A DNA stretch of 64,000 nucleotides from the IMG/VR virus record IMGVR_UViG_3300020048_000012, one strand, 5' to 3'. Positions 1 to 64,000 of this stretch are shown here, piece by piece. Below the pieces are notes generated by a model, which saw only the letters and a list, made by a program, of their open reading frames with translations, ran no database searches and was not told where the DNA came from. Within the stretch, counting starts at the first letter, position 1; the number at the start of each line of letters is the position of its first letter. This DNA is from a virus. A program made the position numbers and the translations under genes.

Positions 1-1095
1 TGTGTTAGATGCAGCAGTTAAATCTAGAACAGTGCTAGTATCAGCGTGACTCAATGTGACACTTGACGCCCCTGTTTGATTTGCAGTTCCTGCTTGGCCG
101 CCACCAGTTAATCCGGCGCCGGCGGTGACAGAAATTACTCCGTCGCCGATGTTCGATGTTAATGCCATCGTACCAGTTGTAGCTGGCATTGTGATAGTAG
201 TTGCACCAGCTGCAGCTGCTGGAATCAATAACGTTGTGCCCGATATAGATCCAGCGTATGTTGTGCTCAATATTCCAGCAATAGCCTGATTATTCGATGA
301 TGATTGAACGGCTGTTGTCCCAATATAATGTCCGTGACTAGACAATGCATATAAATTGGTGTCAATTGTGTATGTATCAGCTGTCGCGCCACGCTTAATA
401 AAACCCGCACCACCCGTTGTCATTGTCGAAGCAAGATTTGTTAATGCAGGGCCAACCTTAATGTCATACGTAATTGGTGAAGAATCATTTGCCGAGAACC
501 CAGTGCCAGTGCCAACTGTGACAGTTGTATTTGTCGCACCAGCAGTGCCAATTGACAGTGTTAACGCAGCGTCATTGACTGTCGGTAATTGTGATGTTAA
601 CGCCAACGTTCCTGTTGTTGCTGGTAGAGTGATAGTTGGCGTGCCCGCTATAGCCGTGGCGGTTATGGTCACCGTGCCGGATGTTGAACCACTCACTCTT
701 AGCGTTTTGCCAGCAGCAACAGCGATATGCTCAGAAGAAGTCCAAGCATCTGTTGCGTCAAGCCAATTGAACGTCTTATCAGTCGCGCCCTTAAGAGTAA
801 TGCCGCCGCCATCAGCTGTTAAATCTGTCGGTGCCACTACAGAACCAAGTTCGATGTTTTTATCGTCAACAGAAATTGTCGTACTATTAATAGTCGTGAT
901 AGAGCCATTGACTGTAAGAGCTCCTCCGATTACTAAATTTCCAGTGATCGAACCTCCAGCGACGTCTAATTTTTGTGCATTAAGCGTATAAAAATTAGTA
1001 TCAATGTCAGTATTAGTGAGAGAAGCGCCGTCAGCAGAATCGACTGTCCAAGCCACTGTTGGTATTGCGCTACCTCGATATTTTAAGAATGCCAT
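1..1095 (-). CDS. Tail fibre-like virion protein (runs off the window edge; missing from ORF track)
   Basis: Manual translation from ATG at 1095 (AGGT RBS): MAFLKYRGSAIPTVAWTVDSADGASLTNTDIDTNFYTLNAQKLDVAGGSITGNL...TINSTTISVDDKNIELG...DGGGITLKGATDKTFNW...TLSHADTS; motifs typical of T4-like fibre proteins. First ~110 and last 20 codons translated by hand; middle inferred from the antisense ORF. Confidence 0.8.
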   Translation of the reverse strand, partial: MAFLKYRGSAIPTVAWTVDSADGASLTNTDIDTNFYTLNAQKLDVAGGSITGNLVIGGALTVNGSITTINSTTISVDDKNIELGSVVAPTDLTADGGGITLKGATDKTFNWLDATDAWTSSEHIAVAAGKTLRVSGSTSGTVTITATAIAGTPTITLPATTGTLALTSQLPTVNDAALTLSIGTAGATNTTVTVGTGTGFSANDSSPITYDIKVGPALTNLASTMTTGGAGFIKRGATADTYTIDTNLYALSSHGHYIGTTAVQSSSNNQAIAGILSTTYAGSISGTTLLIPAAAAGATTITMPATTGTMALTSNIGDGVISVTAGAGLTGGGQAGTANQTGASSVTLSHADTSTVLDLTAASNT

Positions 1096-1127
1096 TCGAC
1101 GTTACCTATTATTGTTTGACTTGATAT

Positions 1128-1487
1128 TTATACGATGCTTTTGGCGACATTTTGGCGCTCTTGTTCTAGAGCAAGATATTGTTGTTCTGTCATACTCGTT
1201 TGCACGCGCAGCACCTTTTCTCTTAGATGACGAAGTATCTTCCAATCAGTCGACGCAAGGTAGTGCGATTTTTCTGCATTGCTCTTCTGTGTTGCAATTT
1301 CCGCAAGTGCAGAATTAGATTTAACGACAACTGCAAGTTGAGCCACGTCAAACTTGTACATTCCCGACAAAATCTTCTGTTGATCATCGTCCGAGCATTC
1401 TTGCTGAATTACATAATCAGGCGCCGTTGTCTTAGCGCTTGAGAAACTTAACGAATCAGTCGTTGTATCAAAAATTAACCAAGTCAT
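1128..1487 (-). CDS. Tail fibre assembly/chaperone-like protein
   Basis: 119 aa; C-terminal YLASTDWKILR motif typical of fibre assembly proteins; directly downstream of fibre gene. Confidence 0.6.
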   Translation of the reverse strand: MTWLIFDTTTDSLSFSSAKTTAPDYVIQQECSDDDQQKILSGMYKFDVAQLAVVVKSNSALAEIATQKSNAEKSHYLASTDWKILRHLREKVLRVQTSMTEQQYLALEQERQNVAKSIV

Positions 1488-3841
1488 TATTTTCTCCAGA
1501 TAAACATGTAATTGATGTATGGATTATTGCGCATTTCGCTATTGCCGCCAACGATATAGATATATCCTTCTGCATACATCGCCTGATACCCATACACTGT
1601 AGAATCATTTGCATCAACTGTGCCAGAATAATCTATAATCGCAGGACCGACATGTCCCGCCAATAAGTCATAAATTGTGTATCCAAATGGAGGATAGACT
1701 TTACCAGATTTGACGCTACCTCTTAAATTTGTAAATACGCGGCCCTGAACAAATGGTTCTGTCGCCATTAACATACCGGATTGTGCATATATCGTCTGAA
1801 CAGATTTTGAATCAACGTATTGTTTGGTTGCAGCATGAAGATTAGATGTTGGATTCGAATGCAATGTTAAGAATCCTGACATAGCATCACCGGTCTTAGA
1901 CACTTTGCCTGCTATACTATTGATGACATCGCTTGATGCAATCTGTGCAGGATTATCGATTTGTCCATATGCTTTAATGCAAGGAATCATTGCAACGTTA
2001 CGTGGGCGAGTCTCAGTTCCACCTTCTGATGTAGTATTCCATATTTGACCACCGCCACCATAATTGGAAATAGAATCATATGGGAATCTGCCACGACTGC
2101 CGCCATTCCAATCACTAACTCCACTTGCAAAACTCAACTGATCATCGCCAGGCATACCATGATTGTGACTCTTGAATGAATCTAATTGACTACTTCCGAG
2201 ACCTCTGCCTGGATCTATTCCACGACCATGATCCCATCCACGAATAAATTCGCCGCGCAAATCTGGTAACTTAAACATTGTTCCAGATCCACCATACGTA
2301 TAACCAATTGCTTGAAATAGCACTGGGTACAATGCAACTTGTACTAGATTACCATTACATTCGAGCCAACCATATGGAATCTGTGCAGCGAAATATGCAA
2401 CAGATCCAACAGGCATGCCACTATTTAAAACAGCCGTATTCAATTCATTATCAATGTATTGTTTGGTCGCAGCATGCAATGGCGCGGTAGGATTTGCGTG
2501 CAATGACAAGAATCCGGTCATACTATCGCCCGCCGATAACAAAAAGTTATTATCGATTGACGATTTAGTATAATAATTTTCTAAGTTAGTACTCAGTAAA
2601 CTTTGAATAAATGCCGTTGTAGCAATTTGAGTAGTATTGGTGTTTAGCGCAGGTGTTGGAGCAGTTGGAACTCCAATAAACGCAGGAGAATCTATTGTTG
2701 ATCTAAGTGCTACGGCCGTGGAGAGATCTAATACATGATCTTGAACAAACTTAGTAGTAGCCAAAATTGTGCTATTGCTAATCTTATCTGGATTTGGCGC
2801 AGTAGGAGCGCCTGTGAATGCAGGTGAACGTAATTGTGCAATGGTTTCTGTAAAGCCATTTAGACGATACATCAGATTAGATGAAGTCGACCATACATCT
2901 CCATCACTAATATTTTGTGCTAATGGCGCGCTCCCTGGCGCAATGTTTATTGATGCACTAGATGATGAACTAGCGACTAATTTCAATAAACCTGTCATCT
3001 GTTCTGACCCAGACGTCCCAAGCACGCCTAAATTTGCTCGAGCTTGATTTGCTAATGCTGCGCCAGTGCCACCATGCTCAATAGAAATAATTCCGTTTAC
3101 ATTATTTGCTAAAGTTGCATAATTTGCTAAAGTGGCTGTGTCTGCATTGCCAATTAAATCGCCAGTAAACGTATTAGCTGCAACATCACCTGTTGTACTT
3201 CGCACAACTATAGTCTCTACGTTCAGTTGTGATTCAATCGATGGACTATATCCTCTAACTCGCCAAGCATTTAAGTTAGTCAATGATGCATCTACTGCAT
3301 TTAATCGATCTGTTATAGAATTCCATGTATAATCAGCTACATTTAACTTTTCAGTTGACGCGATTGCTAGATATTTGAAATTATTATCAAGTTCATTATT
3401 TGTAAGAGGATAGCCTTTTTCTGAGCGTAATAATATCGCACTAGGGACATTCGCTGTAATGAGATTACTATTGCCCGAGAATCGTGTAAAGACAATAAGG
3501 TCAGTTCCGACAGTGACAAATCCATCACTTGTATCAGTTGCTAATGACCATCCAGTGTCAGCGAAGACATTACCATTCGTGACAATGATTATCTGACCAC
3601 TTTCTGGCTTTGGCGAAGTCAGTTCATTAAAATCGCTTGTTCTAACTAGCAACCCACTTTCATTAGGCGCATATATGCCATTTTGAATAGCAGTGCCACC
3701 AGAACCCTGAGCCTTAACTAGAATTCTATCGCCCAGTGTTATTGTTTCGCCATCAATTTGCGTTGTTCCAAGTAAAATTGGAATTGCAAGATCGATATAG
3801 GCAGTTGTAGCAACTTTTGTTTTTATAATACTTATTGTCAT
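1487..3841 (-). CDS. Tail fibre protein with phage tail collar domain
   Basis: 784 aa; collar motif PVGSV..F....PYGWLECNG...YPVLFQAIGYTYGG...FKLPDLRGEFIRGWDHGRG; repeated LHANPTxxLHAATKQY and APTAP fibre motifs. Confidence 0.85.
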   Translation of the reverse strand: MTISIIKTKVATTAYIDLAIPILLGTTQIDGETITLGDRILVKAQGSGGTAIQNGIYAPNESGLLVRTSDFNELTSPKPESGQIIIVTNGNVFADTGWSLATDTSDGFVTVGTDLIVFTRFSGNSNLITANVPSAILLRSEKGYPLTNNELDNNFKYLAIASTEKLNVADYTWNSITDRLNAVDASLTNLNAWRVRGYSPSIESQLNVETIVVRSTTGDVAANTFTGDLIGNADTATLANYATLANNVNGIISIEHGGTGAALANQARANLGVLGTSGSEQMTGLLKLVASSSSSASINIAPGSAPLAQNISDGDVWSTSSNLMYRLNGFTETIAQLRSPAFTGAPTAPNPDKISNSTILATTKFVQDHVLDLSTAVALRSTIDSPAFIGVPTAPTPALNTNTTQIATTAFIQSLLSTNLENYYTKSSIDNNFLLSAGDSMTGFLSLHANPTAPLHAATKQYIDNELNTAVLNSGMPVGSVAYFAAQIPYGWLECNGNLVQVALYPVLFQAIGYTYGGSGTMFKLPDLRGEFIRGWDHGRGIDPGRGLGSSQLDSFKSHNHGMPGDDQLSFASGVSDWNGGSRGRFPYDSISNYGGGGQIWNTTSEGGTETRPRNVAMIPCIKAYGQIDNPAQIASSDVINSIAGKVSKTGDAMSGFLTLHSNPTSNLHAATKQYVDSKSVQTIYAQSGMLMATEPFVQGRVFTNLRGSVKSGKVYPPFGYTIYDLLAGHVGPAIIDYSGTVDANDSTVYGYQAMYAEGYIYIVGGNSEMRNNPYINYMFIWRK

Positions 3842-4086
3842 TGGTCGATTCCTTTAGCGCTAAGCAATTGGCTTAACATACTCTTAATTTGATCCATATC
3901 GTTCTTGAGGTGCTCAATGTCATTAGCTTGTTGTTGTTGAGTTCTAATGCGATTCTTCTCGGCTTCTCTTCTTTTTTGATATGCGTTAAACTCATTATCA
4001 TCAATTGAAATGATAGCGTTAGAAGACATGTCTCTAATTAAAGAGGCATGTCCTTCTACTTTAACAAATGAATTTACGCTGCGCAT
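3838..4086 (-). CDS. Small conserved coiled-coil protein following the DUF4815-type gene
   Basis: 82 aa, overlaps both neighbours; KVEGHASLIRD motif and C-terminal coiled coil. Confidence 0.6.
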   Translation of the reverse strand: MRSVNSFVKVEGHASLIRDMSSNAIISIDDNEFNAYQKRREAEKNRIRTQQQQANDIEHLKNDMDQIKSMLSQLLSAKGIDQ

Positions 4087-7000
4087 GCAATGACTCTAAA
4101 GTTTTTAATACGTGGCACCTTAGACTTATTTATCGATTTCATAACAAGCTTAACCATCACACTATCAAATGACGATAAGTTTTCAATATCTGCAATGATT
4201 GCGCTAAATGTGTCATTAGATTTAGAATAAGAATTTGGCACTGCTTTAAAATAGCGAGAAGCTATAAAATCACCTGAAACACTAAGACCAGTCTTATAAT
4301 AAATGTCAACTTCTGCTGCATCTGGAATAATTGCATCAAACATAATCTTTAACATTTCTGAAGGGCGACTGAAGTTGATCTTCTTAGTCACATATTTAGA
4401 ATGTGTAGATCCGCCAACTGACGCATACTCAGATTTAAAGTGCGATAACCATGTGATATCGACTGTTTGTCCAACAGTTGTGTCCATTAGCACTTCGCCA
4501 TAAACACCTTCTAATAACAAATACATGTTACCATCGGCGTCGTAACTTTTCTCTACAATTGCCATGAACCTGTCAGCGTCAGTGATACCAGAATAAGTTA
4601 TCTTAATGACATCTCCTGGATTCAATTGATTATTGATATTATTGTATAGCGTTGGCTGAGAGATAGAGTTAATAACAAGTGTGTCTTCAGAGCCATCGCC
4701 GTCTGAGTCAATAAGATCAATTGGTTTACTTGTGCCAAGTTCAGCCCCAGTGCCAATTACAAAATAATCTAAATCAGAATCGTTGATATCAAGCGTAGGC
4801 CAATCAATCTTATTACTAACCATAGTCATAGCGACACGACTTAAGTCAATGACCGGTGACACAGAATTACGAGTACTAGAAGGAGTTAATGTCGCAATAA
4901 CGCTTAAACCAATTGGAAACGAAGCACTAGAATAATTTGCTTCAGAAGGATAAACTTTAACATCTTCGAACGTAGTGTTTTCCTTTGGAATCATTCTATA
5001 TAATGCAGGTTGATCTGCATGATCAATCACCTTTGCGTTATATGAAATTGAAGTACCTTCAGGGACAATTTCAGCAATTTCTATCATCGCCGTTTGGAAT
5101 TCAAAGTTTTCAGATGCACAGATATATCCACCGCCAACTTGGCCAGACGCCGTAGAATCTACAGTACCACCAAATTCTACAACATATGAATCGATCTCAG
5201 TTGACAATAGTTGTAATGGAGTGTCGAAAATGAAGTCTCTAGAAATTCCATTGATTGAATCAATTACTTGACGAGATTTAAGAATGACGAACTCGCCTGT
5301 AATCATACCATGATCTTTATGTTCAATACGGCACTTGCGACTTCCTGTGATGAAATTCAACGGATTGAATCCAAGATCTTTATATGCCAATTTGCTTGGA
5401 ATGAATTCGATATCGACTGGCGCACTACTAAATTGCGCGCGGCGAATAACAAATTTCATATCTTGAGTTTGGTCGGCCGTCCATGTTGACGCATTTTGAG
5501 ATTTGAACAGTACGCCATTGTACGGCTGACTACTAATTCTTACATTAGACATCACATCGATTGTATCAGTCTGAGAGATCCAAAGTCTATATGCATTAGA
5601 ATCTGACAATACGACCAATGCGTATTCTACTCCATTCTGTAAGAATACAGGAGACACAAAGTTAAATGTAGTAGCAATAGATCCTCTAGCCGCATCGATA
5701 TTAATTTGACTTCCTTTTTTCTCAACACGTGAGAATGGCAATACTGCTGCGCCTGGATAACCATTAACAACTTCGCGAATTTCTATACGAACAGGCACTT
5801 TAGTATCAGCAGAGGCAAAGAATAAATCTACTGATGTTATGAATGCACCACCTTCTTGTTGCACAAGGAATGTCTGAGCAAGAGGATCGAACCAACCTGT
5901 GTCACGTGTTAAACGATCACTAGTCGTTACAACTGTATTAGTCGCAGAAACTTGTTCTGAAACAATATTCGCTGTGCGAGTTGCAACAATTGTGCGTTGC
6001 ATAACTTCAATCAAGCCCTTTGCTTCATAGAATGCGCCGCCTGATGTAGATTCCTGAGAAGCGCGAATCGCTTGATTATTAGAAGCACTATCAGAGAATC
6101 TAATTTCGCGAGTACCCGTTCTAAACTTTAGTAATGGGCTACTTGGAATGCGGAAAATACCACATAGCATGCCAGTAAACGAAGTCGTTGGAACTGCAAA
6201 GTTTGTTCTATTGACGAATTTAACGCGTGGTTTAATTCCATTAGAAAGATATTCACCTTCTAAGTAAGAATTTGCGCCGGTAGAAAACGCACCAGTTCCC
6301 TTAATGTTCATTACGTATATGTAATATTTTCCAAGATAGACTTCTTGTCCAACTACAATTGCGCTATTGTTATTTCCACCGATTTCTTTAATTACTTCGC
6401 CGTGATTAAAAGCGATTTCAACTTCTTCTGTAGTATGCTTAGTGCCAATTACTTTTGCAGAAATATCGGTGATTGTCGCACCACTAAAAGCAGGAGTGAC
6501 AGTCAACGTGTAATTATCAGCGACATCAGTGACTAAGTATTTAGTTGGCAATCCTACGTTGATAAAGTCGCCCACCTGCACTTGTTGCAAGAACGCAGTA
6601 GCTAAACCAGTGATTTGATCACTGCCATTAGTGAGTGTTATCGTACCAGTGAGTGTCGCACCATCGTTGTATTGAACACTGCGAGCTGCATCTGTAGACA
6701 CAGCCGATCCAGCATTACGAGTTACATCAAATGACCATGGATACAAACTGCCATCGGGTTTAGCGACTGGAACAACTTCTAAACGAACTGCAGGAGAGAT
6801 ATAATCATTCACTAATGTATTGTCGAAATAACCATACATTACAGTAGATGGTTTGAATCCGTACCCAGTGAATAACACTGCACGAGGACGAATGTAAGGA
6901 ACTAACTGTGTGTCAACTACTCGATCTTCAAGAACACGACTATCAACCTTATCGACAACGAATGATCGTGTGCCAGCTCTTGTAGAAGTAGTTTCAATAG

Positions 7001-10000
7001 CCTGAGTTTCGATTGTCAGTACACGAGTGCCTGCAACGGAAGTTGCTTGAGCACTGTTAATGTCGCGATTCGTATTACCAATAAAGTCTAATTCTTCTGC
7101 TGTAAATGTAGCGCGATTTCTCCAAAAAGAACCGCCGTTATTTGTTGCATTCAGAATCTCATTATTTGCAGTAGACCATGCGCCAATATTCTGCAATCGA
7201 GTGCCAAGTGAACTAGCAGAAGAAAACGCAGTCTGCCATGAATTCCATACTGTGCCTAGCACACCATCTGCATTCGCTTTTGCTACAATAGCATTATACT
7301 GTGATTCATCATTAAGAATAACGTCAGGGCGATGATGCGTTGAGAACCATGTATCACTCCATGGATTGATGTCAACGACACCTTTCCATGAATATAGCGC
7401 GTATGGATTGACATTTTCAGTCATCGATGCTTTAGTCTGAGTGATAAGCTCTGTTTCAGTAAATGGTAGAGTTACAATGTCGCCTGAAACTTTATAATTC
7501 TTAGTTGCAGCACCAACGTATTCGAGTAAAGATACTTGTTTTTGCGAAAAGAATGGACGCAATTCTTTGTTCGTAGAATCGATAGACGCATTCCAGTCAT
7601 CCGATGCAGCATTACCGATACCCTGACCGTCAAACGAATCTACGATAAATCCATTTTGGAAACGATCAAATCCTGACGAATCGATGATACGCATATTCTT
7701 TGTATCAAGTTCAGACAATGTCAATGATGTATAGTATTCGAGATCTTGAACGCGACGTTCGAGTTTGCCAATGTCGCGCATTGTGTAACGCTTATTTTCT
7801 TGACGATTTACGACAGTTCCAAGTTGATCGCCACGCTTAAATGTATATGGTTCGACTGACACTTGTGCCAATTTCATCGACATATTAGGAGTGCCGGGCT
7901 CAGATGGGTTTGCAGATGGAATTCCGCGATTAACAATGAACGCGCCAGTACTGCTCAATGAAACATTGTCTACACGAGCTAAATTGTTCGTGTATTTGAA
8001 TGAACCAGTCGTACCAAATTTTGGAAAGTAGTGAGTTTGAAAATTAGCACCAACCATATATGGACGGAAGTCAATAGAATCACGTAAAGGATATGATGCA
8101 ACAGTTGGAATCTGATCGTATCTTAGACGCGAATTAGCGTGCGTATACGAATTTACTGCGATGAAGTCGCCTGGGCTATTTTCAACAGAAGCCAAATATT
8201 CATATTTAATCATAATAGGACCAGTTGGCAATTCTGCGCCTGGAGCTAATGACAATGATGACAATGCAATCATAGATGCATCTTGACCTGTCGAAAACTG
8301 ATATCGACTAGTAATATTCATGCTATACGATGGAGACGCAGTTCCCCAAGGATTCGCTGACATGAGTACAGACACAATACGAGTAACGTATGAATGGTTA
8401 AGCGTAATCGTTTTAACTTGAGCTGTTGCAGCTGTCGTCAGTTGTATATTTGAAGCATCGGTTAGTGTTCTTTGCGCTTGAGCATTAACTGCGTCTGATC
8501 GCTTCAAAGTCGCTAATACTGTGTGAGAACCCGCACTCACTAAATTAGTCACAACTAGATTACCACTAGTCACAGTTAATGTGGCATTAGTGATAATGTC
8601 GCCTGTTGCATTATATGAAATGATATAATTATCGCTATCGTTCACAGATTCAAATGAATACCCAGTTGGCGCTGGAATAGTCATCGATCCTGCAGTTGCA
8701 GTCGCAGTAAGAGGAGCCACGACAGAGTATGTCGATTCTTCAATATTCGCGATTGCATAATCTGGCATCGGCCAAATCAAATAGCCATCATCAGGGTTTT
8801 GAATAGACGTAACGCCATTGGTTTGCACGACATTACAATTAAATTTAGTCGACGTAGTGTAAATAGATTTTACATTCGCAAAGTCTTTTCCAGTATTCAT
8901 TCGAATATCGAATAAGAATAACTTGTATGATCCAGTTTCGTGTTTTTCTAATGCACGCACGCGAGCATATCCAATGACTGATTCAGAACCAAGTACAACA
9001 GAGTGCAATTTTACTTCTGGCAATGTAATCAAATCTGGAACGTATTGCACAGAATTGACAATGATATATGAACCCATCGACAAATCGATTGATGTTGTCT
9101 TACTAGAAGAAACAGAGTCTACAACCGCAGGGAGCGAGTTAACTCCAAAATATTCACATAGGGCAGAAGAACCAGTTGGTAACGCTCTACTTTTTTCCGC
9201 TGGTAGAAATTCGGTCGAGATCTTTTCGATCTCATAACCACGAACATACGCTTTTCCAGCTTCAACGCCATAGGCTAACATGCCATCAAGTCTGATATGA
9301 TCATTCAGCGTAAATGCTGCAAAACTATCATCGCCCGCTGTAAACGTGTAAACGCCATTATTGAAATTCGGATATAGTACATACTCCCAAACGATATTGT
9401 TATCGATGATGCTATCGACAGACGCAAACGTACTAAAATCTGGTCTAATATTGCCAGATAATCCACTTGTCGTAGCAACAAAGTACAAGAAGCTTACGCC
9501 GTATGGAACTTTAACAAGATCGCCCTGAATAAATTTCTCTCCACCGGCCCAATCTCCGCGTAAATTATTGCGATAATCTCTGACATGAATAGGAAAAGGC
9601 GAAAGAGCGTAGTCGCCAGATTCGTCATACGTACGACGAGCTAATGTTTTTTCAATTTCGGCGTATGTTGTACGATCAATTTTAAATAAAACTTGACCGG
9701 CTTTAAGACGAAGTAAATCGATAAAATCGGTTTCTTCTGTTATAGTAACAGAATCTGGATCAAGAGTGATTTTAGTAAGAACTAAATCCATCTTATATCG
9801 AGCGGCGCCTGGTGCTGCGTAATTAGGAGAACCTAATGCATTATCAAGCAATGCTTCATCGTCTTCAGAATAGACTATCGACTCATTTAATTTTAGACCA
9901 ACTCTATAACTAGGCTCATTCGTATATTTGTCAAGAACGATAGTCTGTTCCTGCGCAAGAACAAAATTCTTTTTAATATAATAGATGCCGCGTTGAATAG

Positions 10001-10541
10001 ATGCAATAGATGATGTACCAATTGGTGGATACATCGTTTCATCTAGATCACCGACTGTGACACCCAAACCCGGTGTTTCATCTACAGGCGTCAATGAATC
10101 GCCAATGCTAAAAGATTTTACATTATTACCATTCAAATCTTGAACAGAATTAACATATTTTACAAAAAGTGTATTTGGTTCAAGAATATCATTCACTGTT
10201 TCTGCTGCAGTAAATGCAATCACTTTTGCAATTAAGCCTGATGAATTTTTAATCTCTTTTCCAACCAAAGCATTAAGAATAGCCGATATGTCTACAGAAA
10301 TATCCGTGACTAACTTAATATATGAAACAGCTGTGTCATATGAGATTTGACCCGGGATGATCATCGATCCTTCTTTGAACATATGATCGCCATGACGACG
10401 AACTTGTTCTTGAAGAATAGTTTGTAATTGTGTTAATTCTCGCGCCTGAACTGCAAAACCAGGTCTAAATAAAATTCTGTGAAACTTACTGTCTTCAGAA
10501 TAATCATCGAAAAATGGTTCGGTATTAAAGTCTAGTGCCAT
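4074..10541 (-). CDS. Large virion/baseplate structural protein (DUF4815/VrlC-like)
   Basis: 2155 aa; N-terminus PFFDDY...FHRILFRPGFAVQARELTQLQTILQEQ and RTYDESGDY, DPLAQTF motifs characteristic of this family. Confidence 0.85.
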   Translation of the reverse strand: MALDFNTEPFFDDYSEDSKFHRILFRPGFAVQARELTQLQTILQEQVRRHGDHMFKEGSMIIPGQISYDTAVSYIKLVTDISVDISAILNALVGKEIKNSSGLIAKVIAFTAAETVNDILEPNTLFVKYVNSVQDLNGNNVKSFSIGDSLTPVDETPGLGVTVGDLDETMYPPIGTSSIASIQRGIYYIKKNFVLAQEQTIVLDKYTNEPSYRVGLKLNESIVYSEDDEALLDNALGSPNYAAPGAARYKMDLVLTKITLDPDSVTITEETDFIDLLRLKAGQVLFKIDRTTYAEIEKTLARRTYDESGDYALSPFPIHVRDYRNNLRGDWAGGEKFIQGDLVKVPYGVSFLYFVATTSGLSGNIRPDFSTFASVDSIIDNNIVWEYVLYPNFNNGVYTFTAGDDSFAAFTLNDHIRLDGMLAYGVEAGKAYVRGYEIEKISTEFLPAEKSRALPTGSSALCEYFGVNSLPAVVDSVSSSKTTSIDLSMGSYIIVNSVQYVPDLITLPEVKLHSVVLGSESVIGYARVRALEKHETGSYKLFLFDIRMNTGKDFANVKSIYTTSTKFNCNVVQTNGVTSIQNPDDGYLIWPMPDYAIANIEESTYSVVAPLTATATAGSMTIPAPTGYSFESVNDSDNYIISYNATGDIITNATLTVTSGNLVVTNLVSAGSHTVLATLKRSDAVNAQAQRTLTDASNIQLTTAATAQVKTITLNHSYVTRIVSVLMSANPWGTASPSYSMNITSRYQFSTGQDASMIALSSLSLAPGAELPTGPIMIKYEYLASVENSPGDFIAVNSYTHANSRLRYDQIPTVASYPLRDSIDFRPYMVGANFQTHYFPKFGTTGSFKYTNNLARVDNVSLSSTGAFIVNRGIPSANPSEPGTPNMSMKLAQVSVEPYTFKRGDQLGTVVNRQENKRYTMRDIGKLERRVQDLEYYTSLTLSELDTKNMRIIDSSGFDRFQNGFIVDSFDGQGIGNAASDDWNASIDSTNKELRPFFSQKQVSLLEYVGAATKNYKVSGDIVTLPFTETELITQTKASMTENVNPYALYSWKGVVDINPWSDTWFSTHHRPDVILNDESQYNAIVAKANADGVLGTVWNSWQTAFSSASSLGTRLQNIGAWSTANNEILNATNNGGSFWRNRATFTAEELDFIGNTNRDINSAQATSVAGTRVLTIETQAIETTSTRAGTRSFVVDKVDSRVLEDRVVDTQLVPYIRPRAVLFTGYGFKPSTVMYGYFDNTLVNDYISPAVRLEVVPVAKPDGSLYPWSFDVTRNAGSAVSTDAARSVQYNDGATLTGTITLTNGSDQITGLATAFLQQVQVGDFINVGLPTKYLVTDVADNYTLTVTPAFSGATITDISAKVIGTKHTTEEVEIAFNHGEVIKEIGGNNNSAIVVGQEVYLGKYYIYVMNIKGTGAFSTGANSYLEGEYLSNGIKPRVKFVNRTNFAVPTTSFTGMLCGIFRIPSSPLLKFRTGTREIRFSDSASNNQAIRASQESTSGGAFYEAKGLIEVMQRTIVATRTANIVSEQVSATNTVVTTSDRLTRDTGWFDPLAQTFLVQQEGGAFITSVDLFFASADTKVPVRIEIREVVNGYPGAAVLPFSRVEKKGSQINIDAARGSIATTFNFVSPVFLQNGVEYALVVLSDSNAYRLWISQTDTIDVMSNVRISSQPYNGVLFKSQNASTWTADQTQDMKFVIRRAQFSSAPVDIEFIPSKLAYKDLGFNPLNFITGSRKCRIEHKDHGMITGEFVILKSRQVIDSINGISRDFIFDTPLQLLSTEIDSYVVEFGGTVDSTASGQVGGGYICASENFEFQTAMIEIAEIVPEGTSISYNAKVIDHADQPALYRMIPKENTTFEDVKVYPSEANYSSASFPIGLSVIATLTPSSTRNSVSPVIDLSRVAMTMVSNKIDWPTLDINDSDLDYFVIGTGAELGTSKPIDLIDSDGDGSEDTLVINSISQPTLYNNINNQLNPGDVIKITYSGITDADRFMAIVEKSYDADGNMYLLLEGVYGEVLMDTTVGQTVDITWLSHFKSEYASVGGSTHSKYVTKKINFSRPSEMLKIMFDAIIPDAAEVDIYYKTGLSVSGDFIASRYFKAVPNSYSKSNDTFSAIIADIENLSSFDSVMVKLVMKSINKSKVPRIKNFRVIACAA

Positions 10542-10552
10542 GAAGTGTTCTC

Positions 10553-13060
10553 TTAAAAGCTTATCAGTGTTGATGTTACGATTGTTTGTTCGTCTGTTGA
10601 AGCAAACTTAATTCTGTTGTCGATATACAGTAATTCACCTGTATATTTATCAATGTTAGGTGAGCTCACTGACGCGATAGACATTGAATATTGCCCATTG
10701 GAGACAGTGTTACCAGCGCTTGGTACATAGTTATCATTTACTGTCGTAACTAAATAATATTTATCATTTTCAGTTGACTTCTCGATTATAGTAAACGTCT
10801 TTGACGAATCAGACAAAAGATTGAGTGTATCACCGACAGCGTAGTTATTGTACGCGGTCGTATTATCGCTATTAATAGAGCAGATTAATGCAATAGACGT
10901 AGCGCCAGTACTATTTCTATAATGAGTCTTCTCTCCATACTTATATGGATTTTTCAAAATGGAGATTTGACGATAATCGCTATTCACTTGTATTCCATGC
11001 ATTTTTTCTAAACCAAGTCGATTAGTCAATTTAATCGTGTTTGCCATTAATTCTGACACTGCATCTCGGCCATGTCCGCCTTTAGGCGAAATGACAACTC
11101 TAAGTTCTGCAGCAGAGCCACCGCCAGTTGCAACAGCCGTAGCATAAGAATATCCAGAACCTTGAGTTGTTACAACAACTCTTACGATATTACCGTTTTC
11201 GACAATTGGTATTGCGGTGCAACCAGTTCCATCTCCAGTTATGTTAATCGTTGCGCTAGCGTCATATCCACCGCCTTGATTTTCGACAACAATGACTTGA
11301 ATAGATCCATTCACTGCTAGCAATTCGACTGTCGATTGCTTTGTCTCAATGTTTCCGATACCAAATTTTAATGATATCGTGGCCTTTTTGAATCCTTCTA
11401 TATATCGCGGATCGGTTGGTTCTAACCCTTCAAGTATTTCAGCGATAGAGTAAGGATCTAAAGGATCTAATTGCTTGTACATTTTTAAGTCAACGTTTGC
11501 ATATGTATATCCAATACCAGGTTCTACTACGTTCAACCCTTGCACTTCACCATTAGATCCAATCAATGGAATGATGATAGCTTGATTTTTTTGAGTATTT
11601 GTATTCAAATTACAATTAAATTCTCGACTGATGACGTTAGCGCATGTTGTCGTAGGTGATAACGCTATAGCATTTTTAAGAATAGGCGACACCGTATCAA
11701 TTATAAAAATACCAGTTGCTTCAACTATAACGCTAGTGCTATTTGTTGTCGCAATTTTTACAACACCCGACGCCGAATTGCCAGTCTGAGTAATCACGTC
11801 TCCCACTATGAAACTATGCGCAGATGATAAATCTAATTGAACGTAATTCGTAGTTGCTGCTAATGGACCAGCGAAAACATTTTGATTAAAGACTAATGGC
11901 GATGTATATCCATATCCTTCATCTAGGACCGTTATAGTATCAACTTCGTACAATCCTACTGCGCCAGAAATTTGTCTAAATGTTACGTCGAGCCATGGCA
12001 TTTTTCCATAACTGCGTTGCGGTGGACTAAACGTAAATAAACTTCCCAATGGCTCAACAGAGAAAATTCCTCGATCTACTACAGTCACTGTCTTTAATGA
12101 ATATGGATTTTGTTCGTTATAGCCATCACCGTTAATCACTAATTCTGTTTTGGTTAGTCCATCACTCTCATATTCTACATCAAATTGTAGACCAACGCCA
12201 ACTGTTGTTTCAATTATCGGAATTGGTTGACTCGTATATCCACTACCCTGATTTGTCACTGTGATAGAAATAATATTGCCCAGCGCCCCAACTGCGTTAA
12301 CTTCAGCCGTAGCAGTGACACCGCTAACTGGTGCTGGAAATGTGATAGTGACACTATTAGTCGTATAACTAGATCCGCCATCAAGAATAAGGAATCGCTT
12401 CACTTTCCAAGTGTTTTGCGAGTACATGGCGCCTGGATCTTCAATAGAATAATCGACCACAGAACCATTGGAATAAAACTGATTAGATAATGCAGTCGTA
12501 ACTGGCATCCACGATGATGTTAGAAATTTATTGCGTAAATACAATGGTATCGTGTACATAAATTTCCAGATATAATTATCGGGAGTTATAAATGAGTCTG
12601 AACTCACGCCGATTGGCTGATTGATCGAAGGACCACCATTATTATTGAATAAGCATTTATATACATTAAAGTCTGATGTTAGTACGTAAAAACTAGCCTG
12701 ATCCAATGATGTGGCACCAGAGAACGCAGGTCTATCTTTAGAATAATCGTCATACATGTCATAAGTATAGCCCGGCACCCAATTATATCGTTTGACAATA
12801 ATACACGCATCATTAGAGTCAATCATTTTTGCGTAAATCATATTTCTACGAGTTTCTACTTCGTATGAATATGAATCTATAGGGCTTGGGGGAATGCTTT
12901 CATCTGATATCACTGTGACTCGACCATCGATAGTTTCACTCACAGTTGGCCATTCGGTGCTCTTACCAAATACATAAAAATAATGAGAAATATTAGAAAA
13001 AATCTCTGTGAAAATAGACTTAACGATATTAGTCTTTAGTGAAAATTTTAGCAATGACAT
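10553..13060 (-). CDS. gp8: Baseplate wedge subunit gp8-like
   Basis: 835 aa; YVLTSDFNVYKCLFNN, YIWKFMYTI, WMPV, GGHG and GELLYIDNR motifs of gp8 homologues; internal GxGY repeats. Confidence 0.8.
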   Translation of the reverse strand: MSLLKFSLKTNIVKSIFTEIFSNISHYFYVFGKSTEWPTVSETIDGRVTVISDESIPPSPIDSYSYEVETRRNMIYAKMIDSNDACIIVKRYNWVPGYTYDMYDDYSKDRPAFSGATSLDQASFYVLTSDFNVYKCLFNNNGGPSINQPIGVSSDSFITPDNYIWKFMYTIPLYLRNKFLTSSWMPVTTALSNQFYSNGSVVDYSIEDPGAMYSQNTWKVKRFLILDGGSSYTTNSVTITFPAPVSGVTATAEVNAVGALGNIISITVTNQGSGYTSQPIPIIETTVGVGLQFDVEYESDGLTKTELVINGDGYNEQNPYSLKTVTVVDRGIFSVEPLGSLFTFSPPQRSYGKMPWLDVTFRQISGAVGLYEVDTITVLDEGYGYTSPLVFNQNVFAGPLAATTNYVQLDLSSAHSFIVGDVITQTGNSASGVVKIATTNSTSVIVEATGIFIIDTVSPILKNAIALSPTTTCANVISREFNCNLNTNTQKNQAIIIPLIGSNGEVQGLNVVEPGIGYTYANVDLKMYKQLDPLDPYSIAEILEGLEPTDPRYIEGFKKATISLKFGIGNIETKQSTVELLAVNGSIQVIVVENQGGGYDASATINITGDGTGCTAIPIVENGNIVRVVVTTQGSGYSYATAVATGGGSAAELRVVISPKGGHGRDAVSELMANTIKLTNRLGLEKMHGIQVNSDYRQISILKNPYKYGEKTHYRNSTGATSIALICSINSDNTTAYNNYAVGDTLNLLSDSSKTFTIIEKSTENDKYYLVTTVNDNYVPSAGNTVSNGQYSMSIASVSSPNIDKYTGELLYIDNRIKFASTDEQTIVTSTLISF

Positions 13061-13085
13061 TGTTATTATAACCTTTTAGTTTTCA

Positions 13086-13742
13086 TTAATTAGCAATTGC
13101 TAATTTTCGACCAAGATGCCATCCATCTGGTGCAGTATCTAATGGAAATAACATAGCTTCTTTCCCATTAGTATACCATTTTAAATTCTTACTGGACTTC
13201 GAGAGTTTCATTTTTAATATTCTCTCGTCGTCGTGCTTTTTGCCAGTCAATGTTGTCTTGATTCTTTGCTTAACTTCTTCTGTCTGAGGGTGACTATATT
13301 GACGCATTTTCTCCAATGTAGCTTCACTTGCTTTTTTGCCAAGATGAGTTAATCTATTTTTCTCATTTGCTTCTGGCGTGTGAGTCTTTCCATGCCGATT
13401 AGTATTTCCACGTTGAGATTCGCTCATTTTCTGTCGAGATGTTATAGATCTATCTGTTGCACCTAATCCAGTCTCTTCAATAAGATTTAGCCAATCTTTA
13501 GATTTTACGATATCATTCTGTCTTGAAAACGATAGCGCAAAATCATTTATAGACTTTTCGTCTAAAAATAAACAATACCACAGTGTCTGAATGTGCTGCT
13601 TTCCATGATGAGTAAAATGTTTAGTCCATTGTAAACCAGAGCCATTATAAATTTCTGGATTTTTCGACGTCTTGCCAAAATACAACTTACCTGTAATAGC
13701 GTGCTGCTTAATATACAGGTAAGTTGGTTTAAATAATTCCAT
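13086..13742 (-). mobile_element. Free-standing GIY-YIG-like homing endonuclease with NUMOD3-like repeats
   Basis: 218 aa; YLYIKQH..TGKLYFGKT..NP..YNGSG N-terminus, HTPEANEKNRLTHLGKK repeats; own TATAAATA late promoter at 13767-13774. Confidence 0.8.
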
Positions 13743-13786
13743 ACAAATACTCCTAAGTTATAGAAGTATTTATACGCGTTAGACCA

Positions 13787-14287
13787 TCATTGTATTGTCA
13801 CAGTCCATGTGATTGTCAATGCGTCAGCTGGAAGCTTTGTGACGATTGGATATGTCGTGCGGCATAGCATAATACCAGCAGATGATGCATTGAAAATGCC
13901 TGCTTCACGAAGAACAGCTCCACCTGCTGGAGCAGATGGGTTATTTGCAGCAAAGTTAGCAGAATACGTGACAACGTTAGATGACGATGTTGCAGTAGTC
14001 AGACCTGCTCGGCTATAGCCAGTGTAACCACCAGCGACTGTCAATTCGGCGCCAAGGCCTGTGTCACCAACGACTTCAGCAGTCGCTGAAGTACCAATGC
14101 CCATGTGAGACATAACTGCGGAAGTCGTACCAACGATACGAGATGCAATAAATGTTTTACCCGTAGACACTACCAAGTTTGGCACATACACTTCTTGGCG
14201 AATTGTATTTGTGATAGTGTCTGTAACGATGATAGATAAAGAACCTTGAAGTTCGACGATGTTGTTATATTTTGGAATTAGGATCAT
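13787..14287 (-). CDS. Baseplate/fibre-attachment structural protein
   Basis: 166 aa; NLVVSTGK..IASR, MGIGT, LREAGIFNASSAG.MLCRT motifs seen in phage tail-collar/fibre attachment proteins. Confidence 0.65.
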   Translation of the reverse strand: MILIPKYNNIVELQGSLSIIVTDTITNTIRQEVYVPNLVVSTGKTFIASRIVGTTSAVMSHMGIGTSATAEVVGDTGLGAELTVAGGYTGYSRAGLTTATSSSNVVTYSANFAANNPSAPAGGAVLREAGIFNASSAGIMLCRTTYPIVTKLPADALTITWTVTIQ

Positions 14288-14298
14288 TATGATCTCCT

Positions 14299-16968
14299 TT
14301 ATGTTATTGCTGTCGCTGGTTGATAATAACTGTATGTTTCAAAGTATCCACTAGGATCACCAGAATCATACGGGTTTAAACGCAATCTGCCATCAGTGCT
14401 TAATGTTATGATGTCAGACGGTTGTTTAATTAATGGATGTGCATTCTCATCTGTTATATTTATCACATCTACATTAGACTTAATGAAATGCGCTGTTTGC
14501 GTATCATCAAAAGACACTATATCTTCTAAAAGAACAGTTCTAATTAGTTCGATAAAATCACTCAATGAAATATCGCTATTTCGTTTATGCACGGCCCCGT
14601 TAGATGACAAATCTATTATATTCAATGCGTCTATATATGATGCACTGAAATATTTATCTAATACATCATCTAAAATTTGAGAATCTATCACAGTCTTATC
14701 AATAAAGTGCAATTCATTGTCTATTATAGACGCAATTGCATCTGAAAAATTCTTTAACACTTGAACTGAATTTGAATCCAATAGATTGTTAATATTTTCT
14801 ACAAACTGTTTGCTAACAAATTTATTTAAAATATCTTGAATATCTTGTATTTCGCTTAAAGTTTTTGCGTAATTTTTAATGTATTGCGTAATAGCAATGG
14901 TGACTGCGTGAGAAAGATTCTTATCATAGAATTTATCCACTATCTCATTCAATGATAGAGATTCTACATGCATTTTATCATAATGCTTTATATTGCTATC
15001 ATCGTTATTTATAGAATCATATAATGGCTTGTTATAACTAGATGCATATTCATCTGGTTGAGTTATATTTTCAATTAGATTTTTAAAGATGCCTTTTGTA
15101 GAAAAATCAATTGGAGACGATATAAGTTCATCGATAGGCTTTTCTACAAGCTTTGAATAAGAATCATTTATTAGCTGAATATCTGTCTTTATAGTATCGA
15201 CAAATTTGGCATATGTCTCATGAGAATCGATATTCTCGTTCAATGATTTTTCGTATGATTTTACTACAGTTTCAACATAATTAGTGATAGTATCTTCTAA
15301 TGCTTTATAGACATATTTAGCGTTAAGATCTGGTACGTCAACTATTGCATCTGTGATTGACTTATCGACATGCTTATGCGCAATATAACCAGTTATTTGT
15401 TCAACGATATCGTGTGTCGTCTTAGTGCTTAATAAAGACGCAGAACCTTGGTTTGCATAAACTGGCGCGGCACCAACTGGTGGAATCGATGGCACTGCGT
15501 TCGTGTGAGTCACGCCAAATTCATCCACATGCGTATCATATTTTGTCCAACCAATACCACGATCACCAGATATAACTGTAGATGGAGGGTTGTCAAATAA
15601 TGGTAACTGTAAGATGCTTCGAACAGATGGCGTTTTTGCTAATAAATTCAGTTCGTTTAGAATACTATATTCTGAAAATATCTTCATACCCGATGGATGG
15701 ATCAATGCTTTTACAATGTCTGCATAACGACGAAGTTCTTCTTCTACTCGTACGACATATGAAAACGCCTGATAGTAATGTCCATCTTGAATATAGATTT
15801 CGTCTGAAATAAACCCATCAGATTTAAGATAATATCCTGGATATTTTGCAACTGCACCAATGTCTACTTCAATAATCGCAAGATCTTCATCCATGACTGT
15901 CTGAGAGCTATCATTGTAGAACTGTTGCTGAATATCGCCAACATAACCGGCATCGGCGAAATATCTATCCGATGCAAACGTTTCATCTCCAACTGGCACA
16001 TTGGTATCATAATAAAAATATGTTTGTTTTGACGCCCAACCATAATCTATAAATCCAGCAGCTTTTTCATTATATGCCGGTGCGCCTGGGACATATGGGC
16101 TATTAAGTTTTAATGGATGAATGTATTCAAAATTTTCTAGATTTTTACTAGACAAATATGAATAAAATTTAGTAACATAATCAAGGCCAAACTTAATAAT
16201 CTGCACGCTCTTTATACTACCAATAGAATCGACTTTAGTAATTTTTATTAAGCATCCACGACCTAGTTGTGTGTTCAGAGCAAAAATGTCACCCGCCTTA
16301 AATCCGGCTCCGCCTTTAAAGATTTTTACTTTAGTAGGACATTGTAAAATAGGACTCTCAAATGAAGTTCCATCATCTAGTTCTCCACGAACAATTGAGC
16401 CAATTGTTATTTCATTAGCATAATCACGTTGAATAAACAGTTCATGAATAGTCTCTGAATAATTTACTGTGTTTTCGACGTATGTCGTAATGACTTTATT
16501 TGGAGTAGTGATCGTAATGAATCGACCAACGAGTTGACTCATGTCAAACGTCATACCCGTCATATCTAGAAATATAGATACGTCTTGCTTCCAACGCCCG
16601 TCAGATGCTCGAAGAATTTGAGTTGACGGATAGAATAACTGCGCTTCTTTATTGAATAATACTCTAAACAAAAACTTGAACGAATCTTCAGATCCTCGAG
16701 CAAGATAAAATTCGCGCAAGTGTTTAAGAATTAACGCCTTATCAGTTGCCAAATTAATTGGAAAATTCTTAGATAGTTCGCTTTTAAATTTGTCGATAAA
16801 TTCATCTAATGTAGTGTCTACATCACGAATAGTTTCTAATTCTTGCGCCTGCGTTTGTTGCAAGTAATCGTAATACGTCTTAATGAACTCTACGAATAGA
16901 GGATAATTTTCCCGAATATGTTCGGGAATTTGTCTTTGCGCAACTATTGACTGCTTAATTTTAGCCAT
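14299..16968 (-). CDS. gp7: Baseplate wedge initiator gp7-like, with C-terminal degenerate repeats
   Basis: 889 aa; QIPEHIRENYPLFVEFIKTYY, YLARGSEDSFKFLFRVLF, IQDGHYYQAFSYVV, LIHPSGMKIFSEY motifs; position after gp6. Confidence 0.7.
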   Translation of the reverse strand: MAKIKQSIVAQRQIPEHIRENYPLFVEFIKTYYDYLQQTQAQELETIRDVDTTLDEFIDKFKSELSKNFPINLATDKALILKHLREFYLARGSEDSFKFLFRVLFNKEAQLFYPSTQILRASDGRWKQDVSIFLDMTGMTFDMSQLVGRFITITTPNKVITTYVENTVNYSETIHELFIQRDYANEITIGSIVRGELDDGTSFESPILQCPTKVKIFKGGAGFKAGDIFALNTQLGRGCLIKITKVDSIGSIKSVQIIKFGLDYVTKFYSYLSSKNLENFEYIHPLKLNSPYVPGAPAYNEKAAGFIDYGWASKQTYFYYDTNVPVGDETFASDRYFADAGYVGDIQQQFYNDSSQTVMDEDLAIIEVDIGAVAKYPGYYLKSDGFISDEIYIQDGHYYQAFSYVVRVEEELRRYADIVKALIHPSGMKIFSEYSILNELNLLAKTPSVRSILQLPLFDNPPSTVISGDRGIGWTKYDTHVDEFGVTHTNAVPSIPPVGAAPVYANQGSASLLSTKTTHDIVEQITGYIAHKHVDKSITDAIVDVPDLNAKYVYKALEDTITNYVETVVKSYEKSLNENIDSHETYAKFVDTIKTDIQLINDSYSKLVEKPIDELISSPIDFSTKGIFKNLIENITQPDEYASSYNKPLYDSINNDDSNIKHYDKMHVESLSLNEIVDKFYDKNLSHAVTIAITQYIKNYAKTLSEIQDIQDILNKFVSKQFVENINNLLDSNSVQVLKNFSDAIASIIDNELHFIDKTVIDSQILDDVLDKYFSASYIDALNIIDLSSNGAVHKRNSDISLSDFIELIRTVLLEDIVSFDDTQTAHFIKSNVDVINITDENAHPLIKQPSDIITLSTDGRLRLNPYDSGDPSGYFETYSYYQPATAIT

Positions 16969-16970
16969 TT

Positions 16971-18800
16971 TTAATTCCGACTAGTCGTAAATTTATAATT
17001 CGTTCCACCGACAAGAGTTCCAGACGATATTACATCTTCTATTAAATTGACTTTAATTCTAGAAGAAGGTATATCTACAATTTGGTTGCGAATAGAAACA
17101 ATATCGTATGACGATGTCTTAATGATAAAATAAAAGTTAGGTTCTTGCAGTGCTACAATCTTTAATCCTGAAATTGACACTAAACCATTAGCGTAATCAA
17201 TTGTTCCAATTTTGGCGTTAGAGACAGATTTTTTACCGCTTCCTTCAATTTTTCTGAATAAGCGAATATAGCCAGCGCCATCATCATCTAGATAATACAC
17301 ATCTTCAGTGTCATCGATATAAAATCCAGTTGATAAGAATGCTTCTTCCGGTACATCGGCAGAATATATAGGATTTACTAAATTTAATTTGTATTGCGCT
17401 AACACATTATATTTTGGATCAATTTCAACGTATGCTTTGACTTTAGTAATATTGCTTTGCACCGACGTGTCGATCGAATCTATTAACGCTGCAAATTTTG
17501 ACATTCTAAAAACACCATCGAATTTTTTAAGATTGTCGTTTCTATATTTCTCTATTGTTGCTATAGCGGCCGCTTTAATGTCATCCGCCGAACGTGTCGT
17601 ATTAGATTTATTGTAATAAATTGTCGTGTCAATGTCTAACTGAATATACGAAGGTCTAATAAATTCGGGTGTGATAGAAACTATTGATCGTGGTTTAATG
17701 ATTTTTTCAGCGATATAACTTTCTTCGGCGATAGTCAAGTATGCTTTATTGACAGGCTTAATAGAAATATATACTTTACCATATACAGGAGGATCATTGT
17801 CTTCTCCGCCCCAAACAGAGACAGAGTCAATATTTTGATAGTAACGTTTAATGATCGAAATATAATCGATTGGAGTGACGGCTCGATTCTGATTAAAGAA
17901 TGATTGTGAAACATTTTGCTTAATTTCATCAATTGTTTCTTTTTCATCGCCACCGAATGCTGAACTGACGAGTGATATGCCAATTCCGCCGCCTAAACCA
18001 GATCCTGCATATGAAAATAATGAAGCGCCATTGCCAGCGTCTTTATTCGTGACAATGCCAGAAATGGATATAATGTTACCTGTTAAAATTGGCTTGCCAA
18101 GGTTATTAGATCCGAATGATATTTGGTATGTTTCGTCTTCTAATTCTTTGATTAAATAAATTTCATCTTCAGCAGTTAATTCTAAGATTTCAGTTGCACG
18201 AATATAGCGTGAAAAATCTGGATTTTCACCAGTTGGTTGAACAGTAACAGTCATCGTCGATAAATCGATGTCCTTATACGGAATAACAAATTTTTGATTC
18301 GCTTCAGTGCACACATATGTCAATGTCTTTGGCGATCCTTCATAAATTTCAACATTATTGAACGTATATGTCGTACCCGATAAACTTGTGGTATAATCTT
18401 GAATAGTATAAAACGTATACGAAACAGAATCTATCATTGCATTGAAAGGAGTCTTTCTAGGTATAGTCAGTGTTTCAGCAGTTGCGGCTGGATTATTAAC
18501 AACTATGTTAATCATTGCTTTTGCACAAGATGCAGACTTTGGCGTATATCCAAAATTATTCGCGATTGAAACAGCGCTACTGCGTTTACTCGCTGAATCA
18601 AGAAACATTTCATTAACAGCAAGATTAGTATATAGCGCGTTATAATGAGTATTGTATGCTAATACATCAAGCAGTGTTGCTAACGCAGACCCTTCAAAAT
18701 TGTAGTCAGTGAATACGTCTTGACCAGACATGTATGTCTTAAGATTCTCCCGGATCTTATCAAAATCTAATTCTGAAACTTTTATTCTTTGATTGTTCAT
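16971..18800 (-). CDS. gp6: Baseplate wedge subunit gp6
   Basis: 609 aa; ELDFDKIRENLK, DYNFEGSAL..LLDVLAYNTHY, QNRAVT..DY, WGGEDNDPP.YGKVYISIKP. Confidence 0.93.
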   Translation of the reverse strand: MNNQRIKVSELDFDKIRENLKTYMSGQDVFTDYNFEGSALATLLDVLAYNTHYNALYTNLAVNEMFLDSASKRSSAVSIANNFGYTPKSASCAKAMINIVVNNPAATAETLTIPRKTPFNAMIDSVSYTFYTIQDYTTSLSGTTYTFNNVEIYEGSPKTLTYVCTEANQKFVIPYKDIDLSTMTVTVQPTGENPDFSRYIRATEILELTAEDEIYLIKELEDETYQISFGSNNLGKPILTGNIISISGIVTNKDAGNGASLFSYAGSGLGGGIGISLVSSAFGGDEKETIDEIKQNVSQSFFNQNRAVTPIDYISIIKRYYQNIDSVSVWGGEDNDPPVYGKVYISIKPVNKAYLTIAEESYIAEKIIKPRSIVSITPEFIRPSYIQLDIDTTIYYNKSNTTRSADDIKAAAIATIEKYRNDNLKKFDGVFRMSKFAALIDSIDTSVQSNITKVKAYVEIDPKYNVLAQYKLNLVNPIYSADVPEEAFLSTGFYIDDTEDVYYLDDDGAGYIRLFRKIEGSGKKSVSNAKIGTIDYANGLVSISGLKIVALQEPNFYFIIKTSSYDIVSIRNQIVDIPSSRIKVNLIEDVISSGTLVGGTNYKFTTSRN

Positions 18801-18802
18801 CT

Positions 18803-19195
18803 TTATCTCGTTCGCTCTAATATTAGGTTGACCTGAATTGGAGATTCTGTATTTCGAATCTTAAATGTAATGATTACATACAGACTATTGTTTTCTGGGC
18901 TAAGATCTACATTGACATTCATTAATACTGCACGAGGTTCAAAGTTATTGATTGTGTCACTGATTGTTCGTTCAATCATGGCTGATAATAACGGAGACGC
19001 CGGTTCAAATAACAATGCATTCATCTGAGATCCAATTTCACTTCTAAATGGTCTCTCATAATTGCGAGTCATAATTAGATTACGTATTGATTGCTTAACT
19101 GCTTCCTCATCAGAACGTACAGATACGTCCCTTGTCTTCGGATGAAAAAGGAAATTGAAGTCTACGTCTTTGAATGTGTACGTTTTTCTTGTCAT
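18803..19195 (-). CDS. gp25: Baseplate wedge/sheath initiator gp25
   Basis: Start moved to MTRKTY (19195), downstream of a late promoter; AVKQSIRNLIMT...ERPF..EIGS...LLFEP, NFEPRA motifs. Confidence 0.9.
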   Translation of the reverse strand: MTRKTYTFKDVDFNFLFHPKTRDVSVRSDEEAVKQSIRNLIMTRNYERPFRSEIGSQMNALLFEPASPLLSAMIERTISDTINNFEPRAVLMNVNVDLSPENNSLYVIITFKIRNTESPIQVNLILERTR

Positions 19196-19200
19196 AATTA

Positions 19201-19208
19201 TATTTATA
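19201..19208 (-). promoter_or_regulatory. T4-type late promoter TATAAATA (gp25-gp6 operon)
   Basis: Exact consensus 6 nt upstream of gp25 ATG. Confidence 0.75.
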
Positions 19209-19272
19209 TGTTTTTTTGAAAATCTATTTTCTAACATAATTTGTAACGATTATGATTAGATTAGATTGCCTA

Positions 19273-19508
19273 TGTACAGTGATTTTTGGTAATGGTATAA
19301 TAACAGTATTACTAGTCTAGTTCATACTTATTCTTGACTAGATTTTAAAATAGTTCTTCCAACGGCCGACCAAAGGTCGGAACAAATAATCTATCTGTTA
19401 AATTATTGAACTACAAATCCGGAGCTATGTCTACAAATAGTAGACTATAAAGAGTAACTAGAATGCCTTCGGCATGCCGTTCCGGCGAATACCATATCAA
19501 GGTAAGAG
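19273..19508 (+). repeat. Four-block conserved non-coding element, copy 1, headed by a sigma70-type promoter
   Basis: TGTACA-17-TATAAT (19273-19301); blocks 19291-19312, 19349-19396, 19412-19426, 19488-19508 recur inverted at 53706-53891. Confidence 0.85.
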
Positions 19509-19512
19509 ATCG

Positions 19513-19812
19513 TCATGAAATGAATGTGCTTGAAGCGCCTTTTCCAACTGCATCTCCGCATGAGATACTATCTCCAATCATAGCACATAAAGAACCTTCC
19601 ATATAAAACGTTCCCGATGATTCGACTATCACTCGTCCTGATGTTGGATGCGTCGTATCTCCACTAGAATGTGGTGCGTACTTTGTTTGACCTCTTAATT
19701 GGATCTGTTTACTACCAAAGAATGCAGTTGTTGTATAAGGGCCTACGTCGTTAGTTGGAGGAAACCCTCCGTGCCCAGTTGACAGGCCGCCTTGAATTGC
19801 AATCGCTGGCAT
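19513..19812 (-). CDS. gp5.4: PAAR-like spike tip protein gp5.4
   Basis: 99 aa; STGHGGFPPT, H..P.SGR, IGDSISCGD; downstream of gp5. Confidence 0.85.
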   Translation of the reverse strand: MPAIAIQGGLSTGHGGFPPTNDVGPYTTTAFFGSKQIQLRGQTKYAPHSSGDTTHPTSGRVIVESSGTFYMEGSLCAMIGDSISCGDAVGKGASSTFIS

Positions 19813-19813
19813 A

Positions 19814-20299
19814 TTAGTTACCTCTAGATCTAATTATTGAGACTGCGTTTTGTAACGCGTTTAATCCTGGTGTCCAATTCTGATCACTTACGTCAATAGT
19901 GTACGTCTTTTGGTTTCCATTAGCGGTTGCAATAAACTCGAATGTTCTAAATCGAATAGTGTCAGGAATGAATTCTATCATTTGATACACTTCATTCATA
20001 TCTATTTGTTCCCAAGTCCCTTGAGTTTCTGTTCCGCTTTTAACGACTATGTTATTTTCAAAATCTAAGTATATGATCGTATCAAAGAAAATATACTTAA
20101 AGTAACCAGAAATAGATGCCGGGTCTCCATTCAAAGTGATTATGGTTTCTTGTAAACTGACGGGTGTTATTGCAACTGGAAAGTTTGTCGGACCAAGAAT
20201 TTCATCGATTTCTTGATAAGAAATAGAATGAGAAAAATTTTCAAATTCTTTTACAGTTCCAAGTAAAGACTCTACGGGAGTCCAGATGATTTCTGTCAT
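19814..20299 (-). CDS. gp5.1-like protein
   Basis: 161 aa between gp5 and gp5.4 as in T4; similarity from memory only. Confidence 0.5.
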   Translation of the reverse strand: MTEIIWTPVESLLGTVKEFENFSHSISYQEIDEILGPTNFPVAITPVSLQETIITLNGDPASISGYFKYIFFDTIIYLDFENNIVVKSGTETQGTWEQIDMNEVYQMIEFIPDTIRFRTFEFIATANGNQKTYTIDVSDQNWTPGLNALQNAVSIIRSRGN

Positions 20300-20301
20300 T
20301 T

Positions 20302-23300
20302 TTAGGCCTTACTTGGGCGATAAATGCCAACAATAGTTTTATGCTTTGGACTTATGCCATTTGGATAACTTATTGTTACCAAGCCTCCTGTTGGATTATT
20401 GTTACTGACTTTTCCACCACCCTGATTTCCACCGACGCATGTTATGTTGCCATTGTCTAACACGTCATACACGAAATTTACATGACTATATGACCATACG
20501 ACGATGTCGCCAGGCTGAGGGTCAGTGACTTTAGTCGCCTTCCATTTGTCAGTTTTATCACGAATGTCATATGCCCGAGCTGTTTGTACATATCTATAAT
20601 TGCATTGTTTTAAAGTCCAATTTACGAACCCAGCACACCATGCAATCTGATCGCTTGTGAATTGTGGGAATCCTAGATCTTTCCACATAGCGATAATATT
20701 TGGATTGCTCTTGCTCGAATTCATGCCCATTTCTGACCAATGTCCTTCTTTTGCTAACGCCAATTGCTTTTTCAGGAATTCCTGAATATCACCAGACGTT
20801 GCGCCGGATGGCGGCATTGCTATCGCCGCTTCGCCAATATCAATTTGAGGTGGACGCTCTGGATTTACGCCCGCTGCCTCTGCCTCTGCATTATAATATT
20901 TCGATGGATTGTTTTTAAATTCGGCGATCGCTGTGTCGTTTTGACTCAATAGTTCTACTTTCAATTCTACTGGTGGAGCAGGACGAACTGGAGTTTGCAA
21001 AATATCGAATGTGTCGCCCTTAGTACCAATGATACTAGGCGCTACTTTAGTGAGTGGGATCATTGGTGCAACGTCTGATGCTACGACAGACGCGCTTACG
21101 CTTGATCCTTGCTGACCTCTAAATTGAGTGCCATCTACATTGACGTTTCCACCTGACGCTTTAATGTGCTGAGTTGCGCCAGTCATTAACATATCGCCAT
21201 CAGTTTTAACTGAATAAGCGCCAACAGAAGAAGTTTGTATTGTTGCTCCAGCTTTCATAGTCACTGCGCCATTTACTTGAGTAGAACTTACTCCAGTCAC
21301 CGACTTTGCGAAATTCCCACTAGTTTGAATTGCTTCATTTCCTGTTATAACAGTATTCGTAGATCCACCGACAGTTGTGTTATAGTCACCATCGACTTTT
21401 ACATTAAAGTTTCCACCGACTGACAAATTGACGTCTGTTGCGCACCCGATATCGACCTGCGCATGAAACGTCGCAGTGGTCGCTCCATTCACCTCTACAT
21501 CAGCGTCACCTTGCACCAAGATATTTGCCGAATTGCCAATAAAAATATTGCATCGACCTTCGATAGAAATAAATCCATTTCTATCAATTACAGTGTATCC
21601 ATCACCGACGATTTTATTAACTTGCGTGCCATTCGCGTCAACGTCGATAAATGTGCCTTTACGATGATACAATCCTACGTTTTCATGACCAGGCGTATCA
21701 TCGAATGTTTGTACGTGACCGGACTCGGTTTCATATACTTTAGAATATGGGTACTGCCCGCCAAATGGAGCAAGTGGTTGTTCCCACGTACCGCCAGCCC
21801 CATTAGCTGTAGCAATGCCAACAGTTCTAGATTGATCTTTGAATGCTATAGCAGTTTCTTTAATGACGCCACGACTCAAACGATTTGTATCGGGTTCATC
21901 GAGCAAATTGCGTAAAGGATATTTTCCAGATGGGTCTTTAAATCCAACTACTGACGTATCGGATCTATCTTCTAAAAGAGCTTGTTGTTTAGTTTGAGGC
22001 AGACCAGCAACTTCTTCTTGCGTATATGTTCTTTGTTCATCGACTGTTGGTTTATTCGTTGAATCTGTTATGACGCCTTGACCTAAAAAGTATTGATAGA
22101 ATATAGATTTCTTTTCTTTGCCTGATGCAGCGCCTCCTGTTCTTTTGAGCGCAGCGGCGAAATATCCAGGACTATTGATGTCATGCTTTACGTTTAATTT
22201 GTAAAACATTGCAGTGCATAGTGCCGACGTATCAATATCGTTAATAAGAATATCAGGATTAGTCGATATTGGTGCATCTATTCCGAGCTTCTTAAGTTCT
22301 CGTTCTAATTGTTCGTATAAGGCTCGGCCAGTAATTTGATTAAACCCACGGCCATAAAACATGGCGCCATCGTTTGGTAACTTATTGCCAGCGCCACGCC
22401 CGTTTTTATAATCTGGACTATAGATTAATTTGAAAAAATCTGCTCTAGAACCTTTCCAGCGTGCATATTCATCTGCTTTAGTTGGCTGTGATGCAAACAC
22501 TCCTGAAAATATTTTGCGCAATGCATCAGCTGAGTAACTATAACCTTCTTCTACTGGCAACCAATCAGACTCGCCGCCGCATATCGCTAACACTGCGCAT
22601 TTTGCGTATTTAGAAGTAAGCCCAACTTTATCGCATGCACTTATTAGCGCTGCAATAGATTTTCTCTTTTCCGCTAATTTAGAAGACGCGTACTTGCTGG
22701 GCGGGTCTAGTGGAATACCCTTTGTTAGAACTTCATCTGCTGCCTTAGATGGCTCTGGCTGAGCTGTGATCTTTGCATCTTCTGCTTTTACAATTTGAGG
22801 CGTTATAGTAGGTTTACTTGTATCTGTCGTGCCAATCGCTGGAGATTTTGAGCTTATTGCTGCAGCCAATGGATTTACACCAAGATCAAATCCAATGTTT
22901 TTGGCGATGTCATTTATGATGCCGCCCAACACATTTGTGGCAATTCCAACACTTACTGTCGACCCATCACTTGACACGACGGGTTGACCGGATGAATCTA
23001 CTAAAACGCCACCATCTGTTGCAAGACTATCCGAATTATCGATAACTCGCTCTGATGCTTTGCTTTGTGGGATTCCGCCAATCGTACCAATCATAATTGG
23101 CATTTGCAACTCTTCGTCATGGAACATGATGACAACCCATGTTCCAGGAACAGGCCCAACTGGTGTCCAGCCAATGCCATTAATCGCAGCTGAAGTAATT
23201 GGTTGTAATGGAAACGCCCAAGGCAAATCTGATGTTGGAAGTATCGTCTTATCTTCGGTGTGCAAACCAACTATTCGAACAAGGCACCGGCCTAGTTTCA

Positions 23301-23349
23301 ATGGATCGTCGCGAGATTCTACTACGCCTGTATATAAATTTGTGCTCAT
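20302..23349 (-). CDS. gp5: Baseplate hub/central spike gp5 with GH19-like lysozyme and C-terminal CHAP-like domain
   Basis: 1015 aa; OB fold GVVESRDDPLKLGRCLVRIVGLH; YGRGFNQITGR (GH19-like); YPYSKVYETESGH and beta-helix repeats; terminal AWCAGFVNW...PGDIVV..SHVNFV...GGNQ. Confidence 0.9.
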   Translation of the reverse strand: MSTNLYTGVVESRDDPLKLGRCLVRIVGLHTEDKTILPTSDLPWAFPLQPITSAAINGIGWTPVGPVPGTWVVIMFHDEELQMPIMIGTIGGIPQSKASERVIDNSDSLATDGGVLVDSSGQPVVSSDGSTVSVGIATNVLGGIINDIAKNIGFDLGVNPLAAAISSKSPAIGTTDTSKPTITPQIVKAEDAKITAQPEPSKAADEVLTKGIPLDPPSKYASSKLAEKRKSIAALISACDKVGLTSKYAKCAVLAICGGESDWLPVEEGYSYSADALRKIFSGVFASQPTKADEYARWKGSRADFFKLIYSPDYKNGRGAGNKLPNDGAMFYGRGFNQITGRALYEQLERELKKLGIDAPISTNPDILINDIDTSALCTAMFYKLNVKHDINSPGYFAAALKRTGGAASGKEKKSIFYQYFLGQGVITDSTNKPTVDEQRTYTQEEVAGLPQTKQQALLEDRSDTSVVGFKDPSGKYPLRNLLDEPDTNRLSRGVIKETAIAFKDQSRTVGIATANGAGGTWEQPLAPFGGQYPYSKVYETESGHVQTFDDTPGHENVGLYHRKGTFIDVDANGTQVNKIVGDGYTVIDRNGFISIEGRCNIFIGNSANILVQGDADVEVNGATTATFHAQVDIGCATDVNLSVGGNFNVKVDGDYNTTVGGSTNTVITGNEAIQTSGNFAKSVTGVSSTQVNGAVTMKAGATIQTSSVGAYSVKTDGDMLMTGATQHIKASGGNVNVDGTQFRGQQGSSVSASVVASDVAPMIPLTKVAPSIIGTKGDTFDILQTPVRPAPPVELKVELLSQNDTAIAEFKNNPSKYYNAEAEAAGVNPERPPQIDIGEAAIAMPPSGATSGDIQEFLKKQLALAKEGHWSEMGMNSSKSNPNIIAMWKDLGFPQFTSDQIAWCAGFVNWTLKQCNYRYVQTARAYDIRDKTDKWKATKVTDPQPGDIVVWSYSHVNFVYDVLDNGNITCVGGNQGGGKVSNNNPTGGLVTISYPNGISPKHKTIVGIYRPSKA

Positions 23350-24623
23350 TTAGTAATGCTCATAATTATAGAATTCTTAATTAATTCCATACCGCACGTA
23401 TGGCTTTCTTTTGTAATTATATGACTTATCGCTGATACGAGATATCGGCCTGATAAAATCTCATCTACATGAGTTTCACTTTGTTCTCGAGTAATTTGAG
23501 TCGCCTTTGGGATTCTTAATTCAACGACTTGTCCTATAGTATAATCTGTTCTGCCGAGAACTTGAACATTGACTTTATACTTTTGTAAGTTTTGAAAGAA
23601 TGACATTCTATTTTGAACAGTATCATAGTTTGTGACATCGGCGAAATTTGTATAATTCGAATGATGACGACCCATGACAATAATTGAACTGGCTGGATTT
23701 ACGATAACATGATTTGAAAACGATTGATTCTTATTGAGCAACGTCGCTGGGGCGCCCTTATCAGTCTTAAGATTAAAATCGCGAATATTATATTGTTTAG
23801 TGACAAGATCATGACTAATTATTCGCGATTTTAGACGACCACTTTGAATATCTTCCATATAATCTGTTAATACTGGCACGTCAAGTTCCAATATTCGTTT
23901 ATAGTCTTCTTCGATGTTTCTAGTTGCTGACACGCCATTTTCGCTATCAGGTGTGCGACTATAATTGTCTTTGATAAATGTACTATATGTTGGAGCTTTC
24001 AATAATTCATCGATCGATCGAAAATTAAATCCATATCTATTTTCATAAAACAGATAAGTCGCAGACTTATCATTATTAATTGCATTAGTGGCAAGAAAAT
24101 TTAAACATTTACTAGGAGACCAGAACGATGCAGTGAATGCAGTTTTATTTGATGCCTTCTCAATAAAAACTTGCTTTTTTGTATTTAGCCCAGTGTTGGT
24201 GAATAAGACGGTTGCAATGTCAGCGCAATTGCCTTTAAATGTTTGACTTAATTTTCTATTAGAGTCTATCAACCATTCTTCGGATATCGCTTTAAGTGTA
24301 TATGCAACCTCGCGCTCTTTAGTATACAATCTGTCAGTAATTTTATAGATGTAAAATGTACCCTTAATTCCATTTTTTAATGTAGGTGTTTTAATATCAA
24401 CATCAATGTACTCTTCGCCGATGAATGGAAACAAATTAAGGTAATCAACAGATTCGCACATCACAATAGATAACGTCATAAATGGCGAAAACAAATCTTC
24501 ATACACTTCAATAGACATAATTTGCGCAGCGATATTTGCAAGATTTCCATTTAATGAACGCAACACAACCTTTTCAAGTTTTACATCACCTGCGAATCGT
24601 AATACTGATTGACTATCTTGCAT
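23346..24623 (-). CDS. Baseplate hub protein (gp27-like)
   Basis: 425 aa between gp53 and gp5; YLFYENRYGFNFRSI and SGRYLVSAISH motifs of phage hub proteins. Confidence 0.55.
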   Translation of the reverse strand: MQDSQSVLRFAGDVKLEKVVLRSLNGNLANIAAQIMSIEVYEDLFSPFMTLSIVMCESVDYLNLFPFIGEEYIDVDIKTPTLKNGIKGTFYIYKITDRLYTKEREVAYTLKAISEEWLIDSNRKLSQTFKGNCADIATVLFTNTGLNTKKQVFIEKASNKTAFTASFWSPSKCLNFLATNAINNDKSATYLFYENRYGFNFRSIDELLKAPTYSTFIKDNYSRTPDSENGVSATRNIEEDYKRILELDVPVLTDYMEDIQSGRLKSRIISHDLVTKQYNIRDFNLKTDKGAPATLLNKNQSFSNHVIVNPASSIIVMGRHHSNYTNFADVTNYDTVQNRMSFFQNLQKYKVNVQVLGRTDYTIGQVVELRIPKATQITREQSETHVDEILSGRYLVSAISHIITKESHTCGMELIKNSIIMSITK

Positions 24624-24624
24624 A

Positions 24625-25380
24625 TTACCCCATTATTTCGCGATATTCGCGAAGAACTTGTTCAATTAGTGTCGGCGAAATTAATTTAATACGACGTTTC
24701 TTTTCATTTTCGTTGATCTCAAATTCATAATTAGTTATTGGCGTGTAATTTTCATTTAAATCATACCCATTATTTGGAATATTGAAATTAGCAAGAGTAG
24801 TATATACAACAGTTCCGCTATCAGCATCTGTTCGCACTCCATTTAATGAGCATAATTGGCCAGCTTCAAATCTACCAAAGTCTATTTGCACAATAACAGT
24901 ATTCGTCGTGTAATCTAATGACGTAATGCGAGAATTAGAATTTGGCATAGATATGATAAAATCATTTACTTTAGCGATATTCATTATATTCACAGGCAAT
25001 TTGATTGTCGCGATTGCTTCTTCATACACGCCATCTCGTTCATAATGATGCACATCGTATATGTTATCAACGCCATATGTGTTCTTAATATGCTGATCTA
25101 ATTCATTAGTCGTCAATGGAAAATCTGCAAGATAATCGTATCTCTGATTAACCAGCATAATGATCCAATGGTACTCGGCATTCCCATAAATTTTCTCCGA
25201 AATTATCTCAGGCGTTTCGCCCTCTTTAATATCATACTCGTCGTATAATGTTATATTTTCGAATGCGGTTTTTCTAACTCGCACATTAGCGGTTATGTCG
25301 GTGAGCACTTGTAAAAATGTGTCATCGCCAGCATAATTTGGAAAGTCGTAATATATACGAGGAAATTGTGAGAAGTACAT
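24625..25380 (-). CDS. gp53: Baseplate wedge subunit gp53
   Basis: MYFSQFP...YDIKEGETPEIISEKIYG..EYHWIIMLVN LysM-like motif. Confidence 0.88.
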   Translation of the reverse strand: MYFSQFPRIYYDFPNYAGDDTFLQVLTDITANVRVRKTAFENITLYDEYDIKEGETPEIISEKIYGNAEYHWIIMLVNQRYDYLADFPLTTNELDQHIKNTYGVDNIYDVHHYERDGVYEEAIATIKLPVNIMNIAKVNDFIISMPNSNSRITSLDYTTNTVIVQIDFGRFEAGQLCSLNGVRTDADSGTVVYTTLANFNIPNNGYDLNENYTPITNYEFEINENEKKRRIKLISPTLIEQVLREYREIMG

Positions 25381-25397
25381 AATTTGTTGCTCTATAA

Positions 25398-26564
25398 TTA
25401 CATGTATTTTTCGATTGTTTCTTTAGAAAGAAGAAGCAATTCTTTGAATGTCATAGTAACGTTAATTTGTGTTGGCATGCCATCATCGAATGTAGTAAAC
25501 ACACCATTAGGCGTGTAATTGACATTCATTTCAGTAAGAACACATGATGTATGACGGTGAATATTTAAGTTTTCTTTATTCTTAAAGTAGTATGTAATAT
25601 CAAATTCAGATGGATAGATATAAAGAAATGCGTCTTTCGTTGTAAACTCTGGGTGCATATGATATTTGAATGCACGAATTATGTTCATTACGTTTGCAGC
25701 CTCAGTCGATGATTTTGGTGAAAACTGATAGTCAAATGTAAAAGTGCGAAAGTCTACTTGATTGAATGCCTGCTCTTTCTTTGGATTTGCAGCGAGACCT
25801 GCCATAACACCTGCAGTTTGGCCACCTGGTCCTGCTTGCAGCGCCATTGCACCAATCACCTCGGCCGCTAGTCCAACTGGTTTCATTTTATCCCCTCCGT
25901 CAAAGGCTGCGCCAATTTCTTTGGCGCCTTTAGCAAAGGCTTGGATCATTTGCGTATCAACTTCACCCCAATTGGCCGAATATCGTGCGTTTAATTGATT
26001 TGGAATATATAATGCAATTGCAGACTTAAGTCTTTTTTGTGGACGTGTGAACGTTGGCGCTTTATCTTCACCCGGCTTAACGTCACCGCTATTTGCATTG
26101 AGCTCGATTGCACCGACTCCTGCTGCGCCTAATAGACCACCGACAGCTGAAAGCTTGTTGCCTCCAAGAATAGCACCAACGCCCGCGCCTGCTAGGCCTG
26201 CACCTATTCCAACTTGAGTGGCGCTGAGTTTTTCGCCCAATATAGCAGCTCGACCATCTCTTGTCACATTTTCTACAACATCTGTTGTTTCGCCACGAAC
26301 AACTCTAGAATCAGTCGCAACGTTTATATAGAAAATTACGCAATTTCCGCCATATTGATTATTGGCGGATGACATCAAATCTTCTGGATATGATAACCCG
26401 AGTGAAGAATACTTAGAGTCGATACCTTGCGCATCATATCCAAACTTTGCTGTTGCCCCACTATTTGTAGAACCTTTCGTGCTTAATGGAATTCGACGAT
26501 CTTCCATAAGACTGGAATTTACTCCAGTGTACGACTTATTGATTGCATTTTGTGATTCTGGCAT
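25398..26564 (-). CDS. gp48: Baseplate tail-tube cap gp48
   Basis: IALYIP, ANPKKEQAFNQVDFRTFTFDYQFSPKS..EA..V..II..FKYHM.P, CVLTEMNVNYTP. Confidence 0.88.
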   Translation of the reverse strand: MPESQNAINKSYTGVNSSLMEDRRIPLSTKGSTNSGATAKFGYDAQGIDSKYSSLGLSYPEDLMSSANNQYGGNCVIFYINVATDSRVVRGETTDVVENVTRDGRAAILGEKLSATQVGIGAGLAGAGVGAILGGNKLSAVGGLLGAAGVGAIELNANSGDVKPGEDKAPTFTRPQKRLKSAIALYIPNQLNARYSANWGEVDTQMIQAFAKGAKEIGAAFDGGDKMKPVGLAAEVIGAMALQAGPGGQTAGVMAGLAANPKKEQAFNQVDFRTFTFDYQFSPKSSTEAANVMNIIRAFKYHMHPEFTTKDAFLYIYPSEFDITYYFKNKENLNIHRHTSCVLTEMNVNYTPNGVFTTFDDGMPTQINVTMTFKELLLLSKETIEKYM

Positions 26565-26576
26565 GACTGCGTTCCA

Positions 26577-26584
26577 TATAAATA
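26577..26584 (+). promoter_or_regulatory. T4-type late promoter TATAAATA (gp4-gp29 operon)
   Basis: Exact consensus in the divergent gp48/gp4 intergenic region. Confidence 0.75.
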
Positions 26585-26614
26585 TACTATAACTATTCTA
26601 TTTATTCATTTTTC

Positions 26615-27040
26615 ATGAAATATTATCAAGGTCGATACAATGTAAAGAACAAAGAGAAGTACGCAGGAGACTTCACTAATGTCATTTATAGATCGTCTTG
26701 GGAATTAAAATTCATGAATTGGTGCGACAATAATCCAAACGTGATTAAATTTTCTTCAGAAGAAATTATCGTGCCATACGTATCACCTTTAGATGGAAAA
26801 GTGCATAGATATTTCGTAGACTTTAAAATCGTAACTGCTAATAATGAAACGTTTTTAGTAGAAATAAAACCAGAAGCGCAAACGATGCCTCCAAAAGGAA
26901 CAAAAAAGACGCGCAGATATCTTACAGAGGCGTCAACGTATATGGTTAATCAGACAAAATGGGAATACGCTACTCGTTATGCTGAAGCACGTAATTGGAA
27001 ATTCATTGTGCTAACAGAAAAACATTTAGGCATTAAGTAA
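26615..27040 (+). CDS. gp4: Head completion nuclease gp4
   Basis: KYAGD...IYRSSWELKFMNWCDNNP...SSEEIIVPY.SPLDGKVHRYFVDF, LVEIKP. Confidence 0.93.
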   Translation: MKYYQGRYNVKNKEKYAGDFTNVIYRSSWELKFMNWCDNNPNVIKFSSEEIIVPYVSPLDGKVHRYFVDFKIVTANNETFLVEIKPEAQTMPPKGTKKTRRYLTEASTYMVNQTKWEYATRYAEARNWKFIVLTEKHLGIK

Positions 27041-27615
27041 TGGCACAAGATCTACAGAAAATATTTGATAAGTATAAGTACGATAGTACAATTGAGACTA
27101 AGTCTAAGACTTGGTTTCAACAACAGGCTTTGTTGCTTTCTAAAAAGAGAATCAATGATAAGCGTCTATTCAGTGAGCAAAAGACGACAACTCGCATGAT
27201 TCCTGGAAATTTGTATATGTTTATATACGACCCGAAAATGAAAGAAACGCTGCCGTATTATGATACGTTTCCTCTCATATTTCCTTACGCGGTGACGAAA
27301 GAAGGATTTATGGGATTAAATATGCATTATTTGCCGTATTTTCAACGGATACAATTGATGTCGAGATTAATGACATTTGCGACAAATAAAAATTACGATG
27401 AAAACACGCGTATCAAATATTCATGGAGTTTAATTGCAGGCGCATCTAAGTTTGCAGTCGCGGCAAATTGCATTAAGCACTATTTAGCAGATCATGTTCG
27501 TTCTCCGTTCATCGAAATCCCAGCGACACAATGGCATACATGCATGATGCTTCCTGTCGAAAGATTCGTTGGAGCGAATAAGAAAACAGTATGGGGAAAT
27601 TCAGTAAGAGTATGA
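27040..27615 (+). CDS. gp2: DNA end protector gp2
   Basis: YMFIYDPKMKETLPYYDTFPLIF, GFMGLNMHYLP, CIKHYL..HVRS. Confidence 0.92.
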   Translation: MAQDLQKIFDKYKYDSTIETKSKTWFQQQALLLSKKRINDKRLFSEQKTTTRMIPGNLYMFIYDPKMKETLPYYDTFPLIFPYAVTKEGFMGLNMHYLPYFQRIQLMSRLMTFATNKNYDENTRIKYSWSLIAGASKFAVAANCIKHYLADHVRSPFIEIPATQWHTCMMLPVERFVGANKKTVWGNSVRV

Positions 27616-28367
27616 GCACATTAAAAGAATTTATTTCACAAATACGAGATGGTATGGCTCGACCAAATCATTTCTCTGTTGAATTGACTTTGCCACAAAT
27701 ATTAGCGTCAGATGATCTGATTAAGCCTAAAATGAATAAGATCATGCTATTTTGCGAACAGGCTCAATTGCCGGGCGTATCATTTACGTCTGCTCAGATT
27801 AGATCATTTGGCGAGTTTAAAGAAGTGCCATATGAAAAACTATATGAACCCGTATCGCTTACATTTTACGTAGATTCTGACTTAACAGTTAAGCGATTAT
27901 TCGATAAATGGATTAACGCAATTCAAGACACAAGCAAAAGAACATATCGATATCCAGACGAATATCTGACAAAGTCTATCACCATATTTGTACACGACAT
28001 TGAAAATAATAAAAAATACTCATGTGAATTACATGACTGCTATCCAAAGGCCGTATCGCCAATTCAATTGGATTATAACGCAAAAGATGTGATGCGTTTA
28101 CAGGTTCAACTTTCATATAAGTACTTTACAACAGATCAAGAGTTTTCTTCTGCAGAAAAAGACAAGAATAAGCTTGGAGGATTTAACATTAACGATATTG
28201 TTAACAAGGCTGAAGAAAAACTTATGAACTATGGACATGAATTGGCGAGTAGCGCAATTCCAAGTAATTATTTTACGGCGTTCGATGAATTCCAAGAATC
28301 TCTTGGTGATAGAATAGAAAACACAGGATCTTACATAGGTTCATCAATTGACGACTTTTTAGCATAG
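27612..28367 (+). CDS. gp54: Baseplate-tail tube initiator gp54-like
   Basis: Start at MSTLKEF (overlaps gp2 stop); ARPNHFSV, CEQAQLPG, PYEKLYEPVSLTFYVD tube-fold motifs. Confidence 0.75.
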   Translation: MSTLKEFISQIRDGMARPNHFSVELTLPQILASDDLIKPKMNKIMLFCEQAQLPGVSFTSAQIRSFGEFKEVPYEKLYEPVSLTFYVDSDLTVKRLFDKWINAIQDTSKRTYRYPDEYLTKSITIFVHDIENNKKYSCELHDCYPKAVSPIQLDYNAKDVMRLQVQLSYKYFTTDQEFSSAEKDKNKLGGFNINDIVNKAEEKLMNYGHELASSAIPSNYFTAFDEFQESLGDRIENTGSYIGSSIDDFLA

Positions 28368-28374
28368 AGATTAT

Positions 28375-28791
28375 ATGAATATAGATGATAACTTAAGCGA
28401 AACGTTTGGCATTGAACGTATTCAAAATAGTCAAATAATAGATAGAACGGGCGAAGTCGTTCCACCTCGTGACGACGCACTCGATCATGATTATAACACT
28501 ACTCGCGATAACTTGCATAACTTGCTTGAACAGGGCAAAGATGCGCTTGTTGCAGCAATAAGTATTGCAAAACAATCTGAGCATCCTCGAGCATTTGAAG
28601 TCGTTGGCGGATTAATGAAAAATATCGCTGACATTAATCATCAATTGTTAGATTTGCATAAAAAGAAACACGCTTTAACGGGCACTCCATCAGAAGAAGC
28701 GAAGACAAACTCAGTGACTAATAATGCAATTTTTGTTGGCAGCACTGCTGAATTAAGCAAGATGCTCAATGATCTTCGTAAAGACAAATGA
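28375..28791 (+). CDS. gp16: Terminase small subunit gp16
   Basis: DYNTTRDNLHNLLEQG, SEHPRAFEVVGGLMK, NNAIFVGSTAELSKML. Confidence 0.85.
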   Translation: MNIDDNLSETFGIERIQNSQIIDRTGEVVPPRDDALDHDYNTTRDNLHNLLEQGKDALVAAISIAKQSEHPRAFEVVGGLMKNIADINHQLLDLHKKKHALTGTPSEEAKTNSVTNNAIFVGSTAELSKMLNDLRKDK

Positions 28792-28808
28792 TTTGAAAAG
28801 GAATTAAC

Positions 28809-29522
28809 ATGGCATTACCAGTAATTAAAACACCGACGTATGAATTAGTCGTACCATCCACTAAGCAAAAAGTTAAGTATCGACCATTTTTGGTAAAAGA
28901 AGAAAAGGCTCTATTAATTGCGCAGCAAAGCGAAGATCACCAAACGATGTTCGACACGCTAAAAAGTATCGTTGATGCATGCACATTTGGTAAAGTAGAC
29001 ACAAATAAGTTAGCAACGTTTGACATTGAATATATTTTTCTTCAATTGCGAGCTAAGTCGGTTGGCGAAATTTCAGAATTAGTATTTTCTTGCTTGCAAT
29101 GCGGAGATCCAAAAGCAAAGATCAATGTGTCAATTGATCTAACTAAGATTAAAGTCGTGTTCAATGATGAACATGTATCTGATATTCAATTGTTTGGCGA
29201 CGTTGGAATTCGAATGAAGTATCCAAATATGACAACTGTGAATGCGCTAAAAAACATTAATAGCAGTGAGGTCGAAGGCGCATTTGATCTTATTGTTCAA
29301 TGCATCGATTGTATTTATGACGCAGACAGTGTGCATGTTGCAGCAGAACAGACAAAAAGTGAATTGGAAGAATTTATTAATAATCTAACTCAATCGCAGT
29401 TTGAAAAGATTAGGCACTTTTTCGAGACTATGCCTAAATTGGAAAAGGTCATAGATTTCAAATGTCCAGTATGTGGATTTGAACATACACAGGTTATAGA
29501 AGGCCTCGACGGTTTTTTCTAA
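28809..29522 (+). CDS. gp26: Baseplate hub assembly protein gp26
   Basis: MALP..TPTYEL.VPST.QKVKYRPFLVKEEK.LLIA, DIEYIFLQLRAKSVGE, ends EGLDGFF. Confidence 0.9.
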   Translation: MALPVIKTPTYELVVPSTKQKVKYRPFLVKEEKALLIAQQSEDHQTMFDTLKSIVDACTFGKVDTNKLATFDIEYIFLQLRAKSVGEISELVFSCLQCGDPKAKINVSIDLTKIKVVFNDEHVSDIQLFGDVGIRMKYPNMTTVNALKNINSSEVEGAFDLIVQCIDCIYDADSVHVAAEQTKSELEEFINNLTQSQFEKIRHFFETMPKLEKVIDFKCPVCGFEHTQVIEGLDGFF

Positions 29523-29701
29523 TAAGCCTGTGTCATGATAACTTAGCAAATTATTATAAAATGAATTTCGCGTTATTGCAATATCACAAATATTCGTTGA
29601 GCGACATTGAAGATATGATTCCATTTGAGCGCGAGATTTACGTCGCAATGTTACAGCAGTATTTGGAGGAAGAACGCCAGAGATTAGCTAGTAAGAATTG
29701 A
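29513..29701 (+). CDS. gp51: gp51-like baseplate hub assembly domain, probably reached by -1 frameshift from gp26 (first ATG at 29561)
   Basis: Manual translation: FFLISLCHDNLANYYKMNFALLQYHKYSLSDIEDMIPFEREIYVAMLQQYLEEE; not in ORF track. Confidence 0.8.
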   Translation, partial: FFLISLCHDNLANYYKMNFALLQYHKYSLSDIEDMIPFEREIYVAMLQQYLEEERQRLASKN

Positions 29702-29740
29702 TGACACAGGAATAATACAACAATAAAGAGTAAAGACAAA

Positions 29741-31591
29741 ATGGCTATTAATCTAAAAGATTTAATCGATGCACAGTTGGAGTTAGAGAAAAAGGCTCCA
29801 GTCGAATCGATGTCGATCGCCGAATTTAGAAAGATGAAAGACGAGGCGCGTGAAACTGCAAAGGCGCAACTCGATGCTCTCACTGACATTGATTCGAATG
29901 TAAAAAAAGATAGCGTAATAAAATTAAGTCGTCAAATAGAAGAGGCTAAAACTGATGCCGTTGCAAAAGAGATTAGTGAAGCGACAGTAGACGCTCTCAC
30001 TAAGATTGATAAAACTCTTAATAAGAAACTATCAACTGGCACTGGCGATTCTAAGGGTCTTGCTACAAACGTCGATAAATTGTTAAAAGAGATCTCTAAA
30101 TCATCTAAGATTAAATTATCCACAGAATCCGCAGCGCGTGTAACTGATAAGTCAATGAATCTTCCTCAGTTTAAAACTATTGGAGAACGAGTAACTGAGA
30201 AGAAAGAAGCTGTAAAGAATTTGTTTAGCGCGCGCGGGATGGCTAACGCTCTTGGAATAGTCAAAAGAGGATCTGGTGGAGTAGTCGACACGATGTTAGC
30301 ACGCCGCGAGGCTAAATGGCAATATATTGAAGATAGAAAAAAGACTGATCCTCATAATATCATGTTCCAAAAGATTAAAGATCCGAAGGAAAAAGCAAAA
30401 GCTGAAGTTGCATTTTATAGTAAGCAGTTCGATAAGCAACAAGTTCTTGCACCAGAAATGCGTAAGAACGAAAAAGAAATAGCGCGACTTAAAGCGGCAG
30501 GATATGATGATGCAGCAATAGATAGAACAGGACTGAGCAAAAGAAAAATCGAATTAGCTCAAGGAATGGCCGCACTCGATCCTCGGGTTCGCGAGAAAAC
30601 GGAAACCGCGAAAAAAGAAACACCTGCGAAAGCAACTACTAAGAAAGTCGTGACCGCTGAAAAGATAATGGATGCCGGAGCATTCTCAGACGAGTCTCAA
30701 GTCGAAGCTCAACGTTTACAAGAATCGACTGTTAACTTATTGACTAAGATTGAAGAAAATACTCGAGTGGGAAAAGAGGCGAGCACCAAACCTGAAAAAG
30801 AAGACGCTAAAGGCAGAGGAATTCTTGACAATATTATGGGATTCTTAGGTGACGGTTTTATGAAAGCTATCAAAGCAATATTTAGTCCGAAGAATTTATT
30901 AAAAGCATTCACAAAAGTGTTTGTTCCGGCGATGATAATTAGTTCTCTTATCAATGGTATCATGGATGGATTTAAAAAATTTACTGAAACAGGGTCTATC
31001 TCTGAAGCTCTCATTGCGGGCCTAGGCGGAATCTTAGACTTTCTTACATTTGGTTTATTTGATGCAGAGAAATTAAAGAGTGTTGTCGATTTCGTTGGTA
31101 AGGCGATTGATGGATTCATTGATCCAATTAAGAACTTCTTCACATCAATGATCGATGGTATCACTGGCATGATTTCCAATTTCACTATACCAAAAATAAG
31201 TCTTGGCACATATCCGGTTGTTGGCGAAGTTGCATTTGGTCCATTTCAACCATTTAAGAAAGACGCAAAACCCGAATCATCTACAGCAGCACCAGCATTA
31301 CCGATGAGTGATATGCAAAAACCAAATGGCAAAAGCAATACTGAATTCGCTGGCGCTGGAGCAACCGGTTCGTGGGATAAACCTAAGCCAACTGAAGCAA
31401 CTGAAGTATATAAAAAATCTGCTAACAATGTTGCGGCATCAGATAAGCCTAACACAGCACCAGTTATTATTAGTGCACCAACTACGAATAACACGAGCAA
31501 TCAGAAACAAAATATTACGATGCCACGATCAATTCGTAATGATGATTCTGGCTTTAATCGATACGTTAGTAAGAACGCAATTTTTGCATAA
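29741..31591 (+). CDS. Baseplate hub/tape-measure-like protein gp29
   Basis: 616 aa; charged helical N-half, hydrophobic repeat stretch, Asn/Thr-rich tail; position after gp26/gp51. Confidence 0.65.
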   Translation: MAINLKDLIDAQLELEKKAPVESMSIAEFRKMKDEARETAKAQLDALTDIDSNVKKDSVIKLSRQIEEAKTDAVAKEISEATVDALTKIDKTLNKKLSTGTGDSKGLATNVDKLLKEISKSSKIKLSTESAARVTDKSMNLPQFKTIGERVTEKKEAVKNLFSARGMANALGIVKRGSGGVVDTMLARREAKWQYIEDRKKTDPHNIMFQKIKDPKEKAKAEVAFYSKQFDKQQVLAPEMRKNEKEIARLKAAGYDDAAIDRTGLSKRKIELAQGMAALDPRVREKTETAKKETPAKATTKKVVTAEKIMDAGAFSDESQVEAQRLQESTVNLLTKIEENTRVGKEASTKPEKEDAKGRGILDNIMGFLGDGFMKAIKAIFSPKNLLKAFTKVFVPAMIISSLINGIMDGFKKFTETGSISEALIAGLGGILDFLTFGLFDAEKLKSVVDFVGKAIDGFIDPIKNFFTSMIDGITGMISNFTIPKISLGTYPVVGEVAFGPFQPFKKDAKPESSTAAPALPMSDMQKPNGKSNTEFAGAGATGSWDKPKPTEATEVYKKSANNVAASDKPNTAPVIISAPTTNNTSNQKQNITMPRSIRNDDSGFNRYVSKNAIFA

Positions 31592-31593
31592 CA

Positions 31594-31616
31594 AAAAGGA
31601 CTCTTAGAGTCCTTTT
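31594..31616. terminator. Bidirectional intrinsic terminator between convergent gp29 and gp32
   Basis: AAAAGGACTC-TTA-GAGTCCTTTT perfect hairpin. Confidence 0.85.
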
Positions 31617-31634
31617 GTGCTATCTAATTAAAGA

Positions 31635-32567
31635 TTAATCTTCAGTCGCAATAGATTTGAAATATGCCATTGCATCATCGTCGGAATCATCATCGTCTAC
31701 AACTTTTGATTGAATCTTAACTGCTGCTTTCTTAACTTCAGTTCGAACTGGTTCATCTTCTTCAGCGATAGACATAGCAGATTGCTGCGATCCACTTCCA
31801 GAATCAAGTACTGATGCAAGTTTGCGAGACAATTCTTCATATGTCTTGAAATTCTTACGATCAAGAAATTCAGTCAACAAATATTGAGAATTTACGACCT
31901 TAAGAACTTCTTCGTCATCTTTAGAAATTGGAGAAGGCTCTAAGAACACAGATTGATCATAGTTTGGATAGCCTTCAACTTTACGCTGACGAAGTTTAAA
32001 GTCTGCGCCTTCCCACAAATCAAACACATTGACTGGCGTTTCATCTTCAAACGTTGGGCGTGCTTTATCCATGATTTTGTCAAAGATCTTCTTGCCGAAT
32101 TTGAACAAACGAACTTGGCCTTCATTCTCTGGATGTTTTGGATCAGCGACGATCAAGACATTTGCAATGTACTGAAGACGACGTTTTTGTTTACGTGCAA
32201 CTTCTTTATCTGCATCAGACCCGGTGTTCCAAAGACGAGAATTCAATTCGCCTACTGGATCATTTTCGCCGAGAGTCGTAAGAGAGTTTTCGATGTACCA
32301 TTTTCCAGTAGGACCTTGGAATCCATGATTGAACATGCGAATCCATGGAAGTTCATCGGTGACTTCTTTGCCGTCGACTGTTTTTACTGTGCGTGGGAGG
32401 AATCGAATTGTAGCGCTGGCGTTACCAGCTTTATCGACTTCAAGTTTCCAGAAACGATCGTCTGAGAAAGACTTAGAATCTGATTTTGGATTAGCGACTT
32501 TTTCAAACTCAGAAGAGATTTTACCAAAGTCTGCATTGCGCATTTTACGAAGTGTATTGATGTCCAT
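31635..32567 (-). CDS. gp32: Single-stranded DNA-binding protein gp32
   Basis: DDRFWK, IRFLP, HGFQGPTGKWYIENSLTTLG..DPV, FKFGKKIFDKI, acidic tail. Confidence 0.95.
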   Translation of the reverse strand: MDINTLRKMRNADFGKISSEFEKVANPKSDSKSFSDDRFWKLEVDKAGNASATIRFLPRTVKTVDGKEVTDELPWIRMFNHGFQGPTGKWYIENSLTTLGENDPVGELNSRLWNTGSDADKEVARKQKRRLQYIANVLIVADPKHPENEGQVRLFKFGKKIFDKIMDKARPTFEDETPVNVFDLWEGADFKLRQRKVEGYPNYDQSVFLEPSPISKDDEEVLKVVNSQYLLTEFLDRKNFKTYEELSRKLASVLDSGSGSQQSAMSIAEEDEPVRTEVKKAAVKIQSKVVDDDDSDDDAMAYFKSIATED

Positions 32568-32594
32568 TTTATGTTTCCTTATATAAACGTAGTA

Positions 32595-32792
32595 TTAACG
32601 AGGTTTTGTATGTACAATTTCAATGCTGTCTTTTAATTCAATGTTGTCATCGAATTCATCGTCACCATATTCATCGTACAATTTATTTATATCACGAATA
32701 TCGTATTCGGATAGGTTTTTGGGCTTAACGGCCCTAATTTTTTTGAGGCCACGATCGTCGTCGTAGTAACGTGAGTGTGTGGTGCGACCCAT
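32595..32792 (-). CDS. Hypothetical protein
   Basis: 65 aa, co-oriented, compact spacing. Confidence 0.55.
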   Translation of the reverse strand: MGRTTHSRYYDDDRGLKKIRAVKPKNLSEYDIRDINKLYDEYGDDEFDDNIELKDSIEIVHTKPR

Positions 32793-32796
32793 GATA

Positions 32797-33387
32797 TTAA
32801 TTTGAAAGAGTTTCTAAAAGATTGTTATAAGCCGGTGTAAGTTTTATTTTATCATATTTAACGAATTTAGTACACTTTCTAATTGTCAAAAAGTGGTCGT
32901 GCCATAACATAATAAGTGGTTCCCATTTTGAAAGATAGTCTGTAAAGTCTTGTAGAATGACCATTGATTCTAAAGTAATATGACCACCGAGATATAGTTT
33001 CAATAGAAGAGGATAGCCATCAGCGATGTCATAGATGTCTTTTTGATTATTGTCTTCAGCAAATTCTTCAATTGTCTTACAGTCTATTTCGAATAGTCGA
33101 GTAATAGATTCTTTTCGAAGTTTCCAAGTCTGATAGTATTGATCAGATTCATTCGAATAGACGACATTCATATGTCCATATGCAACATTCGCAACAAGAA
33201 ATTGGATCAACTCTGCATCAGTTGGAAACTTGCGCGCCAACTTTTCATACAATAACTTATCTCGACGTTTTTCAAATGTTTCACGAGAACAATTGATTCG
33301 TCCTCGTGTTTCGAATACATCATACTTCTCAGTCGTAAAGTGCAACTTAATTGACTGAAAATATTTAAACGCTTTCAATCCATCCAT
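32797..33387 (-). CDS. gp59: Helicase loader gp59
   Basis: AFKYFQSIKLHFTTEKYD, FEKRRDK..YEKLARK, ITLESMVIL; upstream of gp32 as in T4. Confidence 0.88.
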   Translation of the reverse strand: MDGLKAFKYFQSIKLHFTTEKYDVFETRGRINCSRETFEKRRDKLLYEKLARKFPTDAELIQFLVANVAYGHMNVVYSNESDQYYQTWKLRKESITRLFEIDCKTIEEFAEDNNQKDIYDIADGYPLLLKLYLGGHITLESMVILQDFTDYLSKWEPLIMLWHDHFLTIRKCTKFVKYDKIKLTPAYNNLLETLSN

Positions 33388-33603
33388 TTATTTCTCTATA
33401 TAGGTTGTAGTGCCATTCTGAGATACATAGTTCCAAGATTTGCCGCATGTATTACATGTTACGTCACCGGAAGTCATATTCATATCAGGATTTACATTGA
33501 CTCCTGCCTTATTATAGACAGGAGGATAGTATGCAGCAGTTGTCATAGATACACCGTAACTAAACATGCATTCTTTTTCACATTCAGCATTAATATTGAT
33601 CAT
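33388..33603 (-). CDS. Hypothetical Cys-containing protein
   Basis: CEKEC and CNTC motifs; abuts gp59. Confidence 0.55.
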   Translation of the reverse strand: MININAECEKECMFSYGVSMTTAAYYPPVYNKAGVNVNPDMNMTSGDVTCNTCGKSWNYVSQNGTTTYIEK

Positions 33604-33853
33604 CAAACCATCTTTCAGTCTGAATAAATTTCTTTTCTTGTACTGTCAATTCACTAAAGAACTTACGTGGATTTCCACACATATGACAATTGGAATCTCC
33701 GCATGTAGTGCCCGATAATTTGTGCATGCGGTGTTTCTCATCTTCCTTTACTGGAAACCCATGAGACTTCGCAATCTTATATTGTCTTTCCATATAAGCA
33801 TCGTCTTTATGCAAACGCTTACTACGCTTTTCTTTATCTTCTTGAGTACTCAT
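33590..33853 (-). CDS. Hypothetical protein (C..SNCHMCGNPR motif)
   Basis: 87 aa, overlapping neighbours. Confidence 0.6.
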   Translation of the reverse strand: MSTQEDKEKRSKRLHKDDAYMERQYKIAKSHGFPVKEDEKHRMHKLSGTTCGDSNCHMCGNPRKFFSELTVQEKKFIQTERWFDDQY

Positions 33854-34119
33854 TCATTACACCTCACCATAGAACTTTTGATTAGATGATACCATTTGCT
33901 ACGATCAGATGGAAATACGTATGCATCATCCCATAGTTTTGAAAATCTAGTCAGATCTTTAATTTCAAATGTTGCATTAACTTCCATAAAACCATTAAAG
34001 CCTTCTCCATTCATGTCAGGCGGAGTTGCTGTATACGAACTAATTGCGCTTGAGAATTGCTCTGGTTGCAATAACATTGACATTAAATGTGAGTGACACA
34101 TCGTGACTGATAGTTTCAT
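33850..34119 (-). CDS. Hypothetical protein
   Basis: 89 aa with ATGA-type overlaps. Confidence 0.55.
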   Translation of the reverse strand: MKLSVTMCHSHLMSMLLQPEQFSSAISSYTATPPDMNGEGFNGFMEVNATFEIKDLTRFSKLWDDAYVFPSDRSKWYHLIKSSMVRCNE

Positions 34120-34331
34120 ACGTCCAACGTTGCAATTTTCGGAAGAAGATTTGCTTCACGCATGTTAATTTCAATCTTATCACGAAGAGGTTTATTAATC
34201 AGACTTTTGATTTCGTCTGGTTCAATGAAATTATCGGCACAATATTTTAACACTGCGTCCATATGATTCATTCTTTTTTCTACTGCTAATTGTTCGATGT
34301 ATATCGAGAATTGAGCTGCTGTTTTTAACAT
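34116..34331 (-). CDS. gp33: Late transcription co-activator gp33
   Basis: FSIYIEQL..E...NHMDAVLKYC.DN.IEPD.IK.LI.K.LRDKIE....E.NLLP. Confidence 0.88.
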   Translation of the reverse strand: MLKTAAQFSIYIEQLAVEKRMNHMDAVLKYCADNFIEPDEIKSLINKPLRDKIEINMREANLLPKIATLDV

Positions 34332-34333
34332 TA

Positions 34334-34597
34334 CTAGGCCTTACTTAAATAAAATTCGACTACTCGCATGAGTCTATTGACTTTTTCATATTCATCGGAT
34401 TTGCGCTTAAACAAAACTTTTACCGGATCTGCATTATCGCATGTTTGCAATTTTTCTTCAAACATATTTAAATATCGATCAAACCATTTATCTAACTTAC
34501 ACCGTTCTTTAAAAATATCATCTTTGATTTTTGCAATTTTGTCCCACTCATTAAATAATGCTGCAACAATGATATCTCTTTCAATTTCCTGATTCAT
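34334..34597 (-). CDS. Hypothetical protein
   Basis: 87 aa, operonic. Confidence 0.55.
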   Translation of the reverse strand: MNQEIERDIIVAALFNEWDKIAKIKDDIFKERCKLDKWFDRYLNMFEEKLQTCDNADPVKVLFKRKSDEYEKVNRLMRVVEFYLSKA

Positions 34598-34818
34598 AGA
34601 TTTTCTTGAATGAAAAGTTTTGCATGATGAATGCTAGTAAATTTACGATCATTGACTAAGATCTTTCGTGGAGAAAAGATCTTAGCTACGAATGGTGTAG
34701 TTTTTAATATGACAAAATCGACAGACTTTTCTTTAATTGGGACTTCTCCCGATGCAAAATATAACGTGTCCCACATTTCATCTTGTGCGAATTTTCTTAA
34801 GAAAGCCGAATTTGCCAT
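34594..34818 (-). CDS. Hypothetical protein
   Basis: 74 aa with GGAG RBS, downstream of early promoter. Confidence 0.6.
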   Translation of the reverse strand: MANSAFLRKFAQDEMWDTLYFASGEVPIKEKSVDFVILKTTPFVAKIFSPRKILVNDRKFTSIHHAKLFIQENL

Positions 34819-34839
34819 AATATACTCCTACTTAAATAT

Positions 34840-34868
34840 ATTATATCACATACATGAATTAAAGTACA
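34840..34868 (-). promoter_or_regulatory. Early promoter TGTACT-17-TATAAT
   Basis: Member of the repeated TGTAC(A/T)-N17-TATAAT family. Confidence 0.8.
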
Positions 34869-35563
34869 GGATTAAATGCAACCTTTTGCTTAGTTGATTT
34901 AGTAGGCGCTTTCTTTGGGACCGGTTTAGCGCGTGTCACCTTATTAGCGGTTGGTTTAGATTCTACTTCATTCTTTATTTGTGTTGCATCAGATGCATCA
35001 ACGATTGCTTTACGCAATTCTGCGCGCTTAGTAATTCGCTTAACGACTTCTTCGCCATCCATCCAAATATCTTTATTATCGAGCATCGAACTAATTTCTT
35101 CGTTTGTCATAAAGTTTAGATAAATTTCTTTCATTAGATTTTCTGACCATTTGCGCTCATGCAAAAGCTGATCGATCATCTCTCCGCCTTTACCAATAGC
35201 GCCACCAGAATAATTGTGAAACATGAACACAGAATGCGGCGTGACTTCATATTGATCTGCACATAAGAAAATCATAGTTGCTGCGGACATGCATGCGCCT
35301 TCTACTGAAATAATCACATGAGCTTGGGTGTCAGCTAATACTCGCATAAACTGAATCGCAGTGAATAAATCGCCACCATAACTATTGATATACACCTTAA
35401 TACAATCATTTTCATTCGCGTGACGAATTAGGTTGAACCATTCTACATAATCTTCAGCGGGTCCAATTTCACCCGTTAAATAGAATTCATGAACGCTAGC
35501 AATTGGATTTACGTATACGCCGCGAGTAGTTTTTTGTTTAAAATCGAACATTTCTAAATCCAT
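34859..35563 (-). CDS. clpP: ClpP-like serine protease
   Basis: INSYGGD, GACMSAATMIFL (Ser), FMFHNY (His), DIWMDGEE (Asp). Confidence 0.85.
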   Translation of the reverse strand: MDLEMFDFKQKTTRGVYVNPIASVHEFYLTGEIGPAEDYVEWFNLIRHANENDCIKVYINSYGGDLFTAIQFMRVLADTQAHVIISVEGACMSAATMIFLCADQYEVTPHSVFMFHNYSGGAIGKGGEMIDQLLHERKWSENLMKEIYLNFMTNEEISSMLDNKDIWMDGEEVVKRITKRAELRKAIVDASDATQIKNEVESKPTANKVTRAKPVPKKAPTKSTKQKVAFNPVL

Positions 35564-35577
35564 AATAATCCTTATTG

Positions 35578-36099
35578 TTAATCCCGATAGAAAATATGTC
35601 GACCAATTTTTGTAGTTTTTTCCAGTCTACTCCAATTTGGTTGAACATAATCGGCATGATAGAACGTAGCACCAAATGTGTTATCCATTGTTGAATCATA
35701 ATTGAGATATACTAATGTGGCTATATCCTGTATCTGATTATACACAGATGTGTTAATTTTATTCAATCTATTTGTCATACCAACCCACGAAAATTGATAC
35801 GTACGACCAGTTTTTTGATATACAACTCCGCATAAAGAATTTGGGTATTTTCCAGATAGTGCCCTATTCATCGTAACAGCAGCGACAGCGATCCATCCTG
35901 CCATTGGCTCTCCAGCCGCTTCTCGATAAATGTTGATAGTTAAGCAATCAATTTGTTTTTTGACTGATTTTGACAATTCTGCGTATGCTACTTTATAATT
36001 CGATTCTCTCGATAATGTCGGCGCTATAGCAGAATTTGTAGTTGATATGAATGCTAAAATAAGCATTGCGTATATTGTGTATATGCTTCTTATTTGCAT
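35578..36099 (-). CDS. SleB/Hydrolase_2 cell wall hydrolase with N-terminal signal/TM
   Basis: CLTINIYREAAGE, VTMNRA....YPNSLCGVVYQ, QFSW, GATFYHADYV.PNW, IGRHIFY. Confidence 0.9.
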   Translation of the reverse strand: MQIRSIYTIYAMLILAFISTTNSAIAPTLSRESNYKVAYAELSKSVKKQIDCLTINIYREAAGEPMAGWIAVAAVTMNRALSGKYPNSLCGVVYQKTGRTYQFSWVGMTNRLNKINTSVYNQIQDIATLVYLNYDSTMDNTFGATFYHADYVQPNWSRLEKTTKIGRHIFYRD

Positions 36100-36118
36100 A
36101 ATATCCTTTTAATTGAAG

Positions 36119-36185
36119 GCCAACTGATTTGGTTATAAGGACAGTTGGCGAAACCTCAGGCTAAGTCAGCTTACGCTGCAAGAGC
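36119..36185 (-). pseudogene. Displaced 3' remnant of tmRNA coding piece (tag end ALAA* plus hairpin)
   Basis: GCT CTT GCA GCG TAA at 36185-36171, then GCCAACTG/CAGTTGGC hairpin at 36119-36149. Confidence 0.7.
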
Positions 36186-36192
36186 CCAAACG

Positions 36193-36200
36193 TATAAATA
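36193..36200 (+). promoter_or_regulatory. Late promoter TATAAATA of the tmRNA-inserted endonuclease
   Basis: Exact consensus about 40 nt upstream of ATG. Confidence 0.75.
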
Positions 36201-36242
36201 TTTAATATTATCACACTAACATAAATTATTAGGAATGACATT

Positions 36243-36929
36243 ATGAATATCTATATGCCGTATGTATATAAAGTAACTCATACAACAACACAGCAATTCT
36301 ATATAGGAATGAGATCTGCTAATACTGTAGTTGCGGAAAATGATTTAGGCGTGCATTATTTTACTTCATCTAAATTTGTAAAGTCTAATTTTGATTGTTT
36401 TAAAATTAAAATTTTGGCATACTTTGTCGACCAAGAAGCGGCGTTCGAATTTGAAAATAATTTAATACGCGATAACTGGGGAAATTCTTTATTATTAAAT
36501 AAACACTTTCAGACATCTATGAGCACATTCTCTATGACTGGGTTTGCTCGTCCTGATCAATCTATTCGTAATAAACATACAAAAAGTAAACCAAAAGAGT
36601 CTAGAACATATGTATGTCCTAATTGCCAGATTGAACATATAAAGGTAGAGCATTCACATTTGATACGAAAGGACAAATATTGCAGTAAGAGATGCTCAAA
36701 TCAATCAAATGGCAAAAAGTCTATTCAGCACAATAAAGGCAAAAAGCTCAAAAACACTGGAAGAGTCGCGTGGAATAAAGGAATATCAAATCAACATAGC
36801 GCTGAAAATGGAAAAAGAAGTGCTGCGAAGCAATCTCAAACAATCACTGGAAGAAAAAGAAAATATAGAGATGATGGATCTTGGTTCTGGATTAAAGAGT
36901 CAGTTGATCCTGTTACGAAGCTCAACTGA
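36243..36929 (+). mobile_element. GIY-YIG homing endonuclease (Zn finger and AWNKG motifs) inserted antisense in the tmRNA locus
   Basis: PYVYKV...FYIGMRS, FENNLI, CPNC..CSKRC, AWNKG; flanked by two tmRNA tag ends. Confidence 0.85.
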
Positions 36930-37241
36930 CAAAGCTCTACTCTATTGCTACTTATGCAGCTTGAAGAGAATATGCATACTCATCGTTTGCTTTTACTTGA
37001 TTTGCTTGATTAACGGTCATCGCGTACCGTGTCGCCGTCTCTACTATTTAGCCCAATCGATCGCCATGTCAGCCCCATCAGAAGAATTCTTGGCGTATCT
37101 GTCTTTGTTACCGGAATTGCACCGTACAAGCGGGATCTGGGATGCCAAACCTGAGGGATTAACCTTCAGAATTCTTCTGGTGGAGCTGCCGGCTTCGAAG
37201 CCGGTTCTTGGACTCCTTCATATTGAAGGGATTACGACAAT
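36899..37241 (-). ncRNA. ssrA: Circularly permuted (two-piece) tmRNA, tag (A)NDEYAYSLQAA
   Basis: Acceptor piece ~37241-37178 ending CCGGC-TTCGAA-GCCGG-CAGCTCC-ACCA; 101-nt intervening segment closed by GAAGAATTCT/AGAATTCTTC; coding piece starts GGGGCTG at 37076; tag frame 36990-36952; P2 TTGGGCT/AGTCCAA. Confidence 0.92.
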
Positions 37242-37244
37242 ATT

Positions 37245-37454
37245 TTAATTATATCCCAAATCGATATTGTCTGAACAATCTAATTTTGGACATAAAAACC
37301 ACTTAGTTTTACGTAAGTATTCTAACATATCGCTCTTATTCATGGCCATTGCTTTTGATGACATCTCAACAAACACATCGTATCCATGTAATATTTCTTG
37401 CTCTGATTGCCCTTGGCACCATGCCTGATACATTGTTTTTGTGTAGATATACAT
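37245..37454 (-). CDS. Hypothetical protein
   Basis: 69 aa; TATAAATA at 37481-37488 upstream. Confidence 0.55.
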   Translation of the reverse strand: MYIYTKTMYQAWCQGQSEQEILHGYDVFVEMSSKAMAMNKSDMLEYLRKTKWFLCPKLDCSDNIDLGYN

Positions 37455-37494
37455 TCTGACCTCAAATAATACAGGTCTATTATTTATACAAAAA

Positions 37495-38145
37495 TTAATG
37501 TCCTTTTATGCGACGGAATTGTTCTCGTAGTTCAACAAACTTATCGATCCAATTATCGCGCTTTTCTATAAATATGCATGGATTTTCATTGTCAACTCCC
37601 ATGATAATCACAAGTCGTGAAACAGGAATGCCAGTTCTTTCTTCGAATGCAACTGCATACGCAGAGCACTGAATAAAATAACCAGGAATATCTTCTTTTG
37701 TTTTGACACGAGAAGACGTCTTAAAATCGACTACAGATATCTTACCATCGTAATCGCAGATACAGTCGACTGTTCCCGCGACTTGAAGATGATCAGAATA
37801 AAGTTTTGACTCCAATGCATGAATGTTATCCATCATATCAAGATGTGGAATCATTGAGTTAAATACTTGCTGATCGAAAATAGTAGGCGTTGGATTCTTG
37901 TCGTGTAAATAATCCTCGCACAGAGAGTGAATAATAGTTCCACGCCTACTAGCTCTAGCGCCGACTCGATTTGCTTCTTCTTCGCCAACTCGCCGACGCC
38001 ACGCAAACAGCTCATCTCTACCCAATTGCCCTGTGATAGAAGTCACAGATGGATATTTCAGTCCTGTTGGAGTTTGATAAACGCGTCCATTAGGTCCATC
38101 GACGCGTTTAATCGATGGAAATTCATGATGTATAAAATTTTTCAC
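37495..38145 (-). CDS. PD-(D/E)XK exonuclease (Cas4-like phage exonuclease)
   Basis: YPSVTSI, RGTIIHSLCE, AGTVDCIC..DG.ISVVDFKTS, YFIQCSAYA. Confidence 0.85.
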   Translation of the reverse strand: MKNFIHHEFPSIKRVDGPNGRVYQTPTGLKYPSVTSITGQLGRDELFAWRRRVGEEEANRVGARASRRGTIIHSLCEDYLHDKNPTPTIFDQQVFNSMIPHLDMMDNIHALESKLYSDHLQVAGTVDCICDYDGKISVVDFKTSSRVKTKEDIPGYFIQCSAYAVAFEERTGIPVSRLVIIMGVDNENPCIFIEKRDNWIDKFVELREQFRRIKGH

Positions 38146-38573
38146 TAGTCGATAGTCTTTCCTGCTTGTAGATCTTTTAGCGTCAATCCACCGGTATACT
38201 GAAAGTGCGGAAATTCACGAAATGTCTTCCAATCGCCCGCCCATTCTAGGCCAACCGATTTTCCAATATTACCGAGTGCCTCCCAAATGTCGTAATCTGC
38301 GCCCTTTGTTCCCCATACAGGCTTGCCATTTCGTAGTGGTACAACATCAAATGCACATCGATAATTATGCCAAGACTGACCGGCTTTCGCATTAGTTACT
38401 TTATTGCCAGGCTTTGTTCGCCCTTGAGCATATAATGCGTTTTGCGATTCCGCATCGCGATAAGTTGAAGTGACTAGCACATCAATGTCATATTGCGCGC
38501 ATTGAAATAGAAATGACTGAGCCATTACTTTTACTTTTGGATGCAATTCATCCAGTGATCTGCTATTAATCAT
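38145..38573 (-). CDS. M15-family L-Ala-D-Glu peptidase (endolysin)
   Basis: TSTYRD...QNALYAQGRT, SWHNY..AFD, WAGDWKTFREFPHFQ. Confidence 0.9.
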   Translation of the reverse strand: MINSRSLDELHPKVKVMAQSFLFQCAQYDIDVLVTSTYRDAESQNALYAQGRTKPGNKVTNAKAGQSWHNYRCAFDVVPLRNGKPVWGTKGADYDIWEALGNIGKSVGLEWAGDWKTFREFPHFQYTGGLTLKDLQAGKTID

Positions 38574-38574
38574 A

Positions 38575-39342
38575 TCAATATCCGTTTTCTTCGCAAGCGA
38601 TAATCCACGATTTTACTAAACTACTACGAACAATGTCATCGGGTGTGAAATACACTTCTTGGAATGCTGGCATCGATGTAGCAATCTTTCTAAAGTCGTG
38701 AAATGCACTTTGATCTTTATTACTACGAATCAAATCAGATTGCTTATAATCGCCACAAAAAATAATCTTTGAACGATGACCAACTCGAGTAATAATAGTG
38801 TTAATTTCTTGGAAATTCATATTTTGAATTTCATCGACGATGATAATCGAATCATCGATGGAAATGCCACGAATCGCAGTAGTAGAAATGAAACGAGCAT
38901 GGCCTTGTTCTTTTAATCGTTCCCACGAATCAGAACGACCAAACAATGTAGTGCACACTTCCTTATATGGTAACTCATAAATTTCCTGTTTCTCTTCAAG
39001 AGACCCAGGAAGATGTCCAATTTCGCGCAATTGGACCATACTGCGAACTACTACGATATTTTTAAAGTTATTGTCTTTCGATAATACTTCTTCGATCGCC
39101 TTATACATTGCAAGGAATGTCTTGCCTACACCTGGACTTCCAAATAATCCCATGAAGTATCCACCACCTCGATACATTTCAAAGAATAGTTCCTGATTTG
39201 GTGTTAGCGCGTTAAATGTTTTTAAATGATCTAGCTTAATTTTTAAAGCATTACTTACAGGTTGATGACGATGTGTATGTCCATCATCTTCGACTAATTC
39301 CAACTTGTGTTGAACTGGAGAGCGTTTATTATTGCTAGCCAT
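38575..39342 (-). CDS. phoH: PhoH-like ATPase
   Basis: GSPGVGKTFLA, IGHLPGSLEEK, IRGISIDDSIIIVDEIQN, GDYKQSDL. Confidence 0.93.
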   Translation of the reverse strand: MASNNKRSPVQHKLELVEDDGHTHRHQPVSNALKIKLDHLKTFNALTPNQELFFEMYRGGGYFMGLFGSPGVGKTFLAMYKAIEEVLSKDNNFKNIVVVRSMVQLREIGHLPGSLEEKQEIYELPYKEVCTTLFGRSDSWERLKEQGHARFISTTAIRGISIDDSIIIVDEIQNMNFQEINTIITRVGHRSKIIFCGDYKQSDLIRSNKDQSAFHDFRKIATSMPAFQEVYFTPDDIVRSSLVKSWIIACEENGY

Positions 39343-39362
39343 GCATTTCCTATTATGTTAAA

Positions 39363-39620
39363 CTAAAGATTAGTAGTTCTATTCATATCACTACCGGCGG
39401 TTCTTTTATGAACTTTATTTAAGACTTCTTTAAATCCTCTTTGATGCTGGTTTAACCCTAGAGCAATCGAGTCGCCATGACGTGGCGCAACAAACGTGCG
39501 CTGTTCAGTTTCAATTGAATCGCAGTTTGGACACTCATGAGCATTGGATCTTTCGGCTATTTTGCATGTCACTTCGAACACAGTGTCGCATTTCATACAT
39601 TGATAATCATATAGTGGCAT
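39363..39620 (-). CDS. FmdB-family zinc-ribbon protein
   Basis: MPLYDYQCMKC...CPNC. Confidence 0.85.
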   Translation of the reverse strand: MPLYDYQCMKCDTVFEVTCKIAERSNAHECPNCDSIETEQRTFVAPRHGDSIALGLNQHQRGFKEVLNKVHKRTAGSDMNRTTNL

Positions 39621-39653
39621 GTTTTTCCTATTTAAGTAGTCTCTTTTTATTTA

Positions 39654-40250
39654 TCACGCAGTTAGGATTGCTCGAGCTAACAATTGCATTCTCATCACGT
39701 CCATTACAATATCATGACGTGGGTCGTGTTTGACAAATTTTGCCTCTAGCGCAGATGGCATGAAGTCATTTTTAATGTTCATTCCATATGACATACCTTC
39801 AATCATAGATCGAGTGTCGCGGATGATACGCCAGTGCATTGGATTTTTTGTACCGCAATTTTCTAGAACAGAGTCAAGGAAGATTGGGTCAAACGTGTTA
39901 CCTCTTGTAAAGGCCTTTTTCAATGTCTTAAAATCGATATTTTCCATAAGAAAAGCATGGAGTGTATCGATCGATTCGTCATTTTCAGATGGAGCGAGTT
40001 GTTTTCGCGCTTCATCACCTTGGGCTAACCACCAATCAATAGTTTCTTTTGATACAGATCGACCATATTTGTTAGCTTGTTCATCGACGTTAAATTTGAT
40101 GTATTTGCAATTGCTGAGGAGTTCGTCGTACGAATATTCATTTTCAGTGAAACGCGATTCGTCATACGATAATAGCGCCAATGAAAGAACGGCGCTTTTA
40201 CGCTGATCTTGGCCAAGAGTTTCAAAGTCATAAATTACACAGTTGTTCAT
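39654..40250 (-). CDS. dexA: DexA-like 3'-5' exonuclease
   Basis: IYDFETLG, ETIDWW, RGNTFDP, RDTRS, HDPRHDIVMD. Confidence 0.8.
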   Translation of the reverse strand: MNNCVIYDFETLGQDQRKSAVLSLALLSYDESRFTENEYSYDELLSNCKYIKFNVDEQANKYGRSVSKETIDWWLAQGDEARKQLAPSENDESIDTLHAFLMENIDFKTLKKAFTRGNTFDPIFLDSVLENCGTKNPMHWRIIRDTRSMIEGMSYGMNIKNDFMPSALEAKFVKHDPRHDIVMDVMRMQLLARAILTA

Positions 40251-40265
40251 AATAAACTTTCTAAA

Positions 40266-40739
40266 TTACATAAGATATACGATAATGCATATCACAAATA
40301 GCGTTATAAGTGCTATTTTATACTTAGTGAATATGCTTTTCTTGGTGTTAGATTGTGCAATAGCGTTTTCTTTGCGATATAACTCTCGAAGTTGATACCT
40401 AAACATATTTGTTCTACGTTGCACAAGAGTTTTTGGCGGTCGTGGCTCAGTTCTAACTACATGCTTACTACGAGTTTTCAAAGACTGTGTAGTTCTTACG
40501 CTGGATTTAATTATTGGCGTTTTTACTTCTTTTTTCTTAGCAAAAAGCTTTATAGTTTTTACATATCTAGCGCCATTGCCAAGATTATAAGTTGTTGTCA
40601 GGCCTTTTTTGCCAAAATTTAATGTTAGATTGTTGCCTATCTTTTGACTTTGCGATATGCCGATACCGCCAGTTCGAGACGCATGGAAATTAGTCCATGA
40701 TTTGGCACCTTTAGTACGTTTGCGTACTATAAATCCCAT
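40266..40739 (-). CDS. Basic protein with C-terminal TM helix (DUF4236-like N-terminus)
   Basis: MGF.VRKR.K...N.S..GGIG.S, C-terminal IALITLFVICIIVYLM. Confidence 0.5.
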   Translation of the reverse strand: MGFIVRKRTKGAKSWTNFHASRTGGIGISQSQKIGNNLTLNFGKKGLTTTYNLGNGARYVKTIKLFAKKKEVKTPIIKSSVRTTQSLKTRSKHVVRTEPRPPKTLVQRRTNMFRYQLRELYRKENAIAQSNTKKSIFTKYKIALITLFVICIIVYLM

Positions 40740-40740
40740 T

Positions 40741-41238
40741 TCATTCTCCGCCGTAATATTCTAGATTCAAGTCCAGCAATTGCTTCACAGTTTCTTCAAT
40801 ATCTTTATGAAGAATTGCAGTGCCTCCGGCGACACGATAGCGCTCAACCACGTGAGGCGTGTCATCAATGAGAATATGCCACGGTTGTGCAAACTTTGCT
40901 TTATGACCACCACCGGGCACAATATTTACGGGAAAGTCAATGTCATGAGACTTTAGCCATGCAGTCTTTTGTTCTACTACTAAGTCATGCGAATACCCGC
41001 CACCAGAAGATGAAAGGATCTCGATTGGAACTCGAAGTTGGCGCACTACGTGCAAAAGAGCATCTGCGTCTTTATGCTTTTCAAGTGTTTCAAAGTCGCG
41101 ATCATCTACAAAGGTTTTCCAGTTATTCCAGAAATGTTTAGTACGACCTTCAATTTCAGTGGGAAATTCGCCGAATTTTTCGACGTATCGTTTATTAAAA
41201 TCGGCAAGAACGCCATCCATATCTAAAAAAATCTTCAT
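40741..41238 (-). CDS. HAD-family 5'(3')-deoxyribonucleotidase
   Basis: IFLDMDGVLADF, ILSS, KTAWL, ILIDDT. Confidence 0.88.
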   Translation of the reverse strand: MKIFLDMDGVLADFNKRYVEKFGEFPTEIEGRTKHFWNNWKTFVDDRDFETLEKHKDADALLHVVRQLRVPIEILSSSGGGYSHDLVVEQKTAWLKSHDIDFPVNIVPGGGHKAKFAQPWHILIDDTPHVVERYRVAGGTAILHKDIEETVKQLLDLNLEYYGGE

Positions 41239-41262
41239 TTACTTGCTCCATTACTGGATTTA

Positions 41263-41291
41263 ATTATATCACATAATCTAATTAATGTACA
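41263..41291 (-). promoter_or_regulatory. Early promoter TGTACA-17-TATAAT
   Basis: Exact family match. Confidence 0.85.
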
Positions 41292-41357
41292 CCGTTATTT
41301 TTTATAGTCACGGGATGTCATGAATGTTTCAATGAGTATATCTATTAACTCATGCCA

Positions 41358-41376
41358 TGAACAATGACGTACGTCA
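41358..41376. promoter_or_regulatory. Repeated motif TGAACAA-TGACGTACGTCA (12-bp palindrome), copy 1
   Basis: Also at 48781-48799 and 62598-62615, each 66-74 nt upstream of an early promoter. Confidence 0.7.
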
Positions 41377-42126
41377 ATCCCAAAGCGTTTGAAAATACGT
41401 TCCAAATAAACGCAGTCCATTACTAATACGAGCTTGATGTTTTGCCATTGCCGCATAATCGCATTTGTATGTGTCTTTTGATCCATGCTCTATAGAGTAA
41501 GTCATTGGGTCGCCATTTTCGTCTAATTTATCAGAAGGAACCCAAACAATGTCATGCTCGCCAGACCGATATTGTCGTTCCCAATCATAGTCTGGTTGAA
41601 GCTGCTTGAACGCCCAAATCATTTCATTGAGCACCCATTCGTATTGAGTATGCACATCGACTTTCAGTTTGTCTTCATCGGCAGTCTCATGGTAGAATTC
41701 AAAACATTTCTGACTATCATGATCTTCAGTCTCTGTGAATTGTAGATGAGGAGGAAGATCTTTATGATCAATAAAACCAGAACCATGCTTAGTATCTCTC
41801 AATTGTCTTAGCAATGGGAGAATAATTGGCGACAATGTAGAATCTAAATTCCAAGAATCCCAAGGATCGAGTTTTACAACAATCTTTTGCTTATTCTTTG
41901 AAGAGATCCATTCGCACACTTTGTATAACGTAGTCTTTGGGCGATCGTCATGCGAAAACAATCCATTTGCTTTCTCTCCCTTTGCAAATCCATGCGCTAG
42001 AAACTCGCCAAATTTATGAACTCGACGATCCTCATATTTGTCTAGCCAAAACAAAAGCTTTTCAGCTATTTGATACGGTCCGATCCATGTTGGATATTTA
42101 CCTATTCTTACATACATTTTTGACAA
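41374..42126 (-). CDS. Conserved hypothetical phage protein
   Basis: 250 aa; WIGPYQIAEKLLFW, RISNGLRLFGTYFQTLWD. Confidence 0.8.
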   Translation of the reverse strand: MSKMYVRIGKYPTWIGPYQIAEKLLFWLDKYEDRRVHKFGEFLAHGFAKGEKANGLFSHDDRPKTTLYKVCEWISSKNKQKIVVKLDPWDSWNLDSTLSPIILPLLRQLRDTKHGSGFIDHKDLPPHLQFTETEDHDSQKCFEFYHETADEDKLKVDVHTQYEWVLNEMIWAFKQLQPDYDWERQYRSGEHDIVWVPSDKLDENGDPMTYSIEHGSKDTYKCDYAAMAKHQARISNGLRLFGTYFQTLWD

Positions 42127-42277
42127 CCTCTGTAATTTCTTTTAGCCATGCTGTCGCCTCGTCTGCGCTATCAAACATAGGACTAGAGTGAACGTTCATG
42201 CCATCGATGACTTCTGTCCAAAAGTATAGATAATCATCATTTTGGACGTCGCGATATCTAACTAATTCGAGCTTCAT
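42098..42277 (-). CDS. Hypothetical protein
   Basis: Likely start MKLELVRY at 42277. Confidence 0.5.
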   Translation of the reverse strand: MKLELVRYRDVQNDDYLYFWTEVIDGMNVHSSPMFDSADEATAWLKEITEVVKNVCKNR

Positions 42278-42911
42278 ATTGACTAAGTGGCATTGACACA
42301 ATGCGGTTTTGTTTTGGTTTATGTTCCATATAACACGTATCACCATACAATTTGTTTATGCCTAAAGCAAACCAATCTGGCATAGCACGATTTGTCCAAC
42401 GAGACATTTTGACTTTTTCGCCAAGGTAATATGCGCGATACGAATTCATCGTATAATTTGGTTCATTTCTAAGAGCTTTATATTGATCGGGCATAGCACG
42501 CCATGGACTAGAAAATTGATATTCTGTCGAAATATTGTTTGGAGTACGAGCAAGATGCGCCAATAATCTTTCGCATGCATGACGTTTGCCATATCGATGA
42601 GAATATTCATCTAGTAGATTAGTCCACATCGTAAACAACCAATGATAATTAGATGAACAGTGACGAGCCCACTTGGCAGAAGGATGATTCACGTGAGTAG
42701 CCTTATATAGGATTGGTTCACGATCATCGGGAAGCACATATAACTTTTGCTTACGCCCTGACTTAGAAAGCCCAATTGATTCAACGCCATCGATAATGCG
42801 ATGAGCAGAGGAAAGCAATTGGGCATATTCAACAATCATTTTGACAACATGCTTGTCATTATGCATTTTGGCGCATAGCGCTGGATCAGAATCGATATAA
42901 AAGATATTCAT
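42258..42911 (-). CDS. Pyrimidine-dimer DNA glycosylase-like protein
   Basis: MNIFYID.DP..CAKMH.DKHVVKMIVEYAQLLSSAH, YKATHVNHPS.KW, EYSHRYGKRH. Confidence 0.75.
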   Translation of the reverse strand: MNIFYIDSDPALCAKMHNDKHVVKMIVEYAQLLSSAHRIIDGVESIGLSKSGRKQKLYVLPDDREPILYKATHVNHPSAKWARHCSSNYHWLFTMWTNLLDEYSHRYGKRHACERLLAHLARTPNNISTEYQFSSPWRAMPDQYKALRNEPNYTMNSYRAYYLGEKVKMSRWTNRAMPDWFALGINKLYGDTCYMEHKPKQNRIVSMPLSQYEARIS

Positions 42912-42916
42912 AATTT

Positions 42917-42945
42917 ATTATATCAAATTGACGAATTAAAGTACA
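42917..42945 (-). promoter_or_regulatory. Early promoter TGTACT-17-TATAAT
   Basis: Family match. Confidence 0.8.
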
Positions 42946-43004
42946 CAAAATGATGCATATGGCCATCCTAACGTATAAATATTTATTTTAAATAGCATGT
43001 TAAA

Positions 43005-43685
43005 ATGTCACCAATATACTTATACATAAAAACTCACAATATCACTGGATTGAAATATTTTGGCAAAACAATTGCAAAAGATCCATATGCATACAAAGGA
43101 TCTGGAACTCATTGGGTTGCACATATTAGAAAACATGGATATGATGTCACGACGACAATTTATGGAACTTATTACGATAAATTGGAATGTCAAATTGCTG
43201 CTATGGCTTTCAGCGAAGAAAATAACATAGTAGAATCTAACGAATGGGCTAATCTTAGAATTGAAAATCTAGATGGTGGCGACACTAGTCATACAGATGG
43301 TTATAAAAAATCTTTACACAAAATAGGCGAGGCCGCTAGAAAACACAAATGGTGGAATGATGGGGTGACACAGGCGTTTTCAGAAATGCCTCCAAGCGAA
43401 AATCATGTACGTGGTAGATTACATTTCAATAATTCTGGAGCAAAGTTGGGAGGTGCTGCACAAAAAGGGAAAATATGGGTTAATAATTCTATCGAGGAAT
43501 GCATGGTTTATACAGACGCAATCCCAAATGGATTTACTAAGGGTCGGTTAAAATCTAAATTAAAATCATTAACGCCAAGGCATTTTAATAAAGGAACTAA
43601 ATGGTGGAATAACGGAGAAATAGAATTAATGACTAATTCTCCATTAGAGTCGTTTGTTCCCGGTCGTTTAAAACGAATCAAATGA
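43005..43685 (+). mobile_element. Free-standing GIY-YIG-like homing endonuclease, opposite orientation
   Basis: IYLYIKTHNITGLKYFGKT..KDP..YKGSG.HW; KWWNDG/IWVNN/KWWNNG repeats; TATAAATA at 42974-42981. Confidence 0.8.
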
Positions 43686-44577
43686 TGCTATGATTATAAT
43701 TATTTGAAACCAATTCATTAGTTGGCATATCATCTAAGTCTATCACCAGACATTTGAAATTCGCATAATCTGGTCGCTCATTTGGATATCCGCGTGGATT
43801 GCACGCGACTAATGTATCACCCATATAATACCAATGTTGATGATGCACGTGCCCGCATGTCCATAATTTGATCTGAGGTCGATCAAGGATGAATTCGCTT
43901 AAATCAGAATAGTACGCCCCATTCATTAAATACTCGTTTTTGTAATCTTCACTGATACTCAATACGCTTGGTGCATGGTGCCCAACGATCACAAACTTTT
44001 CATCATGTTTTTCAGACACAACTTGTTTGATATAGCCCAGACTCTTACGATGACGATGAACTGCGTGAGCTGCGCGAAGTTTAGTATAACCATGCTCGTC
44101 ATTGCGAATAATACGAAAGTCATTCATCATGTCGCCGACTGCATGCAGCGTCAACGGGTCGACCTTATTCATATCAGTCCAGAGCGTAGCTCCAACAAAC
44201 GTAACGTCATCTAACTTAAAGATTTCATCTTCAAGAAAATGAATGTTGTCATGACGAGCATATAATTCGCGTAGAATAGACAATGACTTAACCCACTTAC
44301 CATTATAGAATTCATGGTTGCCCGCGATAACGATCACGTGTGGAAATTCTGAACTAATTTGTTTCAAAAAGTCCATGTACTTAATCGCATTACGAGTGCG
44401 ATGCGACATCTTCTCCACTGCGCCTGATGCATACGGATTGAAGTCGGGAATCTCACGATCAAAATCATCGGCAATAAGAATATCGCCCGACAAAACCAGA
44501 ACGTCAGCCTCTTCAGTATTTTTAAGTTCTATCATCCCAAATTCAAGATGTAGGTCACTGCACACTGCGATTTTCAT
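43678..44577 (-). CDS. Calcineurin-like metallophosphoesterase
   Basis: SDLHLEF, LSGDI, IAGNHEFY, VGHHAP, GHVH, CNPRGY. Confidence 0.92.
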   Translation of the reverse strand: MKIAVCSDLHLEFGMIELKNTEEADVLVLSGDILIADDFDREIPDFNPYASGAVEKMSHRTRNAIKYMDFLKQISSEFPHVIVIAGNHEFYNGKWVKSLSILRELYARHDNIHFLEDEIFKLDDVTFVGATLWTDMNKVDPLTLHAVGDMMNDFRIIRNDEHGYTKLRAAHAVHRHRKSLGYIKQVVSEKHDEKFVIVGHHAPSVLSISEDYKNEYLMNGAYYSDLSEFILDRPQIKLWTCGHVHHQHWYYMGDTLVACNPRGYPNERPDYANFKCLVIDLDDMPTNELVSNNYNHSII

Positions 44578-44771
44578 TTATAATAGCCTGTAAAATTTTC
44601 TTCTATTTCAACGACGATTGCGTCGTGTGTCTTTACGATATTGGAATATCCTGCAGGTTCGCGCGACATATATTCATCTGTGTACTCTCTCAGATATGGC
44701 ACGATATGTCCAACATGATTTCTATACCACATCAGACAATCTCGACAATCTATAATCTTAAGCGCTTTCAT
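44574..44771 (-). CDS. Hypothetical protein
   Basis: 65 aa, overlapping neighbours. Confidence 0.6.
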   Translation of the reverse strand: MKALKIIDCRDCLMWYRNHVGHIVPYLREYTDEYMSREPAGYSNIVKTHDAIVVEIEENFTGYYK

Positions 44772-45058
44772 TAAATGCTTTTCATAGTCAAATAAAACTT
44801 GCCAACATTGCCAGTGAGAGTAAGAAACTTTGCAAACGCTATACTTATTGATTCATCAAATCTGTACTTTTCTGGTAGATCTACAAACCCAAAATCTGGT
44901 GTTGCAAATAAGCCAATACCTACGACACAATTTTCGTTTTTAGTATTCTGATTAGGCCAAAAAATTTCTAGACCAGTTTCTTCAATTTCTTCTGGCGACA
45001 TGCCTAACTCAGTAAATGGCATGCCGATAACCAGCCAAGCTGAATAATTTGTACTCAT
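44771..45058 (-). CDS. Hypothetical protein
   Basis: Likely start MSTNYSAW (ATGA overlap). Confidence 0.55.
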   Translation of the reverse strand: MSTNYSAWLVIGMPFTELGMSPEEIEETGLEIFWPNQNTKNENCVVGIGLFATPDFGFVDLPEKYRFDESISIAFAKFLTLTGNVGKFYLTMKSI

Positions 45059-45297
45059 TTTCCAAGACCCATCATAATTTTTAATCTCCAAGCAGTAAAT
45101 GAAATAATCTTCAAACCATCTACTCTTTCCGTTGTATGAATTGCAAACAACAGAGTCTGCAATTTATCATCCACGATTTGAGACCAACAATCTTCGGCCC
45201 AAATCCATTCACCCATAAATCTACCAAATTCAAATGTGTGACGTGGATTTGCACATGACTTTAAGTTAAAGTGTACTCTAAGTTCATCTTTTGTCAT
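45055..45297 (-). CDS. Hypothetical protein
   Basis: 80 aa with GAAGG RBS. Confidence 0.55.
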   Translation of the reverse strand: MTKDELRVHFNLKSCANPRHTFEFGRFMGEWIWAEDCWSQIVDDKLQTLLFAIHTTERVDGLKIISFTAWRLKIMMGLGK

Positions 45298-45346
45298 TTT
45301 TCGCCTTCAAGAGACTGGCGCGCCAATGACCATCCGTGCTGCATAA

Positions 45347-45538
45347 TTAATCCTTTGCAATGTATTCCATGCGAACATCATACTTTTTATCTTCTTTTTC
45401 GACAACATCATACGCCACAATTAGAAAGCCATACTTTTTCATTTTGTAAGACTTTACCAATTGTAGCATTTGTGAATGATTCAAATCACTATAATCTCTT
45501 ACAGTGATATGTGGCTTAAGAAGAATTGGAATCTTCAT
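45347..45538 (-). CDS. Hypothetical protein
   Basis: 63 aa overlapping the ligase stop. Confidence 0.5.
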   Translation of the reverse strand: MKIPILLKPHITVRDYSDLNHSQMLQLVKSYKMKKYGFLIVAYDVVEKEDKKYDVRMEYIAKD

Positions 45539-46590
45539 TTTTCACCTTCAAGATAAAGATTAGAAACACACTTGAAAGAAATTCTTTTACCAGAATTGGC
45601 TTTGTATACAATACCTTCGCGTAGGCAGCCCACTTGTCCAAGAACAGATTGTCCATCTGCGTGGGCAAGAAGTTTATTAGCAGAGATGCCAGCCAAAACT
45701 CTTTCTTTATTGTACACAGGAGCATCGGTTAACTCAAGAAGTGCTGTCAATTCTCTACGATCAACTGGGGCATAATATTCAAACTTATCGATGTTAAACA
45801 CATCAAATACAAAGAACATGTGCTTTGTCAAATTGTAAATGTTGCCTTGGATGCCTGGGCCACACAGTTCACCTTGAATAGCGACATTTTTTCCAAGATA
45901 TGTCAACTTGGTTTTCAGATCAAGTTCAAGCGCCATCTTCCAGAATGTATTATCTTCAGATTCCTTCAGATCAAGATTCCGAGAACAAACGCCAAAGTCT
46001 CCATCACGGAAGTACACCGTCATAGAAGAACCTTCGCACTTTTCAGTTTCTTCCCAAGTTTCAGTATCGAAGTACTTTGCAACATCATCGTAGCAATTCT
46101 GTACACGTTCCTGATCAGTCTTGATGATGAAAGACGGAAAAGATCCGCGGGCATCAGCAGAAGTAAACTCCGGTGGTGCTTCCCACTTTACAATACCAAG
46201 AACTTCTGAAACATCATCTCCAACTTTATAATCTGGCATCAAATCTGCTGGTTCATCATACCCAGAGCCACAACCAAAAATAGACATCGGCAGAATCAAT
46301 CCTTGAGACAGAGCCTTACGAAGACGAATGGTACGAAGCTTTTCACCTTCGACACCGTTATACACCTTTGGAAAATGTCCAGCCTTAGTCAGGAATGGAG
46401 CAATCGTAGACGGGATGAAGGAATCAACTTCACAGAAGATGACTCGGTCACCGACTTGGTACTTACCGACTTGATCAACTACTCTCCACCCATTGATGCC
46501 ATACTGACAAATTTTGTCGGCACCTTCAATTGGGTGAACGCCATTTACTTCTTGAATAGAAGCCATTTTTCTCACATAAACATCATTCAT
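45535..46590 (-). CDS. RNA ligase, DRB0094 family
   Basis: RKMASIQ...HPIEGADKI, SQGLILP, FPSFIIKTDQERVQN, TEKCEGSS, IQGELCGPGIQGN, REGIVYK, SFKCVSN.YL. Confidence 0.92.
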   Translation of the reverse strand: MNDVYVRKMASIQEVNGVHPIEGADKICQYGINGWRVVDQVGKYQVGDRVIFCEVDSFIPSTIAPFLTKAGHFPKVYNGVEGEKLRTIRLRKALSQGLILPMSIFGCGSGYDEPADLMPDYKVGDDVSEVLGIVKWEAPPEFTSADARGSFPSFIIKTDQERVQNCYDDVAKYFDTETWEETEKCEGSSMTVYFRDGDFGVCSRNLDLKESEDNTFWKMALELDLKTKLTYLGKNVAIQGELCGPGIQGNIYNLTKHMFFVFDVFNIDKFEYYAPVDRRELTALLELTDAPVYNKERVLAGISANKLLAHADGQSVLGQVGCLREGIVYKANSGKRISFKCVSNLYLEGEK

Positions 46591-46786
46591 TTTCATCTCC
46601 TGCCATTTTATCTAATTTTAAAGACAATTCATAATCATATTCTGATCCATACCGACACTCTTGTTCGCGTGTCCAATTTCTTCGATCAGTGCAACTATGT
46701 TCTGTAAATCGTTCATATTGATTCATACACGATTCGCGAAGAGCTTCGGCGGCTTTTCTTAATATATCTATTTGATCTTCAGTCAT
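46583..46786 (-). CDS. Hypothetical protein, paralogue A
   Basis: MTEDQIDILRKAAEALRESC...QECRYGSEYDYELSLKLDKMA; paralogue at 47897-48115. Confidence 0.7.
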   Translation of the reverse strand: MTEDQIDILRKAAEALRESCMNQYERFTEHSCTDRRNWTREQECRYGSEYDYELSLKLDKMAGDENE

Positions 46787-46917
46787 TCTATCATCCAATA
46801 TTTTGCAAATTTCTTTGTTGGAAAATATTCACAATCGCCGACTTGGTGCCCTTTATGATCCAAGATCAAACCGACCCATACTCTGAATTGGCGATCATAA
46901 TAAATTTCTTTTGACAT
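46783..46917 (-). CDS. Small hypothetical protein (44 aa; not in ORF track)
   Basis: MSKEIYYDRQFRVWVGLILDHKGHQVGDCEYFPTKKFAKYWMIE directly after an early promoter; stop overlaps next ATG. Confidence 0.6.
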   Translation of the reverse strand: MSKEIYYDRQFRVWVGLILDHKGHQVGDCEYFPTKKFAKYWMIE

Positions 46918-46923
46918 AATTGT

Positions 46924-46952
46924 ATTATATCACAAAAAAGAATATTTGTACA
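46924..46952 (-). promoter_or_regulatory. Early promoter TGTACA-17-TATAAT
   Basis: Exact family match. Confidence 0.85.
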
Positions 46953-47504
46953 CTATTTTGCGACGATCAAGTTCTTGTTAGCTTTCCAGACACACGGGTT
47001 CTTAATTACACCATTTTCAATTGTTCCGTGCTGAATAATTTCAAACAGTGAAGCCACAGTCACTTCAAATTGAATTCCACGAGGATCGAGCACTTTGAAC
47101 AGCTTGTTACCGCGGTAACGATTGACTGTATCTACAATCATAAATCCAGTCAGTGGTTCATTTTCCCAGATTCGTGGTGCATACTCTAGCTCAATCAGTT
47201 CATCAAAATCAATTCTTACTGCCGGAGTGCCCAACCTATATGCATACTGATAACCTTTGCGCCGCCATTCGCCAGTATCCGTTTGATAAGCGCAATTATG
47301 GTAACCATATCCATTGGCATACGCCCAACCATGCTGAGTTTCTTTCCTCTTGGTGTTGGCTTTTAATTGTGGTTCGTGGGGATGGAGAAACCCAAAATTA
47401 CTTACCGTTTCAGTAAAAGTATCAAAATCTGGTGTCAGATATTCGCGTTCTACAACTTTTTTCGAAACCACATACAACTGCTTGGGGATTTTTTGGTTAC
47501 TCAT
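46953..47504 (-). CDS. Conserved hypothetical phage protein
   Basis: 183 aa; NEPLTGF, VLDPRG.QFEVTV..L..II....IENG.I..PCVW. Confidence 0.75.
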   Translation of the reverse strand: MSNQKIPKQLYVVSKKVVEREYLTPDFDTFTETVSNFGFLHPHEPQLKANTKRKETQHGWAYANGYGYHNCAYQTDTGEWRRKGYQYAYRLGTPAVRIDFDELIELEYAPRIWENEPLTGFMIVDTVNRYRGNKLFKVLDPRGIQFEVTVASLFEIIQHGTIENGVIKNPCVWKANKNLIVAK

Positions 47505-47740
47505 TATTCAATATCATTCATAGTTGTTAAGCACAATCCGTTCTGTTTTACCCATTCCCGTAGAAAAGATTCATCTGGAAATGTTAATTCAGTAACCTGT
47601 AATCCATCACCTGAGGCGTAACATTCATCACCATCATCGGCCATTTCTTCCATTTTATCCAATACTGCTTGATCAAGTACCCAATGTACACCATTTGAAC
47701 CATCACCGGAATTAGTGATGATCATATAAATTTTACTCAT
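47504..47740 (-). CDS. Hypothetical protein
   Basis: 78 aa; NSGDGSNG motif. Confidence 0.6.
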   Translation of the reverse strand: MSKIYMIITNSGDGSNGVHWVLDQAVLDKMEEMADDGDECYASGDGLQVTELTFPDESFLREWVKQNGLCLTTMNDIE

Positions 47741-47919
47741 TTTGTTTCCGTTTCCTTCAGTTGTTTTTCAATTTCAAATTTTTCTAACTCTCTTTCGGGA
47801 GTAGTAGTTCGTTCATAAGTATCAAGCCTACGAAGATATTCTAAACGATCCTTCAACGATATCATTGATTGCAGTATGGGCGAAATCGTTGAAGGATTAG
47901 CTGGTAGAATCGGAATCAT
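47737..47919 (-). CDS. Hypothetical protein (start uncertain, maybe 47865)
   Basis: Fills gap between co-oriented genes. Confidence 0.4.
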   Translation of the reverse strand: MIPILPANPSTISPILQSMISLKDRLEYLRRLDTYERTTTPERELEKFEIEKQLKETETK

Positions 47920-48115
47920 TATAATCCTCTGCCATTTTATCTAATTTTAAAGACAATTCATAATCTTCTTCTGACCCATAGCGACACTCCTGTTCATGTG
48001 TCCAATCCCTTCGGTCAATACAACTATTTCGTGTGTATATATCGAACCGGAACATACAAGACTCGCGCAAAGCAGAGGCTGCTTTTCGTATCAAATCTTT
48101 TTGATCTTCAGTCAT
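47897..48115 (-). CDS. Hypothetical protein, paralogue B
   Basis: MTEDQKDLIRKAASALRESC...QECRYGSEEDYELSLKLDKMA. Confidence 0.7.
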   Translation of the reverse strand: MTEDQKDLIRKAASALRESCMFRFDIYTRNSCIDRRDWTHEQECRYGSEEDYELSLKLDKMAEDYNDSDSTS

Positions 48116-48124
48116 TTTGATTCC

Positions 48125-48475
48125 TTACATAAACAAATTCTGTGGCACTGGACCAAACATCTTATGCAATACTCTACTTGGCGTAGAAGCAACGGCAAGT
48201 TTTATGCCTTTTTTAGTTGCTTGAACTTTGTAATAATTACGAGCAATGCAATTACGAGCATTGCCTCTACTATTATTGCATTCAAAACATGCAGCAACTA
48301 AATTATCTGGCGATTCTATCTTAATATGCTTTGGACTAGACCACTTATCAAGTAAATGCTCAAGCGTCGCCTGGTGCGGCGACTTCTTAGTCACGTTCAT
48401 TTCGCAATTACAGTAATAACATTTATTACACTGGCTGTTCACCAATGTAGAAAGAGTTATATGCTGATTGCTCAT
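48125..48475 (-). CDS. HNH endonuclease-like protein
   Basis: CYYC...ATLEHL...NLVAACFECNNSRG. Confidence 0.75.
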   Translation of the reverse strand: MSNQHITLSTLVNSQCNKCYYCNCEMNVTKKSPHQATLEHLLDKWSSPKHIKIESPDNLVAACFECNNSRGNARNCIARNYYKVQATKKGIKLAVASTPSRVLHKMFGPVPQNLFM

Positions 48476-48482
48476 GATAAAG

Positions 48483-48656
48483 TCAAAAAACTTCTTTGAT
48501 GATGTCAAATGATTCGGCTGGAAATTTCGTCTTGAATTCTTCGGCCTTCACGTACTCATTGAATGCCTTTGCTTCAAAGAACACTTTCTTAAAGACGCTC
48601 AAATGAGAACGCTTTGGGCACACGGTGAGATAAATTGATTTTGCTTTACCGGCCAT
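48483..48656 (-). CDS. Hypothetical protein
   Basis: Start MAGKAKSIY after AAGGA RBS and early promoter. Confidence 0.65.
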   Translation of the reverse strand: MAGKAKSIYLTVCPKRSHLSVFKKVFFEAKAFNEYVKAEEFKTKFPAESFDIIKEVF

Positions 48657-48686
48657 TTTGATTCCTTGTTTGGTTTTGATAAATCT

Positions 48687-48715
48687 ATTATACCACAAAA
48701 TCTAATTGTTGTACA
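48687..48715 (-). promoter_or_regulatory. Early promoter TGTACA-17-TATAAT
   Basis: Exact family match. Confidence 0.85.
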
Positions 48716-48832
48716 CCGTTATTTGCAGTGCTTTCTGGTGTCAAAAATCTCATGATGCTGGTAGATACTAACAAAGAGCATGAACAATGACGTACGTCAC
48801 TTTCGGTGCTCTAAGTTGTTGATTTATATAGG

Positions 48833-50152
48833 TCAGATTTTAGCCAAATTGGCCTTATACACGCTCATAGGTGTTTGTTTCTTTAGCATTTCAAGAGTCT
48901 TATTCTTGTCTGCAATCTTGGCCTCAAGCTTGGCGACCTCGTCTGTTGTACATTCATACAGAGGGATATTGACAAACTTCTTGCCAAAGTCTTTTGGCGT
49001 AATCTTCTTTGCAATGAAGTCGAGCAATTGTACTTTCGTATTAGTCCTGAAGTCGACCTTACGTTCAATCACTGCAGTAATAAACTTTGCACGGTGAATC
49101 ATTTCATCCAATGCTTCATTAGTTTCATCGATGTCATATGCAATTTTATCACCAAACTTGGTAATACGATATTGGACAAAATAGTGAATCAATTGAGCGA
49201 CTGATTCGAAGATCTTGAGTTTGCCATCATACCCAAGAGTCGTAAGAATCTCGGTATGAAGACGAACAAGTTTAAAGTACTTGAACATATCTTTATCGAT
49301 AGCATTGCGTTGCTGAGCCGTAACTTTAATCTCAAACCCAAAGCCATCTTTAGAGCATGCATCATCATAGTCACGAATCATGTCTTTGTCGATAAGACCA
49401 TTCAAGAATTCTACATAACTTTCGCGATCAAATCCGATTGGCAGTTCTGTGATGGCGTACGTAAATTTGCCTAGGTATTCGATGCATCCAATTGTGCGAT
49501 ACTGATTGCCAGCCACGTATTCGACTTTTCCTTTAAAGGAAGGGAACTTTGGCATGATGACATCATTTGCTTTCAGGAACTTCTCAGGAGATTTCAGACA
49601 TTGATTAGTAGCTTCAATCAAAGAAGGAATTGATCGAGGAAGAATGTCAGTCTTGAATCCAACTGCGATACCACTGATGCCATTAACAAGCACCCAAGGA
49701 ATGATAGGCAAATAGAATGCCGGCTCTGGATTTTCTGGATCGAAAGCTTTTGGGGCAACTTCAGTGTCAACAAAGAATTTCTTGAATGTATCAGACAAAG
49801 ATGCAAAGATATATCGAGGAGCAGCCGCTTCTTGAACAAGACGAGAACCAAAATTACCATGTCCTGTAAAGATTGGAGCATTATTATTCCAATCAGACGC
49901 CATGCCCACAGCCGCACCTTGAGCTGAGCCCTCACCGTGGTGATAGTTCATCTTAGCAAGACCACCGCCTAGTTCAGCGACTTTGACCTTATTACCCTTA
50001 TACTCAGTGATCATTGCATATAGCAACTTACGCTGAGTTGGCTTCATCCCATCGATGACGGAAGGAATTGCACGACTCTCGATCGTGTACATACTAAACT
50101 CACGTAGGTCAGTATCAATAATATCAGTTAGATTACGAACTTCAACTTTCAT
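48833..50152 (-). CDS. gp52: DNA topoisomerase II medium subunit gp52
   Basis: RAIPSVIDGMKPTQRKLL, NYHHGEGS, GNFGSR...AAAPRY (catalytic Tyr), YLPIIPWVLVNG..GIAVGF. Confidence 0.95.
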   Translation of the reverse strand: MKVEVRNLTDIIDTDLREFSMYTIESRAIPSVIDGMKPTQRKLLYAMITEYKGNKVKVAELGGGLAKMNYHHGEGSAQGAAVGMASDWNNNAPIFTGHGNFGSRLVQEAAAPRYIFASLSDTFKKFFVDTEVAPKAFDPENPEPAFYLPIIPWVLVNGISGIAVGFKTDILPRSIPSLIEATNQCLKSPEKFLKANDVIMPKFPSFKGKVEYVAGNQYRTIGCIEYLGKFTYAITELPIGFDRESYVEFLNGLIDKDMIRDYDDACSKDGFGFEIKVTAQQRNAIDKDMFKYFKLVRLHTEILTTLGYDGKLKIFESVAQLIHYFVQYRITKFGDKIAYDIDETNEALDEMIHRAKFITAVIERKVDFRTNTKVQLLDFIAKKITPKDFGKKFVNIPLYECTTDEVAKLEAKIADKNKTLEMLKKQTPMSVYKANLAKI

Positions 50153-51957
50153 GCCAACAACCAATCTTTACGTAGTTCTGCGGAATCGCCAAATGCCATT
50201 TCCAATTTGTTCATATCATCACCATTGACTTGGATAAGTCGAGGGTTATTCACACATTCATAATACACATTCTCAGGCATAGAACCCAATCCTTTAAAGT
50301 AATCAACTGCGTAGCCTTTAAGATTTGCAGAGTCAAATTCTTCCTTTGTATAGAAGATCTTAGTATCCTTTCCTTTAACGCAATAGTATAAAGGTGACAT
50401 CAAACGATAAATTCGTTTTTGCTCAAACAACTCAGGCCACAAACTAAAGAAGTTAAGCAGCAATCCAAAGATGTGCAAACCATCAACGTCGGCATCACTG
50501 AACGCAACAATCTTGCCATAATTCAAATTGACTGCAGGCTTACCGAGTTCCAATCCAATGATCGCCATCAACTCAAAGATTTCTTTGTTCTTGATGATAT
50601 CGATGGGCTTCATACCCCGTACGTTAAGAGGCTTACCACGCAGAGGGTAACCACCAACAGTCTTTGGATTACGCACACAGATGAGTGAACCAATAGCGGA
50701 CAAACCTTCGCAAAGCAAAAGCATCTTATGCTCAGGATTTGGATCAGTTGCAGCGATATGATTAACTACTCGCACTTTTGCAATGCTCTTCTGCTTCTTA
50801 GCCAGAGCCAACTTATCATTCATTTCCTTCTTGTAAAGGATAGCCTCGATCATTGGATCAATGATCTCCGGTGTGCCTAGAATGTGCTTAGCAATCTTTT
50901 CATAATCAATAGTTCCAAGTACATTTGAGACTTCGCCATACGCATTAGTGATACGTTCTTTAGTCTGTGAATCAAATTTCAAGTTAGGAAAATTGTTCAC
51001 CCAAGACGCAAAAAGCAAATGTTGTTTAATTTGATTAGGCGGTACTTCGATTTTGTATTTCTTCTTTACGAATTCACGAAGACTTGTGATGATGTTGTTC
51101 AAAACGTAATCGACGTGAGTTCCGCCGTTTTTGACATAAATGCCATTTACATAACTCAAGCACCGAAATTCTTCATCTTTACCTGAAGGAGCAAATACAA
51201 ATGCGAAGTTCGTGCCTTCAATTGAAATGGCATTTTCATTAAATTGCTTAGCGACTTGCTTGATGTTCTTGAATTTGATCTTCTCACCATTAAATGAAAA
51301 GACAATGTTATGATACATGACTGCGAGATTTGCAATACGATCTTTTAACACATCGACATGATCTTGCGTGAATTCAGTCAATGCAAATTTGGACAAATCG
51401 GGCATAAACTTCACCGTCACGCCGCGAACAGGATTAGTAGGAGTACTAACTTTATGCCTGACAGACTTCATATTGTTATCGCAAGTGACAACAATTTTTT
51501 GCTTACCGTCACATGAAGCACCAACGAACGATGTAGAGAAAATGTTAGTCAGTGAAACGCCGACGCCATTCATACCCGCACCAATGCGAGTAGAATCATC
51601 AAAGTTAGATCCTGCTCGTAGTTTCGTCCAAGCGAGCAAAGGACGATATTCACCACCATGAAGTTCAACTGGAATTCCTCGACCATTATCGGATAGAGTT
51701 ACCTCACATCCTTCAAGAGTAGTTTCAATTTTAACATCAATCTTTGTTGCAAACTTACCTTCGGTTCGAATGTGCTCGTCGACACTATTTTGAATAACTT
51801 CTTCGACGATTTTAATCAAGCCAGGCACAACAGTCTTGACTTGGTATTCATAATTGATAATGCCTGAATGAGGTTCAGGCGTAACCGAACCAATGTACAT
51901 TGCAGGTCGTGCAAGCACATGTTCTCGATCATCTAGTACTTTAAATTCTTCTGTCAT
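50149..51957 (-). CDS. gp39: DNA topoisomerase II large subunit (gp39+gp60 in one ORF)
   Basis: EHVLARP.MYIGS, NSVDE, DNGRGIP, GMNGVG, CEGLSA, PLRGKPLN, DADVDG, YFKGLGS. Confidence 0.95.
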   Translation of the reverse strand: MTEEFKVLDDREHVLARPAMYIGSVTPEPHSGIINYEYQVKTVVPGLIKIVEEVIQNSVDEHIRTEGKFATKIDVKIETTLEGCEVTLSDNGRGIPVELHGGEYRPLLAWTKLRAGSNFDDSTRIGAGMNGVGVSLTNIFSTSFVGASCDGKQKIVVTCDNNMKSVRHKVSTPTNPVRGVTVKFMPDLSKFALTEFTQDHVDVLKDRIANLAVMYHNIVFSFNGEKIKFKNIKQVAKQFNENAISIEGTNFAFVFAPSGKDEEFRCLSYVNGIYVKNGGTHVDYVLNNIITSLREFVKKKYKIEVPPNQIKQHLLFASWVNNFPNLKFDSQTKERITNAYGEVSNVLGTIDYEKIAKHILGTPEIIDPMIEAILYKKEMNDKLALAKKQKSIAKVRVVNHIAATDPNPEHKMLLLCEGLSAIGSLICVRNPKTVGGYPLRGKPLNVRGMKPIDIIKNKEIFELMAIIGLELGKPAVNLNYGKIVAFSDADVDGLHIFGLLLNFFSLWPELFEQKRIYRLMSPLYYCVKGKDTKIFYTKEEFDSANLKGYAVDYFKGLGSMPENVYYECVNNPRLIQVNGDDMNKLEMAFGDSAELRKDWLLA

Positions 51958-51983
51958 TTATGATGTTTCGTTGTTTAAATGTT

Positions 51984-52012
51984 ATTATACCACATACACG
52001 ATTTATTGTACA
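51984..52012 (-). promoter_or_regulatory. Early promoter TGTACA-17-TATAAT (topoisomerase operon)
   Basis: Exact family match. Confidence 0.85.
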
Positions 52013-52411
52013 TTAAACGTTTATTTTTGGCGAAGTTGGTCGAGTGACATCGCGCGCCACTGCGCATAGAGTTTCAGCGATATTGGATGCAACTGTTCCG
52101 AGTCCATTGACGAAATCGTTTTCATACTTAAACTCTCCCGCTGTGTCAAGCGTGACCAATTTTCCAAGACCAAGAGCGCAATGTTTTGCAGTGACATACC
52201 AAAGTTCACCAATGTGCGTGTTTTTAACCAAGTTCGATGTCTTGCCAACACCTATTACCATAAATTCACCATTACGCGTCTTTTCGATTTTAACTGATTT
52301 TGACAAAATCGAATATGTGACATTATTATCATTTTGAGCCACTTTAATCCATTCTTGAGAATGGGCCGAGATCGATGCGCACGTAATTAGAGCTGCAATA
52401 AAGATTTTCAT
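52013..52411 (-). CDS. Secreted/periplasmic hypothetical protein
   Basis: Signal-peptide-like MKIFIAALITCASISAHS; two Cys. Confidence 0.65.
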   Translation of the reverse strand: MKIFIAALITCASISAHSQEWIKVAQNDNNVTYSILSKSVKIEKTRNGEFMVIGVGKTSNLVKNTHIGELWYVTAKHCALGLGKLVTLDTAGEFKYENDFVNGLGTVASNIAETLCAVARDVTRPTSPKINV

Positions 52412-52472
52412 TTAAATTTCCTTCGTTAATTTCGTTCGTCGCCTAGATAGTGGGGTGTTACTTATCGACCAT

Positions 52473-52682
52473 TCAATGAATGACTGTAAAACTATTGCCC
52501 CAAGTTGATGGCTTATACCATTTTTGTTCACTAAATCCAAATTCTTTTGCGATCGTAAGAGCTTCATTAAGAGTCTTATCATGCAATTTGCATTCGCTTT
52601 TCCACATCCCATCGTCCCATCGAAAACAAATTGTCGATAGAACGCAATTGTCATTAAATTGTTCGAGGTTTTTGCTATTCAT
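52473..52682 (-). CDS. Hypothetical protein
   Basis: 69 aa with AAGGA RBS. Confidence 0.55.
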   Translation of the reverse strand: MNSKNLEQFNDNCVLSTICFRWDDGMWKSECKLHDKTLNEALTIAKEFGFSEQKWYKPSTWGNSFTVIH

Positions 52683-52691
52683 TTCGATTCC

Positions 52692-53129
52692 TTATTTGAT
52701 TTGTGCAATCATTTCTTTCAAACGAACGATCTGATCTTGTTCAGCTTGCATGCAGCTATCAAAGATAGTCTGAGGAGCATCATACGTACCGGCATCCATA
52801 GATGCTTGACGAGAAGCAATGCTTTTTACATAACCATTGATTAAGCGAGTAAGACGCTTGAATTCTTTTGATGTTTGGATAGAGGTTTTGCCTTCTTCCA
52901 CACGTTCCCACTGAAGAACTAAACCCTTAGCATGCGTAGACTTTTCAACTTTAGTGACGCCCGCATCATCGCATGTATAGAACAATTGATATGAATTGCC
53001 ATGCAAATGACCGCTCGTACTGTACTCGCCATCTCGACATTGGCTAAGCAAAAAGCTAGCCTGTTTATCACTCTTGAAAAAACCATTGTTAGTTTTTACT
53101 AAAGAAGCGAAAGAGATAGAGAGGTCCAT
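52692..53129 (-). CDS. Hypothetical protein
   Basis: 145 aa, first gene after early promoter 53158-53186. Confidence 0.7.
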   Translation of the reverse strand: MDLSISFASLVKTNNGFFKSDKQASFLLSQCRDGEYSTSGHLHGNSYQLFYTCDDAGVTKVEKSTHAKGLVLQWERVEEGKTSIQTSKEFKRLTRLINGYVKSIASRQASMDAGTYDAPQTIFDSCMQAEQDQIVRLKEMIAQIK

Positions 53130-53157
53130 TTGTAATCCAGTCTGATTAATTAAATCT

Positions 53158-53186
53158 ATTATACCATCAAATCTAATTAATGTACA
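53158..53186 (-). promoter_or_regulatory. Early promoter TGTACA-17-TATAAT
   Basis: Exact family match. Confidence 0.85.
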
Positions 53187-53368
53187 CCGTTTTTACGGCC
53201 AATGCGTTCAGCAATCTTCAACTTGATGAATTCAAGATGTTCATTGAACTTCATTTGAGGGTAGTCGACCACAGCCAATTCGAATTGTGTTCGAAGAGCG
53301 TAAAGTTGTGTCAAAGACTTGCTAGCATACTCTGCCTCAACATCATATGTGCGCGTGTTGTTCCCCAT
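53177..53368 (-). CDS. Hypothetical protein
   Basis: 63 aa with AAAGG RBS. Confidence 0.55.
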   Translation of the reverse strand: MGNNTRTYDVEAEYASKSLTQLYALRTQFELAVVDYPQMKFNEHLEFIKLKIAERIGRKNGVH

Positions 53369-53380
53369 GATAAAGCCTTT

Positions 53381-53566
53381 TCAATGAACGTTAACTTGAA
53401 TGACAACACATGGAACAACGTCAGGGTACGAAGGATCCATATCTTCGGGAGTGAAACAATCAATGTTATCAATTGCAAATATTTTGCCGCCGCGATTGTC
53501 ATTAACTTTGACAACGTAGTCCTGTGGCATGCTTTTGAGAATATCGATAAGGTCTGAGACTAGCAT
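53381..53566 (-). CDS. Hypothetical protein
   Basis: MLVSDLIDILKSMPQD, common small early phage protein pattern; AAGGA RBS. Confidence 0.6.
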   Translation of the reverse strand: MLVSDLIDILKSMPQDYVVKVNDNRGGKIFAIDNIDCFTPEDMDPSYPDVVPCVVIQVNVH

Positions 53567-53594
53567 TTCAATTCCTTGTTTGTTTGTTAGATCA

Positions 53595-53623
53595 ATTATA
53601 CCACAAAATCTAATTGTTGTACA
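53595..53623 (-). promoter_or_regulatory. Early promoter TGTACA-17-TATAAT
   Basis: Exact family match. Confidence 0.85.
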
Positions 53624-53705
53624 CTACTTTATGCAGTGCTCGTACGTCCTTGTATGACTCGATGTATATGCCTACTCACTCAAGCAGTCTCGAGTCACAT
53701 ACGTC

Positions 53706-53891
53706 CTCTTACCTTGATACGGTATTAGAAAGAATAGGTTTGTTTACAAACAGAGCTCCGGATTTGTATCTTAAGTATTAAACAGAATTGAAAAGAAGAT
53801 AGATTATCTGTTCCGACCTTTGGTCGGCCGCTGGAAGAACTATTATTTAATATAGTTGTTTTCCAGATTGTAATACTGTTATTATACCATT
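53706..53891 (-). repeat. Four-block conserved non-coding element, copy 2
   Basis: Blocks match copy 1 at 22/22, 46/48, 15/15 and 20/21 nt. Confidence 0.85.
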
Positions 53892-53964
53892 CTTCATGAT
53901 TTAATAAAATCTATTTGTGATACTGTATCATTTAGTATACAATTACATTGACCTAGAAACGACA

Positions 53965-53988
53965 AAAGCCCGAATAAATTCGAGCTTT
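53965..53988 (-). terminator. Intrinsic terminator
   Basis: AAAGCTCGAA-TTTA-TTCGGGCTTT(T) on minus strand after the small-gene operon. Confidence 0.7.
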
Positions 53989-54003
53989 GTATTAAATATT
54001 TAA

Positions 54004-54174
54004 TTACTTTTTATCGTAAAGACTTAATCGTTCATTTTCATCGGATAATTGTTTCTGTAAATTATCTGATTCTTTTTGTTTATCTTTTCCGAATATAGCA
54101 TCCCATCGATTATCATATTCTTCTTGTGTCACACTATATGGTCTTGGTTTAGACCCTTTTCCACCATCACTCAT
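54004..54174 (-). CDS. Small conserved phage protein (56 aa; not in ORF track)
   Basis: MSDGGKGSKPRPYSVTQEEYDNRWDAIFGK...; start overlaps upstream stop. Confidence 0.7.
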   Translation of the reverse strand: MSDGGKGSKPRPYSVTQEEYDNRWDAIFGKDKQKESDNLQKQLSDENERLSLYDKK

Positions 54175-54317
54175 TTTGATTCAACCTTAATAGTCTCGGC
54201 CAATGACTTTTGGAAACTATCTTCAGATAGTACGTGACTGCCATTACAATATCCAGACGCGCTGCGACCACAACTGCATAATTTTTTGACCTCGGTTAGC
54301 ATAATTTTTTCGCTCAT
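54171..54317 (-). CDS. CDGSH-like iron-sulfur mini-protein (48 aa; not in ORF track)
   Basis: MSEKIMLTEVKKLCSCGRSASGYCNGSHVLSE...; CxCxxS...CxGSH motif; AAGGA RBS. Confidence 0.7.
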   Translation of the reverse strand: MSEKIMLTEVKKLCSCGRSASGYCNGSHVLSEDSFQKSLAETIKVESK

Positions 54318-54325
54318 ATAGTTCC

Positions 54326-54955
54326 TTATAAGTAATGACAGAATGTCGTCATGATATATTTAGGGTCGCTGATTGGTTTAAATCCACAATGTAGATATTG
54401 CCAAGTGCTCGGAAATATTAGCATACTTCCTTTCTTGGGTTGACAACTAAATCCCAATTTAGGAAATGCTGCGTCACCACCTTCAGGGATATCATTCAAA
54501 TAATATAATGCAGTGATGAATCGACGGGCCGATGCGTAATCACCGACATCAGTATGTAACCCAAATCCATCTTTGCCATTATTCATTGTCCGATTAATTC
54601 TAAAATGCTCAAATCCGTATTTTTCTGGAATTCTAGTTGGAGCATCCTGTGCATCAATATCAATCATATATTCGCCAATAGCTCGAACAGTGTAGTTTAC
54701 TACATGCGTGTGTAGATGTTTGAATAAAGGAATGTGTTGATTATCTGTGACATTCAATTGATCAAATCTAAAGTGGCCTTCGCCTTGCGCGTGAGTAACA
54801 TGTAATTGAGAATTTTTATCATACAATTGCAATAACTCATTGCATAAAGACGAAGGCAAAACATTTGGTTTATACGTGATATAGAACGCCAAATGCGTCT
54901 TATCAGGACGCCAAGTCATATAATCTTCTGGTGCAAGACGAATAATATCATTCAT
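54326..54955 (-). CDS. 2OG-Fe(II) oxygenase (prolyl-hydroxylase-like)
   Basis: FGLHTD, RFITALYYLND..EGG, PKKGSMLIFP..W.YLHCG, KYI. Confidence 0.88.
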   Translation of the reverse strand: MNDIIRLAPEDYMTWRPDKTHLAFYITYKPNVLPSSLCNELLQLYDKNSQLHVTHAQGEGHFRFDQLNVTDNQHIPLFKHLHTHVVNYTVRAIGEYMIDIDAQDAPTRIPEKYGFEHFRINRTMNNGKDGFGLHTDVGDYASARRFITALYYLNDIPEGGDAAFPKLGFSCQPKKGSMLIFPSTWQYLHCGFKPISDPKYIMTTFCHYL

Positions 54956-55638
54956 AATTTTAAATTCCTAGAATACGCTTCAATTTCGACTAATAAATCA
55001 TCTCTACAAATGTCTACATTTATAATTTTACCACTAATATTGTATTTTTGTAAAATATGTTTTACAACTTGATTTGATTCTTTATTCTTTACGTAGATAG
55101 TATACACTAAGTCTGAATTAGTTACACCCGATGTTGTCATCAATCTTCCGATATTATTAAGCGTTAAATCTATTTGACCAAACAAATCATCTTTATACCA
55201 TGTTTCACTGCCACGAATACTGGCTGTGCCAGATATCAATAAGTTATTGTCGTGTATTGCTGCTCGCGAAAATAATGGAACGCCATACACAGATGGATAA
55301 TTGAATGGATCTATTTGATTTGTATTGCTAAAGAAACGAGCTGGCGTTCGTGCTCGCGTATAGATGAGAGTGTATGTATCATCGAATGATCCTAAAGCAC
55401 ATGCAGTAGGATATTCCGTTACATTAAATTTAGTGAATATCTTTTTGCGAACTACATTGAATTTTGAGTATCGCTGAACGCCATCTTCATAACGAAGAAT
55501 ATCGGGTATAAAGTTTCTTATGTTGATAATGTATGGATATTCAGAATTGGGCGTAAACATTGCATTATACGCCCGTTCAATTTGTGATTCTATATCATAT
55601 CCACTTATTTTGATTTTAGTAGTTTGATAATTTTTCAT
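54952..55638 (-). CDS. FkbO/Hyg5/XanB2-like chorismatase (RidA/YjgF-fold)
   Basis: YPYIINIRNFIP, QRYSKFN..R, PTACALG, NQIDPFNYP..YG.PLFSRA, LISGTASIRG, DICRDDLLVEIEA; start moved to MKNYQ. Confidence 0.72.
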   Translation of the reverse strand: MKNYQTTKIKISGYDIESQIERAYNAMFTPNSEYPYIINIRNFIPDILRYEDGVQRYSKFNVVRKKIFTKFNVTEYPTACALGSFDDTYTLIYTRARTPARFFSNTNQIDPFNYPSVYGVPLFSRAAIHDNNLLISGTASIRGSETWYKDDLFGQIDLTLNNIGRLMTTSGVTNSDLVYTIYVKNKESNQVVKHILQKYNISGKIINVDICRDDLLVEIEAYSRNLKL

Positions 55639-55648
55639 AATATTAAAA

Positions 55649-55724
55649 TGGTGGTCGGAAGAACACTCGAAGTTCCACATTTATCCGTATGAAGGATACT
55701 CTCTGCCTCTTAAGATACCCGACC
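55649..55724 (-). tRNA. tRNA-Met/Ile2 (CAT)
   Basis: Cloverleaf; TATCC-TTCATAC-GGATA; CCA. Confidence 0.8.
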
Positions 55725-55727
55725 AAT

Positions 55728-55802
55728 TGGTAAGTCGAATAGGATTCGAACCTATATTAAAGCCTTATAATGGACTCTACTCTACCGTTGAGTTATCGAC
55801 TT
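55728..55802 (-). tRNA. tRNA-Ile (TAT), weak anticodon stem
   Basis: Good acceptor, D and T arms; loop ATTATAA; CCA. Confidence 0.65.
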
Positions 55803-55807
55803 ATTTA

Positions 55808-55951
55808 TTATAGTTTAGCACACTGTTCATACACTTTACCTTCACCTACACAAGGTATGAAGGCCCTCGAGGTAAATTCCGACTTTTCACATTTTCAGGT
55901 AATTACTCCTTACTTAGTGTTTCTCAGTTCGTGCAGTGCGCTAAACTATAA
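55808..55951 (-). ncRNA. Stem-closed ncRNA cassette A
   Basis: 18-nt terminal inverted repeat, 17/18 (G.U on minus strand). Confidence 0.5.
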
Positions 55952-56048
55952 CATATTAAACCATACTAACTGCCTAAGCCACAAGAGCTTAACCCTGCCC
56001 GTGATGTGAGCTACCTCATCTATCACGCACCCAGTGTGGTTTAATATG
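55952..56048 (-). ncRNA. Stem-closed ncRNA cassette B
   Basis: 16-nt terminal inverted repeat, 15/16. Confidence 0.5.
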
Positions 56049-56049
56049 C

Positions 56050-56145
56050 GAACTCATTGTAGGCAGGGGTCGAACCTGCACGAGGCGTCTATTTCCTCCG
56101 ACCCTATGAGAGGTCTATGACTACCAATTCCATCACTACGAGTTC
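56050..56145 (-). ncRNA. tRNA-like RNA with bulged acceptor stem, long variable arm and no CCA
   Basis: GGAATTGGTAG D-loop, GCAGG-TTCGACC-CCTGC T-arm, irregular TCTCATAG anticodon loop. Confidence 0.55.
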
Positions 56146-56194
56146 CTCAGGTGATCAGTCCCGAGAATGGTGAAGGGTAATTAATCCTTCGTTT

Positions 56195-56319
56195 ACCATA
56201 TTTAAGCGTCTTAATATCTCTCATAGTTGACGCTATAAGTTTTCGCAGGCCGTCAAACCCACCGAAATACTCTACGCGTTTCTTGCATAGAGTACCCCGT
56301 CAAGACACTTAAATATGGT
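56195..56319 (-). ncRNA. Stem-closed ncRNA cassette C
   Basis: 18-nt terminal inverted repeat, 17/18; arm includes the ACCA of tRNA-Val. Confidence 0.5.
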
Positions 56320-56390
56320 GATTGAGATAAGAATTGAACTTATGACCTCAACGATGTCAACGTTGCGTTCTACCACTGAACTACTCAACC
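56316..56390 (-). tRNA. tRNA-Val (GAC)
   Basis: Canonical cloverleaf; CAACG-TTGACAT-CGTTG; CCA. Confidence 0.92.
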
Positions 56391-56464
56391 AAGTTATGAT
56401 ACACGTATCACTTCAATACGTATCCATCGACTTCCGTCGTGCTTTCTACAATATCTTAAGCTAG

Positions 56465-56540
56465 TACCATATTAAAACACACACCTTGAACCTATGTTTC
56501 TCATCGTGTCCGCACAGGCGGGATGTGTTTTAATATGGTA
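56465..56540 (-). ncRNA. Stem-closed ncRNA cassette D
   Basis: Perfect 17-bp terminal inverted repeat; arm includes the ACCA of tRNA-Lys. Confidence 0.5.
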
Positions 56541-56609
56541 GGGCTGCTCGGTAACGATCCGAGTTTTACGAGTTAAAAGCTCGTTACTTCACCTTAAAGT
56601 TTCAACCCC
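56536..56609 (-). tRNA. tRNA-Lys (TTT)
   Basis: ACGAG-CTTTTAA-CTCGT; T-loop ATCGTTA; CCA. Confidence 0.85.
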
Positions 56610-56614
56610 ATGTA

Positions 56615-56689
56615 TGGTCCCGTGGCTCAGATTCAAACTGAGTTCTCTCGGCTTAAGAGGCCGGACTTCATCGTCAAAGTTTCCTCGGG
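56615..56689 (-). tRNA. tRNA-Lys (CTT)
   Basis: Loop CTCTTAA; one acceptor mismatch; CCA. Confidence 0.78.
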
Positions 56690-56801
56690 TGTTACGTATT
56701 GAATTATCTTTTACGTGCACACTTTAGACCATACATGGGATCTAAAGGGCACTATCGTTTAGCAGATGCTTTCATATAGTTTCCTTTTGTTTTAAAAATT
56801 A

Positions 56802-56830
56802 ATTATACTCTAATTACGTATTATTGTACA
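56802..56830 (-). promoter_or_regulatory. Early promoter TGTACA-17-TATAAT within tRNA cluster
   Basis: Exact family match. Confidence 0.85.
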
Positions 56831-56837
56831 CTAATTT

Positions 56838-56914
56838 TGGAAAGCCATGAGAGATTTGAACTCCCGACCTCTTCGTTCGAAGCGAAGTACTCTAGTCCAC
56901 TGAGTTAATGGCTC
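56838..56914 (-). tRNA. tRNA-Arg (TCG)
   Basis: CTTCG-CTTCGAA-CGAAG; CCA. Confidence 0.88.
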
Positions 56915-56920
56915 ATTGAT

Positions 56921-57124
56921 TTACGCGTAAGAATAAAACGTCTTAGACTTACCTTTAGAATTAGTTACAACGCTTGTGTTAATCGCGTATCCATGTTCAC
57001 GGATATCGCTAATGCGTGCGCGGACAGCATTTGGCGTAGTCTTAAGGCGTGATGCAAGTTGTGCGACGGTTTGTGTTTTGCCTTCAAGCACGAGAGTTTC
57101 AAAGATTTTGCGTTTAATCGACAT
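56921..57124 (-). CDS. Small winged-HTH DNA-binding protein
   Basis: TVAQLASRLKTTPNAVRARISDIREHGYAI; GAGGA RBS. Confidence 0.75.
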   Translation of the reverse strand: MSIKRKIFETLVLEGKTQTVAQLASRLKTTPNAVRARISDIREHGYAINTSVVTNSKGKSKTFYSYA

Positions 57125-57146
57125 AATATATCCTCTTATAATAAAA

Positions 57147-57220
57147 TGGAGTACTCATAGGGAATCGAACCCTATTACCCGGTTTTGCAGACCGTTGCCT
57201 ATCCAACTGGCTCTGAGTAC
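57147..57220 (-). tRNA. tRNA-Cys (GCA)
   Basis: Loop CTGCAAA, U73, CCA. Confidence 0.9.
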
Positions 57221-57224
57221 AAAA

Positions 57225-57299
57225 TGGTGCCGCTCCTAGGTTTCGATCCTAGTACCAAGGAATTATGAGTTCCCTGCTCTCCCATTGAGCTAGAGCGGC
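57225..57299 (-). tRNA. tRNA-Met/Ile2 (CAT)
   Basis: GGGAA-CTCATAA-TTCCT; CCA. Confidence 0.9.
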
Positions 57300-57307
57300 A
57301 AATAAAA

Positions 57308-57624
57308 TTAACACTTCCACTGGACCAGCCTGGCGTACAGACTGCGGTGGCTCCACCGACAGAAACGTTTATCAGGATTTGAAGAACTTTGATTGCCTCG
57401 AGTCTTTCGACTTGTCAATGGCTAATCGTTGTGCTTTCATGATTTAAACGTTTATCTTTGACACTTAAACTTTGAACTTTAATATTTAAACGTTGAGGTT
57501 CCATATTGGTAGGCATTTCTGCCCGATAGTTCGTTGATTTAAAATATCAATGATTTGTCCATATTTTGATACTGAGGACAATAAGTAAGGCCGTTCTAAT
57601 CTGTTCGGTCCAGCAAAGTGTTAA
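57308..57624 (-). ncRNA. ~315-nt stem-closed RNA with 7-nt repeat core, directly after coiled-coil gene
   Basis: Terminal helix TTAACACTT..CTGGACC/GGTCCAG..AAGTGTTAA; eight heptamers at 57495-57440. Confidence 0.6.
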
Positions 57625-57625
57625 C

Positions 57626-58264
57626 TTAAAAACTGATAGTTGTCTTGGCGTTAACCTCAGACAAAGTGAAATCCAATTCAGTATCGACAAGAGAAATTTC
57701 TTCCTCAAGTGCAGCAATCTTCTCAACAATGTTGACTGGGTCAATCAATGCAGCTTCCTTCATAGCCTTCTGAGGCTTAGCAATTAGGTCATATGAACCT
57801 GCGTCCACCTTGGATTTATCGCTACCATAAATGGTCTTCAAGTTAGAGTCAATGTCTTGCTCCAACTTGGCGTTCAATTGAGACACAAGGCCTTGAGCAC
57901 GAGTTTGTTGAAGACGCATAACATTCAACAGATTACGCTTGCTGTCGATCGAACGCTTCATTTCGATAGCTTCTGCGACAGTCACTTCAATCGAACCAAT
58001 CTTCACTGTCGTGACAGCATTGGACTTAACGATCGCAGCTTTGATTGCGGCACGTTCCTTAAACAGCGAATTCACAGTATCAAAAGAACTCTGGATCTTA
58101 GCCTTAGCCTGATCGACGGACAGTCCTGCCGTATCATTGACCTTCATCTGAGCGTCTTTACCAACACTGACAGTCACAAACATACCGGCACTCGTCGCAC
58201 GAGCAATACGGTCATCGAGACGCTTCAATTCAGCCAAAGCACGAGTTACAGACATTGTGTTCAT
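57626..58264 (-). CDS. Coiled-coil protein (DIP1984-like family)
   Basis: MSVTRALAELKRLDDRI, VTVAEAIEMK, LIDP..I..KI..LEEEI...D..LSEVNAKTTI; start set by AAGGA RBS. Confidence 0.75.
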   Translation of the reverse strand: MNTMSVTRALAELKRLDDRIARATSAGMFVTVSVGKDAQMKVNDTAGLSVDQAKAKIQSSFDTVNSLFKERAAIKAAIVKSNAVTTVKIGSIEVTVAEAIEMKRSIDSKRNLLNVMRLQQTRAQGLVSQLNAKLEQDIDSNLKTIYGSDKSKVDAGSYDLIAKPQKAMKEAALIDPVNIVEKIAALEEEISLVDTELDFTLSEVNAKTTISF

Positions 58265-58296
58265 TTTCATTTCCTTCATAGTTAAACGTTGATTAT

Positions 58297-58375
58297 TGGT
58301 ACCCAAGAGGAGACTCGAACTCCTAACTTTTCTTCGTTCTTAGCGAAGCGCCTTTTCCAATTTGGCAACAAGGGC
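58297..58375 (-). tRNA. tRNA-Leu (AAG)-like, two acceptor mismatches
   Basis: CTTCG-CTAAGAA-CGAAG; Leu-type D loop; CCA. Confidence 0.55.
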
Positions 58376-58381
58376 ATTATA

Positions 58382-58456
58382 TGGTACCTCTGCCAGGAAT
58401 TAAACCTGGATCTGAACCTTCGCAGGGTTCTGTGATATTCATTTCACTACAGAGAT
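58382..58456 (-). tRNA. tRNA-Arg (GCG)
   Basis: GAACC-CTGCGAA-GGTTC; CCA. Confidence 0.78.
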
Positions 58457-58462
58457 AAATTC

Positions 58463-58610
58463 ATTATTGTTAAGAGTTATCATGCAAATTTAGGAGTGAG
58501 GTGCTTCCTCTCCAAAGCCGATGCAGTTATATTAGGATCAGTCGCCGGCCGCTTTGACCCGAATAGATTACACGTCTGTAATCGATACCTTGATAACGCT
58601 TAACAATAAT
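58463..58610 (-). ncRNA. Stem-closed ncRNA cassette E
   Basis: 20-nt terminal inverted repeat, 19/20. Confidence 0.5.
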
Positions 58611-58681
58611 AAAACACATTAGGAGTCCTATGGAGGGGAGATTATGACCTTCGGAACAACCCTAAGAACTAACGTGTTTTA
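58610..58681 (-). ncRNA. Stem-closed ncRNA cassette F
   Basis: 13-nt terminal inverted repeat, 12/13 (G.U on minus strand). Confidence 0.45.
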
Positions 58682-58822
58682 ATAAATCAGAGGCTGGTCT
58701 AAGATGTCACAGAATCGAACTGTAAAACCATCATCTTAAAGAGCGCGGAGTTTCTAGCTACTCATTGCTCCACTCGGCCGAGTTAACCCGTTACATGCGC
58801 TAACACATAACACCTCTAAACT

Positions 58823-58900
58823 TGGTGTGAGCATCCGGATTCGAACCGGAGTATCTGAGTTGGCAACCCAGGACATTAGACCAAACTATGCTATGCCCAC
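58823..58900 (-). tRNA. tRNA-Gly (GCC)
   Basis: CTGGG-TTGCCAA-CTCAG; A73; CCA. Confidence 0.85.
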
Positions 58901-58907
58901 GAAAATA

Positions 58908-58982
58908 TGGTGCTCCCATAAGGACTTGCGCCCTACTCTGAGGCTTACAAAACCCCTGCATCGCTATCTATGCTTTGAGAGC
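58908..58982 (-). tRNA. tRNA-Thr (TGT)
   Basis: GGGGT-TTTGTAA-GCCTC; T-loop CGCAAGT; CCA. Confidence 0.78.
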
Positions 58983-59109
58983 AGATCCAACTGTGAACTT
59001 ATGCTAAGCCGTTGGCGCTTTCGCAGCCAGATCAAGGTTCTGGAAGACCTAAATTGGTGGGATCAGTTTCACAGTCGTCCCGGCGTGTAGGATATACTAC
59101 AACTATATC

Positions 59110-59180
59110 TGGATGCGGGTGAAGGGCACGATCCTTCTGGGCCGAGCTTATGAGACTGGCCGATCACCTGAATACCCGCA
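59110..59180 (-). tRNA. tRNA-Met (CAT)-like with reduced D-arm
   Basis: Perfect 7-bp acceptor, CTCATAA loop, 71 nt, CCA. Confidence 0.5.
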
Positions 59181-59236
59181 ATATTTTGTTTATTGATTAA
59201 TTATACAACAATTTCTATTTAATAGAAAATCTAATT

Positions 59237-59311
59237 TGGCTCCCCAGGAAAGGTTCGAACTTCCGACCAAGTGATTAACAGTCACCTACTCTACCACTGA
59301 GCTACTAGGGA
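59237..59311 (-). tRNA. tRNA-Asn (GTT)
   Basis: Canonical; G73; CCA. Confidence 0.93.
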
Positions 59312-59413
59312 ATAATAAAAATGTAGTGTAACTGGAGTCTTAATTACCAGTATAGCGCAGGCGCACGCGGGAGACTAATCATCTCAGGCAAGTGATAACG
59401 CCTACTACAAAAT

Positions 59414-59499
59414 TGGCTCCACGGGTAGGGATCGAACCTACGATTGTCAAAAGACGACTGGTTAACAGCCAGCTGCATTACCTCTCTGCGCACCGTGGA
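59414..59499 (-). tRNA. tRNA-Asn (GTT) with long variable arm
   Basis: GCTGG-CTGTTAA-CCAGT plus GTC-TTTT-GAC extra arm; G73; CCA. Confidence 0.8.
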
Positions 59500-59587
59500 A
59501 TAAAATTCATTGAATCGATTCGGAATTTAACCGCTCTGTTTCCTCTTTCGAGTGAAGGCTCGTTCGACACCTCCCAGATCACTTATT

Positions 59588-59661
59588 TGGTTGGTCTGTT
59601 ACGAATTGAACGTAAATCGGTCGCTTATAAGGCAACTGCTCTCCCATTGAGCTACAGTCCA
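59588..59661 (-). tRNA. tRNA-Ile (TAT)
   Basis: GTTGC-CTTATAA-GCGAC; CCA. Confidence 0.8.
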
Positions 59662-59669
59662 ATAAATTT

Positions 59670-59744
59670 TGGTACCTGGTGTTGGTTACGCTCCAACTAC
59701 AAACGCCTTATCAAGACGCTACCTCGCTATTCGGTCTACCAGGC
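59670..59744 (-). tRNA. tRNA-Ile (GAT)
   Basis: GCGTC-TTGATAA-GGCGT; T-loop AGCGTAA; CCA. Confidence 0.82.
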
Positions 59745-59769
59745 ATGCGGACCCAGATTTATGTCATTA

Positions 59770-60010
59770 GGCCCATTAGACAGAGGTCTCTTGAGTTTAG
59801 ATAGTCAAGCTATCAAAGCGAGTTGGAGACACTGCTTATACATTTGAGTTCCCGTTTGTCATTGTGGCACGGGTCGCCTTGACGTCCTCAAAAAGGTTCT
59901 CAGAAACTGTGTTAACAGTCTTGTCTCGTAAGAAGGAGATCTTGCGTGTTCGTGTGAAAAAGCCCAATCAGTTGGCACTACTTGCGACTCGACTTCTACG
60001 TCTATCTGAA
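59770..60010 (-). ncRNA. Candidate RNase P-like RNA, possibly circularly permuted
   Basis: P4-like AAG-T-CGAGT / ACTCG-CTT helix with bulged U; P5-like GTCGC/GCGAC; P15-like CCCGT/ACGGG followed by GAACTCAAATG. Confidence 0.5.
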
Positions 60011-60013
60011 ATT

Positions 60014-60090
60014 TGGAGCGTCCACCCGGATTCGAACCGGGACCATCAGCTTGGAAGGCTGTCATGCTAGCCGTTAAACACCATGAACGC
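60014..60090 (-). tRNA. tRNA-Gly (TCC)
   Basis: Loop CTTCCAA; U73; CCA. Confidence 0.92.
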
Positions 60091-60096
60091 AAAACT

Positions 60097-60222
60097 TGGT
60101 GTGTAGAGTAGGTCTCGAAGCCTACAAATAGTACCATACTCTGAGTCGTTAAACTCATATCAGAATCGAACTGAATGACCAGGCTCATCACCCGGCGCGT
60201 TTACCAATTACGCCATCTACAC
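60097..60222 (-). ncRNA. 126-nt giant tRNA-like RNA (Leu-type frame, multi-hairpin variable region)
   Basis: 7-bp acceptor plus ACCA; D and T arms intact; loop TGATGAG; three extra hairpins, one a second TTCGATT T-arm. Confidence 0.7.
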
Positions 60223-60230
60223 ATAAAAAC

Positions 60231-60305
60231 TGGTATCCCGTATCGGTTATGCTCCGATCTCAGTAGGGTGAAGGCCTACTTGCCACACTAGCTGCATCAC
60301 GGGAT
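60231..60305 (-). tRNA. tRNA-Glu (TTC)-like with C33
   Basis: GTAGG-CCTTCAC-CCTAC; T-loop AGCATAA; CCA. Confidence 0.65.
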
Positions 60306-60314
60306 ATAAAAACT

Positions 60315-60389
60315 TGGCGATCTTAGCCGGTAACGATCCGGCTCTTCCTCTTAGACAGAGAGGTGTGCGTCCATGAACACTTTAAGACC
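60315..60389 (-). tRNA. tRNA-Asp (GTC)
   Basis: CCTCT-CTGTCTA-AGAGG; G73; CCA. Confidence 0.88.
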
Positions 60390-60394
60390 TAAAA

Positions 60395-60745
60395 TTCAAG
60401 TCACAACCATTGGGACTCATACCCATTCTATAAAGTGTACCAGTGTGACCAGCGTACACGAAGTTTACTCATGGGCATTTACTTTCCCATTAATTCTTAA
60501 ATTAGGTCGGGAATACACGGCGTTAGAAATAAAGTGGCTCTCGGTTTCGAATCAAAAGCGTATGAATATAACTTCTGTCCCTAGGCAGTCTTTCCGCCGA
60601 CAATGTGTTTCAAACCCCTACTGGACCGACTTACTCTCGCATCGTCAATGATCTGTGGCTTAGTACGTCCAGCATTATTGAAGACCTCCCAGTCTCGGAA
60701 GGCTCGGCACCCATCTACTCATCCTACTAAACATTGTCTTAGTAA
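60395..60745 (-). ncRNA. Candidate large structured RNA
   Basis: No credible CDS; helices CTGGAC/GTCCAG, GTCGG/CCGAC, GGCGG/CTGCC, GTGTAC/GTACAC. Confidence 0.35.
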
Positions 60746-60747
60746 CT

Positions 60748-60824
60748 TGGCTCCCGTGGCACTCATCGCATAGTGCGTTATCTAACCATTGGCTAAGGTC
60801 CGCGCAGACCCGCTAAACACGGAA
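60748..60824 (-). ncRNA. tRNA-like RNA with CCA and non-canonical anticodon arm
   Basis: Acceptor TTCCGTG/CACGGGA-G-CCA; GCACT/AGTGC and GGTC/GACC arms; anticodon unreadable. Confidence 0.5.
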
Positions 60825-60831
60825 ATAAAAT

Positions 60832-60917
60832 TGGTGGAGTTTGTCACAGGCTTTCACTGTGATTTGCTCAGCTAAGTTATAGCTGCTTTCGTCCTATATG
60901 TTACGTATTCAAACCCC
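60832..60917 (-). ncRNA. tRNA-like RNA with Ala-type acceptor (G3.U70), 8-bp acceptor, 6-bp T-stem, AAC loop
   Basis: GGGGTTTG/CAAACTCC-A-CCA; CAGCT-ATAACTT-AGCTG. Confidence 0.6.
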
Positions 60918-60983
60918 ATAAATTGGTGGACCCCTGTTTCTATGCCTGGGCCCATTGATAGAGTATCTACTATCAGCATGTTT

Positions 60984-61059
60984 TGGTGGAGGTGAGGAGG
61001 ATCGAACTCCTATCTAAGCATTGCAAGTGCTCCGTGTAACCCATTATCACTACACCCCC
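60984..61059 (-). tRNA. tRNA-Ala (TGC)
   Basis: G3.U70; loop CTTGCAA; CCA. Confidence 0.92.
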
Positions 61060-61065
61060 AAAAAC

Positions 61066-61137
61066 TGGTGGACCTATGGGGAATCGAACCCCAAGCATGG
61101 CATTGCAAGTGCCTTTCCCGTCCCATACGGTAAGCCC
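61066..61137 (-). tRNA. tRNA-Ala (TGC), compact D-arm
   Basis: G3.U70; loop CTTGCAA; 72 nt; CCA. Confidence 0.75.
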
Positions 61138-61253
61138 AAAATAAAAGTAACGGTATATGGATTCTTTCCCGTCAGTTGCAGAATTGAACTTTCGAACAAT
61201 CGCCACATTCCAAGTACTCCGTGAAAGGGAGGATGTATCTGCATCTTATAAAC

Positions 61254-61329
61254 TGGTCAGTGATGTTGGTCCCGCCCCAACGGCCTCTCGCTTCCAAAAC
61301 GAGTACTCTACTAGCTGAGCTAATCACTG
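61254..61329 (-). tRNA. tRNA-Pro (TGG)
   Basis: Loop TTTGGAA; T-loop GGCGGGA; CCA. Confidence 0.82.
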
Positions 61330-61434
61330 TAAATTCTTGCTGTGGTAGCTAATACCTCAAGCACAAGCAGTGCATCCCAGTTACGCTGGTTCGTTTATGC
61401 AAGGGCGAGTTTGCTTACGCCTTAGAGTGCTCAT

Positions 61435-61510
61435 TGGTCTCCATACGAGGATTTGAACCTCGGCTTCTTGGTCCCAAACCAAGTGCGCTACCAGGCTACG
61501 CAATACGGAG
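61435..61510 (-). tRNA. tRNA-Pro (GGG)
   Basis: CTTGG-TTTGGGA-CCAAG; CCA. Confidence 0.9.
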
Positions 61511-61516
61511 AAAATC

Positions 61517-61602
61517 TGGTGGATGCGGTAGGATTCGAACCTACAAGTCCGTGAGGAGCCGGATTTACAGTCCGGGGAGCCAACCAATTGCTCAACACAT
61601 CC
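61517..61602 (-). tRNA. tRNA-Tyr (GTA)
   Basis: CCGGA-CTGTAAA-TCCGG; long variable arm; CCA. Confidence 0.92.
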
Positions 61603-61609
61603 AAAATTA

Positions 61610-61721
61610 ATTATACATAAACATACTCGCATCTGCCTTTGGAGCCGCGTGTTCCTCCCCTTGTTTTACCACAGGATCCTGTGGAGGAGTGTGCACATTT
61701 ACACCAATGTTTATGTATAAT
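61610..61721 (-). ncRNA. Stem-closed ncRNA cassette G (112 nt)
   Basis: Perfect 15-bp terminal inverted repeat. Confidence 0.5.
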
Positions 61722-61831
61722 CATATTGAAACATATTCCAGGGGGATTCGCACTTGCCTTTTCTTCAGTAAACACTGACCCTGCATCTTAAATCAATAAG
61801 AGGAACCTAACAAAATATGTTTCAATATGAT
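61720..61831 (-). ncRNA. Stem-closed ncRNA cassette H (112 nt)
   Basis: Perfect 18-bp terminal inverted repeat. Confidence 0.5.
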
Positions 61832-61924
61832 CCCGAGGGTATCTCGGTAAATTGAGTAGCATTCCAGCGACAGTCCGATTACCAGTCGGATGCCTGCATC
61901 TCTACACAATCATTATCATATTCA

Positions 61925-62295
61925 AATGCTCCGGGAATACTGAAGGGCATTCTTAGCATCTCTCTTTCCACAGTATAAGACGAATGGAAGATTGCTTAAC
62001 TCACCCCATGTTCAAACCAAAACACTTGAATATGATTCCTGAAGCAGTGAACCAGCACACGTGTCCGGCGCTTACTTCAGGATATCATGAAAAATCATCA
62101 AATTTTGAAAGAACAAATCGGGATATCTTACGATACATTACATGCAACAAGGATCGACCAAGCCGCAAACTTTCGTTCACCTCATCAAACATCATTTCTG
62201 TGTTCAACTACCTTAGTGCGCCACTTAGTGGACTACACTCAGAACCCGATTAAAATTTTAAAGAATCTTTCTTGAAGTCCCGATCAACTTCTAAG
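61925..62295 (-). ncRNA. Candidate large structured RNA directly after a promoter
   Basis: AATCGGG/CCCGATT domain closure, TCCTGAAG/CTTCAGGA long hairpin, TTCAA/TTGAA hairpin; no credible CDS. Confidence 0.4.
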
Positions 62296-62300
62296 ATTTT

Positions 62301-62329
62301 ATTATACCACATTTACTAATTAAAGTAAA
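62301..62329 (-). promoter_or_regulatory. Early promoter GTTTACT-17-TATAAT (T4-like -35)
   Basis: Matches T4 early GTTTAC box. Confidence 0.8.
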
Positions 62330-62495
62330 CAAGTATTTTAAAAATTGTGATACGCTTGGTGTGAAACAAGTCGTCTTTATGTGCGTTCTTTTTTGGCTAT
62401 ACCTGCGAGTTTCACGCAGCGTCAATAAACACATAAATTTCACAATTTTTAAAGAACTTCCAAGCAAACTCGATGGTTTGTTTGTTTATGGATTT

Positions 62496-62524
62496 ATTAT
62501 ACCACGAAGTCTATTTAATGTACA
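62496..62524 (-). promoter_or_regulatory. Early promoter TGTACA-17-TATAAT
   Basis: Exact family match. Confidence 0.85.
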
Positions 62525-62655
62525 CCGTTTTATGCATTATTTTTAGTGCTTCAGGTGACTTCAAGAGACTTACGTTGGTATACTTACACTTGCCCGATGA
62601 ACAATGACGTACGTACACTTGATGCACATAAGTTGTTGATTTATATAGGCCTAAA

Positions 62656-62730
62656 TGGCATCCCGACTAGGACTCGAACCTAGACATGCAGTTTTGGAGA
62701 CTGCAGTGCTGCCAATTACACTATCGAGAT
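62656..62730 (-). tRNA. tRNA-Trp (CCA)
   Basis: GCAGT-CTCCAAA-ACTGC; G73; CCA. Confidence 0.92.
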
Positions 62731-62746
62731 ATGAAAATACAAAGGG

Positions 62747-62818
62747 GTGACCTATGGGGAATGCTCCCATTCTATCGCTTTCACAGAGCGAGGTGCGAAA
62801 CTTTTACACTAAGGTCAC
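62747..62818 (-). tRNA. tRNA-His (GTG), no encoded CCA, inside an extended terminal stem
   Basis: TCGCT-CTGTGAA-AGCGA; C73; flanks AATACAAAGG/CCTTTGTATT pair. Confidence 0.6.
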
Positions 62819-62836
62819 ACCTTTGTATTCTAAACT

Positions 62837-62913
62837 TGGTGCGTCTGGAGGGATTTGAACCCCCAACAGTTCGGGTAGAAGCCGAGTACTCTATCCAGTT
62901 GAGTTACAGACGC
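62837..62913 (-). tRNA. tRNA-Arg (TCT)
   Basis: Loop CTTCTAC; CCA. Confidence 0.92.
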
Positions 62914-62920
62914 AAATTCT

Positions 62921-62997
62921 TGGTGCCCGAGGTCAGATTCGAACCGACACGATTTTGATTTTGAATCAAACGCCTCTACCAATTGGGCTACACGGGC
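62921..62997 (-). tRNA. tRNA-Leu (CAA), short variable loop
   Basis: TTTGA-TTCAAAA-TCAAA; A73; CCA. Confidence 0.85.
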
Positions 62998-63006
62998 AAA
63001 TATTCT

Positions 63007-63083
63007 TGGTGCGAATGGCGGGACTCGAACCCGCAGATTATGGGTTTTAAGCCCACTGCCTATACCAATTCGGCTACATTCGC
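63007..63083 (-). tRNA. tRNA-Leu (TAA), short variable loop
   Basis: GTGGG-CTTAAAA-CCCAT; CCA. Confidence 0.88.
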
Positions 63084-63097
63084 ATACTAACTAATTC

Positions 63098-63185
63098 TGG
63101 CGGAGCATGTAGGAATCGAACCTACTCACCACTTACGCAGTGACAGATTAGCAATCTGTTGCCTTAACCGGTCGGCCAATGCTCC
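63098..63185 (-). tRNA. tRNA-Ser (GCT)
   Basis: ACAGA-TTGCTAA-TCTGT; long variable arm; G73; CCA. Confidence 0.93.
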
Positions 63186-63193
63186 TTAAAATT

Positions 63194-63268
63194 TGGTGCT
63201 TCGTGACAGATTCGAACTGCCGACCCTCGCCGTGTAAAAGCGTAGCTCTACCACTGAGCTAACGAAGC
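63194..63268 (-). tRNA. tRNA-Val (TAC)
   Basis: Loop TTTACAC; CCA. Confidence 0.9.
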
Positions 63269-63269
63269 A

Positions 63270-63503
63270 TTAACCATTTCGTCTACACTTATAGACATAT
63301 TCTAATCCATCTGGCAATACGCCATCATTGATACTATCAACACCAGATTTTCCAACTTGATTTGGATCTTCGCATACTGTTGTAACAAATGACATACCCA
63401 ATTTACGCATTCCTTCTGACACTTCTAACGCTCTAAGTAGAGTCGCTGTGTCTACAGCGTGTGACCAGTTTGTGACTGGATCAGTATAATACACTTTAAA
63501 CAT
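63270..63503 (-). CDS. Conserved hypothetical protein within tRNA cluster
   Basis: 77 aa; MFKVYYTDP...FVTTVCEDPNQVGK.GVD.I.DG.LPDG..Y. Confidence 0.75.
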   Translation of the reverse strand: MFKVYYTDPVTNWSHAVDTATLLRALEVSEGMRKLGMSFVTTVCEDPNQVGKSGVDSINDGVLPDGLEYVYKCRRNG

Positions 63504-63518
63504 AATTCACTTTATTTA

Positions 63519-63595
63519 TGGTGGGGATGGAGAGACTCGAACTCTCAGCTTACGGCTTCTAAGACCGCTGCGTCTACCAATTGCGCCACATCCCC
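63519..63595 (-). tRNA. tRNA-Leu (TAG), short variable loop
   Basis: GCGGT-CTTAGAA-GCCGT; CCA. Confidence 0.9.
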
Positions 63596-63604
63596 GAAAT
63601 ATAT

Positions 63605-63678
63605 TGGTCAGTGATGGAGGTACCGCCCCTCCGCTTCAAGTTTCCAAAACTCGTAGACTACTTTTATCTCAATCACTG
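63605..63678 (-). tRNA. tRNA-Pro (TGG), second copy
   Basis: Loop TTTGGAA; T-loop GGCGGTA; CCA. Confidence 0.75.
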
Positions 63679-63685
63679 ATTAATC

Positions 63686-63759
63686 TGGTGCCCCTTCAAG
63701 GAATTGAACCTCATTCTGATGCTTACAAGGCAACTGTAATACCAATATACTAAAAGGGC
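63686..63759 (-). tRNA. tRNA-Thr (TGT), second copy
   Basis: Loop CTTGTAA; CCA. Confidence 0.82.
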
Positions 63760-63763
63760 TTCT

Positions 63764-63834
63764 AATATTTGAGCATACTAACTGGATCCATCTCGCACTA
63801 GGTGCATCTCGGGCGATCAATATGCTCAAATATT
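63764..63834 (-). ncRNA. Stem-closed ncRNA cassette J
   Basis: Perfect 14-bp terminal inverted repeat. Confidence 0.45.
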
Positions 63835-63873
63835 GGAGCTGCTACGGAGAATCGAACTCCGCTTGTCGGGATG
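63834..63873 (-). pseudogene. 3' half of a tRNA (starts in the anticodon loop)
   Basis: CATCCCGAC-AAG-CGGAG-TTCGATT-CTCCG-TAGCAGC-T-CCA; 5' half absent. Confidence 0.65.
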
Positions 63874-63876
63874 ATC

Positions 63877-63951
63877 TGGAGTCGCATACGGGAATCGAAC
63901 CCGTCTCTACAGCATGAAAGGCTGTTGATCTAACCGATAATCTAATGCGAC
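63877..63951 (-). tRNA. tRNA-Glu (TTC)
   Basis: ACAGC-CTTTCAT-GCTGT; CCA. Confidence 0.88.
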
Positions 63952-64000
63952 ATTGTTCTACCTTGTTTAAATCCTTCTGGTATTATATCACTATCTTTTA

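Follow-up and report, generated by a model that had tools for sequence, protein, structure and literature searches.

The window (the whole 64-kb stretch of DNA analyzed, 64,000 nt) comes from an uncultured, freshwater T4-like phage. It contains a permuted tmRNA gene on the minus strand, an antisense gene for a putative GIY-YIG homing endonuclease, and, just beyond the start of the latter, a second, orphan tag end with its own hairpin. The features are listed below; the anatomy is shown by computation, and the functional names are qualified where they are discussed.

37178–37239, minus strand: tmRNA acceptor piece (3′ half of the tRNA-like domain, T arm; CCA end at 37180–37178), from the RF04321 alignment (model positions 1–62) and the sequence
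37078–37177, minus strand: intervening segment of the permuted gene, presumably trimmed at maturation; an unaligned insert in the Rfam alignment
36895–37077, minus strand: tmRNA coding piece of the occupied allele (5′ acceptor strand, P2, PK1 hairpin, tag frame, post-tag hairpin), from RF04321, RF01850 and covariance model R1
36990–36952, minus strand: tag reading frame in use, 12 codons and stop, ANDEYAYSLQAA, from the sequence, Rfam and relatives
36895–36982, minus strand: replacement 3′ module (tag codons 3–12, stop, spacer, hairpin with the family's conserved loop), from the sequence, alignment and R1
36243–36929, plus strand: very probable GIY-YIG homing-endonuclease gene, 228 aa, antisense to the tmRNA, from PHROG 314, an AlphaFold model, a structural match to I-TevI and residues conserved in alignment A1
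36194–36242, plus strand: upstream region of the endonuclease gene, with a T4-late-promoter-like octamer (36193–36200) found by motif search
36194–36982, no strand assigned: cassette of 789 bp, very probably mobile, from the 36193-to-36983 joint in two contigs (X2 and X4) and alignment with a relative (L001)
36115–36193, minus strand: stranded native 3′ end (last six tag codons and stop, native post-tag hairpin), from alignment with L001 and X2 and an R1 match at 36115–36159

The tmRNA gene is complete by Rfam (36952–37239, minus strand), scoring 114.7 bits over the full tmRNA_permuted model (RF04321; gathering score 47) and 88 bits against beta_tmRNA (RF01850; cut-off 84). This call is independent of an earlier sequence-only reading of the locus. 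ARAGORN, run on the 64-kb window, reported 31 tRNAs and no tmRNA; the gene is present, and its absence from that output is a tool miss. The order required of a permuted two-piece gene is satisfied, the acceptor piece with its CCA end preceding the coding piece. The segment between them is poorly conserved in a pairwise alignment with L001, a relative from IMG/VR without the cassette, and the RF04321 score is 114.7 bits for the occupied window vs. 121.8 for this empty relative. The tag frame opens with the Ala resume codon and closes with YSLQAA and a stop; codons 1 and 2 and part of codon 3 are native, and the remaining codons are cassette-derived. Processing into two base-paired RNAs, and trans-translation by this chimeric tmRNA, are inferred, without RNA data. 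The new tag ends in QAA, vs. the usual LAA, and its function as a proteolysis tag may differ. An exact search for this tag end in IMG/VR gave a single match, in an unrelated contig and attributable to chance.

The antisense ORF ends with ESVDPVTKLN and a stop, its last ten codons lying opposite the replacement hairpin. That it encodes a GIY-YIG enzyme is very probable, because its predicted fold is nearest to the I-TevI domain, near-invariant residues are kept, and homologues pass the Pfam threshold; there are no cleavage data. The AlphaFold2 model (pLDDT 81.5; residues 1–90 mostly >84) matches the I-TevI catalytic domain over residues 4–90 (Z 7.2, rmsd 2.9, 81 residues), and the top structural matches are all GIY-YIG domains: I-TevI 1ln0 and 1mk0 (Z 7.2 and 6.9), PD-T4-3 (Z 6.2), and the UvrC N-terminal domain (Z 5.5). 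A Foldseek match has a probability of 0.94, with a weak E-value of 0.18. In an alignment of 32 homologues (A1), Y20, G22, R24, E71, and N86 (window numbering) are near-invariant, and all are present in the window protein, whose first motif is YVY (residues 8–10). By sequence, it matches PHROG 314 (E = 1.2e-11) and scores 15.8 bits (E = 0.018) against the Pfam GIY-YIG model PF01541, under the cut-off of 22.6 that is passed by two homologues about 58% identical to it (P0005, 24.9; P0060, 25.9); at E ≤ 0.01 no Pfam domain was matched. A profile search of PDB sequences with A1 gave only weak zinc-finger matches and did not find I-TevI. As to expression, the A/T-rich motif at 36193–36200 also closes the cassette in the other lineages, but T4-late-type octamers are not enriched in the window (10 found vs. 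6.9 expected), so that a promoter role remains an inference.

The two tag ends are each followed by a hairpin: at 36930–36899 for the replacement (9-bp stem, 36930–36922/36907–36899; 14-nt loop), and at 36149–36119 for the orphan (8-bp stem, 36149–36142/36126–36119; 15-nt loop), whose coding part (36193–36171) includes ALAA and a stop (36185–36171). The two tails are about 59% identical. A covariance model of the post-tag hairpin (R1) has exactly two matches in the 64-kb window, at 36895–36940 and 36115–36159. Within this hairpin family stem lengths differ among tails, covariation is seen at all 8 stem pairs, and pairing in 98.4% of cells; the pseudoknot helix has only modest overall support in explicit pair counts, with none for its fourth pair (columns 7–20). 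The orphan is not a chance match, because it is nearly identical to the functional tag end and hairpin of L001 (two differences over 36193–36119, together one compensatory change of a stem base pair) and is one of only two R1 matches; it is identical over 36115–36193 in the cassette-free X2 contig. The nearest match to the replacement tail is the endonuclease-free tmRNA tail of Alcaligenes phage vB_Af_QDWS595. Since its hairpin family covaries and a similar tail serves a tmRNA without an endonuclease, the replacement is a real tmRNA module, very probably a diverged natural tmRNA end of about 90 bases from elsewhere, and the native end has been displaced about 790 bp. The stem cores of the two hairpins are strand-swapped, as the sequence-only reading had pointed out; the swap is real, but it is seen at no other occupied locus and is for that reason likely to be a coincidence atop ordinary stem covariation. 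A group I intron was considered and rejected: the nuclease gene runs antisense to the tmRNA, the working copy is complete with a stop and hairpin of its own, and an Rfam scan of the region at E ≤ 1 returned tmRNA matches only, with no intron.

Three relatives lack the cassette: L001, whose neighboring exonuclease is 91% identical to that of the window, and contigs from two other metagenomes, X2 (flanks 99–100% identical to the window) and X4 (a 6.7-kb contig, about 90–95% similar). X2 and X4 join 36193 to 36983 without the 789 bp; where the cassette would lie, all three empty alleles share two other bases, which read CA on the minus strand. All three have one uninterrupted tag, ANDNVWALAA, joined to the end that is an orphan in the window; the cassette breaks this native tag at codons 2–4. 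The evidence from X2 and X4 consists of assembled contigs, not raw reads, and stretches of the window that X2, X3, or X4 did not cover were excluded as evidence. There is therefore a presence/absence polymorphism at a single homologous site among related genomes; the existence of these empty alleles and the polarity of the event are computational results. The empty state is very likely to be the ancestral one, with the cassette inserted, because a deletion would not recreate the two bases and because the same empty reading is found at three levels of divergence. A blastn search with the 2.7-kb region against 50,697 phage records found no relatives, only one 59-nt match, to the Alcaligenes phage tmRNA tail.

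The sequence-only reading had proposed that an endonuclease element inserted within the tag frame, bringing its own tag end and 3′ hairpin and stranding the native end. That core held, and all the features it had described are present where it placed them. Its suggested check, a search for endonuclease-free relatives, has now been run: they exist, with the tmRNA body joined directly to 36119–36193. Two findings that would have refuted it, a YSLQAA end with the upstream hairpin in such relatives or a lack of homology to 36119–36185, were looked for and neither was made: the end is missing from the relatives and the homology is present. Its details fared less well. The empty allele it predicted, ANDEYAY-ALAA, is not that of the relatives; nearly the whole tag was replaced, rather than just the last four codons; and the 3′ segment it called recoded is a naturally diverged tail. 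Its proposals that the element restores tmRNA function and removes its own target remain inferences.

The same design recurs, again as a computational result, in at least 16 phage lineages. Wherever the flanking sequence of a full-length orthologue suffices (15 IMG/VR loci and three protein look-ups), the gene is tail-to-tail with a permuted tmRNA gene, and all these loci have an orphan tag end just beyond the nuclease start, usually beginning from tag codon 3. Of the 16 full-length IMG/VR orthologues, which came from an alignment-based scan, 14 have a complete tmRNA, one a partial one (cut by the contig end), and one could not be assessed; the three looked-up homologues lie in unrelated gene neighborhoods. 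By contrast, none of 64 loci matching only in the catalytic domain has an adjacent tmRNA. Because all assessable orthologues adjoin a tmRNA and catalytic-domain-only loci do not, the family is very probably specific to phage permuted tmRNA genes. The orphan frame is interrupted or shifted at five loci (L044, L048, L055, L056, and L057), with the working copy intact everywhere; two loci, L044 and L053, have a 35-codon tag. About 60 homologues, at 45–58% identity, have intact frames. The closest endonuclease is 58% identical, and no near-identical donor cassette was found in the databases, so that movement is seen only as presence vs. absence. Distances between endonucleases and between tails are uncorrelated across lineages (Mantel r = 0.11, p = 0.19), and strict co-inheritance of nuclease and tail is therefore not shown. 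A tblastn search with the nuclease against the 50,697 phage records gave catalytic-domain matches only (39% identity), hence no cultured phage with an orthologue; a single-protein scan of IMG/VR with the nuclease gave no match.

With considerable confidence, then, 36194–36982 can be regarded as a mobile cassette from a family specialized on phage permuted tmRNA genes. In this explanation it has two parts, a free-standing antisense GIY-YIG gene and a substitute for all of the tmRNA 3′ of the insertion point, and would have entered at the start of the tag frame, directly after the resume codon and an Asn codon. The native body would read into the foreign tail, keeping the tmRNA whole without splicing, and the phage's own tail, about 790 bp downstream, would serve only as a right-hand homology arm. 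Free-standing GIY-YIG homing is established in T4-type phages (PMC2330249). In a mixed infection, tmRNA alleles without the cassette would be cut by the nuclease in or close to the resume-codon region, which is highly conserved, and T4-type recombination machinery would mend the break from the occupied allele, copying the cassette in; the occupied allele would be spared by its altered sequence 3′ of the junction. In that allele the conserved sequence is kept 5′ of the junction, as are about 5 bases on its 3′ side, so immunity would have to depend on positions further 3′, which have not been identified. No biochemical or genetic evidence exists of cleavage, homing, or immunity; these are inferred, as are use of the promoter and a working chimeric tmRNA.

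Homing-endonuclease genes are known to be gained and lost repeatedly, and presence vs. absence by itself has no direction, so that the cassette might be ancestral and the polymorphism a deletion. Against this, deleting 36194–36982 would leave a frameshifted tag without the two bases common to all three empty alleles, the empty state is found at about 100%, 90–95%, and 78–91% similarity, and the replacement tail is diverged from the native one and resembles that of an unrelated phage; loss in the relatives seems very unlikely. The hardest alternative to dismiss, although still an unlikely one, accepts insertion and holds that the nuclease is inactive or domesticated, any spread being by ordinary homologous recombination between tmRNA genes. 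It is favored by the lack of activity data, the sub-threshold Pfam score, and the failure to find a closely related donor cassette. It is opposed by a full-length ORF with all the near-invariant residues of the family, by the intact frames of its many homologues, by the strict confinement to one target gene across unrelated contexts, which is the signature of site-specific homing, and by the empty allele of a near-identical strain.

The two tag ends could also be alternative modules of a regulated tag switch, since both are intact in the window and each has a stop and hairpin. But the orphan has neither a resume codon nor the tmRNA body upstream, its position is behind an antisense gene with no flanking inverted repeats for an inversion, its frame is broken or shifted in several lineages in which working copies are all intact, and near-identical phages live without the cassette; this reading ranks below even that of loss. 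Finally, free-standing GIY-YIG genes are common between phage genes, and ARAGORN makes no tmRNA call here: the endonuclease could be an ordinary intergenic one downstream of the tmRNA, the orphan being unrelated or due to chance. This is all but excluded. Only two positions separate the orphan from the functional end of L001, it is one of just two R1 matches in 64 kb, and in the contigs it directly adjoins the tmRNA body.

Homing endonucleases are thought to persist in essential or conserved genes mainly by way of self-splicing introns or inteins, or else to lie between genes. The preferred explanation, insertion of a homing cassette, would provide a third route in bacteriophages, for an RNA gene: entering the gene and supplying a substitute end. 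The natural target of the nuclease family would be the resume-codon region, the most conserved stretch of tmRNA; cleavage there is inferred, and the region offers a testable recognition site and possibly a new sequence-specific enzyme, with naturally matched empty and occupied alleles available for experiments. The arrangement accounts for the failure of automated tools to call these phage tmRNA genes, or to end them correctly, and for the duplicated "tag ends" of phage contigs. It also provides a way in which tmRNA tags could be exchanged horizontally, and turn over rapidly, among unrelated phages. A bolder reading is possible, although less likely than not, in which such cassettes go beyond parasitizing phage tmRNA genes and are the chief source of their tag diversity, each invasion rewriting the degradation tag and post-tag structure and later loss of the nuclease fixing the foreign tail. 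If so, phage tmRNA tags would be renewed by successive rounds of homing, and some of the new ones (QAA here, the 35-codon tags of L044 and L053) may change the host protease, if any, that recognizes tagged proteins during infection.

This design was not found described in the literature searched, but several known systems share parts of it. Among GIY-YIG enzymes, I-TevI, from the T4 td intron, likewise has an N-terminal catalytic domain, a linker, and then a Cys4 zinc-finger-like and helical DNA-binding region; however, it is intron-encoded, and it is only about 20% identical, in the catalytic domain alone, with no demonstrable homology in the C-terminal region. T4 SegB (PMC2330249) is a GIY-YIG enzyme of a T4-type phage, encoded in a tRNA gene cluster, that recognizes a conserved motif of a structured RNA gene. 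In mixed infections it spreads together with the RNA genes beside it, and no intron is involved. In contrast to the present cassette, segB sits between tRNA genes and interrupts none, brings no replacement gene end, and leaves no orphan; its similarity to the window protein is limited to the catalytic domain.

Other elements preserve the tRNA or tmRNA genes they enter. Tyrosine-integrase islands and prophages in such genes (Islander, PMC4383910) carry the 3′ end of their target, so that the gene stays whole, and the far end of the element can be recognized by a displaced fragment. They use an integrase and site-specific recombination between attP and attB, are kilobases to hundreds of kilobases long, target the tRNA-like 3′ end of a bacterial gene, and restore a near-identical segment, rather than a diverged homologue. 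The T loop of tmRNA can house group I introns, some with LAGLIDADG homing endonucleases (PMC11915505), which also avoid destroying the gene; they do so by RNA self-splicing in bacterial one-piece genes, whereas here there is no intron and a substitute tail restores continuity at the DNA level.

The closest known logic is that of the fungal mitochondrial mORFs, which carry a replacement 3′ end for the gene they enter (atp6 in Allomyces macrogynus; atp6, atp9, cox2, and nad3 in Glomus; PMC3630166). There, too, an endonuclease ORF (GIY-YIG in atp9 and Allomyces atp6) lies near the 3′ end of a conserved gene, bringing a foreign, diverged 3′ end joined in phase, with the native end displaced downstream, unexpressed, and matching close relatives; neither intron nor intein is needed. 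The window meets the corresponding expectation, the inserted end being diverged (about 59%) and the displaced one matching L001 (2 differences) and X2 (none), but departs from the type in having a phage RNA gene as target and an antisense ORF. The mORF targets are mitochondrial protein genes; here the target is a bacteriophage tmRNA, the nuclease gene is not fused to it, and what is replaced comprises both a short coding frame and a structured RNA element. The cassette thus works like the mORF type without belonging to that group, and it differs further in that an entire orthologous nuclease family is devoted to one target across many phage lineages.

A permuted tmRNA gene on the minus strand of the window matches the Rfam model over its full length (RF04321; 114.7 bits, gathering score 47), and the Rfam betaproteobacterial two-piece tmRNA model also scores 88 bits there (36927-37287); ARAGORN called 31 tRNAs in the window but no tmRNA. 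The gene order is permuted, with the acceptor piece followed by a spacer of about 100 nt and then the coding piece. The features of the locus are:

36952-37239, minus strand: permuted tmRNA, full-length model match
37180-37178, minus strand: CCA end of the acceptor piece
36990-36952, minus strand: tag frame in use, stop-terminated, reading ANDEYAYSLQAA
36930-36899, minus strand: post-tag hairpin of 9 bp, 3′ of the working tag
36243-36929, plus strand: endonuclease ORF, 228 aa
36193-36171: second ("orphan") tag end, beyond the start of the endonuclease ORF
36149-36119: second hairpin, with the orphan tag end

The last ten codons of the ORF run into the post-tag hairpin of the working tmRNA, on the opposite strand, and the orphan tag end and its hairpin lie directly upstream of a cell-wall hydrolase gene. 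The contig, recorded for this endonuclease as about 202 kb, belongs to a T4-like myovirus, judging by neighboring genes: baseplate wedge and hub proteins, a tail-tube cap, both topoisomerase II subunits, and the 31-tRNA array. The Ala, Pro, Asn, Ile, and Met genes of this array (55649-63951, minus strand) are duplicated, and one of its ARAGORN calls, 88 nt long (56055-56142), has an "anticodon" of two bases.

All the elements described in a sequence-only reading were found. That reading proposed that an endonuclease had entered the tmRNA gene with a replacement end, stranding the native one. This is supported by alleles lacking the insert. Among 38 IMG/VR loci retrieved with the neighboring exonuclease gene (37495-38145), 8 of the 15 scanned with Rfam have a permuted tmRNA without the endonuclease. 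In the closest empty relative, L001 (exonuclease 91% identical), the tag is uninterrupted (ANDNVWALAA) and followed by a hairpin; window positions 36193-36119 differ from its end at only two positions, a combined change that replaces a G-C pair of the stem by A-T. Contigs from public sequencing runs were also aligned to the window. Those of X2 (a freshwater metagenome from another study, with flanking pieces differing from the window at 0-3 positions) and X4 (an aquatic metagenome from a third study, whose 6.7-kb contig is about 90-95% alike) join 36193 straight to 36983, with 789 bp absent, so the cassette is placed at 36194-36982. Run X1 spans the entire stretch; as the probable source sample, it was left out of this support. 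The check proposed with the earlier reading, alignment of endonuclease-free relatives, thus shows the upstream tmRNA body joined directly to the orphan end.

The opposite polarity, loss of a cassette from an occupied allele, would have to account for the joint in X2 and X4, where two other bases stand between 36193 and 36983 and the reading matches L001. Deletion of the cassette would not restore these bases, and the identical empty reading occurs at three divergence depths; this makes the empty state the ancestral one, and by computation the window allele arose by insertion into an empty tmRNA. The surroundings of the tmRNA are a hotspot for small indels, since L001 carries an additional gene between tmRNA and hydrolase gene (L001 7223-7684; 153 aa, its start resembling a signal peptide) that is missing from the window (36100-36118), and in the X4 relative 113 nt (window 35564-35678) are replaced by 121 other letters.

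The cassette supplies everything in the tmRNA 3′ of the junction (tag codons 3-12, stop, spacer, and hairpin), followed by the endonuclease gene on the other strand and a 49-nt upstream region. The sole DNA match among 50,697 phage records was to 59 nt of this replacement tail, in Alcaligenes phage vB_Af_QDWS595, a schitovirus with an unannotated permuted tmRNA, without endonuclease, in a tRNA cluster (RF04321, 111 bits; L132 1756-2065, OK149171.2 about 55010-55310). Across 90 columns its post-tag tail is 72% identical to the window's new tail, rising to 85% in the core. This tmRNA has a 10-codon tag and lies among at least eight tRNA genes, at a locus left bare in the record annotation.

Three particulars of the sequence-only reading needed correction. 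The ancestral tag is not ANDEYAY-ALAA, as L001 shows; the breakpoint lies after the resume and Asn codons, with codons 3-12 coming from the cassette; and the new 3′ segment is not recoded but foreign, given its approximately 59% identity to the native tail and its likeness to that of vB_Af_QDWS595. The claim that the two hairpin stems have strand-swapped cores held as an observation, but is taken to be coincidence because no other occupied locus has them.

These phage tmRNAs share the post-tag hairpin as a conserved module. A loop motif near CCUYRUAACMRAA is kept in empty, working, and orphan tails, while the stem sequence varies freely. A covariance model built from eight tails finds one copy per empty allele and exactly two in the 64-kb window, flanking the endonuclease gene on either side. 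Two-sided changes are seen at 8/8 stem pairs and 98.4% of cells pair, far exceeding shuffled and slid controls, with the caveat that the alignment had been model-fitted. A short purine run upstream could base-pair with the loop's 5′ side to give an H-type pseudoknot, for which support is only modest (three core pairs, one with compensatory changes). The chimeric tmRNA keeps its Rfam score and structural module, with a tag now ending QAA; its function relative to the native form is not established.

Homology and predicted fold identify the ORF as a GIY-YIG endonuclease, although nuclease activity itself is inferred. PHROGs places it in a homing-endonuclease family (E = 1.2e-11). The Pfam GIY-YIG model gives 15.8 bits, under the 22.6 cut-off; homologues about 58% identical score 24.9 and 25.9. 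In an alignment of 32 homologues both Tyr/Gly motifs are present and Arg24, Glu71, and Asn86 are nearly invariant; the C-terminal half keeps four cysteines and contains repeats of WNKG-type motifs. The closest structural match of the AlphaFold2 model made from this alignment (mean pLDDT 81.5) is the catalytic domain of I-TevI, with Z 7.2 and rmsd 2.9 Å over 81 residues and a Foldseek probability of 0.94, although E is 0.18; PD-T4-3 and then UvrC GIY-YIG domains follow.

About 60 homologues, all unnamed and 45-58% identical, were found in metagenomes. The three examined all have a permuted tmRNA immediately 3′ of the endonuclease, on the opposite strand, in mutually unrelated neighborhoods: one with a periplasmic-binding-protein gene and tail-spike peptidase, one with release-factor and cytochrome c genes (a 318-kb contig), and one with an amidoligase gene. 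An alignment-based scan of IMG/VR gave 80 loci. A complete Rfam tmRNA accompanies 14 of the 16 full-length orthologues (of the others, one has a partial tmRNA at a contig end and one too little flank), and none of the 64 loci matching in the catalytic domain only has one adjacent; at one of these, L087, it is 860 bp away with two other genes between. The tie to tmRNA genes is thus family-wide, as shown by computation. L087 (140-739 and 1544-1827) has the same exonuclease-tmRNA synteny as the window, but its 199-aa GIY-YIG gene, which resembles the window's in the catalytic domain only, lies beyond the tmRNA rather than inside it.

Each occupied locus has an orphan tag end just past the endonuclease start, preceded by a conserved A/T-rich cassette end; the orphan typically reads ...LAA plus stop, and often a hairpin and terminator of its own come next. 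In most lineages it starts at tag codon 3, which places the insertion site at GCAAAY^GAY, right after the resume and Asn codons; this region is the most conserved part of these tmRNA genes. The right junction of the window is 4-6 nt further 3′ than canonical, which we read as a small loss at that junction. Three occupied alleles (L048, L062, and L044/L053) have a second resume-like start after the first two codons (AN-AANDE... at L048 about 3716-3760; ANFKV-ANDE... at L062 about 3255-3305), possibly reflecting a break after codon 2 repaired with a longer donor piece. The orphan frame is shifted or interrupted in several lineages and all working copies are intact, consistent with orphans being relics.

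Some loci show other peculiarities. The working tag of L044/L053 (IMGVR_UViG_3300025015_000009, about L044 3735-3845) has 35 codons, ending ...ELVA, against the usual 10-13, and its orphan has a normal ...YALAA end. The endonuclease (P0005), cassette, spacer, and neighboring genes are identical between the contigs L040 (3722-4040) and L041 (3630-3953). The tRNA-like domain of their tmRNAs differs in its acceptor piece and also in the 5′ portion of the coding piece that pairs with it, as though the two halves had been exchanged jointly. In L052 (3222-3803) the permuted tmRNA match is 582 bp long and in L057 (3204-3604) 401 bp, compared with about 250-310 bp elsewhere and 261 bp in L058, otherwise near-identical to L057; the spacer between the pieces seemingly holds extra DNA.

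Computation shows the anatomy of the locus, both kinds of allele, the direction of the event, and the link of the whole family to tmRNA; a mechanism can be proposed by analogy with free-standing GIY-YIG genes of T4-type phages, whose behavior is established (e.g., SegB; PMC2330249). During mixed infection the enzyme would cut cassette-free alleles, and recombinational repair would copy the cassette out of an occupied one, with the tmRNA body and the native tail as putative left and right homology arms, respectively. The occupied allele would be spared, its sequence 3′ of the junction being different; there are no cleavage or immunity data. It can only be suggested that the endonuclease is transcribed from a T4-late-type octamer across the right junction (36193-36200); such octamers are not enriched in the window.

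No account of this design turned up in full-text literature searches that paired tmRNA with "homing endonuclease" or "GIY-YIG". A 2025 tmRNA database paper recognizes standard, intron, and permuted gene forms, and the sole endonuclease genes it mentions are LAGLIDADG ORFs within T-loop introns; its list of 79 phage tmRNA sequences comes without this feature (PMC11915505). Two-piece phage tmRNAs are known from marine and aquatic phages, with no endonuclease described in them (PMC9004378). By our comparison, the closest known mechanism is that of mobile endonuclease ORFs in fungal mitochondria (Allomyces, Glomus), inserted in atp6, atp9, cox2, or nad3, which bring along foreign coding sequence for the C-terminus and leave its native counterpart downstream as a relic (PMC3630166); the system here differs in its phage setting, RNA gene target, antisense ORF, and structured RNA module. 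Integrase-borne islands likewise restore tRNA or tmRNA 3′ ends, with the same bookkeeping, but differ in enzyme and scale (PMC4383910). The evidence supports free-standing homing-endonuclease mobility with 3′-end replacement, operating here on a phage tmRNA gene by way of a dedicated endonuclease family.

Follow-up and report, generated by a model that had tools for sequence, protein, structure and literature searches.

In an uncultured T4-like phage, four genes lie on the minus strand between positions 54004 and 55638 of the 64-kb stretch of DNA that was analysed (the window). They encode a chorismatase-like protein of 228 aa (gene 1, 54952-55638), a 2OG/Fe(II) oxygenase of 209 aa (gene 2, 54326-54955), a CDGSH-like mini-protein of 48 aa (gene 3, 54171-54317) and a small protein of 56 aa (gene 4, 54004-54174). 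ATGA overlaps join genes 1 and 2 as well as genes 3 and 4, while genes 2 and 3 are spaced by 8 nt, gene 3 having a good Shine-Dalgarno site (AAGGA). The operon is closed by an intrinsic-terminator-like hairpin found by scanning (53965-53988, minus strand; 10 pairs, 4 of them G-C, with a T-rich tail), which is located 16 nt past the last stop codon. Upstream, the start codon of gene 1 lies 10 nt downstream from the encoded CCA end of a tRNA-Met (CAU; 55649-55724, minus strand, ARAGORN), the last of a tRNA array, and the same order is found in the 93% identical relative L001 with an 8-nt spacer. No promoter-like site was found between the tRNA-Met and the first ATG, and the operon would be transcribed by read-through from the tRNA array. 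The four coupled genes followed by a terminator after the tRNAs, as proposed in a preliminary description of the locus, are thus borne out for all ORFs, overlaps, the 8-nt gap and the hairpin. A longer, 242-aa reading of gene 1 from position 55680 was rejected because it runs into the tRNA and lacks conservation in L001, whose ORF begins with MKNYQ; hence 55638 was retained as the start. Comparison with L001 indicates purifying selection on genes 1 to 4, with dN/dS values of 0.04, 0.04, 0.06 and 0.12, respectively.

Gene 1 matches the profiles PF21168 (FkbO_Hyg5-like_N, 1.4e-11) and PF01042 (1.5e-7), both above the Pfam cut-offs (44.9 bits for a cut-off of 27 and 31.9 bits for a cut-off of 27.3), as well as TIGR04444 (1.7e-25), of which positions 79-309 out of 311 are covered with 89.9 bits for a cut-off of 325. 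It also matches the PDB sequences of Hyg5 and FkbO, and its AF2 model (pLDDT 94.7) retrieves the chorismatase fold in Foldseek (E 9e-19, probability 1.00). With VIA-align, the model superposes on residues 87-340 of Hyg5 (Z 27.3) and 95-344 of FkbO (Z 27.1), with an rmsd of 1.8-1.9 Å over 224 residues, and the fold of its C-terminal lobe is that of a canonical RidA protein (Z ~15). Glu218, in the C-terminal LLVEIE motif, aligns with Glu334 of Hyg5 and Glu338 of FkbO and does not vary among the 45 short and 197 long forms of the family that were compared. Similarly, Cys211 aligns with Cys327 and Gly137 with Gly240 of Hyg5, while the remaining CH-II glycine falls on Ala81 or on Gly83 according to the offset in numbering relative to Nat-Hyg5. 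In Hyg5, Glu334 is the essential acid and the Gly/Gly/Cys set is characteristic of the CH-II class (PMC7170507). From residue 15 onward, every column invariant in the 197 long forms is kept in the 45 short forms, in all of which the chorismatase-invariant Glu, Cys, two Arg and two Tyr are unchanged. The chorismatase assignment of the preliminary description therefore agrees with both the fold and the catalytic Glu, and gene 1, which has a real fold of the FkbO/Hyg5/XanB2 type, appears to encode an intact chorismatase.

Full-length chorismatases are described as three-lobed, and the product of gene 1, with two lobes, covers two-thirds of this structure. It lacks the first ~90 residues and hence departs from the full-length architecture of about 330-350 residues with an N-terminal lobe; the N-terminal excess of the long forms has a median of 101 residues. 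The lost N-terminal ~100 residues contain no column conserved at 95% or more, versus 37 in the retained part. A truncated or broken gene was considered and rejected, since the L001 ORF has the same start Met, the 33 short proteins are monophyletic and dN/dS is 0.04. Short forms of 223-249 aa all fall into one clade (33/33). Loss of the N-terminal lobe is consequently a trait of the clade and not a truncation artefact: the earlier remark that gene 1 may lack part of its N-terminus was right about the absence, which characterizes the whole clade, but the gene is not broken.

The lost lobe and a score far under the TIGR04444 cut-off, together with the RidA fold of the C-terminal lobe, are also what could be expected if the short protein had moved off chorismate towards a Rid-like handling of another enolpyruvyl or enamine/imine compound, made or consumed by the oxygenase. 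This is unlikely, as a change of substrate normally alters some of the chorismatase-invariant residues, whereas all of them are kept in the 45 short forms. The TIGR04444 score also weighs against the two-step pathway considered below.

Among characterized enzymes, gene 1 has in common with Hyg5 (PDB 5ag3/5a3k) and XanB2, the CH-II and CH-III synthases of 3-HBA or 3-/4-HBA, the fold, the catalytic Glu, the Gly and Cys of the aromatising type and all other invariants. It is 28% identical to Hyg5, of which it lacks residues 1-86 (one lobe), and 33-37% identical to proteobacterial long forms. The genes of Hyg5 and XanB2 belong to polyketide, xanthomonadin or quinone clusters, whereas the phage gene is always coupled to an oxygenase. 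The CH-I enzyme FkbO (PDB 4bps), a chorismate hydrolase yielding a dihydroxycyclohexadiene acid, has the same fold and catalytic Glu but carries an extra N-terminal ~94 residues and Ala at both positions corresponding to Gly137 and Cys211, which makes an FkbO-type hydrolytic outcome less likely for gene 1. The Gly/Cys pattern is common to all 197 long forms retrieved, some of which are annotated as XanB2-type, and so it cannot separate 3-HBA from 4-HBA producers.

The product of gene 2 matches PF13640 (3.3e-9) and phrog_61 (1e-35), and its AF2 model (pLDDT 88) adopts the double-stranded beta-helix of prolyl hydroxylases, which make up all of the top 50 Foldseek matches. Twenty members of its clade and 37 cyanophage-type relatives all carry His134-x-Asp136, His189 and Lys199; by its position, Lys199 would bind the C5 carboxylate of 2OG. 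As the preliminary description had proposed from the ORF, gene 2 can be assigned, from its profile matches, alignment and model, to the prolyl-hydroxylase-like 2OG/Fe(II) oxygenases with an intact HxD...H...K core. PADLOC returned a generic 2OG domain match and no known defence or anti-defence component. 2OG/Fe(II) oxygenases are common in phages: a cyanophage genome can encode as many as 24, and what they do has “not been specifically investigated” (PMC9602691).

Among solved structures, those nearest to gene 2 are not small-molecule enzymes but protein prolyl hydroxylases acting on collagen, EF-Tu or HIF, including the enzymes of B. anthracis (3itq/5hv0), PBCV-1 (vCPH, 5c5t) and P. putida (PPHD, 4j25). 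They share the beta-helix and the metal and 2OG ligands, but identity is only 15-24% with a TM of 0.55-0.6. Closer in sequence is a PF13640 oxygenase encoded beside gp41/uvsX in T4-like cyanophages, which is 37-40% identical over 90% of the length and has the same core and many of the same invariants. In contrast to gene 2, it has no chorismatase neighbour, and several pocket residues are switched between the two clades; fixed differences are N121(K), T123(Y), Q66(E), T148(V), L150(F), A162(T), S183(P) and F205(Y).

In all six distinct contigs examined, a short chorismatase is followed immediately by an oxygenase of the gene 2 clade (at least 44% identity), whose start codon overlaps the chorismatase stop codon. 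For six further chorismatase/oxygenase pairs, the contigs of both partners have the same length, and they are taken as paired; for P0007 (276 kb), P0015 (358 kb), P0011 and P0012, pairing is deduced only from the equal lengths of the contigs. No oxygenase of the paired clade stands beside any of ~79 long-form bacterial loci, and a genome-collection scan found none in bacteria, with only 32-34% matches on two small MAG contigs. On the phage side, no chorismatase-like gene is present in 50,697 GenBank phage records or in BFVD, megablast and tblastn revealed no close relatives of the chorismatase in cultured phages, and no paper on a phage chorismatase was found in the searchable literature. The conserved unit is a two-gene cassette restricted to phages. 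Several unrelated phage contigs carry the pair but no cultured phage does, and it is therefore probably an undescribed viral two-step pathway making a hydroxylated benzoate from host chorismate.

A different explanation of the pair is that the chorismatase drains host chorismate, with pyruvate as a product, and so shuts down the branches leading to aromatic amino acids, folate, siderophores and quinones, while the oxygenase is merely co-inherited and has a macromolecular target of its own, for instance a proline in a translation factor of the host. The closest oxygenase structures, which include the EF-Tu-modifying enzymes of P. putida and B. anthracis, and the occurrence of the cyanophage sister clade without a chorismatase would fit such a drain, and both observations also weigh against the two-step pathway. 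However, the chorismatases of the paired contigs are only 33-39% identical and their neighbours are unrelated. The strict overlapping pairing across such diverged contigs, together with the pocket positions fixed differently in the paired clade, argues for a shared task and makes the drain rather unlikely.

The third gene of the operon encodes CSCGRSASGYCNGSH, a motif with a single occurrence in the six frames of the window, which confirms the 48-aa ORF and the motif first noticed in it. The canonical CDGSH motif is C-X-C-X2-(S/T)-X3-P-X-C-D-G-(S/A/T)-H. The sequence of gene 3, C-S-C-G-R-S-A-S-G-Y-C-N-G-S-H (CxCx2Sx4CNGSH), retains the four ligand residues (3 Cys and 1 His) but departs from this motif in having a loop one residue shorter, no Pro and Asn for Asp; the L001 orthologue reads CDGSH, with the Asp. 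In an alignment with PDB 3tbn, the ligand order CxC...C-x-G-S-H is that of CDGSH/NEET domains (PF09360), and the ~13 residues before the motif and the ~20-residue helical tail after it are likewise NEET-like, whereas the stand-alone length of 48 aa is not. Its zf-CDGSH match is weak (E 0.011, 16.4 bits), the L001 orthologue reaches 21.5 bits, and both are below the cut-off of 29.5. The mini-protein probably carries a 2Fe-2S cluster. Homologue searches returned one close homologue, with Atlas neighbours without a family.

With a dN/dS of 0.06, gene 3 is a real gene, but it was found only here, in L001 and in one 2.2-kb contig, which makes it a lineage-specific accessory outside the conserved core. 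Gene 4, which has no Pfam, PHROG or PADLOC match, is separated from the operon by inserted genes in L001, and its homologues occur without the module in unrelated Caudoviricetes records; its Atlas neighbours are all viral. It is therefore phage-only and, with a dN/dS of 0.12, a real gene, but lies outside the conserved module. A four-gene module was rejected on these grounds: the co-conservation expected from the preliminary description extends to genes 1 and 2 but not to the CDGSH-like and 56-aa genes.

The preliminary description also put forward the idea that the module modifies phage tRNA or DNA. Co-transcription with the array here and in L001, and tRNA genes 3.5-5 kb downstream in L086-L088, are consistent with this idea, but no tRNA genes lie within 12.6 kb in L085 or L004, so that direct tRNA adjacency is limited to this lineage. 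In T4-like phages, tRNA clusters are general accessory-gene regions, and profile searches gave no nucleic-acid-binding domain. In addition, the known ho5U/cmo5U chemistry uses prephenate and not 4-HBA; a chorismatase would compete with it by depleting prephenate. A role in tRNA or DNA modification thus has little support and appears highly improbable.

For the two-step pathway, to which we assign a probability of about 45%, we infer the following substrate, products, sequence of steps and task of the mini-protein. The short chorismatase would take host chorismate, the conserved Glu would protonate the enolpyruvyl side chain, and pyruvate would be released with an aromatic hydroxybenzoate (3-HBA and/or 4-HBA) rather than an FkbO-type dihydrodiol. 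The translationally coupled oxygenase would then oxidise the hydroxybenzoate in a 2OG-dependent reaction, with a dihydroxybenzoate as the simplest product. The CDGSH-like mini-protein would be an addition of this phage lineage, plausibly keeping the iron of the oxygenase reduced or supplied. Against this pathway, no downstream user of hydroxybenzoate was found in the window, and no other aromatic or quinone gene among 26 further ORFs of the window and 4 ORFs from related loci that were scanned.

In line with the quinone or redox supply suggested in the preliminary description, a hydroxybenzoate could also serve as a quinone precursor, with 4-HBA made, as by XanB2 of proteobacteria, for host ubiquinone during infection and the ring hydroxyl added by the oxygenase bypassing a hydroxylation step of the host. 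The nearest long forms are betaproteobacterial, some being annotated as chorismate lyase or 3-hydroxybenzoate synthase, and XanB2 links chorismate to ubiquinone according to the passage of PMC4433059 that cites Zhou et al. (2013). Against this supply, the window encodes no prenyltransferase or other Ubi protein, and little new quinone could be made within a short lytic cycle. The likely gammaproteobacterial hosts, moreover, already have UbiC, and the quinone route is accordingly improbable.

A bolder version of the two-step pathway is that the oxygenase replaces the lost lobe, forming a bi-enzyme particle which would channel chorismate to a catechol-type dihydroxybenzoate for phage iron handling or redox, with the CDGSH-like protein as iron-sulfur or electron partner. 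We regard it as speculative and quite unlikely, but if true it would identify, for the first time, a substrate of an enzyme in the large, orphan T4-like phage 2OG/Fe(II) oxygenase family. More generally, an obligatory partner whose chemistry can be predicted opens one clade of phage oxygenases to direct testing. For enzymology, it is of interest that the chorismatase fold can drop a whole lobe yet keep every catalytic residue, and the short clade offers a smaller scaffold to those who use Hyg5 or XanB2 to make hydroxybenzoate. The routes to aromatic amino acids, folate, siderophores and quinones diverge at chorismate, and an enzyme with which a phage acts at this node would be a new type of auxiliary metabolic gene.

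The operon lies on the minus strand at 55638-54004, and the four coupled genes and terminator of the preliminary description are all present. The ORFs of 228, 209, 48 and 56 codons (genes 1 to 4, at 54952-55638, 54326-54955, 54171-54317 and 54004-54174) are joined by ATGA overlaps between genes 1 and 2 and between genes 3 and 4, while genes 2 and 3 are separated by an 8-nt gap with an AAGGA site ahead of gene 3. A terminator-like hairpin with a T-rich tail (53988-53965) closes the unit. The start codon of gene 1 lies 10 nt past the encoded CCA end of a tRNA-Met (55649-55724), the last gene in a 31-member tRNA array, and a sequence scan found no promoter-like site between them. The spacer (55638-55649) consists of A and T only and has no Shine-Dalgarno site. 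As read from the sequence, the gene 1 mRNA would be nearly leaderless once the tRNA 3′ end is processed. In L001, the contig of a 93%-identical relative, the chorismatase ORF likewise begins with MKNYQ, and its distance from the preceding tRNA-Met is 8 nt; a 242-codon reading of gene 1 from 55680, which enters the tRNA and is absent from L001, was rejected. ARAGORN also reported an 88-nt tRNA-like gene at 56055-56142 with an anticodon called only as two bases, 'ca'.

The window covers 64 kb of a ~202-kb contig. Judged by the genes around the operon (gp32, gp59, PhoH, topoisomerase II and RNA ligase), the source is an uncultured T4-like phage, its topoisomerase II being 45% identical to those of Aeromonas and Vibrio T4-like phages. 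The RNA ligase (PF09414 with a PHA02142 OB domain) and a calcineurin-like phosphoesterase, at 43678-46596 and ~8-10 kb from the tRNA array, may form a tRNA-repair set.

The proposed kinship of gene 1 with FkbO, Hyg5 and XanB2 was borne out by structure comparison. The protein matches PF21168 (1.4e-11), PF01042 (1.5e-7) and TIGR04444 (1.7e-25), the last at only 89.9 bits (cut-off 325) over profile positions 79-309. Among solved structures, its sequence matches only Hyg5 (6e-13) and FkbO (1.3e-11), beginning at residues 108 and 126, respectively. The AlphaFold model (pLDDT 94.7, 22 homologues as input) fits onto Hyg5 87-340 and FkbO 95-344 (Z 27, rmsd 1.8-1.9 Å over 224 residues), and residues 97-227 taken by themselves make up a RidA/YjgF lobe of canonical form (Z about 15). 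By sequence and model, the gene 1 product corresponds to a chorismatase reduced to its C-terminal two-thirds.

Part of the N-terminus was suspected to be missing, and the N-terminal lobe is indeed absent; its absence is a trait of a whole clade. Lengths in the chorismatase family are bimodal (about 220-260 and 300-360 residues), and in a maximum-likelihood tree of the shared region 33 proteins of 223-249 residues form one clade without a long member (support 0.77). The remaining short entries, dispersed over the tree, look like fragments. The tree thus indicates that the short form is a clade and no accident. A 755-aa metagenomic protein (P0244), in which a bacterial-type long chorismatase domain is fused to a class I/II aminotransferase (PF21168 + PF00155), is by its domain content another natural coupling of chorismatase chemistry, unlike the cassette of genes 1 and 2.

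Glu218 of gene 1 aligns with Hyg5 Glu334 and FkbO Glu338; this residue is the acid from which the enolpyruvyl methylene receives its proton (PMC7170507). A family alignment (259 members, including 197 long and 45 short forms) shows Tyr57, Phe60, Arg64, Gln108, Tyr114, Pro121, Phe123, Arg125, Gly137, Thr138, Gln155, Cys211, Arg212 and Glu218 to be invariant or nearly so in the long forms and kept in 45/45 short forms. The lost lobe seems to hold no essential catalytic residue, because none of the ~100 N-terminal columns of the long forms is conserved at 95%, against 37 in the shared part. Alignment and model show an intact predicted active site on a two-lobe scaffold, and a substrate other than chorismate, conceivable for so reduced an enzyme, is unlikely. 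Gly137 and Cys211 correspond to Hyg5 Gly240 and Cys327, whereas FkbO has Ala at both positions. This pattern predicts an aromatic hydroxybenzoate and does not separate 3- from 4-hydroxybenzoate. The nearest long forms are betaproteobacterial, and some of them are annotated at source as chorismate lyase / 3-hydroxybenzoate synthase. A supply of 4-hydroxybenzoate for ubiquinone, which would call for one of these two products, is quite improbable.

Gene 2 matches PF13640 and phrog_61, and its model (pLDDT 88) resembles prolyl 4-hydroxylases (TM 0.55-0.6). His134-x-Asp136, His189 and Lys199 are invariant in the clade alignment, which shows a 2OG/Fe(II) centre intact at the sequence level. Its homologues fall into two sets: twenty proteins of 197-210 residues with 44-99% identity, and, at 40% or less, the unpaired T4-like cyanophage and pelagiphage oxygenase adjoining gp41/uvsX. 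The catalytic core is common to both, whereas N121(K), T123(Y), Q66(E), T148(V), L150(F), A162(T), S183(P) and F205(Y) are fixed in the paired clade (unpaired sister residue in brackets), a pattern that fits an altered substrate pocket.

The survey of co-occurrence found genes 1 and 2 conserved together. In every contig examined with a paired-clade oxygenase, a short chorismatase lies directly upstream with overlapping stop and start codons (six contexts read: L001/L084 from the 93% relative, L003/L085, L004, L086, L087 and L088). The oxygenase partner is present at all short-form loci examined, and the paired type at 0 of about 79 long-form loci. Six more candidate pairs came from chorismatase and oxygenase homologues on equal-sized contigs (3317, 20511, 20717, 10482, 6003 and 2422). 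The chorismatases of the other cassette contigs are only 33-39% identical to that of the window, and dN/dS is 0.04 for gene 1 and for gene 2, indicating strong purifying selection. The pairing is obligatory, translationally coupled and confined to phages. A chorismate drain beside a protein hydroxylase acting independently, a reading that the prolyl 4-hydroxylase resemblance would suit and the strict pairing would not, is somewhat unlikely. Cassette neighbours vary by contig (tail-fibre-like genes, cell-wall hydrolase, uvsY, gp59). The earlier suggestion of tRNA or DNA modification is highly improbable; its tRNA link is weak because adjacency is confined to the window lineage; three contigs have tRNAs at a distance of 3.5-5 kb, and in two none are seen. 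Between oxygenase and uvsY, L088 carries a 269-codon ORF (4379-5188), DNA methyltransferase-like by the look of its sequence alone; L087, which is collinear in other respects, lacks it.

Genes 3 and 4 are local additions, and the module first described as four genes does not extend to them. Gene 3 was found only in the window phage, the 93% relative and one 2.2-kb contig; the other contigs with the cassette lack it. It is a real gene, given its dN/dS of 0.06 over 48 codons. In its motif CxCx2Sx4CNGSH, all four ligand residues of a CDGSH cluster site (three Cys, one His) are present; compared with the canonical site, the loop is one residue shorter and contains no Pro, and Asn stands in place of Asp, whereas the L001 orthologue has Asp. 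Pfam CDGSH scores are 16.4 and 21.5 bits, respectively, below the cut-off of 29.5. Gene 4 (GGKGSKPRPYSV…YDNRWDAIFG) is a member of a small family confined to phages, with homologues in unrelated uncultured Caudoviricetes, including 33-36-kb records from Manatee Spring (MW202879.1 33682-33810). In L001 it is split from the operon (7464-8112, between the CDGSH-like and 56-aa genes) by a hydrophobic 65-codon ORF, a tRNA-Thr (GGU) and two adjacent ORFs, apparently a split staphylococcal-nuclease-like gene from inspection of the sequence alone.

The reading we favour, at a probability of roughly 45%, is that gene 1 would cleave chorismate to pyruvate and 3- and/or 4-hydroxybenzoate, which the gene 2 oxygenase would then hydroxylate; in lineages having one, the CDGSH-like protein may support the oxygenase iron centre. 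What phage 2OG/Fe(II) oxygenases do has been described as uninvestigated (PMC9602691). Chorismatase tblastn searches of 50,697 GenBank phage records gave no match, a viral structure library returned only distant Pandoravirus YjgF proteins, the paired oxygenase clade was absent among prokaryotes (one genome per species, 185,579 species), and no paper in the literature searched was on a phage-encoded chorismatase or tying phage to 3-hydroxybenzoate. Hence, the cassette is a known kind of enzyme in a new, phage-specific pairing.

Follow-up and report, generated by a model that had tools for sequence, protein, structure and literature searches.

The stem-closed cassettes that lie among the tRNA genes of this uncultured T4-like phage belong, as divergent local representatives, to a phage family of RNA modules that is widespread and in which a shared stalk encloses differing interiors (cargos). 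The tRNA array of the window (the whole 64-kb stretch of viral DNA analysed) occupies 55649..63951 on the minus strand, contains 31 tRNAs identified by ARAGORN interspersed with cassettes, and continues beyond the window end. All nine inverted repeats of the initial annotation (cassettes A to I) were found, offset by 1-5 nt, and its count of at least nine rises to at least 13 in the array with four further stem-closed elements (56600-56746, 61915-62036, 62331-62459 and 62734-62831, the last surrounding a tRNA-His). When a strong stem was defined as at least 17 pairs with at most one mismatch, 12 of the 17 strong stems in the window fell inside the 8.3-kb tRNA zone, giving a density of 1.45/kb relative to 0.09/kb elsewhere. 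All cassettes fold more stably on the minus (tRNA) strand than dinucleotide shuffles, with z-scores from -3.3 (F) to -8.7 (C). The AT-rich arms and GC-richer interiors described initially were also seen (9-41% GC in the outer 16 bp of the stems, 40-55% in the interiors), as was the close packing, with A and B abutting and the E/F and G/H pairs overlapping by 1-2 nt. The equal length of G and H (both 112 nt) is not significant, because lengths in the family span 59-191 nt.

The cassettes had been described as unrelated, which is true of their interiors and incorrect for their stems. The latter share NCAUAUUNAAAC.../...GUUUNAAUAUGN and are variants of one stalk (consensus CCAUAUUGAAACACAUU / AGUGUGUUUCAAUAUGG) that opens with the CCA of the tRNA just upstream and whose last bases often extend into G1 of the next tRNA. 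Among 169 cassettes, 95 begin exactly on a tRNA CCA and 29 terminate on G1 of the following tRNA; position -1 is C in 151, and R predominates at -2. Inclusion of ACCA in the stem, as annotated for C and D, was confirmed (tRNA-Val(GAC) and tRNA-Lys(UUU), respectively), and cassette I likewise starts on a CCA. Two motif scans of IMG/VR gave at least 244 matches; among the 244 listed, 229 were in tRNA-bearing loci and 201 within 300 nt of a tRNA. A relaxed scan returned 362 unique cassettes, nearly all in phage tRNA arrays, from phages that share only 30-57% protein identity with the window phage. A comparable pattern (G fixed at the variable position, gap of 25-55 nt) gave 11 single matches in 596 Gb of prokaryote genomes, and none of the seven loci checked contained a tRNA. 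Stalk length peaks at 18-20 bp across the family, and interiors are approximately 30-170 nt. Hundreds of environmental phage contigs carry members of this apparently undescribed family, for which no Rfam entry and no paper was found.

The stalk consensus of the tRNA strand was derived without reference to orientation. The reported bias of arm mismatches towards G.U pairs proved stronger than claimed, with 41 G.U and 7 A.C in the stems of the window clade (18 and 4, respectively, in a hand count of internal mismatches only) and a ratio of 502:93 across the 362 cassettes. In 259 of these, a U.G pair occupies position 16; most other positions covary, and the stalk sequence of the window clade has drifted with compensation. 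Together, the strand-specific G.U pairs and covariation show that the stalk is an RNA helix on the tRNA strand.

The individual elements, all on the minus strand, were compared with IMG/VR homologues and with a relative, L001, which is 95% identical on a 226-aa ORF within the array (57626-58306) and lacks cassettes A, B, E, F and I. Cassette A (55806..55953; z -4.5) has a 20-23 bp, off-consensus stalk (UUAUAGUUUAGCG...), lies 3 nt before tRNA-Ile(UAU), and has one homologue (L140, 72% over 151 nt). Cassette B (55951..56049; stalk GCAUAUUAAACCA; z -5.7) comes after an odd tRNA-like gene at 56055-56142, the 3′ end of which (...CAAUGAGUUCG) is seen again ahead of a cassette in locus L085. Both C (56195..56319; z -8.7), with a 21-24 bp stalk and an interior that folds as a four-way junction, and D (56465..56540; z -6.1), with the near-consensus stalk ACCAUAUUAAAACACAU and a 42 nt cargo, are present in L001. 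The additional element at 56600..56746 (z -5.9) consists of a structured leader of approximately 70 nt and an unannotated tRNA-Lys(CUU)-like cloverleaf (approximately 56615-56690), the leader being paired over 17-20 bp to the ACCA and trailer of the cloverleaf, and has homologues in at least 16 loci. Cassette E (58460..58613; z -5.1) encloses a conserved five-helix RNA of approximately 110 nt in a 23-25 bp stalk; at least 14 homologues share 72-86% identity, with compensatory changes at 32 of 44 pairs and 94.7% pairing relative to 71.7% when shuffled (0 of 500 shuffles), and no match to E was found in Rfam. Cassette F (58607..58684; 13-16 bp stalk, UAUUAAAACACG; z -3.3, the weakest) has five to seven homologues. 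The module at 58685..58822 is CCA-ending and tRNA-like, with a T-arm minihelix (...ACAGUUCGAUUCUGU...AGACCA) and a weak fold (z -1.9), and forms with F and E a three-module block of approximately 360 nt that is missing from L001.

Cassette G (61608..61723; 15-17 bp stalk; z -4.6) has three homologues, and its L001 copy carries an A-to-G change that produces a G.U pair on the tRNA strand. The copy of H (61717..61834; z -4.2) in L001 is identical; its near-consensus stalk AUCAUAUUGAAACAUAUU has 18 perfect pairs and can be extended to 24. Two of the additional elements are also found in L001, one at 61915..62036 with a 20-bp stalk (AUCAUAUUCAAGUG...; z -5.1) and one at 62331..62459 with another stalk type (AAGUUCUUUAAAAAUUGUGA; z -4.0). 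The latter is flanked by two promoter-like sites with an extended -10 (TGnTATAAT) at 62524-62496 and 62329-62301, a region (62301..62524) for which L001 shows a repeated element of approximately 55 nt; a third such site is at 56830-56802 on the tRNA strand. At 62734..62831 (z -5.8), leader-trailer pairing lengthens the acceptor stem of tRNA-His(GUG) by approximately 11 bp; an extension of different sequence occurs in G005 and L116, and extensions were seen in only 3 of the 8 phages compared. The CCA on which cassette I (63761..63837; 21-24 bp stalk, CCAAUAUUUGAGCAUA; z -5.6) starts belongs to a 3′ half resembling that of tRNA-Glu (63834-63876).

Clustering of the interiors and comparison with Rfam, as proposed in the initial annotation, gave 119 clusters from the 169 cassettes (109 from the 160 that are tRNA-linked) and no Rfam family. 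The stalk is the selected, constant part, whereas many cargos turn over fast and are swapped among stalks. The suggestion of modular exchange was upheld, since the same cargo is found behind different tRNAs in 21 of the 109 cargo clusters and cassettes differ between the window and L001; related phages gain, lose and swap cassettes. Such exchange, the inverted ends around variable cargo, the presence or absence of cassettes in close relatives, and an array (L119) in which one cargo is duplicated behind different tRNAs could all be attributed to mobile or recombination elements of DNA (MITE-like or attC-like) with functional terminal inverted repeats and incidental RNA folding. This is very unlikely, as the mismatches favour G.U over A.C on the tRNA strand, which is not expected from DNA symmetry, the cassettes keep one orientation to the tRNAs, and CCA anchors their ends. 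Moreover, the three-module indel between the window and L001 has no target-site duplication, the common neighbours include no transposase or integrase, and ordinary homologous recombination at conserved stalks suffices for the pattern. The attC R′′/R′ consensus does not fit either.

The diversity of the interiors, the lack of detectable relatives for B, I and many other cargos in the IMG/VR comparison, and the stalk as sole constant part would also be expected if the hairpins merely insulated or spaced independently folding tRNAs, the excised piece being waste and the cargo neutral filler that folds by chance. We regard this as improbable, because several cargos are 72-92% conserved between phages with proteins 30-57% identical, with strong compensatory covariation, and interiors exceed the genome in GC. 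Stems and some interiors are conserved in related phages, and the cargos of E, F, G and the 56600 element are conserved structured RNAs.

Cassettes are preferentially placed after particular tRNAs. A stalk comes immediately after 47% of Lys(UUU) genes, 32% of those for Glu(UUC), 25% for Leu(UAG), 24% for Gln(UUG) and 18% for Leu(UAA), and after 0% of those for Met, Asp, His, Ser(GCU) and Cys. The 39 Lys-linked cassettes represent 33 cargo clusters with 35 distinct upstream tRNA sequences and varied neighbours, so the Lys bias is more than simple synteny. This bias, together with conservation of the stalk sequence, including the fixed non-Watson-Crick positions 8 and 16, raises the prospect that a phage or host factor (protein or RNP) acting on Lys-UUU, Glu-UUC, Gln-UUG and Leu-UAR tRNAs uses the stalk as its specific handle. 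Such a factor could, for example, time or boost the maturation of these tRNAs, or couple them to repair or evasion of tRNA-targeting defences, with the cargo as effector or modulator; these tRNAs are frequent targets of anticodon nucleases, and the phage encodes an RNA ligase. We consider a handle of this kind possible and rather unlikely, because the array neighbours are ordinary T4-type genes with no candidate binding protein among them, the compensated drift in the window clade argues for constraint on the helix over strict constraint on sequence, and the bias may come from demand for A-ending codons in AT-rich phages. The proposal of decoys for anticodon nucleases also failed in its testable form, with the anticodon-loop 7-mer of the upstream tRNA found in 2 of 160 cargos relative to approximately 0.9 expected, a negative result that weighs against the handle as well.

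Constant ends that bracket hypervariable interiors also recall crRNAs, and two 8-mers match common repeat termini: AUUGAAAC, contained in the 5′ arm and common as the 8-nt handle of crRNAs, and GUUUCAAU, with which the 3′ arm begins. That the cassettes are crRNA or CRISPR-repeat mimics (RNA anti-CRISPRs or solitary repeat units) is nevertheless highly improbable, since no CRISPR array with such extended repeat ends was found in 185,579 species genomes, the G at stalk position 8, which lies within AUUGAAAC, is G-C paired in only 54% of cassettes and lost from most window cassettes, the interiors (approximately 30-170 nt) are structured and conserved, and the two ends form pairs with one another and with CCA.

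On balance, the stalk probably serves as punctuation and clamp, marking the cut sites of a long tRNA transcript. The initial proposal of one family of small RNAs holds at the level of RNA, in that the modules lie on the tRNA strand and have a common closing stem and differing interiors; their release would proceed as follows. Cassettes would be transcribed together with the tRNAs from the minus strand, each as a 17-24 bp AU-rich stalk with a variable folded cargo. By taking the CCA of the upstream tRNA, or of another CCA-ending RNA, into its opening pairs, the stalk would set a double-stranded junction at exactly CCA|U and on the 5′ flank of the RNA that follows, allowing host endonucleases to resolve a precursor in which single-stranded spacer is almost absent. 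The cut at the downstream tRNA would be made by RNase P, and RNase III is our first guess for the second cut, at the stalk, with RNase P, Z/BN or E as alternatives; CCAU|AUU fits the preference of RNase E. The excised hairpin would keep its paired ends and so be shielded from exonucleases, and the stalk may act as a scaffold for cargos, the conserved ones having a function of their own. Where RNase III makes a double cut, the overhangs are 2 nt long and a G-C pair lies between the two cleavage sites (PMC6212723); a cut after A76 would place C75:G there. Five phage records, including two complete genomes, yielded no RNase III gene, so that an enzyme of this kind would have to be supplied by the host.

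Several observations sit poorly with punctuation. A plain processing site would require neither a cargo of 30-130 nt that is structured and conserved nor conservation of the stalk sequence across phages at 30-57% protein identity, and a sequence-specific binder may therefore exist. In the 29 cases in which the next tRNA begins in the last pairs of the stalk, a staggered, CCA-yielding RNase III cut would sever it, and generic punctuation leaves the Lys, Glu, Gln and Leu(UAR) bias unexplained.

Stalks cleaved by RNase III (16S and 23S rRNA flanks, T7 R1.1-type sites) likewise bring the two flanks of a cargo together in a helix of approximately 20 bp, within polycistronic stable-RNA or phage transcripts. 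The 18-20 bp length of the present stalk is compatible, and a G-C pair falls at the place given by the in vivo rule, but here the stalk is conserved in sequence, has a tRNA CCA as its anchor, and recurs around more than 100 different cargos. In E. coli proK, proL and proM, RNase E removes in one endonucleolytic step a stem-loop located immediately after the tRNA CCA, generating the mature 3′ end (PMC5291269). There, the hairpin is a terminator beside the CCA and not paired to it, whereas in the window the junction lies within a helix and single-stranded sequence is entirely absent where one cassette meets another. The analogy drawn with the T4 stable RNAs (species 1 and 2; rnaC and rnaD) extends to location only, as small non-tRNA RNAs adjoining a tRNA in a T4-type cluster. 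The T-arm of rnaC is shared by approximately 10% of cargos; neither RNA has a long closing stalk or resembles the window, or any of the loci retrieved, in sequence, and rnaD folds no better than shuffles (z -0.8). In the tRNA-miRNA units of murine gammaherpesvirus 68 and in MALAT1 mascRNA, tRNA-processing enzymes also free a hairpin joined to a tRNA-like structure, but these are eukaryotic, depend on RNases Z and P, and lack both CCA pairing and a constant stalk. The intervening segment of circularly permuted tmRNA (RF04321, RF01850) starts right after an encoded ACCA, has its own closing stem, ends at the tRNA-like 5′ end and must be excised; it differs in being a single case within one gene, with a stem unrelated to the stalk consensus and no exchangeable cargo scaffold. 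The window has a two-piece tmRNA of its own, a precedent for the proposed processing, in which the stem-closed intervening segment (approximately 37080-37180) begins right after ACCA.

Annotations of phage tRNA arrays usually list tRNAs and unexplained spacers; in this virus the spacers form an organised, conserved system, in which one RNA stalk (the closing AU-rich helix of a cassette) carries many cargos (the folded interiors between its arms) on the CCA of particular tRNAs, and which recurs in hundreds of uncultured large phages. The window phage, a large uncultured myovirus, is only a distant relative of T4 and has genes for proteins of the baseplate and tail, both subunits of topoisomerase II (45% identical to the closest GenBank-phage topoisomerase II), gp32, PhoH and an RNA ligase (45535-46596, minus strand; PF09414 with a PHA02142 OB-fold domain). 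ARAGORN predicted 31 tRNA genes at 55649-63951, all on the minus strand, and megablast and blastn searches of the GenBank phage collection found no cultured DNA relative of the region, the matches being to tRNAs only.

The nine inverted repeats reported in the initial annotation were all recovered in place (cassettes A, 55806-55953; B, 55951-56049; C, 56195-56319; D, 56465-56540; E, 58460-58613; F, 58607-58684; G, 61608-61723; H, 61717-61834; I, 63761-63837), together with four more elements of the same kind at 56600-56746, 61915-62036, 62331-62459 and, around tRNA-His, 62734-62831. Folding of the minus-strand RNA showed that the terminal stem closes every element, with a stability exceeding that of dinucleotide shuffles (z -3.3 to -8.7). 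The closing helix of ~17-24 bp lies on the tRNA-coding strand, stem lengths in the window being 13-25 bp, and GC content is 9-41% in the stems and 40-55% in the interiors. A uniform stem scan of the window (at least 17 pairs, at most 1 mismatch, span 45-230 nt) assigned 12 of its 17 strong stems to the 8.3-kb tRNA zone, a density of 1.45/kb compared with 0.09/kb elsewhere. The tight packing described previously held, as A and B adjoin and the pairs E/F and G/H each share one or two bases, and so did the inclusion of the upstream ACCA in the stem, C lying on the ACCA of tRNA-Val(GAC) and D on that of tRNA-Lys(UUU). The 5′ arm starts at a CCA in C, D and I, that of I beginning at the CCA of a tRNA-Glu-like 3′ half; cassettes placed after another cassette (A, E and G) have no CCA start.

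The cassettes had been described as unrelated, which alignment of the arms contradicted for the stems, most of these appearing to be one related family, and which is true of the diverse interiors (119 clusters among 169 exact-motif cassettes, in a clustering that the initial annotation had proposed along with an Rfam check). The 5′ arms of B, C, D, H and the 61915 element have NCAUAUUNAAAC in common (CAUAUUNAA by eye), and those of A, E, F, G and I are recognisable derivatives that have diverged with compensation. Three window cassettes pass the stalk consensus CCAUAUUGAAACACAUU / AGUGUGUUUCAAUAUGG at up to 5 mismatches per arm, and the 56600 and 62331 elements have stems of another sequence.

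Scans of IMG/VR with the motif CATATTNAAAC, a gap of 40-70 or 70-100 nt and then GTTTNAATATG gave at least 120 matches each. Among the 244 matches listed, 229 were in tRNA-holding loci and 201 within 300 nt of a tRNA. The consensus, oriented by the tRNA strand and with junctions marked by a slash, is R73-C-C-A/UAUUGAAACACAUUR, cargo, YAGUGUGUUUCAAUA/UGG(UA), and stalk positions beyond the searched motif are conserved too. The same matches comprise 169 unique cassettes. In 95 of these the stalk CCA is exactly the end of an ARAGORN tRNA, in 151 position -1 is C, in 157 position -2 is a purine, and in 29 G1 of the next tRNA is the second-last G of the stalk. A relaxed scan yielded 362 unique cassettes of 59-191 nt; a single locus holds as many as 11, and the commonest stalk lengths are 18-20 bp. 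Proteins of the carrier phages are only 30-57% identical to those of the window, and the genes next to their arrays are of ordinary T4 type (RegA, RNase H, clamp loader, dCMP deaminase, Hsp20). In a complete genome of 172 kb, the only near-perfect long stems (at most 1 mismatch, few G.U pairs) are those of the tRNA array.

The Rfam check, with Rfam 15 covariance models at gathering and permissive thresholds, gave for the window, 12 related loci and a homologue of E no cassette match among the matches listed, which were only to tRNA, tmRNA and one group I intron. The cultured phage records checked held no match to the stalk cassettes, and in the library covered, literature searches by topic and by motif letters found nothing relevant to the element. 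A comparable pattern (G fixed at the variable position, gap 25-55 nt) had 11 isolated matches in 596 Gb of prokaryote genomes, with a tRNA in none of the seven loci checked. A CRISPR repeat or crRNA mimic, such as an RNA anti-CRISPR or a solitary repeat unit, was rejected on these single, non-array genome matches and on an interior of ~30-170 nt. Several Desulfobulbales-type genomes (L309-L319; for example L318, 1872-1919) have a 48-nt intergenic palindrome, TTCATATTGAAAC...GTTTCAATATGAA, away from tRNAs, which resembles an operator-like site and seems to have no relation to the phage stalk.

The pattern of mismatches and covariation shows that the stalk is an RNA helix on the tRNA strand and not a DNA-level repeat. 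Stem mismatches in the window clade, read on the tRNA strand, comprise 41 G.U and 7 A.C, under a scoring rule that somewhat favours G.U; a hand count of internal mismatches flanked by Watson-Crick pairs gave 18 G.U versus 4 A.C. The 362 cassettes contain 5804 Watson-Crick pairs, 502 G.U and 93 A.C, of which stalk position 8 holds 58. Position 16 is U.G in 259 of the 362, a pair seen already in the orientation-independent motif set. Covariation was found at most stalk positions (at position 14, for example, C-G 271, U-A 42 and U.G 43), and some copies have fully rewritten yet paired stalks, such as CCAUGUGUCAGCACAUUA in one IMG/VR locus (L149).

Three relatives (L001, L002 and L003) were obtained through a 226-aa helical ORF inside the array (57626-58306, minus strand), which matches PHROG 1491, labelled 'tail fiber protein', has no Pfam match and is very widespread (371 confirmed metagenome matches). 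L001, 95% identical on this ORF, carries C, D, G, H, 61915, 62331 and the His stem and lacks A, B, E, F and I, and its array is a mosaic relative to that of the window, with blocks at 98% and blocks at 75-92% identity. Between tRNA-Gly and tRNA-Arg, E and F belong to a cleanly bounded block of three modules (~360 nt) that L001 lacks, and no target duplication was found at its junction. A MITE or other terminal-inverted-repeat transposon was rejected on this junction and on the large excess of G.U over A.C on one strand; an attC reading was also rejected, as it fails a defining feature. L002 and L003 (67% identical) have their own cassettes, with arms such as AUCAUUUUAAAAC, and also long stems around tRNA-Asn and tRNA-Pro. 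Stalk motifs are nearly absent from metagenome protein relatives 36-59% identical on the ORF, only L013 having them. Cargo varies from copy to copy and is common to, or swapped between, phages; the modular, exchangeable cargo proposed in the initial annotation is borne out by the cassettes absent from L001 and by the 21 of 109 cargo clusters found behind more than one tRNA type. Stems and several interiors are kept in the IMG/VR relatives; a lack of such conservation was, with a lack of discrete transcripts, what the initial annotation would have taken as refutation.

The cargo is not all filler. Homologues in distant phages were found for E (at least 14 loci, 72-86% identity), the 56600 element (at least 16), F (5-7), G (3) and A (1). 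In the E family, 32 of 44 predicted pairs have compensatory changes, and pairing is 94.7% compared with 71.7% in shuffles (0/500) and 33-42% with the partners slid, giving good support for cassette E as a new structured RNA of ~150 nt that is ready for experiment. A 111-nt cargo family has five fully compensated pairs among four sequences. Ordinary tRNAs as cargo were rejected, ARAGORN predicting a tRNA in only 2 of the 362 cassettes. In ~10% of cargos (18/169) a T-arm stands right before the 3′ arm; because it ends the cargo there, the stalk would act as a very long acceptor stem. The 56600 element consists of a structured leader and a tRNA-Lys(CUU)-like cloverleaf (~56615-56690, minus strand; anticodon loop CUCUUAA, T-arm, encoded ACCA), the leader forming pairs with both the ACCA and the trailer of the cloverleaf. 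This cloverleaf, which has one A.A mismatch in the acceptor stem, was missed by ARAGORN and by the Rfam tRNA model. Separately, tRNA-His is enclosed in 10-16 extra leader-trailer bp in the window (62734-62831, minus strand) and in two other loci (G005, 44167-44270; L116, ~1817-1920). The sequence of this extension differs between phages, and since only 3 of the 8 phages in the comparison have it, it was dismissed as a universal feature; it may be relevant to how tRNA-His keeps its G-1 residue.

The stalk is selective in its tRNA partners. Across IMG/VR loci L085-L308 it directly follows 47% of Lys(UUU), 32% of Glu(UUC), 25% of Leu(UAG), 24% of Gln(UUG) and 18% of Leu(UAA) genes and 0-3% of most others; it was found after none of 176 Met, 92 Asp, 90 Ser(GCU), 73 Cys or 70 His genes and essentially never behind Trp. 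In these loci the tRNA downstream of the stalk is most often Ala(UGC), Ser(UGA), Tyr or Met. Of the window cassettes, D stands behind Lys(UUU) and I behind the Glu-like 3′ half. Since the 39 Lys-linked cassettes are spread over 33 cargo clusters, 35 different upstream tRNA sequences and varied neighbours, the bias is not due to inherited synteny alone. The idea that the RNAs are decoys for anticodon nucleases was rejected in its simplest form as tested, the upstream anticodon-loop 7-mer occurring in the cargo in 2 of 160 cases versus ~0.9 expected.

The fit to the tRNAs leaves essentially no single-stranded spacer, with the stalk constant and the cargo exchangeable. A precursor of this form would need two cuts, one between CCA and U and one at the stalk's 3′ base. 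RNase P could make the downstream cut wherever a tRNA follows; for the upstream cut the candidates are RNase III, RNase E, RNase Z/BN and RNase P, the last recognising the hairpin as a tRNA-like helix. The stalk has the stem of about two helical turns of an RNase III substrate (mode 18-20 bp), and as the in vivo rule for this enzyme is staggered cuts that leave 2-nt 3′ overhangs, with a G-C pair expected between them (PMC6212723), a cut after A76 would fit by putting C75:G between the cuts; however, the opposite-strand cut would damage the overlapping next tRNA in 29 cases. Five records of related phages, including two complete genomes, were found to have no RNase III gene, so the enzyme would come from the host. 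For RNase E, a study of E. coli proline tRNAs (PMC5291269) describes removal of a hairpin placed directly after the CCA. The probable mechanism, hairpin-directed excision from a polycistronic stable-RNA transcript, is of a kind already known; what is new is a constant stalk, anchored on CCA, whose cargo can be swapped. Should the stalk prove to be a processing signal, it would reveal the way in which a polycistronic tRNA precursor free of spacers is resolved, and it would offer a natural scaffold for stable small-RNA expression.

Plain punctuation does not explain the sequence conservation of the stalk or the tRNA-type bias, so a specific binding factor is possible. A stronger proposal makes the stalk a dedicated, sequence-recognised RNA scaffold on which a large T4-like environmental phage clade displays and exchanges more than 100 structured small RNAs, preferentially at the 3′ ends of tRNA-Lys, -Glu, -Gln and -Leu(UAR), with release of cargo or tRNA coupled to a specific factor and serving host takeover or counter-defence. 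Such a scaffold would be an RNA-level analogue of a gene-cassette system, and we consider it rather unlikely. Should the cargos have effects on the host, they would make up an unexplored reservoir of regulatory or anti-defence RNAs from phages.

The analogy drawn earlier with the stable RNAs of T4 applies to their location in tRNA clusters and fails for sequence and closing stalk: homology to rnaC/rnaD, the T4 species 1 and 2 RNAs, was rejected, blastn giving no match at E ≤ 0.01 and the rnaC/rnaD folds having no closing stalk. The long-standing question of their function gains a far larger comparative data set. The window also has a circularly permuted two-piece tmRNA gene (36927-37287, minus strand), with ...CAGCUCCACCA as the end of its acceptor piece. 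A 10-bp stem, GAAGAAUUCU / AGAAUUCUUC, comes immediately afterwards and encloses a ~90-nt intervening segment, beyond which lies the coding-piece UGAUGGGGCUG. This is the cassette layout of ACCA, stem-closed insert and 5′ end of the other piece. L089, a distant cassette carrier, has a permuted tmRNA too.

The array has other features. An odd tRNA-like gene at 56055-56142 (minus strand; ARAGORN 'tRNA-???', two-base anticodon) has a 3′ end, ...CUACAAUGAGUUCG, without CCA; as the same end stands directly before a consensus cassette in an IMG/VR locus (L085), it is a conserved odd tRNA-like stalk partner. Four inter-tRNA stretches (59662-60013, 60091-60314, 60390-60983 and 61832-62300, minus strand) are 92-98% conserved in L001, gave no tRNA, Rfam match or convincing ORF, and probably hold more structured RNAs that the stalk does not close. 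A chorismatase FkbO/Hyg5-like protein with a RidA-like protein and a 2OG-Fe(II) oxygenase are encoded at the downstream end of the array (54326-55680, minus strand). After the 226-aa ORF there is a ~320-nt non-coding stretch (57305-57627), the two ends of which pair over 12 bp. Extended -10 promoter-like sites (TGnTATAAT) occur inside the array on the tRNA strand (minus) at 62524-62496, 62329-62301 and 56830-56802. The ~55-nt element around the first of these (62485-62540) has four further copies in L001, and these promoter-like repeats resemble the promoter/stem-loop shuffling modules of T4-type phages.
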